64,000 nt of DNA from the NCBI RefSeq assembly GCF_032191835.1, contig NC_083223.1, positions 151,962,001 through 152,026,000 of the forward strand, read 5' to 3'. Made by a program: the position numbers and the translations under genes. The notes under the pieces are model-generated. The model did not search any database, was not told the origin of the DNA, and worked only from the letters and a program-made list of their open reading frames with translations. Of the stretch, positions 1 through 64,000 are shown piece by piece (positions within the stretch are counted from its first letter, which is position 1; the number at the start of each line of letters is the position of its first letter). The stretch is from Heteronotia binoei (Eukaryota).

Positions 1-15
1 TTCAGGAATTTTGTA

Positions 16-330
16 TAGGGTTACCAAGTCATCACTGGCTGCCAACAGGGGGATTTTTTTGCACGCACACAGAGCAATAACATCACCCAGAAGTAATGTC
101 GTTGTGTGGGGACACTCTAGCAAGTTAGGGGGAACCTCTGTGTTTTCTCCCAAATTGTTAGAGTGTCCCAGTGCAAAACCACTTCCGGGTGACATCATCA
201 CACCACATGCTCCATGCATGATGGAGCACTTTGGTGGCAGGGATCCCCCCAGCAGCTTGCTCCATGCTGGCGGGTTGGGGGCCCTGAAACTGGGGGGACC
301 CCCACTTCCAGCAGGAGCTCGGGAAACCTA
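16..330. mobile_element. hAT-type MITE with TAGGGTTGCCA-like terminal inverted repeats
   Basis: Starts TAGGGTTACCA and ends CGGGAAACCTA. Flanked by a perfect 8-bp TSD ATTTTGTA (8-15 and 331-338). Confidence 0.85.
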
Positions 331-517
331 ATTTTGTAAGCTGAAACTGGCAAACCTAGATACAGCACCTGCTTTAGGCTGCAAAATACCTTAAGCTGTC
401 TCTCCTTGTAAAGGCTGCCTTGTGTTCTTATTTATACAAAGACATGCAAGACCTATGACAACGCCTTATCAATACTATTATTGTTATCTTTATTTTGCAT
501 CTTGTATTGCCATTGCC

Positions 518-923
518 ACCCCAGTCGGAATAATGAGACAGACAACAAATTATGGATTAAAGGGCCACTTTATTCACTTTAAACGGCAAGGGGAAACAGT
601 GTGGACAGGTTAAGCCAGGGGTCAACGAGACCACCTCCTTAACCTGGAACTGGGCGAGCCCCAGGCCCCGGGTGGGAGCCAACCCAATGGCTCAAACCCG
701 GCCAGCCAGGCACAAGGTCCCGTTCACCTGCACTCCACCATCCCACAAGCCGTACAGCCCGGGATGTGGACAATTCCAAGTGATGGGATCCCGAGGCTCC
801 CCGGAGCCAACCTTGGGCCGTACAGCTTAACGGTCACCCCAGGGACGCCATTCACCCAAACAGTGCAGTGCCGCGGGAGCTCACCGATACCCCACACAAC
901 ATGTTCCCAACAATAAACAGCCA
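518..923 (-). repeat. Split direct repeat B2 (406 bp)
   Basis: Matches 1243-1648 with about 10 substitutions (manual count). Contains AATAAA on the minus strand near the element 3' end. Confidence 0.95.
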
Positions 924-1070
924 GTGACCGACCAATTTAACAGCACCCATCAACCACAGTACGAGGTAGGCAAAAACACGCCCCAAACTAGGCCAATATG
1001 TTTGAAGGTGAAAAATTCCTACCTGGCCCCTAACAAGGCGACCAGCCTAATGCCTGCACTGCATGACGGG

Positions 1071-1242
1071 CAGGCCGAGAGTGTGAGTCTCACTGCGCCA
1101 CAGGAGGCGGGGCTGGCCTTATAAGTCCACCCTCGCCTAAAGAATGGAAGAGTCCACTGTCTCCTCCTTCCGGGGAGGCAATGGACGGCCCCCAGCCTGA
1201 AGCGACCGGTTGGCCGCTCGGCTGGGTGGAGGCCGAATTGCC
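1071..1242 (-). repeat. Split direct repeat A2 (172 bp)
   Basis: Matches 6712-6883 with about 8 substitutions, mostly CpG transitions. Confidence 0.95.
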
Positions 1243-1648
1243 ACTCCAGTCGGAATAATGAGACAGACAACAAATTATGGATTAAAGGGCCACTTTATTC
1301 ACTTTAAATGACAAGGGGAAACAGTGTGGACAGGTTAAGCCAGGGGTCAACGAGACCACCTCCTTAACCTGGAACTGGGCGAGCCCCAGGCCCCGGGTGG
1401 AAGCCAACCCAATGGCTCAAAACCTGCCGGCCAGGCACAAGGTCCCGTTCACCTGCACTCCACCAGCCCACAAGCCGTACAGCCCGGGATGTGGACAATT
1501 CCAAGTGATGGGATCCCAAGGCTCCCCGGAGCCAACCTTGGGCCGTACAGCTTAACGGTCACCCCAGGGACGCCATTCACCCAAACGGTGCAGTGCCGCG
1601 GGAGCTCACCGATACCCCACACAACATGTTCCCAACAATAAACAGCCA
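1243..1648 (-). repeat. Split direct repeat B1 (406 bp)
   Basis: Copy of 518-923; abuts A2 directly at the junction GACTGGAGT|GGCAATT (minus). Confidence 0.95.
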
Positions 1649-1699
1649 CAGACAGAGCCAAGCCTCAGCTTAGTCAACTGTCCCCCACCTAACCAGGAA

Positions 1700-2255
1700 C
1701 ATGTTCCAGCCCCTTGCCTTAACTCAGCCAAAAGGCCTCGTGCCCTTTAATGAAAGATGGACCCCATCCGGCCTGTGAAAATCCTAGCAACAGGCCTTTA
1801 TGAATGGGTGCAGCACACAAAAACCCAACCCTCTCTCCAGGGCTATCCACTAGGCTCCATTAGCCTTCTTCTGGGCCAACTCCAAACCTGCTGGGTCCCA
1901 AGCCGCCCACCACTGCCGGCGCAGCGGCTTGTCCGACCACAGGATGAGGCGCCCGGACAACTACTGCCAAACACAGTGATACCATCTTGGGCCTGAAATG
2001 AAAGGGGCCTTACCCTCGAGTAAGCCCAAATCATACTCCCCCAAGTGAATCACCTCAAATGCGGTGGAGGGGGGGGGTCCATCTTTTCCCCAAAAGAGGT
2101 GGAATAAGCCCCGATCACCTCATGCCCCGCCGGCCCCTGCGGCTCTATGATAGCCTGCTCACACCAGCCACACTGAGAACCGACTGGTGCCTTATGAGCA
2201 TGATGTGCCGCTGAAAATATGACACTGTGGCCACCAATGAGGATCCTCCTCTTTT
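1700..2255 (-). pseudogene. Ngaro-encoded SGNH/GDSL hydrolase, frameshifted
   Basis: Minus-strand motifs RILIGGHSV (block I), VIHLGEYDLG (block III, N altered) and PDGVHLS (block V) in the correct order and spacing. Confidence 0.8.
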
Positions 2256-2339
2256 CCACACAGCCACGGCACCTAGAAAAGAAAAAACCATTAGGATACA
2301 TCCCAACAGTACAGAATTAAGCTATATAAGGTGAAAACG

Positions 2340-3230
2340 GGTAATCACCCTACGAGCGGAAATACTGTATGTAGGTCTGATAGTCACCAGCTCTCCACCA
2401 TCCCACTGGCCAAATGGCATCCGCGGCAGCATAACCATAGCAGCAGCTGCTGATCCTAATGAATGAGTACCGAATTTTACGCCACACGGGCCCAATTTTC
2501 CAAAGCCCGACTTGTGGTGGACCAAAATGAAATTTAGTCAAGGGGGGATGGGGTCGTTATGACCAAACAAAGCACCCTCCACCGACCCGCTCAACTCAAC
2601 ATAATGCTCAAGTGCCGTCAACGGACACAACTCCTCATCCAAGCAAGGTCCTGAAGTGACCAGCAAAGACTTTTTCCTGTGATCCGTCTTGACTCGACAA
2701 ACCAGCAAAGGAACTTGGCCTTCCAGGAGCTTAACCTCCCCCACTTGGAGTGTCCAAGCCAACGAGTCAGAGTGGGAGAGCGCCACTAGCTCAAAACCCC
2801 GCTAAACCCCCGAAAAAGCTGCATGAAAACAGCGCCAATTAAACAGAGGCACAAACAAGGGCCCAGGAAGCATGTAGCCCACAAAGGATAGATGGGAAAT
2901 TGACTGTCGATGGACCGCCGGTTGCTCTGCATCTCGTAACCAACCTTCCAACAGTTTCGCAATACAGAAGTCTATTAATCACCTTCGGATACCACCAGGC
3001 CTAGCTGAGGAAGGCCACCGCTGTGAGCTGGTCCTAATAGATTACGCCAAACGGCCTCCCTCCCGCTTCTGCCGACACAAAACTGCGGCAGGCGCTCCGC
3101 CGGAGCCGTCCGAGCCTCCATGAGCCCGGCCCTTTCCCGGAAAAACAGAAATGACTAGCCGCCCTAACCTACGGCCTTTTTGAACTGGAAGCTATGACGT
3201 GGTGAATTGCCCAGCTGACATCATCCGTCC
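2340..3230 (-). pseudogene. Tyrosine recombinase (phage-integrase fold), disrupted
   Basis: LFHAAFSGV*RGFELVA (catalytic R box), VKTD, GTHS-x-R (frameshifted HxxR) and GWWRAGDYQTY (catalytic Y). Confidence 0.88.
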
Positions 3231-3249
3231 AATCTACCACAATTCCGCT

Positions 3250-4480
3250 GAGATGCACACAGGAAGAAGTCTGGAGTTAGTTGATGAAAGCGCACCATTC
3301 ATTGGCGGGACAGGGCGTCCGCCCCTCCATTGCTAATGCCAGGCATGTGCTAAGCCAAAACAAGCATTCACTTAAGACTATGCAGTATAAACGCCCTGAC
3401 CAGCCTCATGACCGGAGGGGACTTAGAGGCAGGCTTATTGACGATGTGGACAACTGCCATGTTGTAACGCCCAAAATGCACCATGTGATTGGCCAGGAAG
3501 AGACCTCAAGAAATATACGTAGTTACCACTATGGGAAATAACTCCAAAAGCCAACTTACAGTATGACTCGGTGCCCAACAACTCCCTTGTCCAACGCACG
3601 ACACACCAATGCCCCCCAAAATACACCCGAAGCCAGGAGCCAACAGCATCCCAAACAGTTTGCACTCAGCCACAACCGCATGACCCCTCTCCTGAAGGAA
3701 ATGCCATTAAAAATTCCTCCAAAAGGTCTCCCACGCGTTAAGGTCGCTGTGCATACCCCCAGTCACCCGGGTATGGTGATGTGGCAAACGCAGGGCCGCC
3801 CTGCCGCTGCCAAATTGAAGCAGAAAGGCCAGCCCGGGGGCCGCCACTTTGCCTGCAAAGTTCAGGTGGCCCCCCGAGCTGCTGTAGCTCGAAGAGGGTG
3901 CCTTACCTTTGACCGTCACCAATGATACACACACCCGCAGATTCTCAACTTATCTAGCAGCAACCAGGATAGCTGGCACACTGTATCCAGCCCACCCCAA
4001 AAAGTCAACACTGTAGCTGGGCCCTCTATCTTCCCTGTGGCTAAGGGAACACCCGACTCTACCACCAGCCCTTAAACGCCGTTAACCATCATGAACATTA
4101 CCCCGATAACATAATTCAGCCAGGATGGCGATGTTGACCGACCACCCCTGAGGTAAGGTAAACGATGGATAAAATGAAACTCACCTGCGGCCTTCTAAGG
4201 GGAATAGCCAAAGATGACGCCCACAAATGTGGCACCTGAGGGGCTGAGAAAGGACCAGGACTCGCCCCTCCGCACACTCCCACCTAATCTTAGCCCTAGC
4301 AACGCGCTCCAAACCGCACTCTGACCGCAAATTTGAGCAGGAAAAAACGGGGTACGAGGACCTTGGTAAGGAACACTAAATCATCGTGAAGAACTGTCCC
4401 CCAGAATAACCTCTCTCATCGACCCCCGGATAGACCTACAACCATTCTCTAAGAACCCCCCCCCCCCTGAATGGGGCTGG
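3250..4480 (-). pseudogene. pol: DIRS/Ngaro RT-RNase H, disrupted, RT catalytic core deleted
   Basis: GEFHFIHRLPY..SVN, GVPLATGKIEGP, GHLNFAGKVAAPG, QTDAVGS, YNMAVVHIVN and ADALSR. No DIxxAF/LPMG/YLDD segment between about 4110 and 4095. Confidence 0.85.
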
Positions 4481-5150
4481 GCCCCTTTTTCCTGATGCCG
4501 GCTGGGCCGCCACCAGGCCGCTGTTGGCCCCACATGGGTTGGATCCACCGGACATACAGGCATGGGGGCCACACCCAAAATGGACATTCGAGCTTGCACC
4601 TACAGGCCCCTCTGCCGTACACGCCTTGGGAGGTAAACTCCCGGCGAAGCCCCCGTGACTTTCAGACAGCCCAGCAGCAGAACAGGTGCTAGCAGAATAA
4701 CAGTCTTCTGAAACAGAGGAACAGCCGAAGACGCTGGCCGGTCCGGTCCCACGATAGACCAGGATTAACCACCGCTTGTATACGGAATTGCACCTCGTAC
4801 ACTCCTCTTCACCCTTCACGTCCGGCTCCCCCGAGGACTACTTTTCCAATTCCCTGTGTAAAAGGCTGAAAGCGTCTACGTGTTCCCATTATATATCAAA
4901 CACTAGCCCTGTAAGATGATCACCCAGCAGCATGGCCGGCTCCCCGAAGGGTAGCGCATGAAAAGCCACTGCGCAATAGGGACCAGAGGGAGGAGGAATC
5001 CCCACTGTTGCATAGCCCCCGCAGGGGGCAAAAAAAAAAGGGGGGATGGTTTTCTGCCAACCCAACGGCAGCACGCTCCCCGCTGCCGAAGGCCCGGCTA
5101 ATGCTACCGACCTGCCTTGCTCCCCCTGACCCCGAGTGCAAAGAAAAAAA
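4480..5150 (-). pseudogene. gag: Ngaro gag-like ORF, disrupted
   Basis: EHVDAFS-like motif near 4890-4860 and a degenerate Cys/His-finger-like segment (REFTSQGVYGRGACRCKLECP) near 4640-4580. Start position uncertain. Confidence 0.65.
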
Positions 5151-5204
5151 GGGGGGGGAACCGCTGAACTGATTCGGCGTTATAACCTAAGGCCATAAAC
5201 GTAT

Positions 5205-5617
5205 GAACATCTGAAGCTGCCATATACTGAATCAGACCAATGGTCCCCCAACTCAGCAATGCCTACCCCAACATGCAGTGTTATTCCGGGTCTCCGGCTG
5301 AGGCCATCCACACCCATTTGCATGTGACCTTTTTGTAGATGCCAGAAATTTAAATGTAAAATTATTATGCATCCGGAAATCATGGGGACCACTAGGGACT
5401 AGTGCCTATAGGGGGCATGGAGGATACTCAAAGAGGTGGTTGAAATAAAACCAGCCTCTGCCCTCCCAGCCCTGGTGTTCCAAGGAGATCACCCATCTGA
5501 GTACTTGCCAGAATCAACCTGCTTCTCTTCTGAAAGCTGCCAAGTTCAGGCTATTTCTGGGCTATCTGGTAAGGGCAGACCCTCTGCTTAACAAGCAGAT
5601 ACTCTACCACTGAGCCA
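5205..5617 (-). mobile_element. Old tRNA-derived SINE (same family as 48178-48383), split into head and body
   Basis: Head TGGCTCAGTGGTAGAGTATCTGCTT at 5617-5575. Body and tail at 5352-5205 (CTGGCATCTACAAAAAGG...GGTCTGATTCAGTATATGGCAGCTTCAGATGTTCATA) align to the 48178 copy. Confidence 0.7.
5420..5550 (-). mobile_element. 5S rRNA-derived SINE fragment
   Basis: Minus strand GCCTGAAC..TCAGAAGAGAAGCAGG..CTGG.AAGTACTCAGATGGG.GA.CTCC.TGGAACACCAGGG resembles the 5S internal control region, followed by a non-5S tail. Confidence 0.6.
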
Positions 5618-5959
5618 TGTTAACTATGTGGATGGGCAACCGCCAACATAGGGCAGCCCTGAGTCCCATCTCAGTCCACATGTAAATGCTAAGCCTACCG
5701 TCAAAATGACCCCAGCCCCTAGTAAGTGCCTTGTGAGCACGACAATAAATAAGGTGCAAATGGGGGGGGGGCTCTGACCCTAAATTTTCTTGGTGGTCTC
5801 GTATACACGGGTAATCAGGGACAACGCAGCTACAGCTTCTGAAACCTGGGGGGATAAGGCTGGCCCAGACCCTCCGGCTCCAACACCCTGCTCAAAGCCC
5901 CACCAGGACTACTCTTGGCCGCCTGGGTGAGGCCTAATATGAGCAAAGGGGGGGTACTT

Positions 5960-6100
5960 TTAGACTGGCAGCGACTAACCGGGGACCCCAGCCGAATTCT
6001 CCCACATCACACGATGCCTGGCCCCATAAAGTGGAGATGCCAGGGACCAAACCCCGAGCCCTCTGCCCACCAGGCGGAGATCCCACCCTTGAGCCAAAGC
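5960..6100 (-). mobile_element. Diverged, GC-enriched tRNA-SINE-derived segment inside the Ngaro leader
   Basis: Exact anchors TGGCTCA, TCCCTGGCATCTCCA (15 bp) and CGCTGCCAGTCT (12 bp) are collinear with the SINE at 48178. Confidence 0.6.
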
Positions 6101-6194
6101 CCATCCGGGACCTTCCGAACCAGCCGCCGCTGGTCCAACAAACCTCTCCATGAGCCTCTGTTGCGCCCGCCGCTCCAACCGATGAGCGACTGAG

Positions 6195-6711
6195 GCTGGC
6201 CCCGGCAGAGGGGGGGAATCAGCTGGGCCATGGCTCCTCGCACCGCTGATGAGGTGCGCCGGGCTCACTGGCATGTAAAAACGCGCCGAAAAAAACCCCA
6301 CGCGCCCAGGGCCTGCAGCCTGCACAGCTGATGTGCGGCTGATCGGCCAGGGCACGCCTCCAACTGAAGAGCGGCCGAAGCAGGCCCCCGCGGAGGGGGG
6401 AATCAGCTGGGCCGCAGCTCCTCGCACCGCTGATGCGGTGCGCCAGGCTCACTGGCGTGTAAAAACACGCCGAAAAAAACCCCCGCGCGCCCAGGGCCCG
6501 CAGCCTGCACAGCTGATGTGCGGCTGATCAGCCAGGGCGCACCTCTAACTAAAGAGCGGCCGAAGCAGGCCCCCGCGGAGGTGGGAATCAGCTGGGCCGC
6601 GGCTCCCCGCACCGCTACCGCGGCGTGCAAGGCTAACTGGTGTGTAAAACACGCCAAAAAGACCCCCATGCGCTCAGGGCCCACAGACCGCACAGCTGAT
6701 GTGCAGCTGAT
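6195..6711. repeat. Tandem repeat, 184-185 bp unit, about 2.8 copies
   Basis: Anchor GGAATCAGCTGGGCC recurs with AATC at 6217, 6401 and 6586. Confidence 0.9.
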
Positions 6712-6883
6712 CAGGCCGAGAGCGCGAGTCTCACTGCGCCACAGGAGGCGGGGCCGGCCTTATAAGTCCGCCCCCGCCTAAAGAATGGAAGAGTCCACTG
6801 TCTCCTCCTTTCGGGGAGGCAATGGACGGCCCCCAGCCTGAAGCGACCGGTTGGCCGCTCGGCTGGGTGGGGGCCAAATTGCC
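6712..6883 (-). repeat. Split direct repeat A1 (element 5' end)
   Basis: Copy of 1071-1242; begins GGCAATT on the minus strand. Confidence 0.95.
6752..6780 (-). promoter_or_regulatory. Putative Pol II promoter in repeat A (GC box plus TATA-like)
   Basis: Minus strand GGCGGGGGCGG-AC-TTATAA-GGCCGGCCCCGCC; a variant is present in A2. Motif only. Confidence 0.4.
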
Positions 6884-9447
6884 TTTCTATAGATGACCCA
6901 CTTCGTTCAGTCACTACTTCTACCTGGGCCATGATCTCCTTGCTACCTTGTCTGCTTCTGCTCCTTGCTTGTTATCCTTGCTTCAGGCTATCAGTCTCTA
7001 GAGATGGCTTTCCTGGCCTCTGCTTTTGATTTAGCTCAAAACAAGCCTAATGATTTCTCTCACTGCATTGTGCCATAATAAAACATTAAAAAAACCAACC
7101 TGGCTCCCAGTAAGCAGCTGCAACATTAAATACTCCAAAGAATGGAGATTACAAAGATTTTGCTGTAGCATATACCTTTATGTTTTCCCACAAGTGGAAA
7201 AGGAAATAAGATCCATTATGAGACAGCCTGTTGAATTTTGTTTTCCGAATTGCTGACTAAGGACAGGATAGGGTGGTAGAATATGAGCTATAAGGAGGAT
7301 ACTCTATATTCCTTTGTCATAGTGTGTACTTGTGTGAGGGGGGTGTGTGTGTGTTTATTAGCACTGTTTGCCCGTCTGAAATTTTTCTTGGTTTTATCCC
7401 AACCAGGCTTCCAACCAAGACAAACAGTCTTTGATGTCATGTAATTGTGCCTAAGACCATTTATATGAAGATTCCCAGCTTTGGTTTGGAAGAGAAAAGA
7501 AGACCTTGAAAGCATTCCAGGGGAAACAGTATGTGCTCAAAAGCTCCTGATGGAGTCAAAGATACCAGCTGCCCATTTTGCCAGTTGTATCCTAAATAAA
7601 TATCTTCTCTGACTGAAATACAATTAACATTCAGAACTTTTTACCCCTTCCCGCAGCTTCATTTGGCCAGTAACACAGAAAAGGAAACACAAAGACAATT
7701 CCATTTTTATTCTTTTATCACCAAATTCCAAATGCCGTCTGGGGCTCCTGTTATCTGCATTTCCTAGGGCAAATTCACAAATACCTCAGAATGCAGGACT
7801 GCAGCCCAGTTCTTGGGGTCATTAGGTATATGGCATTTGGTATATGTTTTTCCAGCTCTTCCCAAACCAGGCTACAGGTGAAATGCTCCCTCATTTCAAA
7901 AACACCATGTCAGAGAAGAGTTACCATGCATTAGCTTTTGATACTGAGAAGCAATAACAACAGCTTGTAGTGTGGTAAATGAACTATGGTATTTTTGAGC
8001 CTTTTGCTTTGATTCCAATGCATCAACACTTCACTGATTATTTTACTGCTCCCTGCTTAGGCTGGACATCTCTGTTGCAACTGCAATTCTACATTAGTGT
8101 GGGGGCACAGCCAGAGTAACAGAAAGGGAACAAACTACTCTTGGTTTCAGATAATTTGTAATTAATCCAGACATGCAAAAAATAAGTGTTTGGGTTGTAT
8201 TTTAAAAAATGTTTTTACCTGGGTCAGTTTATTTTTTAGAATCCATTCTAGCAAATTCCAGAATCATTTCAGATTTAATGAGTACACCAATGTTCTTCTA
8301 TGAGTTGAGAAGGGCATAAGACTGTGGTGGGATTCAAAGTCGTGCTGGGGAACTCAGTGGGCCAGTCTCTGATAAGGACTGCATTACTAAGAGAGAGTCC
8401 TGAACTACGCCTGCTTGAAATCATTTTCTTCAGCCTTTTCATTATTCCAGGTAAGAAGGAAGGGGTGCTCTCTGTGCTTGCACTACTTTACTTTTGTGGG
8501 AATTTAACCCCAATGTATTTTTTTTTTCATTTTCACAAATCTGGGGAGTGCCCTGTTTGCTGAAAAATACGTTTAGCCTCCATGTGGCCCTGATCCATGG
8601 ATTTATATGAGATGTGGGAGTGACTATTAGAATGTAAGACAAACAAGGACCTGTGATACTCACAGGGAGGAATCTCTCCATCCTCATTGCTGCTGGCCCA
8701 GTACATCTCTCACCCACCCAGCCCCACCATCATTGCTGCCATCCAGCTCCACTTGACTCCCTGGTTACCGGCTGGGCAGCAGCATGGAAGGCAGTGAAGA
8801 CTCCTGCACTTCCCTCCTTATAGATCAGCATGACGGCAGGCTTACGAGCTTGGCAGGGAGCTGAGTCTTCCACTGCTGTGACCTTCCTTGTATCTTCCTT
8901 ACCCCTCCCAACACCTCTGCTGCCTGCCACCACCACTGCAGATCTTGGGCCCAGCAAGGCTCCTGGCCTCTGCTGTTGTCCACTGCAACTTCCTTTTCCC
9001 CTCAACATTGCTGCCATGGCTGCCACTGATCCTGAGCTCCTCTGCTACTGGTCTCCTGCAGCTTCCTGCCTTCCTTCTACATCACCACCACATGTCCAGA
9101 GCAGCTTCTGGGCTGCATGGCTGCCTTAACCAGGCCCAGCTCAGCTCCCAGACTGTGCAACCACCACTGCTATACCTAGCATGGAATCAACAACAACCTT
9201 TAATGGCATACGACAGGATCACAGATCACAGACAAGCATAGGGTTGCCAAGTCTCAACTATTCCCCAGCGGGGGAATTTGGGGAGCATTCCGGGAGGGGG
9301 CGGGGCTACCCTCAACACGATGATGTCATGTAGAATGATGTCATCATGCTGAGAACACAGCACTGCACACTCACACTGTTTCCCCAAACATTTAAAGGAA
9401 CTTTCCCTTTAAATGGTTGGGAGGGAAACAAGCGTTGGTGCTGCAGA

Positions 9448-9735
9448 CCTTCCAAGCTCCGACTAAGGCTTGGAAAGGCAGAAGCAAGCCGTTTCTGCCT
9501 CTCTGAGAGAGCAGTCGCCAGGCTCGGCTACTCTTCCAAACCCTGATTGAGGCTTGGAAAGGCAGAAGATAGCGGCTCTCCTTGTCTCTCAGAGAGCGGA
9601 CGCTGGGCTCAGCTGCCCTTCCAAGCCCCGATCGAGGTTGGAAAGGCAGGAGCAAGTGGCTCTGCTCCCTCGTTCTGAGAGAGCGGGTGCCTGGTGCTGC
9701 TGCCCTTCCAAGCCCCCATCGAGGCATGGAAAGGC
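9448..9735. repeat. About 85-bp tandem units, each with a CCTTCCAAGC..GCTTGGAAAGG hairpin
   Basis: Units start near 9448, 9533, 9617 and 9703; further partial units at 11579 and 11609, on the other side of the Gypsy. Confidence 0.8.
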
Positions 9736-9782
9736 AGAAGGTAGCAGCCCCGGCTCTCCCTGAGGAGGTGGGCACCGTGCTC

Positions 9783-10144
9783 GGGGTTTCCCACGCGGCA
9801 TAGGAAATGGGTTCCAGCACCCCCTGGGCCATGAAGCAGTCTAGCTCGGCCTCGATTTTGGGCTTCAGGGCAAACGGGACCCGCCTGGCCTTCAACCTTA
9901 CGGGCCGCACGTGGGGATCGAGGGGCAAGGATATGGGAGGGCCCTTGTAGCAACCCAGGGCCCCATTAAACACCTCCGGGAACTCCTTACACACCTCTTC
10001 GAATCCCCGCACCCCCAGCTGCTGTACCCCCATGATTTTTATTCCCAGTGGCCGGAACCAAGCTAGTCCCAACAGTATGGTGAGCTGTCGTTTGACCACC
10101 AGTAAGTCGAGTTTGCCCCTAAACCCGTTGTATTCCACCCCCAC
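9783..10144 (-). pseudogene. pol: Gypsy protease C-terminus / RT N-terminus, truncated
   Basis: ILLGLAWF...FPEVFNGALGCYKG...ARRVPFALKPKIEAELD...GVLEPISYAAWETP. Confidence 0.88.
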
Positions 10145-10186
10145 TGTTGCCCAACCCAGGACTTGAACAGGGTTCTTTTGAAAGTC

Positions 10187-11221
10187 TCAAAGCACGAAGC
10201 CTGCTGGCCGCAGTCTGGGCCGGCCACTTGGGCACAGCTTCCTCAAAGATTCCTCCGAGATTATAGAAATGGAGGAACCCGAGTCCAGTTCCATCAGGCA
10301 GGGCTTGCCCTCGATCCTGACGGAGACCTTGATCTTGCGGGGCGTCTCATCAGGCAAGTTCATTACCTGGACGCTGGTGGAGGCTGTCGCGTAGTCTCCG
10401 GTCGACTCCTGGTTTGTTGACTGGTGGCGGCGGGGGGGGGGGGGTCTGGCATGGCAGGCCCTCGCGATGTGGCCCATCTTGCCGCAGCTCCTGCAGACCA
10501 CGTTGCAGTAGGGGCAGTCTCTTCGCTCGTGGGGGTCGCCCCAGATGGTGCACTTGGTTGAGGGTGGTTTCTCAGTTGCTCGGGGTCGCTGGGTCGCTCG
10601 TGGGCCCATCCCTGCTTGGCGGCGTAGCTGGAGTGCCTCTTCCTCCAGTCCGCCGGGGTCCATCTCTCCCTGGTGGATGGCGTCGGCTCTCATTTTGGGA
10701 AAGGTCCTCGTGGACCGCTCGAACGCTACGGCCTCATTGAAGGCGGTCTGGAGGATGAGCTCTTCCCTCGCGAATAGCTTCTGTTGCAGCCTCTCATCCC
10801 TCAGGCCCCGTGTGAAACAGTCCGCCAGGGTCTCCTCCAGCTGTGCAAAGCTGCAGTTGCCCGCGATTTGGCAGAGAGCCGCCAGGAAGTCGGCGGCCGT
10901 CTCTCCCGCCTCCTGGTCCCTCTGGTGGAAGAGGAACCGGTGGGCCACGCGTGAGGGCTGCGGCAAGAAGTGCCCGGTGAGGAGTCTGACTATCTCCTCA
11001 TAGGACTTCTCCGTGATCTTCGCAGGGGCCGAGAGACCCTTGGCGATCTCGAACGTGGCCACTCCGCAGACACTCAGCTGAACGTCCCTCTTTAGGCAGT
11101 CTTCTGTTATTCTGTTGGCTTGCAGGTAGCACTTGACCCGCTCCGTGTAGGTCTCCCACCCTTCCGGATTCGTGGGGTTGAACTCTTCAATACGGCCCAT
11201 TGTTCCGCTCTGGTTAGCCAT
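10187..11221 (-). CDS. gag: Gypsy Gag-protease (open, frameshifted relative to RT)
   Basis: 344-aa ORF with retrotransposon gag, CRSCGKMGHIARAC (CCHC knuckle), an upstream degenerate knuckle and the aspartic protease motif MELDSGSS. Confidence 0.88.
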   Translation of the reverse strand: MANQSGTMGRIEEFNPTNPEGWETYTERVKCYLQANRITEDCLKRDVQLSVCGVATFEIAKGLSAPAKITEKSYEEIVRLLTGHFLPQPSRVAHRFLFHQRDQEAGETAADFLAALCQIAGNCSFAQLEETLADCFTRGLRDERLQQKLFAREELILQTAFNEAVAFERSTRTFPKMRADAIHQGEMDPGGLEEEALQLRRQAGMGPRATQRPRATEKPPSTKCTIWGDPHERRDCPYCNVVCRSCGKMGHIARACHARPPPPRRHQSTNQESTGDYATASTSVQVMNLPDETPRKIKVSVRIEGKPCLMELDSGSSISIISEESLRKLCPSGRPRLRPAGFVL

Positions 11222-11307
11222 GGTGGCTGTGGCGGTGGTCGCCCGACGGGTTGCCTTCGAAGTCTCTGACGGATCCGCGTAGCCCTATTTAAGTTGCCTG
11301 GGCTAGG

Positions 11308-11325
11308 ATCCCATCCTCGTCGCCA
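11308..11325 (-). promoter_or_regulatory. Primer-binding site complementary to tRNA-Ser(GCU) 3' end
   Basis: Plus strand ATCCCATCCTCGTCGCCA matches the vertebrate tRNA-Ser(GCT) 3' terminus as I recall it; lies 1 nt from the LTR. Confidence 0.8.
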
Positions 11326-11326
11326 C

Positions 11327-11575
11327 TGTAATGTACTGAGAACCGAGACGGTTTGAAGGCAACATTCTTTATTGGGGAGTACATTACCAGACAAAAGAGC
11401 ACGCGGGCCGGGCCCCGCTTATATACATCGCCCGGACAGCCCCCCTGGTTTGACCAGGCCAATCCTGGTCAGTCCAAACTTCCCGCCACAGGTCTTGGTG
11501 GGCAGGGCGAATGGCGAGCTCCGGGGACCCAGGGGTCACCTTCTGTAGGGCTCACCATGCAGTACCATCTTAACA
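11327..11575 (-). repeat. 5' LTR (249 bp)
   Basis: TGTTAA...ATTACA termini, with TATATAA and AATAAA on the minus strand. Confidence 0.9.
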
Positions 11576-13072
11576 GTGTGGAAAGGCAGGAGGTAGCGCC
11601 GGGCTCAGGTGCCAATCGAGGCTTGGAAAGGCAGGAGCAAGCAGCTTCCGCTCTCTCCCAGAAAGCCCACGCTGAGTGCACTTGCTTCTCAAGCTGCAAA
11701 TTTGCGGCTCGGGGTAGGTGCAGTCTGTGCCCATGGGGCCACTGGGGGTGTGGCTTCTCCCACTGGGCAGCTGGCTTGGGGCGGGAAGAAGCCCTCCAAA
11801 CCAGGGAACCCCCCGCTCGGAATGGGAGGTTGGCAGCCCTAGACAGGCAAGGAAGTAGCAGTAATAAATCATTGACACTACAATCTCTCCTCTTGGCAGC
11901 CAGACACAAAAAATTGGCCACCATGTCCATAGTCACTTCACAACAGTTAGAGAGTAGAAAAAGTGTCTTCATATCATCAAGTTGACTTTTTTGGTCTCTC
12001 AGTAATGGCTCCAAAAACAAGACTTGGAGATCACAATAACAGGTTCAAATGCAAAAGAATATTGTTAGCCCTGCTAGTATGAATTTCTTCAAATTTCTTA
12101 CCTGAATCAGACAACTGAGGCCTGCCTGAAATGAATTTCTTCAAATTGATTCTTCAGCCGAAAGGGGCCTGAAAACGATGAGAGTTACTGAGAGCAGCTG
12201 GTGGAAAATTCCCAGGTCAAGTTGACTGTTCTGAACTCATGCAATATATGCTCAAGCAGAATCAACAGGAGACTAAAAGTCAACATGAAAAATATTGATC
12301 CCTCATTGGGACGAATGCCACAGCCCTTTTTAACTCGTCTAAAGAAGATAGGAGGGGGAGCTGGGATGGTGAGAATTAACAGATAAAGGAATTGGGGCTG
12401 GGGGTCTTAAGACTCCTCATTAGAGTTGAGACTCCTAATATTAGAGTTGTTGTTGGAGGGATTGGAAAAAGAAAAGGAATAAATCCTGTTGAAAACCTCT
12501 TTAACATGAATGTACATTGAGAGAAATCAGAAAGAGGGCAGTAAGCCAAATTTAGTTTGGGTCCCATTCTGGATGGGAGGAGGGAGAGAAAGAGAGAGAA
12601 AGGGTTAGCTTGGTTGCCAGAAGCGGCTTGCATGGACTATAAAGTTCACAGCACAATTTAGCTGACACACACACAGCTTGCTTTACAGAGATTCAATACA
12701 AAATACATTGAACCATATAGAATATTAATATTAGAGGTCATTTTAATTCTACAAAAGTTGTTCATTATTGAGGAAATGATTATGGAGATGTTCAATAGAA
12801 GGATGTGACTAATTAAAAGGTAATTAGAAGGACTGGGAGTGATGCCAAAGCATCGAGGATAAGATTTTTGAGGAGGACTTTTAAATTCAATGCATTTTAA
12901 TGGTGAATCCTTAAGCATTAAGACAAATACATACATATTGATTATATGGGTATAGATTTATAACATTGGTTCACTATTTTTGGTATTTAAAATCACATTT
13001 TCTATCTCACATTGTCTTAGTCAGGAAAGGGGTCTTAGGCCTCCAACAGCATAAAATCAGTTTACTCATTCT

Positions 13073-13528
13073 TGTGAAGTTATGTTCTTGGCAGATGGAT
13101 GTGGTCTAGGCTTAGAAAAGGGCCAGAATTGTCATATTCAAAATGGATTCTGTTGTGTCCTAGGCTCAAATGGGAGAACTGTTACTTTTGGAGGAAACTG
13201 TTACTTTTGGAGGGAAGCTGAACAAGCCAAAGCTTGTACTCCACACCAGGGTTCCAGAGAAGGCCTAAGCGTGCCCAATCAGGGGAAGGATTGAAACATA
13301 AGTAGCCAATCAACATCTAGGCTCATACTGTACCCTGATAGGCCCTTAGGCCCCTGTAAATAGCCAATCCATGTAGATAGTTAAGGACCAATCAGAAGGG
13401 GGCAAGAATTGTATAAAAGAGCGGGAAGTTTGAATAGAGCTCAGTCTGTGTGTGTGTTCCTGAAGTAAAGCTTGCTGAAATCACTCTCCGACTCTGGTCT
13501 CTTACTGCGCCGACCTCAGTACTTTACA
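13073..13528 (+). mobile_element. Solo LTR (456 bp)
   Basis: TGTGAAGT...ACTTTACA inverted termini, several CCAAT boxes, TATAAAA and AGTAAA. Flanks CATTCT / GATTCT. Confidence 0.75.
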
Positions 13529-14254
13529 GATTCTGTGGATGGAGTTTTTAACAATCAGGAGTAGAGCCAAAGTAAGGATGTGGACCTTACCCCCCCCCCC
13601 CCCAAGTCAGGATGACAATTGGCAGGGAAAAGATAGTGTCGACGTGGAAGGGACTGTTTGCAGAGATGAGTAACGACTTTTAGAGCCAAAGAGTTGACCC
13701 CTCATTTTGGATTGGTTGAATGGGATGGGCAGATACTTATTGGAGGTGGATAAAAAGAGGAGTAGCAGACCAATAAATCAGAACAAGCCTAATAAGGTCT
13801 CGTTTCCTTCCACCAGTCCCTTGCTGCCACCATTTCCCCTGATGTACTATAGGATGCCCTTTTTAAATTAAAAAAGGGAAATTGTTATAAAAGTATTATA
13901 CCATTTATTGATTTTTAGAAAATGCCTTCCAGGAGCAAAGGGGGAGGAAATGCACAGAATATAGCAGCTGATGAAACAAGTGTGCAGAAAGTTCTTGTGT
14001 GTATGCTCCATTGCCAATGCGTATGCCTCTGTGTTCATAGTGGTGATGAATGCAAAACAGAAAATCCTCACTATGCGGATGCTGCCTGTCTTGTTTGCCT
14101 TCTAGGGTTAATAGCAGCACAGTGTGGGTGCATGTGGTGATAAGTTTCACTCTACAAAACTGTGCAGGGGAAGGACTGAAATCCCATCTTCCCGTGTTGC
14201 ACTCCTAGGCCAAACTGGGTGCAAATGTGACTGTATGGGATAGAAAACGTAGAG

Positions 14255-14711
14255 AAAGAAGTACTTCTCTCCCTTTCTCACAATACAAGAACTCATGGAC
14301 ATTCAATGAAATTGCTGAGTAGTTGGACATTCAATGAAATTGCTGAGTAGTCAGGTTAGAACTGATAAAAGGAAGTACTTCTTCACCCAAAGGGTGATTA
14401 ACACATGGAATCCACTGCCACAGAAGGTGGTGGTGGCTGCAAGCACAGACAGCTTCAAGAGGGGATTGGATAAACATATGGAGCAGAGGTCCATCAGTGG
14501 TTATTAGCCACAGCGTATTGTTAGAACTCTCTGAGGCAGTGATGCTCTGTATTCTTGGAGGTTGGGGGGGGCACAGTGGAAGGGCTTCTAGTGTCCTGGT
14601 CCCACTGATGGACCTCCTGACAGCGCCTGGTTTTTTTGGCCACTGTGCGACAGAGTGTTGGACAGGATAGGCCATTGGCCTGATCCAACATGGCTTCTCT
14701 TATGTTCTTAT
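14255..14711 (+). mobile_element. CR1 LINE 3' end
   Basis: RT C-terminal and 3'UTR homology to 58946-59277, with a (TTCTTATG)-type tail and an internal duplication of TGGACATTCAATGAAATTGCTGAGTAG at about 14296-14352. Confidence 0.88.
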
Positions 14712-14754
14712 TGTCAAGCAAGGAATGAAGTGCGCTTGTTTAGAAATAGTATTT

Positions 14755-16664
14755 TTATGTACTGCCCCCCCTAAGCCCCTCTCTGGGATATTTAGGATAT
14801 TTAACATAGAATTGTTTAATCAGCGCTGGCGCTCTCACATTGGAGCTAATTACCCACTCATCGTGTGCTGTTGAGAAATGTTTCCATCTTATTAGAAAAT
14901 ACAATACATCCTGCTTCAGTTTTGCATCTAAGATCTCTCTTACTTCATGGTGATTCTGATCCCTCACTGGTATAGGTTCGAGAGCTTGGGGTTGGGGGTG
15001 CCAAGATGTGGCTCCAGGATCCCTCCAAAGTAAACTACAATGAAAGATTGGATGTATCTTACTAAACAGTTTGGGTAATTCAAGTTCTACAGTCACTTTA
15101 TTGATTACTCGTTTAATACGGAACAGTCCCCAAAACTTTTATACCAGTTTTTTAGAAGTTTGTGGTAAAGGCAAGTTCTTGGTAGAGAGGAACACTGTAT
15201 CTCCTACTTTAAAATCCCAAGCAGGAGAATGGTGCTTATCATAATGTTTTTTATCGTTCTCTTTAGCCAATTCCAGATTTTCCTGGATGTTGTTCCAAGC
15301 CTTCCCCAACTTTCCCCACCATTGCTGAAAAGTTGAAGGTAGTGCAGGCATCGTTCCCCCTGGGAGTAGCAGAAAGGGTTTCCCTTCATACCCATTCACT
15401 ACCAAAAAGGGGGAGGACTTGGTGGAGCTGTGTATGCTGTTATTATATCCATATTTGGCAAATGGGAGTAATTCTGCCCAGTTCTATTGCTGATAGTTCA
15501 CAAAGCATCTTAAGTATTGCTCCAACAGCGCATTTATTAGTTCCGTCTGGCCGTCCGTTTGGGGATGGTACGCGAAACTCAAGCCCTGCTTAATCCCAGT
15601 TAGTTTACAAAACTCCTGCCAGAAGTTGGAAATGAACTGGATGCCCCTGTCACTAATTAGCTTATTCGGGAATGAGTGTAGTTTCACCACGTGTTGGAAG
15701 AATAGTTGCACTAGTCTTTTAGCAGTGGGTATTTGAGAGCAAGGAATAAAGTGTGCTTGTTTAGAAAAAGTATCCACTACTACCAGAAGTACGGTCTTTT
15801 CATGGGAAGGGGGAAGTTCCACAATGAAATCCAATGATACTATCGACCACGGTCTGGTGGCTGTTTCCGGTGGCTGTAATAATCCTGGGGGCTTCTCCCC
15901 CTTCTCTTAGCCATCAAGCATATTGGACAAGAAGCCACATAATTGGAGACGTCTTTTTTCATAAAAGACCACCAAAATTGTCTATTCACAAGATGCAGGG
16001 TTTTTACATACCCGAAGTGCCCCGATAGCTTGCTGTCATGACACATTTGGAGCACCTCCTTCTGGAGGCTCTCTGGCATGTAGAGTTTACTGTCCTTGTA
16101 CCAGAAAGCCCCCTCTCCTTTCTTTACCCCTTCGGGTATAGCATCTGCTTCCTTTCCCACTTCAGCAATTAGTCTTTCTCCCCCCCATTTCTCTACCAGT
16201 TTTTCGCGCTTTGTTTGGGAGTGGGTAGTTACCACTCCCCCTAACTGGCTGGGAGAGATGAGTGAGTCTATCACTTCCTCCCTTTGACTATTATGCTGAG
16301 GGAGTCTGGATAATGCATATCCTGGGATATGTTTCAGTTTAAAATCAAATTTTGCAAAGAATCCTGCCCACTGGATCTGTTTCTCAGTCAATTTTCTGCA
16401 GCCCATCAGAGCTTCCAGATTTTTATGATCTGTCCATATTTCAAAAGGAACCCTCACCAAGAGCGCCATGTTTTCAGGGCGAACGTTACAGCAAACGCTT
16501 CTTTGTCCCACACTGACCAATTCCTCTGATCTTGAGAGAATTTCTTAGAGATGTAAGCGCATGGTTTTAAGGACCTCCTCTCATCTGGTTGGATGAGAAT
16601 GGCCCCCACAGCGACATCGCTAGCGTCACATTGAACCACAAAAGGTTTTAATTCATTAGGGTGA
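14755..16664 (-). pseudogene. pol: Chromovirus RNase H, integrase and chromodomain (fragmented)
   Basis: VQCDASDVAVGAIL, WTDHKNL, CHDSKLSGHFG..CPIC (IN zinc finger), MDFIVELP, SDRGIQF, YHPQTDGQTE and EVREILDAK..YFLIRWKHF..DEW (chromodomain). Confidence 0.9.
14762..14783 (-). promoter_or_regulatory. Polypurine tract
   Basis: Minus strand GAGAGGGGCTTAGGGGGGGCAG at the end of the chromodomain ORF. Confidence 0.65.
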
Positions 16665-18617
16665 TTTTTTTTTTCATTTTTAAAAATTTATTATTCCAGA
16701 CATAACATACATACATTACCACGTAATTCTAGCATACTATACAACATACATCTTCTAACTCTTGCACCCACACCTACCACCCTTCCACCCATCCATACAA
16801 GAAGCTTAAAGGGTATTACTATTATACAGTTTCAATTTTCTCATATCAATTCCCAAGTTTCTGGCCCAAACATATATTGGTTCCCATGTCTTTCTACATT
16901 CTTGTAAATTTCCATCTCTTAACGTTTTGGTCAGTGTATCCATTTCAGCGGCTTCAAATAATTTTAATAAAAATTCTTCTCTATCAGGTATTTTGGCAAC
17001 TTTCCAGTATTTTGCATATAGAATTCTAGCGACCGTAATTATATGAAGTAATAGTTTTTTCTCCATTTTGGGAATACTCTCTTTACATATACTCAATAAA
17101 TACAGTTCCGGTGCATGTTGGAATCTTATTTTAAAAAAAAAATTTGGCTCCAGATATTAATCTGGGTCTGGTATTTTTTGGCATGTTCGCACTGCCACCA
17201 TATGTGGTATAGTGACCCCTTAATTTTTCTACATTTCCAGCATTAGTTTGAGTAGTTCGGATATATTTTAGCCAACCTTTCTGGGGTAAGATACCAGTGG
17301 TACATCATTTTGTATAAATTTTCTTTGAAAACCGAGGATTTTGTCAACTTTACATTTTGTTTCCAAAGTTTTTTCCATTCCGCCAAATCATTAGAAAATC
17401 CAAAGTCTTCTAACCATGTTATCCAACTCTCTTTCACTGTTTCATCTTGCATTTTAATTTGGAGTAGCCAATTATATATTTTTGAGATAAGTTTCTGATT
17501 ATCTTGAATTAATGTATCAAATTCGTTTAGAGTTTTGGAAAAACCTAATTCTTTATTCGATTGATATCTTGACTTAACCTGACATCTAACCCACCAGTCC
17601 AATTTTACGTTGTCATCTAATTTCAAGTTATTCTCCTTATCCAGCAATAGGCCATAATTATAATTAGTTCCCCAATCGTATAAATTTGGATGCGTAGAAG
17701 CCTCTACCAGAGATAACCAAGCTGGTGTATAAGTATAAAGCACATTTATAACCTCTATCCATGCGCTGTATATCGACTTCCTTATCTCATGTCTTAAAAA
17801 AATATTGTTTCTCTGAGGAGTCTTATATCAAATATAATCATGCCAACCTTTGACTAATCCTGCCCCTTCAAGTATTAACAATCTTTTATTTTCCAATACA
17901 AGCCAATCTTTTACCCATACTAAACAGCATGCTTTGTAGTATAGTCTCCATTCAGGTAATGCAAACCCTCCTCTTAGTTTGCTTTCTTGCAAAACTTTTA
18001 ATTTTATTCTCGGGTTTTTATTCTGCCAGATAAATGACATAGCCATTTTGTTGAGTTGTTGAAAAAAGGTTCTTGGTAAGATAATTGGAATCATCTGAAA
18101 CAGAAATAAAACTCTAGGTAATACATTCATTTTGATTGTTGCCACTCGCCCCAAGAGTGAGATTTGCAGGTCTCTCCATCTATCTAGGTCAATTCTAATT
18201 TCTTTTAAAAAAATTTCATAATTGTCTCGTTGTAGTGTCTTCAAATCGTTCGTTAAATAAATACCTAAATATTTTATTTTATTTTCAAGCTTAAACCCCG
18301 ATCTCCTTTCTAATTGCTCAATTTGCTCCTTACTCATATTTTTGGTCAAAAATTTGGTTTTTTGTACATTAACTTTGAATCCTGATACCTCTCCATATTG
18401 TTTTAATTTTTCCTTCAGATGTCCAATAGAAGAATTGGGGTCTTCTAATATAAATAATAAATCATCTGCAAAGACCTGAATTTTAAACTCTTCATTTTTA
18501 ATTTTTGCACCCCTAACTTCAGCATCCTCTCTTATTGTCTTTGTTAAAAATTCCAAAGTTAGGACAAAAAGTAAGGGAGACAAGGGACATCCTTGCCTAG
18601 TTCCTTGTACTATGTCT
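16665..18617 (-). mobile_element. 5'-truncated L1 (ORF2 RT C-half, Cys-rich tail, 3'UTR, polyA) inserted in the chromovirus RNase H
   Basis: [18 protein letters not shown] and CWKC...HIWWQC. Poly-T at 16665-16682 on plus. 14-bp TSD ATTCATT(A/G)GGGTGA at 16651-16664 and 18618-18631. Confidence 0.93.
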
Positions 18618-20132
18618 ATTCATTGGGGTGAATTAAAATGGATTCACTGGTGAACAGTTTCTTCAATTTATTAAAAGCTTCCTGACAATTCTCTGTCCAA
18701 TTTAATTTTGCTCCTGGCCTTTTGGGCTCTGGACCCTTCCCCTTTGTTTTAAGGTCTGTCAAGGGGAGCATGGTGTGTGCAAATCCCTGTATAAAATTAC
18801 GATAACAATTTGCGAGTCCGAGGAAGGATTGGAGCTGTCTATGTGTCCTTGGGGGTTCCCAATCCAGTACCACTTGTATTTTGGTGGGGTCCATTGCCAA
18901 GCCCTTCCCTGATACTCGGTAACCCAAGTAATCCAATTCAGTCTTATGGAACTCACACTTGGATAATTTTGCATACAGTTGGTTCTCATAGAGGATTGTC
19001 AGGACTTCCCTCACTAACTTCACATGGGAGGGAAGGTCTTTGGAATAAATAATTATATCATCCAGGTACACCACTACCCATCGGTATAAATATTTCCACA
19101 AGACTTCATTTATAAAGTTCATGAAAACTCCCAGGGCCGCTTGTAATCCGAATGGTATTATTGATATTCAAATTGTCCTATCGGCATGTTAAATGCTGTC
19201 TTCCATTCATCCCTTTATGCGCACCCGGAAGTAAGAGTCTCTTAAATCCAGCTTGGTGAAAATCTTTCCCTCTGACATGGTGCTTAACAAATCTTTTATT
19301 AGGGGGATGAGGTACGCATTCGAGGTTGAAATCACGTTAATCCCATGAAAATCCGTACATAGCCTGAGCCCCCCATCTTTCTTCTTCCTAAATAGGATGG
19401 GGGCAGAGTGGGGGGCCGTAGCCGGTCTGATAAATCCCCATTTAAAATTATTGTCTAGGAACTTGCGGAGTTCTGCTTTCTCAGCCCATCCCATACAGTA
19501 TAGTTTAGCTTGAGAGAGGCTCTGCCCTGGAATCAATTCTATTGCACAGTCCGTATCTCAGTGGGTGGGGGGAGCTCATTCACTTCTTCTTCACTAAACA
19601 CTTGTTTTAAATCCCTGTACTCATGTGGGATTGATTTCACCTCTTCTATAGTGAAACATAGCTTTTCATTTAGTGGGGGTGGTTCCAGACCCCACTCCTC
19701 ATTCCATTGGTGAAACTCACATCTCCCATCTCTAAAGTCAATGATTTGGTCCTCCCATTTTATGTTGGGTTCATGTCTGGCCAACCATCCAACTCCCAGA
19801 ACAATGTCAAATGATTAAAAGGGGGCTACAACAAAAATTTCTGTATCCCAGTGGTCCTCTATCCCTATCGGCACCCCTTGCGTTTGCTCTGTACACGGTT
19901 CCCCCTTCATCACTGTCCCATCCATTTGCTCAAATTGTATAGGGTGGGGGAGAGGACTCATAGAGAGTCCAAGTGCTTCCACTAATTTGGGTGTGATTAT
20001 GTCTCTGGTGCACCCAAAATCTAGTAGTGCCCAGGCATGTATAAAACATTTGAGGCTAGAGTTTAATAAAGTCAGTGGGATGAAAAACAAGGTTCCCGTA
20101 ATTCTCACCCTCAGCAGTGCCATTAATTCCAT
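18618..20132 (-). pseudogene. pol: Chromovirus protease and RT (fragmented)
   Basis: ALLDFGCT, KKDGGLRLCTDF, KLDLRDSY and VVYLDDII. Confidence 0.9.
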
Positions 20133-20236
20133 GACCTGCTGCTTGGCACCTCTCAGTGAAGGTTGCCCTCGTTTCCCGCCAGCTCGTCTTCCCAGGTGTC
20201 TTCTCCCAGCTCGTCAACAATGATGATTTCCTCCTC

Positions 20237-21184
20237 TCATGGAGTTGCGGACGCTGAGCTGCCTTTGGCTGTGTCTTTTGCTCTCCCCTTCGCTTTTTTC
20301 GCCTTGGGTGCGCTGGTATTTGGAGTGAGGGGGGCCTCGAGGCTATTCAGGGTAGTTGGCCGCCATATGGTTTGTGTCACCGCACCAAAAGCAGCATCTA
20401 GGGGTGGCTGGTTTAGTTGCTCCCCCAGATTGGCTTGCTTTCCGCCCTTCTGCTTTTGCCCCTTACCCCCTTGCTGCTGTTGATGCTGGAGAGCCACTCT
20501 CTTCATATTGGTTTCCACCTCACCCGCCAGTTACACCCACCCTACCAGCATGGTAGGGCAAGCCTGTTGGAGGCCTCGATCCAGTATGCTGGAATTCAGG
20601 CCCCTCTGGAACTGCTCGATCTACATTTGCTCATTCCACCCTTGTACTATGGCCACACTAGCTCGGAACTCGGTGGTGTACTCTCACACGGCTTTGGGCC
20701 CCTGTTGTAGGTCCCTCAGGGTGGTCAGAGCTCAGGTCTCTTGCAACGGGTCTTCATACTGCATCAGTAGGATTTGTAGGAATGCCACTACCATGTCTAG
20801 TTCGGGACTCCTAGTCTCATACAGGCTTACATACCATCTGTTGGCAGCCCCCTTCAGTTTTGAGCCCAAGTAGTCCACTCTGCTCAGTTCATCTGGGAAG
20901 GTGCGCCCCCAGTAGAACATAAAGCTGTTGGCTTGTATTGGAAAATACTCATTCTCTTCAGGATCTCCATCGAATGTGGCAACCAGCTCCCGGCCTCGCC
21001 CATAATCCGTCGGGGTTATGATCAGTCGCTGTATGTGCAGCGGAGACCCTCTCCCTGCCGGCCTCCTGGCATCAAGTACGTGCCACGGAGGTTGTCTTGG
21101 GGCTGTGTCGGGTCTTTGATCCTCACCAATTGGTCGTTCTGGGTTTTCAGGGGCTTCTCCATTCTCTGGAGCTCTCTCCGCCAT
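20237..21184 (-). pseudogene. gag: Chromovirus gag (sushi-like), fragmented
   Basis: FDGDPEE..F..QANSFM..WG..FPDE..RVDYLGSKLKGAA.RWY, typical of sushi-type gag. Confidence 0.8.
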
Positions 21185-21225
21185 TTGGGTAGAAAGTTTC
21201 CAATTCGGTTACGTCTCCAAGTAAG

Positions 21226-21236
21226 ATTACTCCCAA
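21226..21236 (-). promoter_or_regulatory. Self-priming PBS (TTGGGAGTAAT on the element strand)
   Basis: Perfectly complementary to 21334-21344 inside the LTR; lies 2 nt from the LTR; does not begin with a canonical tRNA-type TGG at the LTR edge. Confidence 0.75.
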
Positions 21237-21238
21237 AA

Positions 21239-21706
21239 TGTCAAGCGTCGATATTTCTCCTTAAGCAGTCTTTTGTTTTAAATCAAAGCTGTTTTATTAA
21301 AGAAACTCAGAAGCTGTATCAAGGACACAAACCTTGGGAGTAATGGCATATAAAGAGTTACACATTTGCTATATAGGATAACTTCAAAGGTTACATTACA
21401 GATGAATACTTGAGTCACGGGTTCAAAGATTGCCAAACACTATCTCTTTTCTTACTAAGGAATTTAGGCTACTAAAAACATCTCCCATTCTCACACTTCT
21501 CCAGCAGAAGATAAGGACTGTCTGTATGAACCTGTGGGAGAGGCGACTTGAAAGTGGTACCAGCCAGGCTGCAGCATAAACATCCTTGGGCCAGATGGAT
21601 TTATTACTTGCCCCATGGTCGTAAGGAGAGGGGGGAGCAGTAAAGAGCGGGAGATCTGCTCTGTGTCTAAGAACCCATTATGTTACAGAAATAAGCATGC
21701 TTGACA
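21239..21706 (-). repeat. 5' LTR of the chromovirus (468 bp)
   Basis: TGTCAAGC...GCTTGACA. TATATAG at 21375-21369 and AATAAA at 21298-21293 on the minus strand. Confidence 0.9.
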
Positions 21707-22498
21707 CTTATGCTATTGCTCTTCAAAGAAAGGTAGCAAAGTCCTTTCACAGATAAGTCTTTTTGACTCTGCACTCTTCATTTGACTATATGCATTCATA
21801 CATTAGCAGGAGGAACAATTGCCTAAGGGAAGATTTTTGTCTGACAAGACTCAAAAAAAGCTGTATCTGGACATGCTCATCTCCGTAGGAATGTGAAATA
21901 GTATTATTAATAAACAAGAGCTCATCATGACCTCCAGAGCAGGAAGCTACATTACCTGTACATAATTAGTAGAGGTTCTAGAAAAGTGGCATGAGGTAAA
22001 TTGCCCCAAACATCTGACAGCAGTTCAATATTCTAATGTTTAAGCCTTCTTTATGTTTCATATCTCTCACACTCACATCCCCTCAGTGTTTTCTCACCTA
22101 TTAATTTAGAATTTTCAGGATTAAAGATAGATGCTTTTGTCTTAGTAGATGCCATCTGCACTATATTTGCAAAGCAGGAAAAAGAATTCATGTTAGAGTG
22201 ACATCTGAAATAAAACACATGCTTTACTCAAAATGTTATACAAAAATTGCTTTTCGGGGCTATCTGGCTGTGACATTACTAAATTATTCTGTATAATGCA
22301 GCAGAGCTACTTGACCCCATTGAAATCAATACTGGATTGTGCTCTTTAAAATCATGGTACATTTAAAGCTGCAGTCTTATATTTATAGTGCAGCCCTCCT
22401 ATACAGAGTTAATGACGTTTTTGCAGGTATAAGATTGCTGCTGATGAGAAAAGCTATGTTCAGTTAAAAACAAACTGGTAATTATTCATATTTTCCCC

Positions 22499-22641
22499 NN
22501 NNNNNNNNNNNNNNNNNNNNNNNNNNNNNNNNNNNNNNNNNNNNNNNNNNNNNNNNNNNNNNNNNNNNNNNNNNNNNNNNNNNNNNNNNNNNNNNNNNNN
22601 NNNNNNNNNNNNNNNNNNNNNNNNNNNNNNNNNNNNNNNNN
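22499..22641. other. Assembly gap (143 N)
   Basis: Run of N characters. Confidence 1.
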
Positions 22642-23077
22642 ACATTTTTTTTTATATATGCATATATTTGTGAATAGTTTGGAAAGTAACTATGGCATAT
22701 TCTTCCAGGAGTCACACAGGTCAGTTGCTGAGAATTCAAGATAAAGCTGCATGATTTGGAAAAAAAACAAAGGTTGAGGTCTCAAAACCAGGCATACGAT
22801 AAAGTGTAAATGAAAAGATAACAGCTCTGCCTGACATTGTTGGGTCCACTAAATCATAACAAGACTTCCAACTGCTGGAAAGAAGCCAGGAATTGGTGAC
22901 TTATATTACAGTTTACTACCATAGCGTTGGAAAGGGAAATGACATGTCTTTCAATGTGGCATTACTTTGTTCTTAAGTGATGGCTGTATCAAGAATGTCA
23001 CATCTGTAGGGGGTTTGTCATTTTGCAGCATAATTTGTCTGTATACATACTGTGTACAGATTATTATTTCTGTTGAA

Positions 23078-23236
23078 CAGGGGTCCTTTCGTAGAAAAAT
23101 AGCTGGTGGAGCTCATCCAGGGACTGTTGTGCAGCTGCACCTACTATTCAATGGACAAGGTGGGGAGGAGGAGGGGGAACCATCAGAAAGGTTCAGGAGC
23201 TATGCTTCTGTGAGCTTCTGCTGAATTCAAGGCCTG
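23078..23236. mobile_element. Short hAT-type MITE (CAGG..CCTG termini)
   Basis: Perfect 8-bp TSD CTGTTGAA at 23070-23077 and 23237-23244. Confidence 0.85.
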
Positions 23237-23589
23237 CTGTTGAACAATGGGATTCAGTGCTGGTAGTCTGGATTTTTCATAATAGTTATATAAACAGGTT
23301 TCTTTCATACTAGACCTTAAGTTTGGTATGAACATAATTATTCTATTCCTCTAAATAAACATTTTGCCAGTCTGTTATATTCCAGTGTTTCCTAGTCCTC
23401 CCCATAAAGAAACCAGTTTGTGGTTATTTTTAATCTTAAAATTCAGTTGCTGAATCAGGCTGTTTACAGTGAATAGCTGAATAGTTATTTAGACTATCAG
23501 AGCAGCTGTCCCTTTAAAATTTCCTTTTGCCTTTCCAACAGCTGACTCTGCAATGTAAGCCAAAATGCTCTCAAAATGAGGTTGGGAAT

Positions 23590-24888
23590 TGTCAGGTGGG
23601 CACCTGGCTTAGTCAGGATCTTTTACCTGTGTATACAGAATTCCACGTCCAGAAAGTAATGCTTAAAAATATTAGGGACTCTAATTAAGTAAAACACATT
23701 AAAATTTATTAAGAAAAATATAGTCTTCCATACAAGATAAAATACTCATAATATCATACACACAGTCCTAAGAAAAATAGAGAGATAGGGGAACACATGG
23801 GTAGACAAAAAAAGCGATATTTACCGATCGTAGTCTTCAAGGAAGGCTCCAATGGCAACGAGTGAGGAAGTGGGAGAAGGGACCCGAAACTGATCAGAAA
23901 TTGGGGATGGATCTATGCAGCGGAAGTTGGGATACTACTAGAAGCACACCTGTGGGTAGCTAGTCCACAGATTATAAGGACTCTCTTGAGCCCTTAGGGA
24001 ATGGGAGGTATGAGGGAAGAGGAAGGTGGTCAGCTGATGCATGACCTCCCAAAAAGGGGAGGTTTTGCAGTGACCATAAGGGCTGGACTACTGCGACAAC
24101 CAATAGAAAGTTCATTGGTGGCACCTAATTGGGTGCTTGCTCTTGACCAATGGACTTGCTTGGATCCTCGATACCTGAGTGAACTTTCAGGTTGAAATGG
24201 ACCAAGGGGAGGCTCCCAAAATGAGAGTCGGGAAGAAGAATAGAGAGTTTACTTGGGTGGGGAGATGCTTAGGACTATTATACATCTAAAAGGGTGAAAT
24301 AGAGAGTCAAATCGTGACCTAGGTAACACCCAGATTGTACAAAGGAACTTGGCTCTGGCTGAAGATGGTCTTCCTCTTCTTCTGTCTTCTCCTTGGCACT
24401 AGTCTTTGTCTTGAGTTCCGTCAAACAAAGAAAGTGGCGGTTGGACGATTAACCACTCCTTTGGTGGGTAGATTGCTTGCAGGCACGGGTGACATATGGT
24501 GTGTATGTGAGCCGTCCGCTTCGATGGAATGGAGTCAAGCCTGGTAGGAAGATGTCTGCATGTGGTGTTAGCCTTCCACGGTGGATTCCATGGTCAGTGC
24601 TTCAAAACCATTCGCCTGGATAGCTCCTGGTGGCACAGTCTCCTCCGTCCTATAGCTTGGATAGACGTCATACGGAACGACGGGAGGTCTTCCGTTCTCC
24701 TGGTGGGCACTCTTGTACTGGTCTTGAGTGCCTTTGTAGCGTTATGTTTGCTTGTACTGCATAAGTCCCTTTTGCCCCTGGATACGTGTGCTCACACTCT
24801 CTGGCCAGATGTGTGCGAGTCACTTCTCCAGGTGCTCTGGCAACCAAGCTGGTGATTACGATGTTCTTTAAGGGGGTTTTTCCTCACA
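23590..24888 (-). mobile_element. Putative long solo LTR, or LTR plus adjacent internal segment
   Basis: Minus strand begins TGTGAGG (alternatively TGTTACC at 24328) and ends CCTGACA. Has CCAAT, TTATAA and AATAAA. No convincing TSD. Confidence 0.5.
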
Positions 24889-25190
24889 GCAAAAGCCTTC
24901 CTCTTTTGCTCTGCTCCCCAATCGATGGTAATTATTTTGAACAAATATTTTAATGGTAATTTATGAATACTTCCTTATAATTTTACATGATTTAAAACCA
25001 TTGTGCAATCATTGATATAAAAATATTTATATTGAAGCTTATTCCCAAGTACATGAGTCTGAGATCAGGATGTAAAAGATTGCCACAAAAATGTTTTGTC
25101 TTGATATGCTCTAGGTGCACCCCCTTCTGAGATTAGATAGGTGGCAGCCCAGGAGAGTGACTTCTTGGTTGTGGTGCCTGAATTCTGAAG

Positions 25191-25700
25191 CTGCCCCCCC
25201 CATTCGGAATAACGAGACAGACAACAATGTGGAATAAAGGGCCACTTTATTTAAACTTAACGGCAATGGGAAAATGGGGCCAGGTTAAGCCAGGGGTCAT
25301 AACCCGACCACCTCCTTAACCCAAAACTGGGCGAGCCCCGGGCCCCGGGTGTGAGCTGACCCAACGACTCAAACCTGGTCGGCCAGGCATGAGATCCCAT
25401 TCACAGAGTTCCACACTCACCCGAACCATGCAGCCTGGGATGTGGACAACTCACTGGTGACAGGATCACGAGGCTCCCCGGAGCCAACCTTGAGCTGTAC
25501 AGCTTAGGTCACCCCCGGGACGCCCTACACCCCAATGGTGCGTTGCCATGGGAGCTCACCAATACCCCAAAAGTACATGTTCCCAACAGTAAAACCGCCA
25601 GTGACCAACTATAAACAGCACTGCCCAAGCCAATTGCCAACGCACCATCCACAGTGCAAGGTAGGCGAAAACACTCCCAAACAGGCCAATATGCTTGAAA
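25191..25700 (-). mobile_element. Relic of a related Ngaro subfamily: B repeat plus spacer
   Basis: Collinear with 518-1010 (e.g. AAAGGGCCACTTTATT, GGCTCCCCGGAGCCAACCTTG, GGCCAATATG). Confidence 0.88.
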
Positions 25701-26351
25701 GACAATCCTCTCTTTTCCAGCACCACAGCCATAACACATACTGGGGGGAAGGCATGGCTACTTTATACAGCTCAGCATACTCTAGGATCCAGCCTGTAGA
25801 CCCAGCTTCACATGTTGTTTGACCCATTGTATATTTGAAGGTTTTTAAGTTTGTGGAAAAATGAACAATTTCAATGAGCGCAAGCCAAGCCAGAAAGACC
25901 ACAATACAGACTTATAAGCATGAGGATCTGAGGACACTGGAGACAGCTATTAGGATTTTGCACAGAAAGTACTTGCTTCGTAAATAAAAGGTGTACAAGC
26001 AGAGCAAAGAAGAGAATCTGTCTCTAAAGGCCATCCAATTTCATGGATCAGGACTTCCAATAAAAATTGTAACAGTGCCGTTAAACATTTCCTCACATAA
26101 TAATCAACTTGTACTGCAGTTATAACATTACTGAATAAGTAATGCCCTTGTATAGCAATTATTACTAAAACTGGAAGCACAATAGAGTTCAGTTTAAACA
26201 GCTGATGTGACAGTACTTATAAGGATTATGAAATTATGCATTCATCAGTTGCATTCCTTGTTAAAAACAATGTTGGCATAATTTTTAAAATGTGACATAG
26301 TTTGTAAGAAAAACACTCAGCATCTATAAACTTCTAGCCATCTATGCTGAT

Positions 26352-26425
26352 ATTTATTTATTTATTCATTCATTCATCCCATTTATATCCCGCCTTTCCC
26401 GCGGTTAGGCTCAGGTCAGCTAACA
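26352..26425 (-). mobile_element. L2-family 3' tail fragment
   Basis: TTTATATCCCGCCTTT..GGCTCAGG..GCTAACA after an AT-rich tail, matching the reverse complement of 52546-52600. Confidence 0.6.
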
Positions 26426-26658
26426 AGCCAGATGTGATTATTATTGTCTTAAAACACAATAATTAAACATTGAAACGATGTGTGGAGAAACACCATTTTA
26501 GGCTTGTGCTTGTCTGGGAGTTGGCTAGAGGAGTCTTAAACTCTAAACAAAACTTTGGCCTAGTCTATTCCTCCTTCCCCCTCCCCTCCTGTCTGGAAGC
26601 GGCACTTCTGAGGAGGCCTCCTAGAGAGACAGGAAGTCTTTCAGGCTGGTCTCCCAGA

Positions 26659-27248
26659 TAGGCTTCCCAACCCTCCCGCCCTGGCGGGGGACCCCAGGTT
26701 TTCCACCCTCTTCCCCCGCTCCCCCAAAAAATGGAAGCGGGGGGAGAGGGGGGAAACGGCGAGGCCGCCGTGCCGCACCACTGCCGCCCCCTCCCCGCCC
26801 ACCACAGTTGCTCCTCCGAGATGGGCCCAGGCTGAGCCCATCTCGGAGGAGCAGCCAAGAGGCGGCAGCAGCTCAGGGGAGGGCGAGGCAGGCCAGGAGC
26901 ATGGCGAGCCGCGAATCCGGGCCCTTCTAGGACCCAGACTTGCGGCTCGCCACGCCCCCGGCCCGCCTCCATCCCCCCCTCCGCTTCCACCCCAGAGGCG
27001 GAGCGGGCGAGGCCGCCGCGCCGCTACCGCCTCTTCTCCGCTCGCCGTGGCTGCTCCTCCGAGATGGGCTCAGCCTAAGCCCATCTCGGAGGAGCAGCCA
27101 CGGTGAGCGGAGAAGAGGTGGCAGCAGCGGGGCGGCCCGCCACGCTCCCCGGTGCCGTTTCCCCCCCTCCCCCTAGCTCCACCCCAGTGTCTCCTGGCTC
27201 CACCCCCAAAGTCCCCAGATATTTCTGGGGTTGGACTTGGCAACCCTA
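26659..27248. mobile_element. CpG-rich hAT-type MITE with long internal hairpins
   Basis: TIRs TAGGCTTCCCA / TGGCAACCCTA. Perfect TSD CTCCCAGA (26651-26658 and 27249-27256). Confidence 0.88.
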
Positions 27249-28262
27249 CTCCCAGAAGGCTGCAGGAGGGAAAACCAGTTTCTGGGCGGGAACTGGGTTT
27301 TATATTATAGATTTTGGGAGGGAAGAGAAGTTTGATTTGAGACTGGTGAGTCGGTTCTGAATGGTATGGTCAGGGCCAGTTATATATTAGGGAAAGAAGG
27401 AGCGTTTATCCCTACTTTCATTTATTGCTCCTGTTCACCCTGTATTGAGAAATGCCTGTAAATAGTTGCATGTTTTAAATAATGTTTTATTTGTTTAAAA
27501 GGTAGTCCCTCTGTACCACCAAGGTTCCCCAACAACCTTAGACCACACTACTGTTAGAGGGGAGTCCAGGGAAGGCATACAGTTGGCAAGAGTGCCAGTC
27601 CTCCAGGGGTCTCCCACAGAAGGACTGTGGTCTCTGTGTTAACCAGGTGCTGGGTTGCAGAGGACCTTGAGGCCACAGAACTGGCAAGGGGGATTGGGAG
27701 TCCTGTTCCTCTCGGTCAGGAACCCCTAAATTGAACAGGTGGTGGCAGTGTGCCCTAGTGGTGGGGAAGAGATTAGCTCTCTTCGGGAGTTGGCAACTCA
27801 AAAGGGAGTTGACGGATTGGGTCTGAAGGCAGAATCGAGCCGGTTCCATCACACAATGAAACATTAAAACCCCAGTTAAAATATTGGTGCTATAAGGGTC
27901 CCTATGTTGAGATGTCATATTCCTTGATGGGGCTGTAGATTTCATTTTTGTGACAAGTCAACAATTTTAGTTGAGAAAAGAAGTTGAGTGGCTTCTCTCT
28001 ATGGTTGCCAACAGCCTGGGGGAAAGTGTCCTGCTCCTTTAATATGTGGGAAAGGGCAGTTGATGGTTTATGTGGCATGAAGGTAAATAATATCATCAGA
28101 TAAATAACTTCCCATTAAGCCTCTGTGTAAAAGGGATAGGAGACTTTTTTTTTTCTCCAGGCTGCTGGCAATCCTACTTACCTTTCTAGCATTCAAGCTT
28201 TGCTCACTTTGCTTTTCTCATTCAAAATGTAGAGTATCCCTATTAATCTAATGTCCTAAATT

Positions 28263-28789
28263 TAGGGTTGCCAAGTCCAATTCAAGAAATATCTGGGGAC
28301 TTTGGGGGTGGAGTCAGGAGACATTGGGGCGGAGCCAGGAGACTTCAGGGTGGAGCCAGGAGCAAGGGCGTGACAAGCATAATTGAACTCCAAAGGGAGT
28401 TCTGGCCATCACATTTAAAGGGACCACACATTTTTTAAATGCCTTCCTTCTATAGGAAATAATGAAGGATAGGGTCACCTTCTTTGGGGGCTCATAGAAT
28501 TGGACCCTTTGGTCCAACCTTTTTAAAACTTGAGGGGTATTTTGTAGAGAGGCATCGGATGCTATGCTGAAACTTTGGTGCCTCTACCTCAAAAAACAGC
28601 TGCCCCAGAGCCCCAGATACCCGTGGATCAATTTGTCATTATTTCCTATGGGAATAAGTCTCCATAGGGAATTAATGAGTTCCCAGCAGGCATTTCCCTT
28701 CCCCCTCCCGCTTTCTGATAACCCTCAAGTGGGGGGAGGGTCTCCAAACTGGGGGATCCCCGGCCCCCACCTGGAGATTGGCAACCCTA
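28263..28789. mobile_element. hAT-type MITE
   Basis: Perfect TIRs TAGGGTTGCCA / TGGCAACCCTA. TSD CCTAAATT / CCTAAACT. Left end is the reverse complement of the right end of the 26659 MITE. Confidence 0.88.
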
Positions 28790-30261
28790 CCTAAACTGGA
28801 GCTCAATTACCTTTTCTATTCTCATGTTTAATTCAAGCTAGTATATTCTGAGCATGTGAATACTGCCAGCTGATTAATGCTGATGATTGCACAGATGCAG
28901 AAGCAGCATGTGCTTAAAAATTTAGCTATATTTAACTGGTATGTGATTGGGCCAGGCTAACTTTGGGTATACACTCAGGTGAAATATGGTGCAGATGGTA
29001 CTTGTAATCCCACTTTTTTCTCTGCATTGATACCTGTACAAGATTATATCATATGTACAGGGCTAGTTTTATGCATGTAAGAGATTACTCAACACTTATG
29101 GATGATTCCTGGAAGTAGGGCAATCATTAGCAGTTCTTACAACCATCTTTTGTAAGATGAGGTTTGGCTGTTGAGTATTTCTGTCCTGAATTCATTGCAA
29201 AATAACCATCTTCTGTACATAGTTATGTTTTTCATCTTTGAAATGAACATTTTCAAGTCCCTACAACTTTTCTTGTATTTTTTTCAGGAAGAAAAGCTGA
29301 CTGGGGAGTATGGAGGAGGATATTTGTATTTCAGCTAGTTTTTACTATTTGTTTCATTCATTGACCTGGGGTCATTTGTCAAATGGATGCTCTTGTTCTT
29401 GCTCCAGTGCACTCTCTTCCCTTTTGGAACAGTTTTCAAGGAATCATTAAAAAGAAATTGTAAACTGTAATAGCCAAGAGTAAGTTAAGGAATTATCCAT
29501 GAATCACCATGGATAAACTCACAGGATAGTAAAGTTTTACCCACCCAAGGAAATTAGTCTAATGAACAGCAGAGAGTGAAAAACTGCTTCATGTTGAATT
29601 ATTGTCATTTAACAATAGTTATGCCTGGATATTTTATGAAATGTGTTCATTTTTCCACATGGCATTTTCTCAGAGCTCAGAGCTTAATTTTTGACTATTT
29701 TCTTCCTCTGAGCAATTGTAGATTTTGGCCTTCAATGTGGTGAGCATGATTTTATGCTCAAATGTGAGACACATGGCAAATCCAGACTGAAAGAAACCAA
29801 ACAGCTATTCATAGAAAAAAAATGTGGTATTATGAAACCAATTTTTGGGTTGATACAGCCAAAACAAAATGTTTATACTTAGAAATGCATTTAATTTTGT
29901 CTATTGTTCTATTTGGTAATGTTTTTAAGCTTGTGAACATCACCCAGAGCCCTGCAGTAGCAGGGACTGGGTGATTCACAAATTGAATTAACATCAACAA
30001 TAACTTCTTGTACATTGGACAGAGTTGAAGATCCTAAACACAGAGGGGCAGTCAGTTGGCCAAGGACTGGTCTCCCAGAGCGAGGTTGGCTACTATCAGT
30101 ATATGGGGCTCTAAGATTCTCTAAGCCTACACAAGGCATTTTTCATATGTATTATTCTTTACAGGACAAAATGATAAATTGTATGCATCCCTTGTTAAAC
30201 TGTGTCATGCAGCAGTTAAAGGCATAGCAACTCTACAAGGAAAAACAACAACAGAAAGTGC

Positions 30262-30706
30262 CCCTTTGTCTATCAGTTGTAGGACCTCCTCTCTTGTCAC
30301 CTCAACCTGACTCAGGTCCTTCAACACCCCTTCCAAAATTAGCAGTTCTGGAGTGGGCAAACACTTCTCATCTTTCACAGTGAAGACGGTGGCAAAATAT
30401 GCATTCATCTTCTCAGCCATTTCCCTATCGTCCTTCAGTAATCCTTTTACCCCTTGGTCATCCAAGGACCCCACTGCCTCCCTGGCTGGTTTCCTGCTTC
30501 TAATATATTTGAAGAAATTTTTATTGTTGGTCTTTATGTTTTTTGCAATATGCTCCTCATAGTCCCTTTTTGCCTTCCTGGTCACAGTCTTGCATTTGAT
30601 TTGCCATAGCCTGTGTTCCCTTTTATTAACCTCACTTGTACTAGCTTTCCACCGCTTAAAGGAATCCTTCTTACCTTTTACAGCTTCCCTTACATTGTTT
30701 GCTACC
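30262..30706 (-). pseudogene. Isolated internal CR1 ORF2 fragment (EN-RT tether)
   Basis: KRDYEEHIAKNIKTNNKNFFKYIRSRKPAREAVG..AEKMNAYFATVF. No 3' tail. Confidence 0.85.
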
Positions 30707-30879
30707 TGACTGGTAAGTTTGCACAGGTATGAGAGAAGGAAATATTTAGAGTGAGAATATTTAATGTTAACATGAAATACATCCTTACCAAAATTAGCAG
30801 TTGCAGGCTTAATTCAAAGAAGGATAATGCTTTCAGAATAGTATTTTCACTCTCCTTAGAACTGCCACTGCTGGCTGCA

Positions 30880-31050
30880 GAAGTTCCTAGAGATCTGGGA
30901 GCTGTGCATGAGGATCTTGGTGGATATGTAGTGCCATAGAATCTTCACTCTGAAGCTGCCATTTCCTCCAGAGAAACTAATCTCTGTAGTCTGCAGACAA
31001 GTTGTTATTCCTGTAGAACTCCAGGCCCCACCTGGGGGTCAGCAACCCTA
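30880..31050. mobile_element. Partial hAT MITE (right end)
   Basis: Ends CAGCAACCCTA; body resembles 32560-32709 and 54300-54443. Confidence 0.6.
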
Positions 31051-31114
31051 TGAGTGATGATGATGGTGATGTATTTATTGGTAGATAAAGCAGCCTGGAG
31101 AAGCAAGCACAACA

Positions 31115-31170
31115 TTTTATTTATTTGATTTATAACCTGCCCTTCCCTGTAGAGCAGGGCTCAGGGCAAG
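31115..31170 (-). mobile_element. L2-family 3' tail fragment
   Basis: TTTATTTATTTGATTTATAACCTGCCCT..GGGCTCAGGGC. Confidence 0.5.
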
Positions 31171-32559
31171 TGGGAAACAACAGCTTTAAAAACAATAAAA
31201 ACAGTGATTGTTATAATATAATAATATAATAATTATAACAATGATTATAAATTAGCTATTAAAAATAATTTTCAGCAGACTCTCTTAGTTGGGACTTCCA
31301 TATAATCTCTATACACCATGAGAATTGCCTCAGGTTCGCCTGATCTATGAAATTGTCCTTGCCTCTACCCAGGCCAGTCTTTCCAGACTGCTAGTCTTTT
31401 CTCAACCTGTTTTAGGAACAACAGGAGATATTAGCAGGATAAGTGGAATAACTTTTTGTGTTCTCAGAGCCACCAATAAAACTGCACAAGCTATACCAGT
31501 ATAACATCTGCCTAGAGTAAATTAAAGTGAAGCACCTTGAACTAAAACAAAAGACTGTCTTGTGTAAATATCCCAGCCCCACCTGTGTTTGTGTGAATAA
31601 AAATCTATTCTGTTTGCTGTTTAAAAGCTGCTTTATTTAACTACCCTTTGTCTCTAGAGGTAATATTCTGACCAACCCTCTCAACTCACCCTCTCACTGT
31701 TTCTTTATTTTTAGTTCCTCCAGAATTCTAAGCAGTCTGACATCACAGTTGTCATGTGACCTAGCAATTCTCTTGATTTATTGCTGCTTAGCTAAAAAGC
31801 TTGCAGTCCATCACAGATGTACACTGCCCTAAGTCCTACCTTGCAAGGGATGGTGGTTTAAAAATCTAATTTAATAAATAAATAAATAACTATTTTGGGA
31901 CCCCAACCCCCTTTGCAATTGTATTATGATTTTATTTGGTTATTTTTTTAGGTCTACATACTGCTGTTTCCCAGTTATTTGCAGCAATCTGATTGCTGTT
32001 ATAAATACATTGTTATATGAGTTATATGACTGCCTTGTTTAGTCAGTCAGTCTTTATTATGGCCCACAGGCCATTTGGATGCAGAAAAATGCTATTATAG
32101 AATTTCAGTTGGATTATATTATCATGAACTGCCTTGGGTTCCTGCGAGAGAGAAATGTAAAATTATATATATATAAACCAAGTGTATTAGCACTTCCCAG
32201 CTCTTCCATTGACTGTGATGTGCCATTGGCCCATCAACCACCATTCAAGTTTCATTGCATCCCATAGGTTGAGTCCACTTCTCTCTCCCGCCCACTATCA
32301 CCTACCCACTATCTGTGGCATTTGGAAGATAAAGTAGGTAGCAGCAGCAGGGAGATGGTGAAGAGAGAGAAAACAAAGATGGTAATGTAGCTAGGCAGCA
32401 AGGCCTGGCCCTGTCATGAACGTTTCCTCAGAGGCCATGGCAGCTGCGTCTTTCCTGTCACTCCCTCCTCTCCTCAGCCTCACCCCATGACAGACGAGGA
32501 TTAGGCCACTGGGGAACCTGCTAGGCAGTGGCTGTTACTAGGCAATCAAACTTGGTTCT

Positions 32560-32709
32560 GTCAGTAAAGGGAGAGGCCTCAGCTGAATATAATGCCATAG
32601 AGTCCACCCTCCAAAGCAATTTTTCTCCAGGGGGAGAGAAACCTGTTGTTTGGAGTTCAGTTGTGATCCCAGGAGAACTTCAGGCTCACCCTGGAGATTG
32701 GCTGCCCTA
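32560..32709. mobile_element. Partial hAT MITE (right end)
   Basis: Ends TGGCTGCCCTA; contains the GCCATAGAGTCCACCCTCCAAAGC body motif. Confidence 0.6.
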
Positions 32710-32749
32710 AGCCTGGCTGTTTGCTACTGTTCAGCAGCAGCCCCCTATG

Positions 32750-32935
32750 AAAACTAGTGTGGTGTAGAAGTTAACATTTCAGAGCAGGGTCTGCCAGACT
32801 CAGGTTCTTGCTGTGGAAGCTGGCTGGTTGATTTCAGACTAGTTACAGACTTTCAGCCTAACCTACCTCACAGGGTTGTTGTGCAGATCAAAAAGGGGAG
32901 AGGAGAATGATGGAAGCCACTTTGGTCCTCACCAG
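32750..32935 (+). mobile_element. Degenerate tRNA-derived SINE (Squam3-like)
   Basis: AGTGTGGTGTAG head and CAGCCTAACCTACCTCACAGGGTTGTTGTG body. Confidence 0.55.
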
Positions 32936-33559
32936 GGCCTGCACATGGCAGTAGGCCAGGTTGGTGGCTGCCTAGGGTGCCATCTAGCAGTGGGGGGTAT
33001 CCTCTCTCCACTTGTGCTTCCCAGGCCAGCAAACACAGTGCATCTCCACTCAGCCCCTTCCGGTTTTGTGCTTCAGGCCCAGAGAGGGCTGAGTGGGGAC
33101 TGTAGCCTCAAAGTTGTTTGGAGCTGTTCTGAATGCCTCTGAGGTGAGCGAACACACTGTGGTTTCTGCTCAGCCCCCTCTGAGGTGGAGGTCTGGGATG
33201 GAGGATGGGATGGCGCATGCATTGGCTCTGGTCCTCATTGCAGAGAAAGAGTGTACTTTTCCAAGGTAGAGGCTGCAGGGAAGGGAGAGGAAATGGAAAG
33301 CTGAAGTCAGATCAATTTCCTTACAGAAAACGGCCACCTTGGGGTGCATACTCTATTATACCATAATACAGCCATGCCAGTCCAAAAAAAAACAGATCAC
33401 CCAAGCTCACACTGATGCTAAATGCCATAAGGCTGAATATGACAGGAAAAGGTGGCCACAATGCACTGCAAACAGAAGGAATGCTGAGCGTCAGTGTCTG
33501 TGTAACCATTGTCATGGCCCCCGCACCACCTATAATTATTCTTCCTTGTTTGCATGCTA

Positions 33560-33971
33560 GACAGCTTTCAGGGCTTTGAGCCACCACAGACATGAGGACA
33601 CACACACACATGGGGGGGAAGCCAGTATCTGTTTCAGTTGTTGGGTGGGTGAGAAGACAGCAAGGGTGGGGGGGTGAGTAAAGACCAAGGGTTGGTGGGT
33701 GGGAAGGCAGCAAGGGTGGGATGAGTGAATGTCACCGGTGGGGGAGTAGTGGAGCACTAAGGGTGTGGGGTAGATGAGAGGAAGAGTGGTTGGGGGTCGT
33801 TGGTAATTGGAGGGGTGAGAAGTTGTGGGTGAATGGGAGGGAAGACATCAACTGTGTGTGGGGGAGTATATGCCTTCACTTGGGTGGGAAGATAGCAGGG
33901 GGGGGGACACCCACCCAGGGCCTCTTTCCCAAGGCTGTTGTATTTTTGCTCACAATGGGCCTTGTTACTAG
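33560..33971 (+). mobile_element. Possible non-autonomous Helitron 3' part
   Basis: Imperfect hairpin AAGGCTGTTGT..ACAATGGGCCTT (33931-33963), then CTAG (33968-33971) followed by T. The 5' boundary is a guess. Confidence 0.45.
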
Positions 33972-35252
33972 TAGTTAAATAAATCTGTTATATTGTTTAG
34001 AATACTATTGGTATATTTGCTCCTTAATAAGGAAGGGTAATGAAACACCAAATTTTACAGAAAGACTCAGCATTTTCAAAAGGCTGTTGGCCTAAAGCTG
34101 ATGGGACTGAGTTTTAGTCACAACATGAGAAACATTTGCAATAAATCTTCAAATGCAGACCATACACTACCCAGTTGCTGTTATCAGACCTGCCTTTGAA
34201 CAGCTAATGAGCAAGCATCCATTCACAAAAACATTCTCATTGACTCTGGACTGATGAATCCAGAATAAATAGTATCTTCTAATGTAAACACAGGACATTA
34301 CCTGTATGGATACTCATTTATTTATTATATTTATATTTCTAAGCCAAATTGGCATCCAAACCAACTTACAATTACTATTTCTTTATATAGTGCTCTACAT
34401 AGCATTCTTTGTGAGTGTTCGAACACTTCACAAATGTTATCAGTGTCCCTCACTGCACCAACATATTGTTGCTCTGATGTGGCAGAAGGCTGTGGGCATC
34501 TGAAAGACAGGTGCTTGAATGAGATCATAGCAGTGGTGAGATATGACTTCTTTAGCTCCTCCGTTTTAGCCGTGTTTACAGTCATAGAGCCATGACAGCT
34601 ATTTTGTCTGGAATTGTTCTTCAACCCTTAACCACATTTAAAATTCATTGGGAAACTGTCCCTTTAAAGCATCTTGAACATGAAGTCACTGTGGTTGTAG
34701 CCTCATGCACATTTCCCCCCCAGCAGATAGCCAAGTTATTCTCGCCTTATTTGGAAAAAAAAATCATTCAGATATTCCCCATAGTTAGAGTAAGCCAGAA
34801 AATCAAAGCCAGTTTTCTCTACCGATGCTACAGTAATCACCATACAAGTCAGGGTTAAGCTTTCCTCTTTCATCACATGCCAGTAACTCCAAGTGTGGCT
34901 AATGCCTGAAACAAAATCTGAGTTTCTCCCCACAGCCAACCTGATGCTTTTGAGCATGGGTTACCAATCCCACGTGAAGCTGTCATCGCATTAAACATAC
35001 ATTATTTAGTTCAGCCTGTGGAAGAATTGAAGGAATGTGTATTGTGCATTACTGAGCATGTTTTTTCTGCATCTAGTCCTATGACACATGGTCTGAAAGG
35101 CATAACTGTAATTACCAGGACTGCACTTGGCTGTTTAAATTATTCCTTGTTTCCTTTTTTCAAAACCAACTCCTGATATTCCTCGTTCCAAATACCTGCA
35201 GGCTGCTTTTAGGCCGCAGTGGGATTGAATGGTCAACTCCAAGAATATATCA

Positions 35253-35553
35253 GGAGGAAAGGAAAGGTCCCCTGTGCAAGCACCAGTTGTTTCTTACTCT
35301 GAGGTGACGTTGCTTTCACGATGTTTTCACGGCAGACTTTTTACAGGGTGGTTTGCCATTGCCTTCCCCAGTTATCTACACTTTTCCCCCAGCAAGCTGG
35401 GTACTCATTTACCGACCTTGGAAGGATGGAAGGCTGAGTCAACCATGGGCCTGCTACCTGAATCCAGCTTCCGCCGGAATCAAACTCAGGTCGTGAGCAG
35501 AGAGTTCAGACCACAGTACTGCAGTACTGCTGCTTTACCACTGCGCCACGGGA
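35253..35553 (-). mobile_element. Sauria-type SINE
   Basis: tRNA-like head CCCGTGGCGCAGTGGTAAAG, conserved core GAGTACCCAGCTTGCTGGGG and a CCTTT-type tail. Confidence 0.8.
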
Positions 35554-35578
35554 GACAGAACTATAAATAACAGTGTAT

Positions 35579-36886
35579 GACCTCCAGGGTCATCTAGTGC
35601 ACCCCCCCTGCACAATGCAGGAAACACACAACTACCTCCCCCTAAATTCACAGAATCTTCATCGCTGTCAGATGGCCACCTAGCCTCTGTATAAAAACCT
35701 CCAAGGAAAGAGAGCCCACCACCTCCCGAGGAAGCCTGTTCCACTGAGGAATCACTCTAACAGTCAGGAAATTCTTCCTAATGTTGAGCCGGAAACTCTT
35801 TTGATTTAATTTCAACCCATTGGTTCTGGTCCTACCTTCCGGGGCCACAGAAAACAATTCCACACCATCCTCTAGATGACAGCCTTTCAAGTACTTGAAG
35901 ATGGTGATCATATCACCTCTCAGCTGCCTTCTCTCCAGGCTAAACATGCCCAGCTCCTTCAACCGCCCTGAGACACTTCGGTGCGAAGGGCGGGGTATAA
36001 ATCCCAATATAAATAAAATAAATAAATAAACCTTTCCTCATAGGACTTGGTCTCCAGACCCCTCACCATCTTCGTCGCCCTGCTCTGGTCACATTCCAGC
36101 TTGTCTACATCTCTTTTAAAATGTGGTGCCCAAAACTGAACACAATACTCCAGGTGAGGTCTCCCAGAGCAGAGTAAAGCAATACCATCACATCACGTGA
36201 TCTGGACACTATACTTCTGTTGATACAGCCCAAAATTGCATTTGCCTTTTTAGCCACCACATCACACTGTTGACTTATGTTCAGCGTATGATCCACTAAG
36301 ACCCCTAGATCCTTTTCGCACATACTACTGCTAAGACAAGTCTCCCCCATTGTATAACCATGCATTGGATTTTTCCTACCTAAATGCAGAACTTTACATT
36401 TATCCCCATTAAAATTCATTTTATTGGTTTTAGCCCAGTTTTCCAGCCTGTCAAGATCTCCCTGTATCCTGTTTCTGTCTTCTACTGTATTTGCAACCCC
36501 TCCCAATTTAGTATCATCGGCAAATTAAATATGCATTCCCTCTATTCCTTCACCCAAATCATTTATAAAGATGTTGAACAAAACAGGTCCCAAGACAAAT
36601 CCTTGAGGCGCTCCACTTGTCCCTCCTCTCCAGGAGGATGAGGAACCATTCACAAGCACTCTTTGGGTGCGATCTGTCAACCAGTTACAGATCCACCTAA
36701 CGGTAACAGGATCCAAACCACATTTTACCAACCTGTCAACAAGGATAGTATGTGGAACCTTATCAAAAGCCTTACTGAAATCAAGATAAATGATGTCTAC
36801 AGCATTCCCCTGATCCAGTAGGGTAGTCACTTTCTCAAAAAAAGAGATCAGGTTACTCTGACAAGACTTGTTCTTGAGAAAACCAT
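35579..36886 (-). mobile_element. CR1 (element Z) RT C-half and 3'UTR
   Basis: [45 protein letters not shown] and FSLERRQLRGDMI, followed by the CR1 3'UTR. Confidence 0.92.
35965..36028 (+). mobile_element. 64-bp L2-family tail insertion in the CR1
   Basis: GCCCTGAG..GGGCGGGGTATAAAT..(AAAT)n flanked by AACC (35961-35964 and 36029-36032). Confidence 0.75.
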
Positions 36887-37677
36887 TACTTTGTTTGTTA
36901 ACCATGCAGACCTTCTCTTATACCTGTTTGTACCTTTCCTAACTTGTGGTATATATTTTATCTGAGCTTCTAGGATTGTATTTTTAAATAGCCTCCAAGC
37001 TTCCCCAAGGCTTTTGACTGTATTTACCTTTCCTTTCAGTTTCCTCTTCACATGCCTCCGCATCTCAGAGAATTTACCCCTTTTAAAGTTAAATATGGTT
37101 GTGCTGGTCTTTTGGGGCATCTCCCTATTTATATAAATAGTGAAATCAATAACGTTATGGTCACTGCTCCCAAGCGGTGTGATCACTTTTACATCTCTCA
37201 CCAGGTCTTGGGCATTACTTAGGACCAAATCCAGGATCGCCCCACCCCTGGTAGGTTCTGTGACCATCTTCTCCATAGCACAGTCATTGAGAGCATCTAG
37301 AAACTCAGTCTCTTTCTCTCGACCAGAACACATATTGACCCAATCAATCTGCGGGTAGTTAAAGTCACCTATGACAAAACAGTTTTTTCGTCTAGCCACC
37401 ATCTTTAAGCCTTCCATCATATTATAGTCATCCTCTGTCTTTTGATTTGGTGGGCGATAACAAACTCCCATAGTTAAATTGTCTTTTGGGCCCTCTATTT
37501 CAACCCAAAGCATTTCTATAAGGGAGTCTAATTCTCTGACTTCAGTCTTACTGGACCATATGCCCTCTCTGACATACAGAGCCACCCCACCTCCAACCCT
37601 TCCCTTCTTATCCTTCCGGTATAACTTATATCCAGGAATCACCATGTCCCACTGATTCTCCTCATTCCACCAAGTTT
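36883..37677 (-). pseudogene. Internal endonuclease fragment of a second CR1 subfamily (X)
   Basis: Open frame TWWNEE..GGGVALYV..VIGDFNYP..LDLVL..SDH. Fused to element Z RT through a CCAT microhomology at 36883-36886. No tail. Confidence 0.85.
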
Positions 37678-37920
37678 GTAAAACAGTAGGATTTTATAAT
37701 AATATTAAAAGGTCATAAAAGACTTGTAGAATTTAAAGGTAATATCTATGTACTAATTTTGAATACTTCCAGGTATAATGAATTATACTTTTTTCTTTGT
37801 CTTTTTAAATGTAGCAATAACTGTAATCTACTCTTTCATTTTCTGTACCCTATCCCTGATCTTTTCCCCAATTCCCCAATTTTCCCTGTAAAACTTAACA
37901 AAAATTGTTAAAAATAAAAA
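37678..37920 (+). mobile_element. 3' end of a poly(A) retroelement (L1-C)
   Basis: AT-rich, L1-3'UTR-like sequence ending in an A-rich tail, immediately followed by one copy of the 13-bp TSD AGGAAGAGGAAGG. Confidence 0.65.
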
Positions 37921-39129
37921 AGGAAGAGGAAGGCGGTGGTGATTGGTGACTCCTTGCTCAGAGAGGTGGAGTCCAAAGTGTGCCGACTGGACTTATCATC
38001 CGAGAGGTCTGCTGTCTGCCGGGTGCACGCATCCATCATGTGACAGAAAGGATTGGAAGACTTATCAAGCCCACAGATTACTATCCTTTCTTGCTGATCC
38101 ATGTGGGGACGAATGATACTGCCCATCACAGCCCTGAATGTACTAGAAAAGACTATGTGGCTCCGGGTCAGAAGGTGAAGGAGCTGGGCGCACAGGTTGT
38201 GTTCTCGTCAGTGCTTCCTGTTGAAGGCTGTGGCTTAGGACAAGAAAGAAGAATACTTCAAACAAACGACTGGCTACATCGATGGTGCCGTCAGGAAAGA
38301 TTCAGATTTCTGGACCATGGCTTACACTTTTGAGATGGTGGCCTTCTATTGGGAGATGGTTAGCACCTTACGGCTGTAGGGGAAAGGGTGTTTGGTAACA
38401 GCCTTGCTAACCTAATAAGGATGGCTTTAAAATAAATTGTACGGGGGAGCGAGACAATAATTCAAAGCCTTGTATGATGCCAGAAACTGGGGATAAGAAC
38501 ATTAAAGATTTGCAGAGAGTGGCGCATACACTAGGTAATGTTAGCTTGCAGGCTTGTATGGAAACTAAACTCTCGGGATGCATAAAATGTGGATTCCGAT
38601 GTCTCTACACTAATGCACAGAGTATGGGAAACAAACAGGAGGAACTGAAAGTCCTAATATGGGAAAGAGACTATGACATAATAAGCCTTACTGAAACTTG
38701 GTGGGATGACACTCACAAATGGAATATTAGGATTCAGGGGTACAACTTATTTAAAAGGGACAGACAAATGAGAAAGGGCAGAGGCATAACAGTATATGTG
38801 AAGGAGGTATATACTTGTGAGGAAATATGTGAATCTGAGCATGGCAGTGCAGTTGAGAGTCTCTGGGTAAAAATAAAAGGAATAAGAAATAACAGTTATA
38901 ATATTGTGGGGGTCTGCTATAGACCACCAAGCCAGGCAGAGGACTTGGATGAGATACTCCTACAACAGATTGCAGAGTTCTCCAAGAGAAGGGATGCAGT
39001 GATCATGGGAGATTTCAGTTACCCAGACATCTGTTGGAAGTCCAACTCTGCTAAAAATGAAAAGTCAGATAGATTCCTCATTTGTCTTGCTGACAACTTC
39101 CTTTTTCAGAAAGTGAGGAAGGAAACAAG
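37921..39129 (+). pseudogene. CR1 (element Z) ORF1 C-half (SGNH esterase) and ORF2 endonuclease
   Basis: RKAVVIGDSLL, CLPGARI, LIHVGTNDT; then [24 protein letters not shown] and DNFLFQKV. Confidence 0.92.
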
Positions 39130-42100
39130 CGGTGCAAGAAGTTGAAATTCTCCCCTCCACAATCGCCGACCATTCACCCATTATGTTATCTTTAAGTACC
39201 TCTAAAAAGAAGTCAGGATGGAGAATGAATCTAAGTCTCATGAGGGATAAAAGATTTATCCGATACATTGAGGAAGAAATGAAAAATTTTTTTCACACAA
39301 ATATCCAGAGTGGCGTTTCTTATACTACTATTTGGGAAACCAGCAAGGCCTATTTTAGGGGACTGGTCATCAGTTATAGTGCTAGAAAGTGGAAGGAAGA
39401 CAGCAGTAATTTGGTGAAATGGTCGGAATTAATTAAAATTAAAGAATCGCAGCTGAAAACCAATCCCACATTAAAGGAGTTAAGGACAGAGATTAGGAAT
39501 CTCCAACATAAAGTTCATTTAATTTTTTCAGATCAGGTAGAAAGAAAGATAGCCTACTCCAAAGCCTTTTTTTTTGAGAACGCCAATAAACCGGGTAAGT
39601 GGCTGGCATACAAAGTCAGGAAGGAAAGAGGGAAAAAAGTGATAAAATCGTTAAAGGATAAGAACGGGCAAAATACCTCGGTTTTAGAAGAAATGAAAGT
39701 AATAGTGCAGGAGTTCTATAAGAATTTATATAGAAAACAGGGAAACCATGAGTCTGATCAACAAGATTATTTGAAGAACAGGGTCCGGACTTTATTATCT
39801 AATGAACAGAAAGAAATTTTAACGGCTCCAATTACGATGTGTGAAATAGTAGAAGCTTGGACAAAAATTAAAAGTAATAAGGCGCCTGGACCTGATGGTA
39901 TTCCTCCGGAATATTACATAACCTTTAAGGAGAATATAATAGATCCTTTTAAAAATCTATTAGACGAGGTTTGGTGTTCGGCCAAAATCCCAGAGTCGTG
40001 GAGGTACAGTAATGTAGCTCTTATCCCCAAGCCTGGGAAAGACCCTGATAATATTGGAAACTATCGCCCTATATCTTTATTAAATACAGATTATAAAATA
40101 TTTACGTCAATTCTGGCAAGTAGATTAAAACAGGTACTGAGGGAAACTATACATACTGATCAATCTGGATTTTTACCAAAAAGACAAATGCACACAAATG
40201 TTAGGCTGTTATTTAATTTTTTGGAATACTCGGAGTTTAATAGGGATAAACAGTTAGCCTTTTTATTTCTCGACGCGGAGAAGGCCTTTGATAATTTAGA
40301 ATGGAATTTTATGTTAGAACTCTTGGAAAAATCTAATTGTGGGGCAAAATTTGTTGAAAATATACGGGCTATATATGACAAACAGTTTGCTAGGATAATC
40401 GTTAATGGTGACTTAACAGAAGAAGTCCATCTTACCAAGGGTACGAGACAAGGTTGTCCCCTTTCTCCCTTACTGTTTATTTTTTCTCTTGAAGTTTTAA
40501 TTGACTCAATTAGGTTGGATGACAAAGTTGAGGGGATAAAGGTTAAAGGAGAAAACTATAAAATATTAGCTTACGCAGATGATATGGTTCTTGTGTTGCA
40601 AAATCCTTTGGACTCAATAGAGACGGTTTTGAATCATTTGGAAGAATATGGGAAGGTTGCCGGCTTAAAAATAAATAAAAGTAAGTCGAAGTGGCTAACC
40701 AAAAATATGACGGCACAGGCAATTGCGGATTTGGAAAGAAAATCAGGATTTAAAAGAGAGAAAAAAATCAGATATTTAGGTATAGTTGTTTCGGAAAAAT
40801 GCAGTGCCACTTATGAAAATAATTATGTTCCTTTATTAAAAGAAATAGAGTCTTTATTCAAATGTTGGGTTAATTTGAAACTTTCATTTATGGGCAGAGT
40901 GTCATTACTGAAAATGAATATTCTTCCCAAAGTTTTATTTTTGTTTCAATCGGTGAATTTTGCTATGAGGGCTCCTTTTCTTAAGAAATTAAATCAATTG
41001 GCTAGAAATTATGTTTGGCAAGGAAAGAAACCTCGAATAGGCTGGAAAATACTAGCTGACAAAAAAGAGAACGGAGGTTTAGGGCTACCTGATTTTGAGA
41101 TTTATCATACTGCTTGTTCAATTTGTTGGTTGAAAGACTGGGTAATGTTAGAAAACACCCGTGTGTTAGCAATAGAAGGGGCCGATTTACAAGCCGGTTG
41201 GCACGCTAATATGTGGTATATTAAGAAACCACAAAATTACTTTAAAAATCATTTAATTCGTCAGTCTTTATTGCTAACTTGGACAAAAATAAAAAGGAAA
41301 ATCTATGACAAAACGCCTAGGTGGATATCCCCAATGGAGGCATCTATTCGTCCACAACTGTGGTCTCCCGAAAAATCTCTAAGATATTCGGATTTATTAG
41401 ATGAGAAGAATAAAATGAGGAGGAAGGATGACTTAGAACAAAGTGGAATTACTCTGGATTGGTGGGTAATGACCCAAATTATGGCTAAATATAATTGTGA
41501 TAAAATTGTTGGGTTCACGAGAACAAATTTTGACTTTGACAAGTTAATAACAGATAAGACTGGGAAAACGATAAAGAAGGTTTATAATTATTTACTACAA
41601 ATTAAATTGGAGGACGAATCGGTTAAAAACGTAATGGTGAAATGGTCATCGAATTTAAAATACAATATAACGTTGGAACAATGGGCAATGTTATGGCGGA
41701 ATAATTTTAAGATCATAAAACCGGTTAATTACCGGGAGAATTTTTTCAAACTCTTTCACAGGTGGCATATTACACCGGTTTTAATAAACAAAATTAATCA
41801 CGACTTCCCACCTAATTGTTGGAAATGCGGAGTGAAGATTGGAACCTACTATCATCTATGGTGGACATGTAAGGTGTCCAAAAAATACTGGAAAGGTATT
41901 CATAGAATTTTGACTGAAATTTTGAAGATTAATTTTCCGCTTAAACCGGAGTTTATGTTATTGTCCTTAGTACGTGGGATGGTTCCCAGAGAGGATGAAT
42001 TCATTGTAGTTTACATTGTAACGGCGGCTAGAATGTTATTGGCTCAAAATTGGAAATCTAAAACATCCCCAAAAAGGGAAGAATTAATTTACAAAATTAT

Positions 42101-42596
42101 GCAGTTAATGGAAACAGACATATTGGTTAACACAATACATGGAAAATTGAAGGAGGACGCAATAAAAAAATGGGAAAAGGTATATATATGGTTAGAGAAA
42201 AATTAAAAATAGGTTAGGATAAAAGATTATAATATTTTATATTCTGTATATTGGATAACGGTAGTACTGTTTAAATTAAAGTTATAATATAACATAATAA
42301 TATATTGTTTAAATTAAAGTTATAACAAGTTGAATATTGGGAATTTTATGCCACAGTCATACCTTAACTTGGATAAAGGAAGGGTGTTATAGGATAATGT
42401 TTATCCTATAAATTCTGTTACAGGGGTTGAATAAGTAATTTATGATTTGAGGATATCTAAGGAGGTATGTACTTTATTATTTTGTCGTATGTGTAATGTA
42501 AATTTGTTTGTGGTATCATTGTTTTGGTTTTTTATGTATTGCAATGGATGAATAAAATTATTGAAACTCAAAAAAAAAAAAAAAAAAAAAAAAAAA
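39130..42596 (+). mobile_element. 5'-truncated young L1 (L1-A)
   Basis: Uninterrupted ORF2, 3'UTR, AATAAA at 42551 and a 27-nt polyA (42570-42596). No TSD. Confidence 0.95.
39132..42206 (+). CDS. L1 ORF2p (EN C-terminus, RT, Cys-rich domain), 1024 aa open, N-terminally truncated
   Basis: [37 protein letters not shown] and CWKC..HLWWTC. Confidence 0.93.
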
Positions 42597-43494
42597 GAAG
42601 ATACAATTCTGGCACATGCTTAACTTGTATTTTCAAGATTTTTTGAATCCAAATATTAACTTGAGCCCAATATTTCCTGGCTTCTTTGCATTGCCACCAT
42701 ATATGGAACAACGATCCTTCAACTTCTCGGCATTTCCAACATTTATTAGAGTATGTGGGGTAAATTTTGGCCAGTCTATTTGGTGTAAGATACCATCTAT
42801 ATACCATTTTATATAGATTTTCTTTGAGATCAGTTGGCTTTATTAGTTTTAAATTCTGTTTCCATAATTTTTCCCATTCATCCAGATCAATATTATAGCC
42901 AAAATCCTTAAGCCAGCGGATCCAAGCTTCTTTTACAACTTCATCCTGCATCTTAACTTGAAGTAGCCAATCATACGTTTTAGAAATTATCTTCTGCTTG
43001 GACTCTAAGATAAGATCTAATTCAATTGGTTTATTCGAAAAGCCCCTTTCTTTGTCTTTCTGAAATCTTGATTTGAGTTGACACTGGAGCCACCAATTTA
43101 ACTTAGATAGTTCTTCCTCAATCAAATCATTTTGGCTATTCAACAAATAGGCATAATCTTGTGGGTTATCCCAATTATACAAGTTGGGGTGAGTCAGAGC
43201 TTCTATCGGAGATAACCACTTTGGAGTATAAGTATACATCAGCTTAATTTCATCCCAAATCTTATACAAGGATCTTCTTATTTCGTGTCTGAAAAAGCGT
43301 CCAGTTTTTACAGGAGTGTGATACCACATATAATTGTGCCAGCCTTCTCCCAAACCTACGCCTTCAATAGTCATTAGCCTCTTATTATCTAGCTTACACC
43401 AATCCCTTAACCATGCAATACAACAAGCCTTATAGTACAGATTCCAATCTGGGAGAGCAAGACCACCTCTTGATTTGCTGTCTTGTAAAATTTT
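42597..43494 (-). mobile_element. L1-B ORF2 3' segment (opposite orientation to the rest of L1-B)
   Basis: KILQDSKSRGGLALPDW...CWKC..HIWWQC..PELYLL; continues the frame that stops at 49010. Confidence 0.92.
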
Positions 43495-45247
43495 CCGGAA
43501 AGATGGCGGAGTGACGCAAAGCTCCTTTCCCCGTCTCGGGAGGGAACTTTGTTTGTGGGGTAATCGAGGGGGCTTCCCGGCCGGGAAGTACCTCTTAAGG
43601 AGCTGTCTGGAGACGCTCCGAAGCCTGGGGGGCTTTCTGGACGTGGGGGAGGAACGGAGGTTCCTCACTCAGTGCCAGTTTTCCCCCTGGCCGATACCCC
43701 AGCAACACCTCGGTGCCTAACTGTGCCGCCGGGAAAGGGAGATTGGAGAGGAACCTTAACTCCCTCAAGTGCACCCCGTAGCGTTTTTTCCTACCTGGGT
43801 CGTCCCACCCTTGGAATGCGAATGGTGCAGCTCATGGCGATGGCGAGAAGAAAATAAAGCTGGTAAGCGGTTTGTGTGCTGCACAGGCTGATAGGGAGCG
43901 GAGCCGCGGCGTGTGGGCATCGGTGGAGGACGTGAATGGCTGAGGAGGCGGGCGGCTTGGCAGCTTAGCGGCGACTGAATGAGCGATCGTTTTGAGGGGA
44001 AACAACAAAGAGCTTGGCTGTGATCAAAGAATATTGGCAGAAGGAAGACAGGGGGAAGTAGGGGGTTGAGAAGCAATTCTTCTTTTCCTGTCTCTGAGAC
44101 ATTAAAAGTGGCTGTCAGTCCGTGACCGATGTGAGAACTGTGATCTGAGTTAGGAGAGAGGAAGCTGTCGGTAATGGCGGACGGGAGCTGAAGTTCTCCT
44201 TCAGGAGGCCGGACGTGGAAGACGCAGGCGGCGCTGGTGGTGAGCGGAGACAGAAACTTTCTGAGTGCGTTTGACGATCTTAACTCTCCCCCCCCCTTCG
44301 CTTGTCCACCTCTGGTTTTCTTTATTTTTTTTGCCTTTCATCTGCGTTGTCGCTGGAGCCTTATTTTTCTTTTGTTATTTTACTTTTCACCTTGTTGAAG
44401 AGGATGGGTTTTGTTTACGCAAATACTTATTTTTGGGATAATTAATCGTTGGTATCAGCTCAAAGGGTAGAGTAGTGGTTCTTAGCAGCTTTTGCTGCGG
44501 CTGCTCTCTATTGAAGATTGTGGTTTTTAAATTTATAACTATTGGAAACGGATTAGGCACTATATTTGGATCTTTGAAACCTTCCTTCTTGGAGTATAAG
44601 AGACTGGAACTTTTGGACTCTAGAAAACATTTTCCTTTTCATCTTTCAAAACGTGGGGATTTATTAGGGCTAAAACTAGAACTTGGCTTTTAGAACACTG
44701 AAGACAGCTAAAAATCTATTTGACACTAAGACACTAAGACATTAAAATTGGACACTAAGCTACCAAGACAATATTAAGATCCTGAAACAGTTAAGTAACA
44801 AGAGAAGGGAAGAAAGAAGGAAGAAGAAGGAGCAGAGAAGATAAGGAACAGAGAAGATAAGACTGTGTAAATACTTATGTTGATTATTTCTTGACTCAGA
44901 ACTGTAATTTTTGAGTTATTTACTTATTCACTTACTATAAATAATTCTAGGGCTAAATTTTGATAGGTAATCCCTAATGCGTTAATGAAATGAATTGATT
45001 TAATATCTGATACCTAATAATTGATTGAATTATTGACTGAGCTCAAAGAATTATTGATTTTATAGAATTGCTGTATTACTTATTGAGCATTTTTATTGGA
45101 TCCCAGATAAGCTTGAATCACTGACTGAGCTTAAGAAGTTATTTAGCTGAATATTGATTATTGATAGTCTTTCCGCTTATTGATATATTGAGCTGTTGAA
45201 AATTACAAATTGGGTCAGTTTATAAGGTTAGTGACAGTAGCATCATT

Positions 45248-46237
45248 ATGACGGAAACAAAGATTAAAAAATACCTACAAGGTACTCCTCCGGCAGGGGG
45301 AGGTAAGGTGCAAGTCGCTGTCAACCAAGACGCGTTGGAAAAATTACAGAGTACAGTTACTGCTGGATTTAAACAGAACCAAGATGCTTTAGATGGACTG
45401 AAAACAGACTTGATGACTCAAATTAGGAAAACCAATGATCAGTTGGCAGAATTTCAAAAGCAGCTGTTGGCCAATACACAACAAGTTCATGGTTTTACAG
45501 CTAAAGTTGAGAGAATGGAAGATCGGGAGAAGCGCACAATCAATACGGTTAGAGAAAACCAAACAGGATTGATGGAGCTAGAAGAACGGGTGATGAGGCT
45601 CGAAATGGAGAAAGCTTCAACTATTCTTCGCTTTCAAAATCTACCAGAAGAAAAGGAGGAAGATATAATCAGTAAAATTAGAGGCATCTTAATTATTGAT
45701 GATGAAGAACTATTGGAAGAAGGTCCAAGAGATATTCTTTGGGCCAAAAGAGTTTCTTCGAGCTACATAAGGAAATTCAAACTTCCCAGAGAAGTTCAAG
45801 TAAAGTTCGCCCGTCCAGAAACTGTGGAAAGGATTCTGCGGAAGGCAAGAGATTATGAAATGAATTGGAAGGGAACGAAGATCAAAGTATTGAAAGAGAT
45901 ACCCTGGAGTGTCCGACAGAGGAGATTCAAGTTCAGGAAATTGTCTACTTGGTTAATGAAGCAAGAAATTCAATTTAGATGGCTTGTCCCGCAAGGTCTT
46001 TTCTTTACATTTCAAACTAAGAGATACAATATTACTACTGAGGCAAAGATGGAAGAATTTTGTGATGAGTTTGTGAAGCGAAATGGATCTGAATTGGGAG
46101 ACGAACAGGAGGTAGAAGGAGCTAAGAAGTTCACTGATGATAAGTCTCCCAAAAAGAAACCTGAGAAGATCAAAACCAGGCTCCAGACTAAGAAGGACTC
46201 AGCCATGATATCGGATAGTATTCACTCACCAAAATGA
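45248..46237 (+). CDS. L1 ORF1p (coiled coil, RRM, CTD), 329 aa intact
   Basis: Heptad-rich N-half, ILRFQNLPEE, PREVQVKF and RQRRFKF..FRWLVP. Stop overlaps the ORF2 start as ATGA (46234-46237). Confidence 0.9.
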   Translation: MTETKIKKYLQGTPPAGGGKVQVAVNQDALEKLQSTVTAGFKQNQDALDGLKTDLMTQIRKTNDQLAEFQKQLLANTQQVHGFTAKVERMEDREKRTINTVRENQTGLMELEERVMRLEMEKASTILRFQNLPEEKEEDIISKIRGILIIDDEELLEEGPRDILWAKRVSSSYIRKFKLPREVQVKFARPETVERILRKARDYEMNWKGTKIKVLKEIPWSVRQRRFKFRKLSTWLMKQEIQFRWLVPQGLFFTFQTKRYNITTEAKMEEFCDEFVKRNGSELGDEQEVEGAKKFTDDKSPKKKPEKIKTRLQTKKDSAMISDSIHSPK

Positions 46238-49010
46238 ATTCTAAGATGGAAACTAAAATACTCTCTTTGAACGTCAATGGATTAAATGAATCCGGGAAGA
46301 GGAAGAGAACTTTTCTGCAATTGAAAAAATCTGGCGCCCACATTATCTGTCTACAAGAAACGCATATTAGGAAAGACAATGTGAAGTATTTGGAAAACAA
46401 GAAATTGGGTACTTTATATGCTTCATGTGATCCTTTTAAAAAGAAGAAAGGGGTAGCTATTTTTGTTCCTCATCACATTAAGTCGAGCTGCCTATTTTCG
46501 GATGAACAAGGAAGAATCATCATAGTCGAGTTGGAGTTAAATGGATTTAAAACAATCCTTGGGAACATTTATGCCCCTAACGAAAATCAAGAAAAATTTT
46601 ATCAAGTATTGTGCACGAAACTTAGGGAATTCAATTCAGATAGGTACTGCATAGTTGGCGATTACAATGCGATATTTGATATCAAAATGGATAAAAAATA
46701 TGACGACCCTCAAAAAAAGAAGAAGAATCGGAATTTACTACCTAATTCTTTTTTGAAGCTGGCTGAAGAATTAAACTTAGTAGATGCCTGGAGAACAAAG
46801 AACCCGAACACGACAAATTTTACTTTTTAATCACATTCACATAAATCTTGGTCCAGAATAGATATGACCTGGGTATCCTTGAGTATGATTTTGTCAGTTA
46901 ACCAAGTTGATATCCTCCCTCAGTCATATGCTGATCACAACCCAATTTTGTTATCTCTATAGGAGCAATCAAGAAATCCTCGATGGTCTCTCAATTTGCA
47001 AATTTTAAAAGAAACTCAATTTCTGGAAGTAGCTAAAAAAGAGATTCAGGAATTTTTTAAACTCAACTTGGAGAAAGACACGAAGATCCCAGTTATTTGG
47101 GACGCATTCAAGGCCTTCTTTAGAGGAGTCGCCATCCGTTACTCAAAGAGGAGGAAGAGAGAACAAAGAAAATCTTACAATGAACTTGTAACAAAATTGA
47201 AATACTATGAGAAACAACAGAAAACTGGGAATCCAAGAGAGGTGAAGGCCAGAATTACTTTTATCCAACATCAGATAAATATTCTTTTAGCAGAAGAAAT
47301 GGAGAAAAAACTAAAATGGACAAGACAAAACTATTTTGAAAATGCTAACAAAGTGAGTAGATGGTTGGCTTACAAATTAAGGAAGGAAAAGGAGAAGAAG
47401 ATCATAAAAATGTTGAAAAATGATGCCAAGGAGGAGGTGTTTCAAAATTTTCAAATGAAAGACATTATTCAAAACTTTTATAGGAATCTGTACAAAAAGC
47501 AAGAGATTGAACAATTCAAGCAAGAAAATTATATTAAAGGAGTCGAAATGAAACAATTAACAAGGGAACAGCAAGCAAGTTTGGAGAGCCCAATCTCAAT
47601 GCAGGAATTGGTTGAGGTAATTAAAACCCAAAAAAGTAACAAGACCCCAGGTCCAGATGGACTTCCGATTGAGTTTTTTAGAGCCTTTGAAGATTTGTTA
47701 TTGCTGCCCTTTAAGAAGGTAATTGAGAATGTCTATCATTCAGGCGAGACTCCAGATTCTTGGAAAGAAGCGCTTATTACTCTCATTCACAAAGAAGGCA
47801 CCGACCCATCAGAAATTAAAAATTATAGACCAATTTCACTTTTAAATAGTGATTATAAGATTTTTGCAACAATTTTAGTGAATAGATTGAAGAAGGTGAT
47901 TACCGACTTAATTCATGAGGATCAAACAGGTTTCGTCCCAGGACGACTAATGAATCAGAATGTGAGGCTACTTTTAAATGTGATTGAATATTACAGAGAT
48001 CACCCGGACAAAGAATTTGCTGCTATTTTTGTGGATGCAGAAAAGGCTTTTGATAATGTTAATTGGAATTTCACCAAAGTGACATTGGATGCGATTGGTT
48101 GTGGTGATAGGTACCGCAGAATGGTCGAAGCGATTTACTCAAAGCAGAATGCGAGAGTGAGTTTTAATGGAGTGATGGGACGGTGGCTCAGTGGTAGATC
48201 ATCTGCTTGGGAAGCGGAAGGTCCCAAGTTCAATCCCTGGCATCTCCAAAAAAGGGTCCAGGCAAATTGGTGTGGAAAACCTCAGCTTGAGACCCTGGAG
48301 AGCCGCTGCCAGTCTGAGAAGACAATACTGACTTTGATGGACCAAGGGTCTGATTCAGTATAAGGCAGCTTCATATGTTCATATGATGTCTGATTTAGTA
48401 GAAATACAACAAGGCACTAGACAGGGATGCCCGTTATCCCCATTGCTTTTTATCTTGACGTTAGAACCTTTAATAAAGAAGATTAGAGAAGACAACAAAA
48501 TTCAAGGAACCAGAATTAATAACGTGGAATTTAAGTCTTTGGCGTTTGCGGACGATTTAGTATTTATCTTGGAACAACCCATCTCTTCGATAGTCCCTCT
48601 GAAGCAAAGACTACGAGAATTTGGAGAAGTATCTGGTTTCAAACTGAATGTGTCTAAGACAAAAATTTTAATGAAAAATATGGAGAAAATTCAAGTTGAA
48701 TCTTTAGAACAGCTTTCAGGATTTAAGCAAGAAAAAAAGATAAAATACCTTGGAATTTATTTGACGAATGATTTAAAGACTTTGTACAGAGACAATTATG
48801 AAAAAATATTGAAAGAAATACGGGATGATCTAACTAACTGGAAAGAGCTCCATATTTCGCTCTTAGGTAGAGTCGCTACAATAAAGATGAACATTCTTTC
48901 AAGGATCTTATTTCTCTTCCAAACAATCCCAATCACCTTACCCAAACTATTTTTCCAGAAACTTAACTCTATGATCAAGTTGTTTATCTGGCAAGGGGAA
49001 AAGGCCAGAA
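46234..49010 (+). pseudogene. L1-B ORF2 (EN-RT), with stops and a SINE insertion
   Basis: SLNVNGLN, CLQETH, VGDYN, DHNP, QGCPLSP and FADD. Stops at 46828-46830 and near 46960. Confidence 0.92.
48178..48383 (+). mobile_element. Young tRNA-derived SINE inserted in L1-B ORF2
   Basis: A box TGGCTCAGTGG, B box GTTCAATCC and a TTCATATG tail. TSD TGATG (48173-48177 and 48384-48388); removal restores FNGVMSDLVE. Confidence 0.9.
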
Positions 49011-49490
49011 AAAAAGGCTTCTTTTCTTATGTTCAGAGTAAGAAAAAGTGAAAGGACATGGTAAGCCTGTTGCGAGGGCAGGAAAGTGAAATTGTAACAG
49101 GTAATGAAGAGAGGGCGGAACAGCTCAATTCCTACTTTTCCTCAGTCTTCTCTTCTGAGGGAAATGGTGCTCAACATGGCAAAAACAGAACATATAAGAA
49201 GGGTATGAAGTTCCAACCTAGGATCAGCGTAGGGGTAGTACATAAACACCTAGTTTCTATAAATGAAACCAAGTCCTCAGGGCCAGATAAACTGCATCCA
49301 AGGGTTCTGAAAGAGCTTGCAGATGTAATTTCTGAGCCTCTGGCCATTATTTTTGAGAATTCTTGGAGAACAGGAGAGGTGCTGGAAGATTGGAGGCGGG
49401 TGAATGTTGTCCCCATCTTCAAGAAGGGAAAAAAAGATGATCTGGGTAACTACCGACCTGTCAGCTTGATGTCTATCCCTAGAAATGCTT
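49011..49490 (+). pseudogene. CR1 (element Z) ORF2 tether / RT start
   Basis: KKGFFSYVQSK, AEQLNSYFSSVF, SSGPDKLHPRVLKEL and NYRPVSLMSIP. Confidence 0.9.
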
Positions 49491-49494
49491 TAAC

Positions 49495-50218
49495 ATCCTG
49501 AGGGAGTTTCTGCTCCAACAGGACGTGGACCTGGCTTGCGTGACCGAGACCTGGGTGAGGGAAGGGGAGACAGTGGCTCTCTCCCAAATGGCCCCCCCGG
49601 GATACTCGGTCTTTCACCAATCGCGGACCAGCGGGCGGGGGGGAGGAGTGGCGTTACTCATACGGGAGGATTACTCCTTTCGGGCCCTCCCGGACCCAAG
49701 GATCGATGGTATTGAATGTGCCGGTTTGGCGTGGGATGCCGGAGAGGGGTTGGCAGTCTGGTTGGTGTACCGTCCGCCTAACGCACCAACCGGCGCCTTA
49801 CCATCACTATTGGAGGCAGTGGCGGGCTGGGCGTTGAGGTTCCCGAGGCTTATGGTCTTGGGTGACTTCAACGTCCATGCCGACGACACGGCCTCCACTC
49901 AGGCGATGGACCTAGTGTCTTCCATGGCGACACTGGGGCTCTCTCAATTTGTTACGACTCCCACGCACCAAGCCGGACACACACTAGACCTGATCTTTGC
50001 GTCCGGGATTTCGGTGAGCGATATCGCGCTGGAAGCGGTACCATGGTCGGATCACCTAGCCCTTAAGGCTCGTGTGGGGACGCCACCCCAACCCTGTATG
50101 GGCGGAGAGCCTATTTTGGCTCACCCTCGGAGCCTGATGGACCCGGAACGGTTCCAAACGGCCCTGAGGGAACCCTGGCCCACTAGCAATTCCCTCGATG
50201 GCCTTGTGGAAACCTGGC

Positions 50219-50249
<31 letters not shown>

Positions 50250-52623
50250 TTTTATTTTTATATCCCGCCCTCCCCGCCAGGCGGGCTCAGGGCGGCTAAC
50301 AGACATGACCGTTGGCAAGACCGACTAACCAGGGCCATTGACGAAATAGCACCCCGGCGCCCTCTGCGCCCTCGTAGGAGGTTGGCCCCATGGTACACCT
50401 TGGAATTGCGCCAACTCAAACAAGGGCTCAGACGACTAGAGAGGCAGTGGAGACATACTCGGGACGAAGCAATGAGAACATCCTACAGAACGCTTATGAA
50501 GTCGTATGAGATGGCAGTCAAGGCCGCAAAGAAAAATTACTTTGCAGCCAAGATTGCATCCGCAGATTCGCGCCCAGCACAACTGTTTAGAATAATTGGG
50601 GACCTTATAACTTTGCCACAAGGCAAACCAAACATTAGAGAATTGGAGATTGGCTGTGAGGCATTTGCGAAATATTTTGCGGATAAAATCTCATTGCTCC
50701 GCCAAGACCTGCCTACCACCTTGGAAACAGTGAGTGAAATTGAGGCTCCGTGCCTGTTTTCGGGGTTGGTCCTGGATCGCTTCGACCCGCTCGACCTGGA
50801 GGAAGTCGATGGGATCCTCTCCGCTGCTCGCCCAACAACATGTGATTTGGATCCTTGCCCCTCTTGGCTGATTAAATCTTGCCAGAGGGAGCTCAGAAGT
50901 CCTCTACGGGACTTCATAAATAGATCCCTCGTAGAGGGGCACTTCCCAACACCTCTGAAAGAGGCGTTGGTTCGCCCTCTCTTAAAAAAATGTACAGCAG
51001 ACCCGGCCGAATTGGCGAATTACCGTCCGGTGTCTAATCTACCATTCCTAGGCAAAATTATTGAGAGGGCAGTGGCGTTGCAGCTACAGAGGTTCCTAGA
51101 TGACGCTTCCGTCCTTGACCCGTGCCAGTCTGGGTTCCGACCGGGCCACGGGACGGAGACAGTGCTGGTCGCCTTGGTGGATGACCTCCAGCGGCATCTG
51201 GATCGGGGCGGCTCTGCGGTACTGATGTTATTAGACCTGTCGGCGGCATTTGATACAGTCGACCATCAGTTACTAAAGCGCCGCCTTGCCGACATAGGGG
51301 TTAGGGGGCTGGCCTTACAGTGGCTTTCCTCCTTCCTCTCTGATCGGGGACAAAGGGTGGCCATTGGCGATCCCAGAGGCACACACTTGATTGTGGGGTG
51401 CCTCAGGGAGCAGTTCTCTCCCCAATGCTGTTTAACATTTATATGCGCCCCCTTGCCCAGATTGTCCGGAGGTTTGGGCTGGGTTGCCATCAATATGCAG
51501 ATGACACCCAGCTCTATCTACTAATGGACGGCTGGCCTGGCTCCGCCCCAGGGAACCTGGATCGGGCCTTGCAGGCTGTAGCGGCGTGGCTTAGATTGAG
51601 TGGGTTGAAGTTGAACCCAGCGAAGACAGAGGTCCTTTGCGTGGGTCGCGGCGCCCAGGGAGGGGAAATAGCTCTCCCAACCTTCGACGGCGCACCATTG
51701 GAACCAGTGCGCCAGGTAAAGAGTTTGGGTGTTTTACTGGAGCCTTCATTATCAATGGAGGCCCAGATAGCAGCCACTGCCAAGTCAGCATTCTTTCATC
51801 TGAAGCGGGCAAGGCAGTTGGCCCCCTTCCTGGAACGCCGCGACCTCGCAACAGTGATCCATGCAATGGTCACCTCAAGATTGGACTACTGTAATGCCCT
51901 CTACTTGGGGCTACCTCTGTGCCGGACTCGGAAGCTGCAGCTAGTGCAGAATGCGGCGGCCAGGCTGTTACTGGGGCTCCCGAAATGGGAGCACATACAG
52001 CCGGGGCTGCGCGGACTGCACTGGCTGCCAGTTATCTACCGAGTCCAGTACAAAGTGTTGGTTATTACCTTTAAAGCCCTATATGGCCGAGGACCTGCCT
52101 ACCTAAGGGACCGTCTCTCCCCGTATGAACCCCAGAGGGCACTGAGGTCAGCAAGTAAAAACAAAATGACCATCCCTGGGCCGAGAGAGGCCAAACTCCA
52201 AAACACCAGAGTACGAGCCTTTTCAGTTGCGGCACCTGCACTGTGGAACCAGCTCCCGGAGGAGGTGCGGGCCCTGCGGAACCTCGACCAGTTCCGCAGG
52301 GCCTGCAAGACTGCCCTTTTTAGACACGCCTATAATGATACGGACTGCTGAGTTGCAATGAACGAAGAACCGCCATCTCTAACATCATTTAAACTGGCAG
52401 ATTCAGCGCCAGAACAGCTATTACTGCCAGATATATATATAATGTAATGTAAAATTAAGTATTTTAACTGAATTAACGGGTTTTTATATGTGTAATTTTA
52501 ATTGCTAATCTAATGTTTTATTATTTATGTTAATATATTACTTACTGTTAGCCGCCCTGAGCCGCTTTGCGGGGAGGGCGGGGTAGAAATAAAATTTATT
52601 ATTATTATTATTATTATTATTAT
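49495..52623 (+). mobile_element. L2 LINE, nearly complete ORF2 plus 3'UTR and (ATT)n tail
   Basis: VTETW, GGGVALL, LGDFNVH, SDH, YRPVSNLPF, LDLSAAFDTVDH, PQGAVLSP and YADD. CpG-rich with few lesions. Tail GCCGCCCTGAG..GGGCGGG. No TSD. Confidence 0.92.
50221..50312 (-). mobile_element. 92-bp antisense L2-family tail inserted in the L2
   Basis: (TAA)n plus TATCCCGCCCTCCCC..GCTCAGGGCGGCTAACA. TSD TGGCAA (50215-50220 and 50313-50318); removal restores ETWQDRL. Confidence 0.88.
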
Positions 52624-52889
52624 AACATCGAGCAGTTCTGTTACCGGTAGCTACAGCTGGTGCCACAAAATGGCAATTGCAACGGTGAGGCTTCAGGATA
52701 AACAAGGAGTCCCAGCTTCCACTGAAAGTCCTGGGTTTTGTCACATCCCATGCTTAGAAACTCCTCTTCTGGAGTCCCTTCGGGTATCCGGGTGTCCGGA
52801 CCCCCTCAACCCATGCAATTAAAGGGGGATCGCAAGCGCTGTGATTCCCCCTTGACGTCACTGTGCTGAAGCCGGAACAGGAAGCCGCA
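52624..52889 (-). mobile_element. Probable 5' end of L1-C
   Basis: Follows the second TSD copy (52902-52890) on the minus strand. CpG-rich start TGCGGCTTCCTGTTCCGG. L1 identity is inferred from the TSD pairing only. Confidence 0.55.
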
Positions 52890-53384
52890 CCTTCCTCTTC
52901 CTATATTGGGGAGCAGAAGCTCCAGGCTTCTTATCCACAGGATCTTGAGAAACTTTCTTCAAGCTTCGCGGAGGCTGGGGAAGTAGCCTTTGTTCCAATA
53001 GTTCAGGATCAGTTACTGTGGGGAGATCCTGAAACCTATTGCTGATCAGCAGACGCTCAGAACATCTCCTGATTTTCTTTCTCCTTCGGGTTACATTTTT
53101 CCAGGAAGCCTCTTCCTGTGTTGGGTTCTCTTCTAATTACTGAGATACCACTTCCTCTCCCTCTTCTTGTCCTTTCAAGAGCACGTCATGCGTTCTGTAA
53201 GAAAATCCTCACCTTCCATTATACACTGCAGTGTGGACAATCATGCCTCCAGTCCCCGTATCTTCTCCTCCAGCAGGGCCACTAACTTACACTTGCTGCA
53301 AGTGTGATTGCTGCTACTCTCAGGTAGAAATACAAACATCCCACAGTCTTTACACGTCATTGCCTCTGTTCCCTCACCAGCCAT
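52890..53384 (-). pseudogene. CR1 (element Z) ORF1 N-half (zinc finger / leucine zipper)
   Basis: MAGEGTEAMTCKDCGMFVFLPESSSNHTCSKCKLVALLEEKIRGLEA, ending ..SAPQYRKRK, which joins in frame to 37921. Confidence 0.88.
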
Positions 53385-53790
53385 GCTGGTGCAATCCATT
53401 TCAAATTTTTCTTTATCTTGACCTCTCTTTAAATTCCACTACCAACTGCCACTTGAAACTACTTATGAGTAACTACCCCCTTCCTACAGAACCCCCAGGC
53501 CAAGAACCCTTCCGCTCACGCCTGTGGCAAGATGAGCCTTGCAAATTAAAGGCTCAAGCCCCCACCCACCTCTGACTCAACAGCCAGAGCAACAGCAGAG
53601 GATGGGGCCAGCAATTACCCCCAGGCAAACAAGCTCTCCTAACCCAGCAACAGCTACACAAAAGACACACAAAAGCAATCAGAAACCCCTCTCCAGCAGG
53701 CACCAAGCACTCATACAGTTCCCTTCCACAGCAACCCTAGGTAATGCTCCCCAGCAGTTTTAGAAAAGCAATTCAACTCTCAGCTTACCA
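53385..53790 (-). mobile_element. Probable CR1 5'UTR
   Basis: Contiguous upstream of the ORF1 ATG; the outer boundary is uncertain. Confidence 0.45.
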
Positions 53791-54222
53791 GCAGCTCTGT
53801 TCTAGCTGTAGAAAGCACCTTCTACTGCAGCTGAGATCTCTTCCAACCCTATGATTCTGTTTGTGAGTGGGTGTGAGCATACACACAAGTACACATGTAT
53901 AATTTTTTTTCTTCTGAACCATCTACCAATCATGACTGCCATGAATTACCAATATGTTTCATTTCCCTACTGGAAATCTTCTGGTTTTTATCTCCTCAAG
54001 AATGGATAAATAAAAGAACACCCTTTAAATATTTAGAACTCTAAAATAAGGATTCTGCTGTAGAAATTATTCTAACCAAGGACCATAGAAAATGAGGTTG
54101 TCTGGTTAGCAGTTGTCTGCTTGTGCCATTCCAGTCCAGGCTTTGTAATTATCTCACTGCTAATTCTCATAATGCTTAATTCTCACAAGGCTTGACTAGG
54201 AAAACAGCAGACCACTCATGGC

Positions 54223-54443
54223 TAGGGTTGCCAGTTCTGGCTTGAGAGTTTTCTGGAGATTTGGGGGCTTAGCTTGGGGAAGGCAGAATTTCAGAGTAGG
54301 AGGGAACTCCTTGGGGTATGATTCCATACATTCCTGCATCCAAAGCTGATGTTTACTTGCAGGAGACTGGGAAACTGATCTCTGTTGAATGGAGATGTAA
54401 TTCCGGGAGATCTCCAGCTGCCACTTGGAAGTTAGCAGCCCTA
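54223..54443. mobile_element. hAT-type MITE (older copy)
   Basis: TAGGGTTGCCA ... TAGCAGCCCTA; TSD not recognisable. Confidence 0.7.
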
Positions 54444-55142
54444 CTCCATATTTTCTCCAAGACAGGACCTCCCAAAGCTGAAATTCATCAATAATATTAA
54501 AAATATTCATAACAAGCCATTCATGATATTAGAACTTACGATACTCACAATATCGTGTATTGTATGTCATGTATGTAGCTAATGTATGTCAATTTCAATC
54601 TGCACATTACGGTGTCTATAAAGAGTTAATTAATCACAGCTGTTAAAGGGACAAGTAACCAAAAATCTCACAGTTTGTCCAACACCCTACAGAAATATAA
54701 AAAATTTGCAAAATCCAAAGGAAACAGGTAAAGTCTAGCACCAAGTTAAGATCATAAAGTATGATCATGTTGAGCTTGTATATCCAAGTTATCTTTTGTC
54801 TGAATAAAAGTTTCTAAATATTGTCACAAGATCCTTTGGCTCTGTATTTATATAAGACAAAAAAACTTGAAACTGTCATGTTTATGTTGTTTTTCAATAA
54901 AGTGGCTGATAAAGGGGTGTCTGAATACATAACGCCCTGATAAAGGGCGTTATGAATACAGTGCTCTAGAATACTAGATCTGACAGGACATGTGGTATTT
55001 GCAATGTACAGGAGACCAAAATCACTTAAAATTATATACAGAAGAATCCTTTTAAGGATTAAAAAAACTGGCAGATCTGTCTTTATTACTTCTTCCAGAA
55101 TACCACCATGAGGATCGATTTGCCTAGCATTTTAACATAGCT

Positions 55143-55942
55143 ACCAGACAGAACGGAGCCTCCGGCAGCCCGCCGCATCGCGGCGTGGCTGTCGGGGAGA
55201 TTTTGCCCCCCCCAGGAGGGAGAGCGGTTTTTTCAGCACGCTTTCAGTGCGTCTGGGAGGGGCGGGGCTTCCGCGCCTGCTCGGAAGCCTCCGCTCCTGA
55301 CTTGACAGTCCTCTTCGGGTGCTTGGCCCTCCCGCCCGCCTTGTTTGTTATGTAGGCATTTGCTGGTCGCCTCTTTTATGAGGGGCCGGGTAGGAATTTT
55401 TTACTCCCCGGCTATTTGGCTGGTGACTGGGGTGTGTTTTTTGCCTACCCTGCATAGCATAACAGTGGATTGAGGTATTGGCCTCGGGTTGGTGCCTTGT
55501 ATAGATTGGTCACTTTTCAGGCAGGTTTTACGGGGTTTATGGCACCATGCGGCCTGGGGAGGACCGGTTAGCCTCCCCCTTTTGGGGAGTTAGGGGTCTG
55601 GCAGGATCAACCTTTGGGTGTGGCTCGAGGTGTGTGAATGCAGACTGTCCTGGAGACTCGATTGGATGGGTGCCTTTCGCTGAGACTCGCGTCTGGTGTC
55701 TGGGCCCTCCAGTGCGAGCCTCCCTGCTGGGCCTGCCTGACGGGAGCTGTGACACACAGCTCTAGCCGGGGGGCTGGGTCTCTTGCCCACTGAAAAAGGC
55801 AGGGGAGCGGTCTGAGGAGACCCCTGGCCCTGACCTGGCCACAGTTCGGTTGCCCTTGCCATTGCAGTGTTATTCAATAAAGTGGCCCATAGTTTCACCA
55901 ATGTAATTGTGTCCGCCTCTTTATTCTGACTTGGGGGGGCAA
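55143..55942 (+). mobile_element. Terminal relic (A-like, spacer, B) of another Ngaro family
   Basis: GGTAGGAATTTTT and GGGGTGTGTTTTTTGCCTACC match the spacer. AATAAAGTGGCCC and TTATTCTGACTTGGGGGGGCAA match the B end of the 513-6883 element. Confidence 0.78.
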
Positions 55943-56513
55943 CACCCAGTGCTGGGGATGAGGGGGTGGGGAGAGAGCGAGAGAGCTGCATTGTGAAAGA
56001 GTGTTGCCCTTAAAATGGCTGTTGTCATCCTGCATCTCTTTTTTGATTGGTTGCCCTTTGCTTGGGTATAATATGTAGCAATTTCCAGAAAAGCAACTGA
56101 GACAACCTCCAGAATGCTGCATTGTTATGAAATTGACAGTCCTCTGAAAAGGCTATCACAAATCCACCATTTTTCAAACATCAGGAGCTTCATCCTCGCT
56201 GTCACCTTTCTGATATATCCGTTCTGTCTGAGGAACTGTGTGTGCTCATGAAAGCTCATGCCTTGATTAAAACTTTATTGCTCTTAAAGGTGCCACTGGA
56301 ATCTAACTTTGTTCTATTGCTTTAGACCAACACAGCTGCCCATCTGGATTCATTCTGTCTGGTAGCTTTGTTCATGCATATGTGTTTGCAGCACATAAAC
56401 ACAGCATCTTTGCTGGGTTGCCTTTGACTAGGCAAGGAAAAGGCCCCCAACCATATGAGGGACAAACTCCAGAGAGGACAGAGGAAATATTACCGTCTAT
56501 AGAGACTGATCGG

Positions 56514-57708
56514 GATGTAGATTGGGAACTACCAGAAGTTCAAGATGGGTTTTGGAGAGGTAGAGGAACTAGAGATCAAATTGCTGACATTCACTAGATT
56601 ATGGAGAAAGCACGGGAGTATCAGAAAAACGTCTATTTCTGCTTCATTGACTACACTAAAACCTTTGACTGTGTGGATCACAACAAACCATGGCAAGTCC
56701 TTAAAGAAATGGGAGTACCAGACCACTTCACATGTCTCCTGAGAAACCTGTATAAGGGTCAAGAAGCAACGGTCAGAATGGGATATGGAACAACTGATTG
56801 GTTTAGAATAGGAAAAGGAGTTTGACACCCTGCTTATTTAATTTATATGCAGAGTACATCATGCGGAATGCTGGCCTGAATGAAGCAGAAGCCGGAATTA
56901 AGTTTGCCGGGAAAAACATCAACAGCCTCAGATATGCAGATGATACCACTCTAATGGCAGAAAGTGAAGAGGACCTAAAGAACCTCTTGCAGAGGGTGAA
57001 AGAGGAGAGTGCAAAAGTAGGCTTGAAACTCAACATCAAAAAAACTAAGATCATGGCATCCGGCCCCATCACACCTTGGCAAATAGAAGGGGAAGACATG
57101 GAAATAGTGACAGACTTCACATTCCTGGGATCCAAGATCACTGCAGATGGTGACTGTAGCCATGAAATTAAAAGATGTTTGCTCCTTGGGAAGACAGCTA
57201 TGGAGAACCTGGGCAGTATAATAAAAAGTAGAGACATCACCCTGCCAACAAAAGTCCATATAGTCAAAGCGATGGTATTCCCAGTAGTATGTATGGCTGT
57301 GAGAGCTGGACCATAAGGAAGGCCGAGCGCAGAAGAATAGATGCTTTTGAGATGTGGTGCTGGAGAAGAATCTTGAGAGTCCCTTGGACTGCAAGAAGAT
57401 CAAATCAGTCAGTCCTAAGGGAAATCAACCCAGACTGTTCCCTGGAAGGTCAAATGCTGAAGCTGAAGCTCAAATATTTTGGCCACCAAATGAGAAGGGA
57501 GCACTCACTGGAGAAGATCCTGATGCTGGGAAAAACAGAAGGCAAAAGAAGAAGGGGACGGCAAAAGATGAGATGACAGCATTACTGATGTAACTAACAC
57601 ACATTTTAACAGACTTCGGAGGATGGTGGAAGACAGGAGGGCCTGGCGTGACTTTGTCCATGGGTTCGCAAAGTGTCTGACTGGACTGTGTGACTGAACA
57701 ACAAAAAC
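56514..57708 (+). mobile_element. RTE-BovB LINE, 5'-truncated
   Basis: ELPEVQ.GF..GRGTRDQI, CFIDYTKTFDCVDH, YADDTTLMAESEE, LPTKVHIVKAMVFPV and YFGH. (CAA)-type tail. Confidence 0.93.
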
Positions 57709-58945
57709 AGAGACTGGAGGAAATGGGTAATAGGCAACAGTGGCAAGGGTTGTGACCTGCAGACCTTGCTGTCTAAGTAATGTGATCTCAGGGCAGCAGG
57801 GATGGAAGGGGGAGGAAAAGAAGTCTGGCTTTGAGACAGCAAATCACAGGCTGTGATGACAACAGAAAGCCTAATAAAAGCCAGCACCCTTCATTTTCAA
57901 ATGAAACAAGAGCAGGAGATGTGATTTATTGCCTCACAAATATCACAGGGGTATAGCTTTCTTTGAAATGGCTTTCATGTTACTGTGGAGGTGCACCAGC
58001 ACTGATACTGGTTGCTAAAAAGTACAGGAGTTTAGCATCAAGAAACAAAAAGATAGGACAATTTATATGTTTTTGCTGCAGCTGAACATTGATGAACGAA
58101 GGAGACGTACAAAGCCCTCTGCTTAGAGCAAAACCAGGACATCACAAATAAAAGGTTGCTGTCAAAAATGGCAGCCCTGTGGTGAGTTCTTCTTCCTTTT
58201 CAACATGAAAAGGATGTGCTGACATCTTTATCTCTATCCTTCGAGTTGCAGACTATGGCATAGCATAGAGCCAATAAAGCACACACTGTACTGATGTTAG
58301 GATATCTGGTAAGGTAAACTATATTTTATGACTAGGAGAAGTCAGCACAGTGCCACCACTTTCAGAGGCAGTTTTGTTTATCTGATAATGTGTAGTTCCA
58401 CTCTGAGCCAATGAGATAGTCTTCTGGACACATCATGTTCAGAAGACGACTGTAGGCTATGGTGGATGTTTACCTTTGTCAGTTTCATTAAGATGAAACA
58501 GGGTAGAACCATGACAGGTCATTAAATTGGTATGTCTGGTAAACCCAGGATCAAATCCCCATTCTTCCATGTGAAGTTGATCTTTCAGCTCAGCCTGTCT
58601 CACAGGATTGCTGTAAGGAGGGCAGTCTGATGTATTCTATCTTGAGCTCCTCAAGACATGTGCTACATTATACATATATACTTGGAAGAAACCAGATACT
58701 TGATTTCAATGTTGTTTTTTACATAGTAGTTTAGGATTGGAGCCTATGTCCTTCTTTCTACGATAGCAGTTACATCCAATGTTTTGCCTTTTTTTTTTGA
58801 GCAAACAAACTGAATGATGGACGTATCCCTGAAATTCAGCTCAGAAAATTTTCCCAATAAATTGGTCACCTCAGATTTCCAAGAATCTGGAAAACTGGTC
58901 TAGAGCCGCAAAACAAACGGGCTTCCCTTTGAAGTCCAGCAGAGT

Positions 58946-59277
58946 CCCAAAGGGTGATTAACACATGGAATTCACTGCCACAGAAGGTGGTGGAGGCTAC
59001 AAGCATAGACAGCTTCAAGAGGGAATTGGATAAACATGGAGCAGAGGTCCATCAGTGGCTATTAGCCACAGTGTATTGTTGGAACTCTCTGTCTGGGGCA
59101 GTGATGCTCTGTATTCTTGGTGCTTGGGGGGGGGCACAGTGGGAGGGCTTCTAGCCCCATTTGTAAACCTCCTGATGGCACTTGGGTTTATTTTTGTTTT
59201 TGGCCACTGTGAGACACAGTGTTGGACTGGATGGGCCATTGGCCTGATCCAACATGACTTCTCTTATGTTCTTATGT
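58946..59277 (+). mobile_element. CR1 3' end
   Basis: Homologous to 14380-14711, with a TCTTATGT tail. Confidence 0.88.
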
Positions 59278-59786
59278 AGGAGATGTCTGAAGCTGAAAAC
59301 TGAAGCTGAAAACTGTTTTTGGCCACTTAGTGACTTAGGCTGATTTTACACTGGGCAAAAGATCCAGTAATGCTGCACTTTCAAAAGTGATCATCTACAT
59401 TACAATGTGCCTTGACTTCTGTCTTGCTCCGGTGTTTTGACTGTCATTTACATTTAAATTCCTGAATTGGCTCTGACACAGTTTTCAGCATGGAGTTGCC
59501 CCTGACTTTCCAAGACTACTTTAGAATGAGGGTTTTCCAAGAAGTGCATTCCACAGGACCATAAAGATGTTATCTTTCCTGGAAAACAGGGCAATAAACT
59601 CGTTTCTCAAGAAAGAACAAAGGAACTCTTAAACTTGCCCCCCTCCCCCCCCTCCACTAAAGCAAGCAAGTGTGAAGGGGAAGTCCAGGAGCAAAATTTT
59701 GAGTGTAGATGAAAAAATATACTCTGAATTTCTAGAAGGTGATTTCAGTGCTCAGAAAATCAGACCCAAACATGAATGTAGAATCA

Positions 59787-59861
59787 GCCACAGAGTGTTG
59801 GACTGGAAGGATCATTGGCCTGATCCAACATGGCTTCTCTTATGTTTTTATGCTCTTATGT
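59787..59861 (+). mobile_element. Very short CR1 3' end
   Basis: GAGTGTTGGAC..GGCCTGATCCAACATGGCTTCTCTTATG. Confidence 0.8.
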
Positions 59862-60954
59862 CTGTTTAAGCTAAAATATTACAAAGAAAGATCTTGTGTA
59901 TTTCAAAGAGCGCTTTCCTGGATAATTGCTTGCTTTCCTAACATCTAAAGTAAGAACTGTTATAGATTTATCTACACCATTCTCTGTTTTACAATAATTA
60001 TTCCAATGCAAATACAGCTTAAGTGTCTGCAACGATCCTAAACTTATAGTAATTGAGATTCAGAATATCTTATGCACTGACTAATTGTGATGGAAATGTT
60101 TTTAGAAATTAAAGGAGTCCGTAAAATTGGTCAGCCCTAATTGATAGGTCTTTGTTAGACTGAAAAATCTTGCTACCTGGTTCCATCCTATTTACAGTAG
60201 ATGACTACTTCCTTATCATTCACACTTTAAGTATTCTTATATGCTCTGGGGAAATATGCTATTTCCTGTGAGACAGACAGCTAAAAAAAATAATTTCTAC
60301 TCAATAGTAGTTCAGCACTGAGAATACTTAACTTGAATCAGCATGCATGCAGAACTCAGAATTTCTGCCTCTTTCAGTCTCTACTTCAGGAGGACCTGGG
60401 AGTCTTTTGGGGGTGGAGCCGGGAGGCTTTTCCATTCCCTAAAAAATAATTAAGTAAAAATACAGCAGTGTAGTTCCCCTGAATATAGTCTTCATTTCCT
60501 CCCCTAAAAGTGAAAGTGAACTCACAACCACATATACAAAGCAGCCAAAAGAAATACTTTACATGCCCTCACTTTTCTGATCTCCCTGGAGCAATGGTAT
60601 AGATAGCTTTGCCCACTGGAGTTGCTGAATGTAACATTCTGATGTATTTCAACTAACTTACAGAGAGAGAGGTCTAGGGATGTAGTTTTCCACTATCCCA
60701 TACTCAGGTTCTAGTTAACTCTTTACTATCTCTTTTGCTACTCTCACAGCTTCTGAAAGGAATGCAAAACGAACAGAGGGATTGGGCTCTCTTGCTTCCT
60801 CTCTCTCACACACACATGTGGCTCATCCTGCTTCCGCCCCCCCCCCCCACAGCTTCAGTCTTGCTGAGATTTAAAAGCACATACACACCTTCTAAAACAG
60901 AAGCAGTTGCTAACTTTGGAAACTGCCTGAGATCTAAAAGCACATTGTGGCTGT

Positions 60955-61205
60955 TGGGGCAGGGCTTCCCCCACCAGCCAGCTGTCTGGTGGTGGGGAGC
61001 AGCCTGCAAAACCAGGGGATCCCCCACCTGGACCTGGGAACTGGCAAGCCTAGATGTCACTTCCAAAAAAACCTCAGAAGTGACATCAGCCCTCTCTAGG
61101 AATCATCAGAATTTCTAGATATGTAAAATACTGTCATTGATTGCAGCCCTCTCATGTCCCCACTCCCCTGGTCATCTGCTGGTTGCCATGGGCTCAGCAA
61201 CCTTT
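60955..61205. mobile_element. Degenerate hAT MITE fragments
   Basis: TGGCAAGCCTA at 61042-61052 and CAGCAACCTT near 61200. Confidence 0.45.
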
Positions 61206-61244
61206 TACCTCATTTCATTGGGAGAAGCAGCAAACACACCAGAA

Positions 61245-61860
61245 GATACAGAGCTCAACGATATCTGAACATACTGGAAAAGTGAATGGATATGAATAAG
61301 ATGCAATTTAACAAGGATAAGTGACAAGTTTTACATCTGGTAACAAAAATGAGCAACATGCATACTGGACATGGGATACACTTGGGTAGCAGTGTGTGTG
61401 AACAAAATTTTGGAGTACAAGTGAGCCATATGTTAAATATGAGCAGCCACTGTGATGCAGCAACAAAATAATGCGATCTTGGGGTGCATCAACAGAGGCA
61501 TAACATCCAAATCACAAGATGTCATAGTTCTGTTGTACACTGCACTGGTCTCTTCAGACCAGTTTTCATAAACGAAATTAGGACCATATTGTCAGCATAA
61601 AGTAGAACAGAAATCTTTTGATGGCCCAAAGTGGTGTGTATGTGTGTGTGTGAACTGAGGTCCTGAGAGGCTCTCAACTATGCTATTAATATAAAGGTTG
61701 AATAATAAGGGGGCCAGCACGCAACCCTGCTTCATCCCCTTCCAAACTGTTATTCTGTCAGGGAGGGAGCCAGAGGTTCCTACTCTGCATTGGTCAGGCC
61801 ACATCTGGAATACTGTGTGTAGTTCTGGAGGCCCCACTTCAAGAAGGATGTAGACAGGAA
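61245..61860 (+). mobile_element. Old CR1 RT C-terminal fragment, interrupted
   Basis: MNKMQFNKDK, LGCINRGI, and [21 protein letters not shown]. Confidence 0.8.
61551..61780 (-). pseudogene. Internal RT fragment of a different LINE (RTE-like)
   Basis: GMKQGCVLAPLLFNLYIN and ISVLLYADNMVL. No 3' tail. Flanked by TAC(A/T)CTGCA(C/T)TGGTC. Confidence 0.78.
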
Positions 61861-63201
61861 CTACAGTACAAGAATTCAAATCAGCTTTCAGTAACAAAGA
61901 TCAATGTTATGCTTCCCAAATTTGCTAGGAGTATAATAAAATGATCTATTTGGAATTCATGTAGGAATTCATGGTTTTCTTTGCTGTTAAACACATTACA
62001 ATATTTATTCTTTATTTTTAAAAAAGTTATTCAAAGGAACAGTTGCAGAATTCCCACCACCTCTTATCTTGTATTACATGTCAATAGACATTTCATTTCT
62101 ATTTTAATTTGGTCTGTCAACAGCCTCTCCTTTGGGAAGTTTGCCTGGAAACAGAAAATTACAATTTTTGAAATATCAGTTAAAGCTCCAATTGTTTCAA
62201 GCATAATTTTCTGCTTTTAACTTTTAAAAACAATTGCTTAAGGCAGTTGTCATTGTCTAGAAAGTGGATTTTTGTTTTCCATCTCAGACCCAAACATGCC
62301 TTTTAAAAGCTCAGCCAAGCCTCTTTCACAATCCACCTGGGCAATGCATCCAATGCATCACACATTGCAACACTACAGTATTGTAGCTAGATATTTATAT
62401 TGTTTGTTTTATCTTAGCAATGTTCAGTGCAGTCCTGAGAGGGCATGCTGAAAGTGTCTAGGGAGTAGTCCAGTCACTACTTTCCCAAGATACATTTGTG
62501 CAACCAGACGATAACAGGTGGTAACCCAGTGCTTCTGCATCATTGTTGAGTGCAGGGGGAAAGGCGAGGATGAGCATTGTTAACCCTGTACCAGTGGAGG
62601 AGGGGGTGGGCACTGGAGTTAGTTGGCTCCCTACCCAGGAATGCCCACTGTTTATGGCATAGAGCTACACCTGCAAAAACCACTGCATAGCCCATAGGAG
62701 CCCACTACTACTGCTGGTGGTTAATGCTGTCCTATTAGAGAATCATTTCATCTGGCCTCCTTTGGTCTCACTCAACAGTATATTTACACATTGTATTCCC
62801 AATGGCCCAGCAAAAATAATTGCTACTACATAAACAAGCCCTCACTCTATTTCTGGCAAGTTATCTTTGCAGTTATAATAGTGTTCAACTCAGCCAAAAA
62901 ATAAATGACTTAGATCATTCTAATAGTCTATGTTTACTTGGATTTTACTAATCTCTCAATTTTATTTTACCTAACAGCCCTCTTTCTAACCATTCATAAA
63001 ATATTTGTACTGTGTTCTTCAATTTTACTAGTGGCAAACTCTTCTTGCTGTTTTTCTTAAAAGCCTTATTTATTTGATTTTTATAGTGCTCTCTCCTGGC
63101 GACAGGGCTCAGTGTCATGTACATCATATCAATAAATACATTTATACATCACCATATATTGAATTTAAAACAATTAAAATAATAACTCAGCTATGCCAAA
63201 A

Positions 63202-63329
63202 TGGCATTAAGGGCATTTTATGTCCTTTCCCCATGAGGGAGAAGAGAGATGGAGAAGGCCAGACTTTGTGGCATTTTAGGAATGCTTTATGTCCTCTCCC
63301 CATAGGGAGAGGAGAGATGAAGGAGGCCA
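63202..63329. repeat. Local tandem duplication, period about 69 bp
   Basis: TTTATGTCCT(T/C)TCCCCAT..GGGAGA(A/G)GAGAGATG..GGCCAG occurs twice (TGTCC at 63221 and 63290). Confidence 0.7.
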
Positions 63330-64000
63330 GGCTTGTTGGTAACCATTGTTGGCCTCAACTGTAGGCCTGGTGGAACATCTCTGTCTTACAGACCCTGCAA
63401 AACTGCAATAAGTCCCACAGAACCCAGATTTCGTTAGATAGAGAGCTCCTGTTGGCTTTTTTTTTTTTTGCAAGTTCCCTCCTTGAAGTCACAATTAACT
63501 TTGTTTATGCATACTGATGTCATAGCTAGCTTAAGGTTACAGACCAACAGAATAGCCTGAACATATTTGCTGCCAGAGCTAGGTGAGAATATGCATAATT
63601 AGCTTGTATTGGGATGCTTCAATTGGGTAATCAATACACTGGGTTTGGACTGGAGATTAAAGATTGAGTTTCATTTTATGGCCCTTTGTGAATCTCTCGT
63701 CTTTCCTCACACGAGTTTTAAAAGTCTCTGAGTAAACGTGCAGGTCAGATAGTATCTAGACAGGATGTCTTCCTGTGTTGTTTGTTATTTTTCAACTCCC
63801 TTTATTAGAAAGTTAAAGTTTCTGTTTTAAAAACATTTGCTTTGCTGTGTTGGGAAGGAACTTGCAAAAAACCAACAATATCACTATAGTATTATGCTGC
63901 TAAATGGAACATTGCATGATGATGATGTGCAATGGTGCGGGGAAGGTGTGGCACAGGGTGAAATCTCTGTATCAGAACAACCTTAGCGGTCCAAGCCCTA

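What the first reader, a model, noticed from the sequence alone, without database searches (positions are those of the whole stretch)
35579..53790. Apparent 15-kb inversion that splits a full-length CR1 and an L1, with LINE DNA at both junctions
Seen: CR1 ORF1 N-half (53384-52890, minus) joins in frame to the C-half (37921 onward, plus) as ..APQY-RKRK-AVVIGDSLL. Both halves carry the same 13-bp AGGAAGAGGAAGG, the TSD of an L1 whose ends are now on opposite strands (52889-52624 minus; 37678-37920 plus). The CR1 RT stops at YRPVSLMSIP (49490, plus) and resumes about 25 aa later at GFLKNKSCQ (36886, minus). So 37678 to about 49.5-52.6 kb is flipped. The right junction holds a TSD-less L2 and the left holds a tail-less CR1-X fragment. 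Inference: a retrotransposition- or repair-coupled inversion with deletion, possibly L2-mediated, which is little documented for non-L1 LINEs.
Basis: partly seen in the sequence, partly recalled or inferred. Interest (0 to 1): 0.82.

Follow-up and report, generated by a model that had tools for sequence, protein, structure and literature searches.

The report
Inverted segment inside a LINE nest
One old CR1 retrotransposon, already carrying a poly(A) retrocopy, was broken in two places and its middle re-joined backwards; this is a neutral rearrangement in junk DNA of a squamate-like genome, and the LINE DNA at its junctions resembles known L1-associated break repair.

Summary
The 13-mer AGGAAGAGGAAGG occurs once on each strand (37921+, 52902-). 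Across it the two CR1 ORF1 halves join in frame.

All four CR1 pieces tile a single Varanus CR1 colinearly and without overlap:
- 53.4-52.9 kb, minus
- 37.9-39.1 kb, plus
- 49.0-49.5 kb, plus
- 36.9-35.6 kb, minus

About 70 bp is missing at the RT break. Domain-identity calibration and trees favour placing the RT C-part with the split CR1's lineage, not with the neighbouring CR1-X fragment.

Short reads show that the CR1-X fragment is cut at both ends relative to its high-copy family. It joins the RT piece at an ATGG overlap, as in endonuclease-independent LINE capture at a break.

I conclude a real two-break inversion (about 0.7). Misassembly is unlikely but not excluded.

- The flipped ancestral DNA is 37678-49480. 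Most of it is a twin-primed L1 and a deletion-associated L1 of unknown timing.
- The L2 may have a 7-bp TSD (TAACATC, chance 0.4%), so it could be an ordinary insertion 10 bp from the junction. L2 mediation is not shown.
- The identity of the split retrocopy as an L1 is unverified.

Retrotransposition-associated inversions are already known for human L1.

The parts
35579..36886 (-). S1: the CR1 RT C-terminal part (from [10 protein letters not shown]) to the 3' UTR, assigned to the split CR1 (CR1-A). It carries one stop, a frameshift and a ~70-bp L2-tail insert at about 35962-36030.
   Evidence: Pfam RVT_1. Colinear with L003 7577-8720. Groups with CR1-A-type relatives in the RT tree at 96/92 support, branch length 0.35. 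Identity calibration.
36887..37677 (-). S2: an internal fragment of the high-copy CR1-X family (EN from ..ETWW to ..AWLTNKVM). It has no tail and no TSD, and sits as filler at the left junction. The bases 36883-36886 (ATGG on the minus strand) fit both S2 and S1.
   Evidence: EN is 34% identical to CR1-A EN. Pfam Exo_endo_phos. Read loose ends at 36883 and 37677 give consensus extensions that read MEAVKGKKDSF and ..DIVGISETWW. Relative L002 has CAACATGGATTT at the RT position.
37678..37920 (+). S3: the 3' end of a poly(A) retrocopy 'Z' with an A-rich tail.
   Evidence: The sequence ends ...AAAAATAAAAA directly before the 13-mer. Depth in bin 37797-37937 (its last ~124 bp plus the TSD) is 3-6. 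No similarity to other L1 copies in the window.
37921..37933 (+). Target-site duplication copy 1 (AGGAAGAGGAAGG).
37921..39130 (+). S4: CR1-A ORF1 C-half (GDSL/SGNH esterase-like) and the ORF2 endonuclease up to ..KETSGA.
   Evidence: Pfam Lipase_GDSL_2 (below its cut-off) and Exo_endo_phos. Colinear with L003 5274-6534. EN is sister to L002 in the tree.
39131..42597 (+). L1-E: a 5'-truncated L1 with an intact 1024-aa ORF2 remainder and a poly(A) tail. The left flank is CR1-A EN and the right flank is the inverted L1-F. There is no TSD. It replaces about 0.5 kb of CR1-A plus the 3' end of L1-F, so it is an insertion with target deletion.
42598..43494 (-). L1-F: the L1 ORF2 segment equivalent to L1-E residues 639-944. 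It is the 3' segment of a twin-primed L1.
   Evidence: tblastn. Its start is contiguous, within 3 nt, with the end of L1-H on the reference copy at 17144-18619.
43495..49012 (+). L1-H: L1 5' UTR (starts GGAAAGATGGCGG), ORF1 (329 aa) and ORF2 up to ..WQGEKAR. It is the inverted 5' segment of the same twin-primed L1, and carries a tRNA-derived SINE at about 48177-48383.
49013..49480 (+). S9: CR1-A ORF2 linker to the start of RT (KGFFSYVQSKKK ... NYRPVSLMSIP).
   Evidence: Colinear with L003 7108-7506 and 51-58% identical to CR1-A-type relatives. Sequence.
49481..49497 (+). 17 bp of uncertain origin (AGAAATGCTT + TAACATC). It is either the continuation of retrocopy Z plus the left copy of an L2 TSD, or the 5' edge of the L2.
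49498..52622 (+). S10: a 5'-truncated L2-like LINE (EN, RT, 3' UTR, (ATT)n tail) lying at or 10 bp from the right junction.
Evidence: Pfam EN and RVT_1. RT about 31% identical to S1. Tail sequence.
52623..52629 (+). Right copy of the candidate L2 TSD, TAACATC.
   Evidence: chance of a 7-mer match within a 40-bp zone is 0.37%.
52624..52889 (-). S11: the 5' part of retrocopy Z (GC-rich, contains TGACGTCA).
   Evidence: It lies directly after the minus-strand 13-mer. No homology to other elements in the window.
52890..52902 (-). Target-site duplication copy 2.
52890..53790 (-). S12: CR1-A 5' UTR and ORF1 N-half (Cys-rich N-terminus, ..NRFQDL.., ends ..APQYRKRK). It has two or three stops and one frameshift.
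   Evidence: Matches L003 4843-4986.

Best explanation
**What it is.** A genuine two-break inversion inside a nest of LINEs.

**Sequence of events proposed.**
1. A roughly 4.4-kb full-length CR1 (CR1-A) lay on the minus strand.
2. A poly(A) retrocopy (Z) inserted into its ORF1 and made a 13-bp TSD.
3. Later the DNA broke once inside Z and once just after the RT motif YRPVSLMSIP.
4. The piece between the breaks (Z 3' end, TSD, ORF1-C, EN ... RT start) was re-joined in reverse.
5. About 70 bp of RT and the middle of Z were lost.

**Left junction.** The gap was filled by 795 bp copied from an internal part of a different, high-copy CR1 (CR1-X). I infer that the broken plus-strand end ...CCAT-3' annealed to AUGG in a CR1-X RNA and primed reverse transcription, as in endonuclease-independent LINE capture. 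Copying from a DNA template is the alternative.

**Right junction.** A 5'-truncated L2 lies at the junction or 10 bp from it. Whether it took part in the event is open.

**Shown:**
- the split and orientation of the pieces
- the tiling of one CR1
- the truncation of the filler at both ends
- the ATGG overlap in the window sequence

**Inferred:**
- that the ATGG overlap is a true microhomology (the CR1-A side comes from relative L002)
- the order of events
- the RNA origin of the filler
- end-joining as the joining mechanism
For: - **TSD pair.** The 13-mer pair is unique and on opposite strands, and gives an in-frame ORF1 join.
- **Tiling.** The four CR1 pieces map colinearly and without overlap onto one Varanus CR1. 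S12 maps to L003 4843-4986, S4 to 5274-6534, S9 to 7108-7506 and S1 to 7577-8720. Only a ~70-bp gap is left at the RT break. An unrelated CR1 fragment would begin within ±80 bp of that point only about 3-4% of the time (my estimate).
- **S1 is CR1-A-like, by identity.** Its RT2 segment is 59-60% identical to L003, L004 and P0049. The EN of those three is 46-52% identical to CR1-A EN but only 36-37% to CR1-X EN. Among reference pairs, EN identity of 28-43% goes with RT2 of 30-52%, and EN of 50-51% goes with RT2 of 63-65%.
- **S1 is CR1-A-like, by tree.** In the RT tree S1 groups with the L003/L004/P0049 clade (96/92, branch length 0.35). CR1-A EN has branch length 0.41, CR1-X EN 1.52.
- **Database relatives.** The best EN relatives reach 59% for CR1-A and 41% for CR1-X. 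S1 reaches 72%.
- **Read depth.** Depth rises 5'->3' along CR1-A (about 20, 65, 150) into the S1 range.
- **Filler.** In X21, 691 reads leave the window at 36883 and 1085 at 37677 (similar hundreds to over a thousand in X22 and X23). Their consensus sequences continue the CR1-X ORF. ATGG is shared at the S2|S1 joint.
- **Against misassembly.** There are no N runs and no inverted repeats at the breakpoints. Sequence is lost and filler is present at the junctions. The bin 37797-37937, between the left junction and CR1-A ORF1-C, is covered at depth 3-6 in all three runs of the one WGS sample, and no contradicting joint is among those listed.
Against: - No read was shown explicitly to bridge 36886/7, 37677/8, 49480/1 or 52623/4.
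- No same-genome reference copy of CR1-A or CR1-X could be obtained. The best database relatives reach 59-70% identity. The assignment of S1 to CR1-A is therefore at lineage level, not copy level.
- In the EN tree CR1-X also falls inside the same broad clade (91/97), on a long branch.
- Depth of about 150-170 over 37678-37796 is unexplained. It could mean that the S2|S3 boundary region is itself repeated.
- No un-inverted allele or ortholog was seen.
Confidence: 0.7

Rival explanations
1. One reading: a single L2 retrotransposition event caused the inversion. L2 reverse transcription was primed at a break in retrocopy Z (tail at 52623). The 5' end of its cDNA was ligated to the far end of the flipped segment. 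This would parallel L1 insertions with inversion of the reciprocal flank.
For: - The L2 tail abuts the broken Z 5' part, and the L2 5' end lies within 0-17 bp of the CR1 RT break.
- This topology matches L1-induced local inversions described in bioRxiv 2024.12.14.628481 and PMC7058536.
- An unrelated insertion landing that close to the junction by chance is about a 1% event (my estimate).
Against: - A 7-bp direct repeat TAACATC flanks the L2 at 49491-49497 and 52623-52629. The chance of such a match is 0.37%.
- EN alignments begin right after the left copy. This is what an ordinary TSD-forming insertion into an already formed junction would look like.
- In the published L1 inversion structures the TSD-like overlap does not flank the insert directly.
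- The left junction needs a second, tail-less RT or templated event anyway.
Confidence: 0.25
2. The RT C-part (35579-36886) and the CR1-X fragment (36887-37677) are together one independent, 5'-truncated CR1-X copy with an internal ~660-bp deletion. The split CR1 would then simply lack its 3' third. The inversion of ORF1 and Z would still exist, but its left breakpoint would be 37677/37678 only.
For: - Both pieces have the same orientation and are adjacent.
- Both are high-copy at >=95% identity with similar depth.
- CR1-X EN falls in the same broad clade as CR1-A in the EN tree.
- No copy-level reference for either family was available.
Against: - The RT piece starts only about 70 bp after the point where the split CR1 stops, on the expected side and strand.
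- RT identity to reference elements fits the EN of CR1-A, not that of CR1-X.
- S1 has a short branch while CR1-X EN has a long one.
- The best EN relatives reach 59% for CR1-A and 41% for CR1-X, while S1 has relatives at about 70%.
- The joint is out of frame.
Confidence: 0.1
3. Assembly artefact: a contig segment was mis-oriented, or the assembler switched loci inside the high-copy S1/S2 repeat.
For: - S1 and S2 have hundreds of near-identical copies.
- Junction-spanning reads were not demonstrated.
- The window has an N gap elsewhere, at 22499-22641.
Against: - There is no gap and no inverted repeat at any junction.
- A mis-orientation would not delete about 70 bp of RT, remove the middle of Z, or add a doubly truncated 795-bp filler.
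- The pieces still tile one CR1 exactly.
- The bin 37797-37937 next to the left junction is covered at depth 3-6 in the short-read sample, with no listed contradicting joint.
Confidence: 0.07
4. Replication-based template switching (FoSTeS/MMBIR) rather than breakage plus RNA-templated repair. The 795-bp CR1-X piece would be copied from a genomic CR1-X DNA copy during a microhomology-primed template switch that also produced the inversion.
For: - There is a 4-bp overlap (ATGG) at the S2|S1 joint.
- The insert is templated and comes from an abundant genomic repeat.
- The event combines an inversion with small deletions, which is typical of such events (my own knowledge of the mechanism).
Against: - Nothing here separates a DNA template from an RNA template.
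- The filler has an open 265-aa frame and about 1% private differences from its active family, which is also what a fresh cDNA would show.
Confidence: 0.15

Closest known systems
L1 retrotransposition-associated inversions and local rearrangements in human cells and cancers (Rodriguez-Martin et al. 2020, PMC7058536; bioRxiv 10.1101/2024.12.14.628481; PMC13526784)
   Same: - The inverted genomic segment is bounded by LINE-derived DNA.
- A tailed, 5'-truncated LINE sits at one junction.
- A deletion lies next to the break.
- The junctions are non-homologous.
   Different: - Here the LINEs are an L2-like element and a CR1, not L1.
- The event is germline and old, in a squamate-like genome.
- The L2 may carry an ordinary 7-bp TSD.
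- The second junction carries a tail-less internal LINE fragment.
- No ancestral allele is available.
Endonuclease-independent / non-classical LINE insertion at double-strand breaks (Morrish et al. 2002 as cited in PMC1920257; Sen et al. 2007, PMC1920257)
   Same: The CR1-X fragment:
- lacks a TSD
- lacks the 3' end and tail
- is 5' truncated
- joins the flank at a short overlap
- is accompanied by loss of target DNA
   Different: - It is a CR1 rather than an L1.
- It sits at an inversion junction rather than at a simple deletion.
- An RNA origin is not proven.
Twin priming (Ostertag and Kazazian model, as cited in bioRxiv 10.1101/2024.12.14.628481)
   Same: This applies to the nested L1-H/L1-F pair (42598-49012). 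The 5' segment is inverted relative to the 3' segment, and the breakpoints are contiguous in L1 coordinates.
   Different: It does not explain the CR1/Z inversion, because flanking target DNA (CR1 ORF1-C to RT) is flipped, not just the inserted element.
NAHR inversions between inverted repeats
   Same: Both give an inversion of several kb in repeat-rich DNA.
   Different: The breakpoints lie in non-homologous sequences (CR1 RT versus retrocopy Z). Sequence is lost and filler is gained. There are no inverted repeats at the junctions.

Membership tests
   Both halves match one Varanus CR1 ORF1 in order.
   Tiling is met, with a gap of about 70 bp. The subfamily question was tested only at lineage level: calibration and trees favour CR1-A over CR1-X. 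No same-genome consensus was available.
LINE (TPRT)-mediated inversion | A LINE 3' tail sits directly at one breakpoint (the primary RT end). | tested here: met
   The (ATT)n tail of the L2 ends at 52622/52623 and abuts the broken Z 5' part.
LINE (TPRT)-mediated inversion | The insert is not flanked by its own direct TSD, and its 5' end is joined to rearranged DNA. | tested here: inconclusive
   The candidate TSD TAACATC flanks the L2 (chance 0.37%). The 5' boundary of the L2 is ambiguous.
LINE (TPRT)-mediated inversion | An ancestral un-inverted allele lacks the insert. | not tested
   The related species' run X2 had almost no depth over S3 and the start of S4.
Endonuclease-independent (non-classical) LINE insertion | No TSD, and the 3' end and tail are missing. 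| tested here: met
   The family continues beyond both ends of 36887-37677 (loose ends). No flanking direct repeat was seen.
Endonuclease-independent (non-classical) LINE insertion | Microhomology between the insert ends and the flanks. | tested here: inconclusive
   The 3' joint shows up to 4 bp (ATGG), but the CR1-A side is inferred from relative L002. The 5' joint cannot be judged because the lost Z sequence is unknown.
Endonuclease-independent (non-classical) LINE insertion | The template is RNA (cDNA) rather than genomic DNA. | not testable with these tools
   No feature here distinguishes the two.
Twin-primed L1 (for 42598-49012 only) | An inverted 5' segment and a 3' segment meet at contiguous L1 positions. 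| tested here: met
   The end of H maps to reference position 18002 and the start of F to 17998.
Twin-primed L1 (for 42598-49012 only) | A TSD and a poly(A) tail flank the whole insertion. | not testable with these tools
   The 3' end was removed by the L1-E insertion.
NAHR inversion | Inverted homologous repeats at both breakpoints. | tested here: not met
   Self-BLAST of the window found none.
L1 identity of the split retrocopy Z | Homology to L1 5' and 3' UTRs or ORFs. | tested here: not met
   No similarity to the four L1 copies in the window. Only L1-type hallmarks are present: an A-rich tail and a 13-bp TSD.

The most novel reading that the evidence does not exclude
One germline event in which both outer broken ends were extended by reverse transcription of two different non-L1 LINE RNAs. 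An L2 RNA was primed at its tail on one end. A CR1 RNA was primed internally by a 4-nt overlap on the other end. The excised middle was then ligated back in reverse between the two cDNAs. This would be a natural, fixed example of RT-mediated repair producing an inversion outside mammals and outside L1.
Probability: 0.15. Interest if true: 0.6.

Novelty: new member of a known kind. Interest (0 to 1): 0.35.

Why it matters
If the junction fillers are cDNAs, this locus shows that CR1 and L2 reverse transcriptases of a reptile can patch chromosome breaks and accompany inversions. That is documented so far mainly for human L1, in cancer and in cell models. It would extend the behaviour to other LINE clades and to the germline.

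As it stands it is a neutral rearrangement in a repeat nest with no gene affected. Its practical value is as a well-resolved worked example:
- a TSD-anchored inversion
- a clean twin-primed full-length L1
- an L1 insertion with a ~1.2-kb target deletion, all within 18 kb

It is also a caution for repeat annotators, which would report these pieces as unrelated fragments.

Tried and rejected
- **Same-genome reference copies.** I looked for CR1-A and CR1-X copies through the protein databases. The best relatives were only 70% (linker piece), 41% (CR1-X EN) and 59% (CR1-A EN). Copy-level family assignment was therefore impossible.
- **Contig look-ups.** P0006 and P0010, the closest RT relatives, were not on record.
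- **Representative search with the RT piece.** It gave only 50%-cluster representatives. The first identity table was not decisive.
- **Identity of Z.** A sensitive BLAST of the two Z ends against the window found nothing. Rfam found only a SINE tRNA head.
- **Sequencing runs.** No run held more than 14% of the sampled words. The related species' run gave only 60-80-nt unitigs from repeats.
- **'Z is the L1-H/F element' (rejected).** This needs at least three reversals. The chosen model needs one inversion, one twin-priming event and one insertion with deletion. L1-H also has its own 5' terminus abutting F.
- **Inverted segmental duplication with complementary deletions (rejected).** The pieces never overlap.
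- **NAHR (rejected).** There are no inverted repeats.
- **Earlier scan notes.** They held nothing on this place.

Full report
**Setting.** The region 35.5-53.8 kb is a nest of non-LTR retrotransposons in a squamate-like genome. I infer the taxon from the tRNA-derived SINEs, the L2-type tails, and CR1 relatives in Varanus, birds and turtles. There is no N run in the region; the only gap in the window is at 22499-22641. Self-BLAST finds no inverted repeats at any junction.

**Segments**:

| Segment | Coordinates | Content |
|---|---|---|
| S1 | 35579-36886 (-) | CR1 RT from [10 protein letters not shown] to the 3' UTR |
| S2 | 36887-37677 (-) | EN-to-WLTNKVM fragment of a different CR1 (CR1-X; EN 34% identical to the other CR1) |
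| S3 | 37678-37920 (+) | A-tailed 3' end of a retrocopy Z |
| S4 | 37921-39130 (+) | CR1-A ORF1 C-half and EN |
| L1-E | 39131-42597 (+) | 5'-truncated L1 |
| L1-F | 42598-43494 (-) | L1 ORF2 segment |
| L1-H | 43495-49012 (+) | L1 5' UTR, ORF1 and most of ORF2 |
| S9 | 49013-49480 (+) | CR1-A linker to YRPVSLMSIP |
| S10 | ~49498-52622 (+) | L2-like LINE with (ATT)n tail |
| S11 | 52624-52889 (-) | Z 5' part |
| S12 | 52890-~53790 (-) | CR1-A ORF1 N-half and 5' UTR |

- AGGAAGAGGAAGG occurs exactly twice in 64 kb, once on each strand, at the ends of S4 and S12.
- S12 ends ...GASAPQYRKRK and S4 begins KRKRKAVVIGDSLLR, so the join is in frame.
- S12's Cys-rich N-terminus matches the ORF1 N-terminus of a Varanus CR1 (L003 4843-4986). 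S4 matches its esterase domain and EN (L003 5274-6534).
- S9 maps to L003 7108-7506 and S1 to 7577-8720.
- The four pieces, on alternating strands in the window, therefore tile one CR1 in order and without any overlap.
- Two stretches are missing. About 0.5 kb between EN and the linker is accounted for by the L1 insertions described below. About 70 bp (22-26 residues) is missing at the RT break.
- The decay of the pieces is comparable, with a few stops and frameshifts each.

**Does S1 belong to the split CR1 or to CR1-X?** No same-genome reference could be fetched; the best database identities were 70%, 41% and 59%. I therefore used three indirect tests.
- *Position.* S1 begins about 70 bp after the point where S9 ends, on the side and strand that an inversion predicts. 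I estimate about a 3-4% chance of this for an unrelated fragment.
- *Domain calibration.*
  - S1's RT2 segment is 59-60% identical to L003, L004 and P0049.
  - The EN of those elements is 46-52% identical to CR1-A EN but only 36-37% to CR1-X EN.
  - Among reference pairs, EN identity of 28-43% goes with RT2 of 30-52%, and EN of 50-51% with RT2 of 63-65%.
- *Trees.* S1 groups with the L003/L004/P0049 clade (96/92) on a short branch (0.35), like CR1-A EN (0.41, sister to L002). CR1-X EN sits on a branch of 1.52. CR1-X does fall inside the same broad clade (91/97), so this is a lineage-level result, not proof.

Read depth along CR1-A rises 5'->3' (about 20, 65, 150) into the range seen on S1. That is compatible but weak. 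Overall I put about 0.85 on S1 being the 3' part of the split CR1.

**Reads.** Three runs of one WGS sample of the same species label were laid on 35400-39600.
- S1 and S2 are high-copy, with depth in the hundreds at >=95% identity.
- In X21, 691 reads leave the window leftward at 36883 (577 and 486 in X22 and X23). Their consensus continues the CR1-X ORF as ...WLTNKVMEAVKGKKDSF.
- In X21, 1085 reads leave rightward at 37677 (1250 and 1114 in X22 and X23). Their consensus reads ...ENIDIVGISETWW upstream.
- S2 is therefore an internal piece of its family, cut at both ends and without a tail.
- The bases ATGG (36886-36883 on the minus strand) fit both CR1-X (GTAATGGAAG) and the CR1 RT (relative L002 has CAACATGGATTT). 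The plus-strand end ...CCAT-3' of the RT side could have annealed to AUGG and primed the copy.
- The bin 37797-37937 (the last ~124 bp of S3 and the TSD) has depth 3-6. No contradicting joint is among those listed.
- Depth of about 150-170 over 37678-37796 is unexplained.

**The right junction.**
- The L2 tail ends at 52622/52623 against the broken Z 5' part.
- On the left, TAACATC (49491-49497) repeats the 7 bp that follow the tail (52623-52629). The empirical chance of such a match in a 40-bp zone is 0.37%.
- EN alignments to CR1 ENs begin immediately after the left copy.
- If this is a TSD, the L2 is an ordinary insertion into a pre-existing direct joint between the RT break (49480) and Z, 10 bp away. 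It did not mediate the inversion.
- If the 17 bp belong to the L2 5' region instead, the L2 sits exactly at the joint. The local similarity to both alternatives is ambiguous.
- The chance of an unrelated insertion landing that close is also about 1%.

**The interior of the flipped segment has its own explanations.**
- L1-H ends (..WQGEKAR, ~49012-49015) and L1-F begins (43494) at L1 positions that are contiguous within 3 nt on the reference copy at 17144-18619.
- F's start abuts H's 5' terminus (GGAAAGATGGCGG...).
- H's internal end abuts an A-run of the CR1.
- This is the structure expected from twin priming of a full-length L1 inserted antisense into the CR1.
- L1-E has an intact 1024-aa ORF2 remainder. 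Its poly(A) tail abuts F at ORF2 residue ~945 and its 5' end abuts CR1 EN, with no TSD. It is thus an insertion with a ~1.2-kb target deletion that removed F's 3' end and about 0.5 kb of CR1.
- Neither event needs the large inversion, and their timing relative to it is unknown. If they came later, the piece that flipped was only about 2.5 kb.

**Mechanism and comparison.**
- The breakpoints lie in non-homologous sequence, DNA is lost, and filler is gained. NAHR is therefore excluded, and two breaks with end-joining (or a template-switching replication error) are indicated.
- The CR1-X filler meets the published hallmarks of endonuclease-independent LINE insertion: no TSD, no 3' end or tail, a short overlap at the joint, and an accompanying deletion (PMC1920257).
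- L1-induced inversions, including local inversion of the flank next to an insertion, are established in human cells and cancers (bioRxiv 10.1101/2024.12.14.628481; PMC7058536; PMC13526784).
- This locus is therefore a new member of a known kind, in other LINE clades and in a germline. The RT-mediated steps are inferred, not shown.

**Verdict.** The inversion is real with about 0.7 confidence. Misassembly is about 0.07. An independent CR1-X origin of S1 is about 0.1. The L2 role is unproven. Interest is moderate to low, because no gene is involved and the mechanism class is known.

Noticed in passing
window 42598-49012: A textbook twin-primed full-length L1. The 3' segment lies on the minus strand and the complete 5' segment (5' UTR with an AAGATGGCGG start, 329-aa ORF1, ORF2 to WQGEKAR) on the plus strand. 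The breakpoints are contiguous within 3 nt.
   Followed up: yes
window 39131-42597: A young 5'-truncated L1 with an uninterrupted 1024-aa ORF2 remainder and a 28-nt poly(A) tail. It has no TSD. Its flanks imply a ~1.2-kb target deletion (CR1 EN end-to-linker plus the 3' end of the twin-primed L1).
   Followed up: partly
window 37678-37796: Read depth of about 150-170 in all three WGS runs. The next 140 bp are single-copy (depth 3-6) and the related species has almost none. Part of the 'Z 3' end' seems to be a species-specific repeat, or the boundary with the CR1-X fragment is shared by other copies.
   Followed up: no
window ~35962-36030: A ~70-bp insert inside the CR1 RT piece resembles the terminal stem and tail of the L2 3' end (compare 52540-52600). 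It is an extremely 5'-truncated L2-family copy. Contigs of the related species skip it.
   Followed up: partly
window 48177-48383: A tRNA-derived SINE (Rfam tRNA hit at 48177-48248, 36.6 bits) is inserted in the L1-H ORF2. It is similar to 5202-5353 elsewhere in the window.
   Followed up: no
window ~35262-35560: A tRNA-headed SINE on the minus strand abuts, and apparently truncates, the CR1 3' UTR. It is very high-copy in the reads.
   Followed up: no
window 16866-18619: Another L1 ORF2 3' part on the minus strand is 60-68% identical in protein to L1-H/F. It served as the reference for contiguity.
   Followed up: partly
window 49492-49506 versus L002 2319-2333: AACATCCTGAGGGAG, at or just inside the L2 5' edge, resembles the CR1 RT sequence expected right after ..SVPG(K) (AAGATCCTTGAGCAG in a relative). 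This hints at a homeologous joint between the L2 cDNA and the broken CR1 end. It may be chance.
   Followed up: no

What the first reader, a model, noticed from the sequence alone, without database searches (positions are those of the whole stretch)
42597..49016. Twin-priming-like L1 in which the entire 5.5-kb 5' part, up to the 5' terminus, is inverted
Seen: the plus segment ends at FIWQGEKAR (49010) and the minus segment starts at KILQDSKSRGGL (43494). These are adjacent in ORF2 (compare IWQNKNPRIKLKVLQESK in the 17828 ORF). The internal junction joins that point to the L1 5' end with a TT microhomology (TTTT|CCGGAAAGATGGCG), and the outer junction is an A-run that could have served as internal primer. 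This is the geometry of twin priming, described mainly for mammalian L1; a full-length inverted arm in a reptile L1 would be notable.
Basis: partly seen in the sequence, partly recalled or inferred. Interest (0 to 1): 0.72.

Follow-up and report, generated by a model that had tools for sequence, protein, structure and literature searches.

The report
Half-flipped lizard L1 insertion (twin priming)
A dead lizard-type L1 jumping gene has its front 5.5 kb flipped relative to a 0.9-kb back piece, which fits the known "twin priming" copying accident; its tail and target-site repeats were lost to a later L1 insertion, so it is an ordinary and less clean example.

Summary
One L1 ("L1-B") lies in two arms. 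ORF2 codons about 639-944 are on the minus strand (42598-43494). The 5'UTR, ORF1 and ORF2 up to about codon 635 are on the plus strand (43495-49009). Against two other L1s in the window the arms are adjacent, with 9 nt (3 codons) missing.

The plus arm starts with TTCCGG...ATGGCG, the published 5'-terminal motif of lizard clade-1 L1. The outer flank AAAAAAGG gives a T6 3' end that could pair with the A-rich L1 site at the gap. Both arms stand in the same relation to the other two L1s.

This is twin-priming geometry, with the inverted cDNA running to the RNA's 5' end (confidence about 0.7).

The A28 tail of a second, 5'-truncated L1 (39137-42597) abuts it. About 0.5 kb of the host CR1/L2-type LINE is also missing. 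A single event therefore cannot be proven.

- Reads could not be consulted.
- No same-family copy was found.
- The scan already noted cleaner twin-primed LINEs elsewhere in this genome (s1-330134, s1-340698).

Known mechanism, new example; low interest.

The parts
42598..43494 (-). L1-B non-inverted (3') arm: ORF2 codons equivalent to ORF2-A aa 639-944, open frame with no stops. It is cut at its 3' side; TT at 42596-42597 may still belong to it. There is no 3'UTR and no poly(A).
   Evidence: tblastn; blastn vs L1-C; translation; stop count
43495..49009 (+). L1-B inverted (5') arm. It holds the 5'UTR (43495-45247), ORF1 (45248-46237, intact, 329 aa) and ORF2 from 46234 (ATGA overlap with ORF1) to the equivalent of aa 635. 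In-frame stops lie at 46828 and 46960.
   Evidence: (Pfam EN and RT)
43493..43509 (+). Inner junction and L1 5' terminus: TT|CCGGAAAGATGGCGG. TTCCGG...ATGGCG matches the lizard clade-1 L1 5'-end motif. TT is shared by both arms, giving a possible 2-nt microhomology.
   Evidence: sequence; motif GACTTCCGGTGN8ATGGCG in PMC5381506
49009..49028 (+). Outer junction and right flank: A-run 49009-49015, then GGCTTCTTTT/CTT. The complement ends in T6-3', the proposed second primer. TTTT/C at 49025|49026, or TCTT/A at 49028|49029, is a possible first-strand nick site and predicts a 16-19-nt TSD.
   Evidence: sequence; inference from the TPRT model
48177..48380 (+). tRNA-derived SINE inserted later into ORF2 of the plus arm. 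The L1 alignment is interrupted at 48172-48385.
   Evidence: Rfam tRNA hit 48177-48248; tblastn gap; related copies at 5.2-6.0 kb
39137..42597 (+). L1-A: a second L1 of another family, 40-46% aa identical to L1-B. It is 5'-truncated at the end of the EN domain, has an open 1024-codon ORF2, a 3'UTR and a pure A26-28 tail (42570-42597) that abuts the cut end of the L1-B minus arm.
37921..39136 (+). Left host fragment (CR1/L2-type LINE 'y'): ORF1 with a GDSL-like esterase and the EN domain up to ...[11 protein letters not shown].
49010..49500 (+). Right host fragment (CR1/L2-type LINE 'z'): linker and RT start (KKGFFSYV...NYRPVSLMSIP). It is colinear with 'y', with about 0.5 kb missing between them.
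   Evidence: (ORF2-A aa 149-326 at 48998-49498, 25.7% identity)

Best explanation
L1-B is a single retrotransposition product made by twin priming. It inserted into a CR1/L2-type LINE with its sense strand on the window's minus strand.

Proposed steps (inferred unless marked):
1. One target 3' end primed cDNA from the 3' part of the L1 RNA. This gave the non-inverted arm, now 42598-43494.
2. The other target 3' end, ...GAAGCCTTTTTT-3' (the complement of 49010-49021), paired with the A-rich stretch of ORF2 just upstream (AGA-AUAAAAUUA-AAA in the related L1-C).
3. From there it primed a second cDNA that ran 5.3 kb to the RNA's 5' end.
4. The two cDNA ends were joined at 43494|43495, possibly through a 2-nt overlap. 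The ~9 nt under the second primer were lost.
5. Later a SINE entered ORF2.
6. A 5'-truncated L1 of another family (L1-A) then integrated by ordinary target-primed reverse transcription at a pyrimidine run (CTTCTT/) in the non-inverted arm. In that event or afterwards, about 1.1-1.5 kb were lost: the rest of L1-B ORF2, its 3'UTR, tail and left TSD, plus about 0.5 kb of the host LINE.

Shown: the geometry, the 9-nt gap, the sequences at all junctions, the 5'-terminal motif, and L1-A's tail abutting L1-B. Inferred: the order of events, the priming, and the deletion.

The element is dead and has no function.
For: - The arms are adjacent in ORF2 against two independent references, with 9 nt missing.
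- The arrangement is the one twin priming predicts: the outer end of the inverted arm is next, in L1 coordinates, to the inner end of the other arm.
- The plus arm starts TTCCGG-4 nt-ATGGCG. Lizard clade-1 L1s start GACTTCCGGTGN8ATGGCG (PMC5381506).
- The 5'UTR is 1753 bp, 43.9% GC, with 58 CpG, against 45.2% GC and about 56 CpG in that paper.
- The reconstructed ORF2 is about 3.7 kb, inside the published 3,645-3,813 range.
- Both arms sit in the same place relative to the other L1s. Identity to L1-C is 68% and 58%, to L1-A 46% and 41%, while A-C is 46% and 40% in the same two regions. Base composition is the same in both arms.
- The right flank AAAAAAGG gives a T6 primer end, and a TTTT/C site lies 16 nt further on.
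- In humans 18-22% of L1 insertions are 5'-inverted, and 46% of those have the two cDNA ends within 20 bp (PMC12016303).
- Anolis L1 that pass 1 kb tend to be complete (PMC5389967).
Against: - No poly(A), 3'UTR or TSD of L1-B exists. A relaxed tblastn for the ORF2 C-terminus finds it nowhere in the 64 kb. One event therefore cannot be proven, and an extra ~1.1-1.5-kb loss must be assumed.
- No other copy of the family was available, so the subfamily identity of the arms, the exact 5' terminus and the exact sequence at the gap are indirect.
- The spacing in the 5' motif differs from the Anolis consensus (4 versus 10 nt), and GAC is absent.
- A 13/16 match between L1-A's first 16 nt and the flank after its tail is not explained by this order of events.
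Confidence: 0.7

Rival explanations
1. Tailless double internal priming (endonuclease-independent-like twin priming). Both ends of a ~0.5-kb gap or break in the host LINE primed inside one L1-B RNA, at the equivalents of aa 944 and aa 636. L1-B therefore never had a tail or TSD here. L1-A inserted afterwards at the edge of L1-B with a 16-nt TSD, whose left copy coincides with L1-A's own 5' end through the annealing pathway.
For: - L1-A's first 16 nt (39137-39152, AAGAAGTTGAAATTCT) match the 16 nt after its tail (42594-42609, AAGAAGATACAATTCT) at 13/16. Only 9 of 2000 shuffles reach this.
- It needs no separate 1.1-1.5-kb deletion.
- About 0.5 kb of host LINE is missing, as is typical of break-repair insertions (my knowledge of endonuclease-independent L1 insertions).
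- A scan note reports a tailless L1 retrocopy elsewhere in this genome (s1-322590, untested).
Against: - L1-A's nick would have to fall within about 5 nt of a pre-existing host/L1-B junction, which is a strong coincidence.
- The 13/16 match was found post hoc, and both 16-mers are explained by L1 ORF2 homology.
- Endonuclease-independent insertions are rare.
- The right flank has an EN-like TTTT/C site at TSD distance.
Confidence: 0.12
2. DNA-level inversion after insertion. A normal full-length minus-strand L1-B later had its 5' 5.5 kb inverted by two breaks and rejoining.
For: It produces the same arm order and a small loss at one breakpoint. A first-reader note on an overlapping stretch proposes a large inversion here (s1-321107).
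Against: - One break would have to fall within about 5 nt of the L1 5' terminus, with no flanking DNA inverted.
- The two CR1-type EN fragments at 36851-37645(-) and 38474-39142(+) overlap and are only 33-34% identical, so they are not halves of one split element.
- No larger inversion restores L1-B, and its 3' end is nowhere in the window.
Confidence: 0.07
3. Assembly artefact: a wrong join of repeat-containing reads or contigs created the inverted arrangement.
For: The region is a dense mosaic of LINEs.
Against: - The two arms do not overlap in L1 coordinates, so this is not a fold-back duplicate.
- No other copy of this family exists in the window to be confused with.
- There are no N runs near the junctions; the only one is at 22499-22641.
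- A mis-join that leaves a 9-nt gap and lands on the L1 5' terminus is unlikely.
Confidence: 0.06
4. Two independent L1-B fragments that happen to lie side by side.
For: The L1 density in the window is high.
Against: - Breakpoints within 9 nt of each other, in the one arrangement of four that fits twin priming, give a chance of well under 1% (my estimate).
- The plus arm has no 3' end of its own.
Confidence: 0.03

Closest known systems
Twin-primed (5'-inverted) L1 insertions of human and mouse (Ostertag and Kazazian 2001; statistics in PMC12016303)
   Same: The 5' arm is inverted next to a sense 3' arm. The arm ends are within 20 bp in L1 coordinates (here a 9-nt gap). There is short possible microhomology at the inner junction. 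The target 3' end is complementary to the internal priming site.
   Different: The inverted arm is 5.3 kb of L1 and reaches the 5' terminus, whereas the human germline median is about 0.75 kb. The element is a lizard clade-1-type L1. Poly(A) and TSD are missing here because another L1 replaced that end.
Anolis-type lizard clade-1 L1 families (L1_AC1-15; Boissinot and Sookdeo 2016, PMC5381506)
   Same: It has a long CpG-rich 5'UTR, a TTCCGG...ATGGCG 5' end, overlapping ORF1 and ORF2, an A-rich sense strand, and an ORF2 of about 3.7 kb.
   Different: The 5'UTR is 1753 bp, above the published 792-1,465 range. The spacing in the 5' motif is 4 rather than 10 nt. The family could not be named, because the consensus sequences are not held.
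L1 insertion-mediated target deletions, and endonuclease-independent, tailless L1 insertions in mammals (from my own knowledge of the human literature)
   Same: The L1-B 3' end and about 0.5 kb of host LINE are lost exactly where L1-A joins. L1-B has no tail and no TSD.
   Different: Which of the two processes acted cannot be decided from this one locus.

Membership tests
Twin-primed L1 insertion | Two pieces of one L1 in opposite orientation, with the 5' piece inverted and lying on the far side from the tail | tested here: met
   Minus arm aa 639-944 at 43494-42595. Plus arm from the 5'UTR to aa 635 at 43495-49009.
Twin-primed L1 insertion | Arm ends adjacent in L1 coordinates, with a small gap or overlap | tested here: met
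   9 nt (3 codons) are missing relative to L1-A and L1-C.
Twin-primed L1 insertion | Both arms derive from the same source RNA or subfamily | tested here: inconclusive
   Relative identities to L1-C and L1-A are consistent on both sides of the break, and composition is the same. No same-family copy was available.
Twin-primed L1 insertion | Poly(A) tail at the end of the non-inverted arm | tested here: not met
   The minus arm stops inside ORF2, against the A28 tail of L1-A. The L1-B C-terminus is absent from the window. Loss to the L1-A event is inferred, not shown.
Twin-primed L1 insertion | One pair of target-site duplications around both arms | tested here: inconclusive
   The left target junction is gone. 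The present outer flanks (39122-39136 and 49010-49030) share no repeat.
Twin-primed L1 insertion | Target 3' end complementary to the internal priming site | tested here: met
   The flank AAAAAAGG gives ...CCTTTTTT-3'. The L1 site at the gap is A-rich (AGA ATA AAA TTA AAA in L1-C; AGA ... AAA ATT in L1-B). The L1-B sequence inside the gap itself is inferred.
Twin-primed L1 insertion | EN-type first-strand nick site at TSD distance | tested here: inconclusive
   TTTT/C lies 16 nt, and TCTT/A 19 nt, right of the outer junction. Such sites are common in AT-rich DNA.
Lizard clade-1 L1 | 5' extremity GACTTCCGGTGN8ATGGCG | tested here: inconclusive
   TTCCGG and ATGGCG are present at 43493-43508, but 4 nt apart instead of 10, and GAC is absent.
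Lizard clade-1 L1 | Long CpG-rich 5'UTR; ORF1 and ORF2 without a spacer; ORF2 with EN and RT domains | tested here: met
   The 5'UTR is 1753 bp, 43.9% GC, 58 CpG. ATGA overlap at 46234-46237. Pfam Exo_endo_phos and RVT_1 hits.

The most novel reading that the evidence does not exclude
L1-B never had a tail at this locus. Two DNA ends about 0.5 kb apart in the host LINE both primed inside a single L1 RNA, which would be twin priming without poly(A) priming and possibly without the L1 endonuclease. The result would be a tailless, TSD-less, half-inverted near-full-length L1. L1-A later landed at its edge with a 16-nt TSD-like repeat.
Probability: 0.12. Interest if true: 0.45.

Novelty: new member of a known kind. 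Interest (0 to 1): 0.25.

Why it matters
It adds a further example showing that twin priming operates for a reptile L1 in its own host. In cell-culture work, 5' inversions were seen almost only with human L1 in human cells (PMC4245944). No paper in the searched library describes twin priming in lizards.

The second cDNA running 5.3 kb to the cap fits the reported tendency of Anolis L1 to be either very short or complete (PMC5389967).

It has no functional consequence. This copy is also a poorer witness than the TSD-flanked cases the scan already holds for this genome.

Tried and rejected
- A word search with L1-B ORF1 found nothing at E<=1e-10.
- A word search with the minus-arm protein found one 43%-identical Podarcis fragment. 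Same-family copies are therefore not in that collection.
- The consensus FASTA of PMC5381506 is not held, and the Ostertag and Kazazian paper is not held.
- The scan index returned nothing by sequence for the 5'UTR.
- The L1-B 3' end was sought with relaxed tblastn across the whole window and not found.
- The "15-kb inversion" reading (s1-321107) was considered. The two CR1-type EN fragments overlap at 33-34% identity. The internal gap of the minus-strand CR1 at about 36.87-36.90 kb does not match the ends of fragment z. No inversion other than one coincident with the L1-B 5' arm restores any element.
- Relative age of L1-A and L1-B from stop codons (0 versus 2) and tail purity is not statistically informative.
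Full report
WHAT IS THERE

The stretch 37.9-49.5 kb is a nest of LINEs. From left to right on the plus strand:

- **Host fragment "y" (37921-39136, +).** A CR1/L2-type LINE fragment. Its ORF1 has a GDSL-like esterase (Pfam PF13472, E 8.7e-6, below the curated cutoff). Its EN domain runs up to ...[11 protein letters not shown].
- **L1-A (39137-42597, +).** It is 5'-truncated at the end of its EN domain. It has an open 1024-codon ORF2 (Pfam RVT_1), a 3'UTR, and a pure A-run at 42570-42597.
- **L1-B minus arm (42598-43494, -).**
- **L1-B plus arm (43495-49009, +).**
- **Host fragment "z" (49010-49500, +).** Again a CR1/L2-type fragment (KKGFFSYV...NYRPVSLMSIP). It aligns to ORF2-A aa 149-326 at only 25.7% identity.
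- **An L2-like element from 49.5 kb onward**.

Calling y and z "CR1-type" rests on motifs I know from CR1 and L2 ORF2, not on a tool test.

CHECK OF THE OBSERVATION

tblastn with ORF2-A places the plus arm at aa 1-426 and 428-635 (46897-48171 and 48386-49009). It places the minus arm at aa 639-944 (43494-42595).

blastn against the third L1 in the window (L1-C, minus strand, 17-18.6 kb) gives 48399-48993 to 18618-18024 and 42642-43494 to 17143-17998.

The codon-level comparison is:

| Element | Sequence around the break |
|---|---|
| L1-A | ...[19 protein letters not shown]... |
| L1-C | ...FIWQNKNPR-IKL-KVLQESK... |
| L1-B plus arm | ...FIWQGEKAR (ends; AGA = 49007-49009) |
| L1-B minus arm | KILQDSK... 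(starts; AAA = 43494-43492) |

Three codons (9 nt) are therefore missing and nothing is duplicated. For unrelated fragments of a ~6.7-kb element, such adjacency would arise well under 1% of the time (my estimate).

IS THE PLUS ARM COMPLETE AT ITS 5' END?

- The arm starts ...TT|CCGGAAAGATGGCGGAG.
- Boissinot and Sookdeo (PMC5381506) report that lizard clade-1 L1s share a conserved 5' extremity, GACTTCCGGTGN8ATGGCG. They also report 5'UTRs of 1,268 +/- 198 bp, 45.2% GC and about 56 CpG, and frequent overlap of ORF1 and ORF2.
- L1-B has TTCCGG and ATGGCG at its first bases, although 4 rather than 10 nt apart and without GAC.
- Its 5'UTR is 1753 bp, 43.9% GC, with 58 CpG, and is CpG-rich from its first 100 bp.
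- It has an ATGA overlap of ORF1 and ORF2 at 46234-46237.

I conclude that the arm reaches the family's 5' terminus to within a few nucleotides. This rests on a published motif from Anolis, not on copies of this family.

ARE THE ARMS ONE ELEMENT?

No other copy of the family is in the window or in the protein collection, so the direct test was impossible. The indirect test is consistent:

| Region | B vs C | B vs A | A vs C |
|---|---|---|---|
| 208 aa before the break | 68.1% | 45.7% | 46.1% |
| ~297 aa after the break | 58.1% | 41.4% | 40.1% |

On both sides B is the closer relative of C, and all three pairs fall by the same proportion. Sense-strand base composition is the same in both arms. 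The reconstructed ORF2 is about 2.57 kb + 9 nt + 0.90 kb + about 0.24 kb missing, or about 3.7 kb. This lies inside the published 3,645-3,813 range.

MECHANISM

With L1-B's sense strand taken as "top" (the window's minus strand), the order is:

flank - inverted (5' end to aa 635) - sense (aa 639 onward).

The outer end of the inverted arm is the point adjacent, in L1 coordinates, to the inner end of the sense arm. The inner junction joins that sense arm to the L1 5' terminus. This is exactly what twin priming predicts.

The flank next to the inverted arm reads AAAAAAGGCTTC on the plus strand. The priming strand would therefore end ...GAAGCCTTTTTT-3'. The L1 RNA at the gap is A-rich (AGA AUA AAA UUA AAA in L1-C). 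The 9 missing nucleotides correspond roughly to the footprint of that primer.

A TTTT/C site lies 16 nt further right, and TCTT/A lies 19 nt further. Either could be the first-strand nick, predicting a 16-19-nt TSD. That is in the 10-20-bp range reported for human 5'-inverted inserts (PMC4245944). All priming steps are inferred.

In humans, 18-22% of L1 insertions are 5'-inverted, and 46% of these have the two cDNA ends within 20 bp (PMC12016303). In Anolis, L1s either truncate before 1 kb or tend to be complete, and about 40% are complete (PMC5389967). A second cDNA running to the cap is therefore not surprising in a lizard.

The minus arm has no 3' end. It stops at ...PELYLL (CTT CTT), directly against L1-A's A-run. 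A relaxed search for the missing about 80 codons of ORF2 finds nothing in the 64 kb. Host fragments y and z are colinear but lack about 165 codons (about 0.5 kb) between them, judged on ORF2-A coordinates.

The simplest history is as follows:
1. L1-B inserted by canonical twin priming.
2. L1-A later integrated at CTTCTT/ in the sense strand of the L1-B 3' arm.
3. In that event or afterwards, about 1.1-1.5 kb were lost: the L1-B ORF2 end, 3'UTR, tail and left TSD, plus about 0.5 kb of host LINE.

L1-A's 5' junction shows a possible GTGCA overlap with fragment y.

One observation does not fit neatly. L1-A's first 16 nt match the 16 nt after its tail at 13/16, and only 9 of 2000 shuffles reach this. 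That looks like a TSD merged with the L1 5' end by annealing. Taken at face value, it implies that L1-B already abutted fragment y, tailless, before L1-A arrived. That would mean both primers of the L1-B event were internal. This requires L1-A's nick to fall within about 5 nt of an existing junction. I rate it about 0.12.

Stop-codon counts (L1-A 0, L1-B 2) and tail purity do not settle the order of events.

RIVALS

- **Later DNA inversion.** One break would need to fall within a few nucleotides of the L1 5' terminus.
- **The large-inversion idea noted on an overlapping stretch (s1-321107).** I found no support for it. The minus-strand CR1-type element at 35.6-37.6 kb and fragment y overlap in their EN domains at 33-34% identity. 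The internal deletion of the former does not match the ends of z.
- **Assembly error.** It is unlikely, because the arms do not overlap and the family is single-copy in the window.
- **Chance juxtaposition.** It is negligible.

COMPARISON AND NOVELTY

This works like, and most probably is, a twin-primed L1 insertion. As a member of that class it fails the poly(A) test and cannot be tested for a TSD. Both failures have a visible cause, L1-A.

In the library searched, no paper describes twin priming in lizards. One experimental paper found 5' inversions essentially only with human L1 in human cells (PMC4245944). A lizard example therefore has modest comparative value.

The scan's own notes list two cleaner cases in the same genome. 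One is an L1 with a 4.1-kb inverted arm inside one TSD pair (s1-330134). The other is a non-L1 LINE (s1-340698). I did not test either.

VERDICT

- Observation: confirmed.
- Interpretation: partly supported.
- Mechanism: known.
- Example: new but damaged.
- Interest: low.

Noticed in passing
window 39137-39152 and 42594-42609: The first 16 nt of the 5'-truncated L1-A (AAGAAGTTGAAATTCT) match the 16 nt following its A-tail (AAGAAGATACAATTCT) at 13/16; 9 of 2000 shuffles reach this. It could be chance, or a TSD merged with the L1 5' end by annealing. The second reading would change the order of events at this locus.
   Followed up: partly
window 48172-48385: A tRNA-derived SINE of about 200 bp (Rfam tRNA hit 48177-48248) is inserted in ORF2 of L1-B, with a possible 5-6-nt TSD (G/A)TGATG. 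Related copies lie at 5.2-6.0 kb on the minus strand.
   Followed up: partly
window 50219-50302 and 52545-52623: The L2-like element at 49.5-52.6 kb carries, between its EN and RT parts, an inverted copy (87-90% identical) of its own 3' end, including the (AAT)n tail. It is probably a nested, severely 5'-truncated copy of the same family in the opposite orientation.
   Followed up: no
window 36848-36905: The minus-strand CR1-type element at 35.6-37.6 kb has a clean internal deletion. It joins ...SAWLTNK directly to ...[11 protein letters not shown], so roughly 270 codons between the EN domain and RT motif 3 are missing. It might be a deleted derivative.
   Followed up: no
window 39132-42206: L1-A keeps an uninterrupted 1024-codon ORF2 fragment and a pure 26-28-nt A tail, so it looks like a very recent insertion.
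   Followed up: no
window 49500: Host fragment z stops at ...NYRPVSLMSIP, where the L2-like element begins. No continuation of z's RT domain was found downstream of the L2-like element, so this is not a simple nested insertion.
   Followed up: partly
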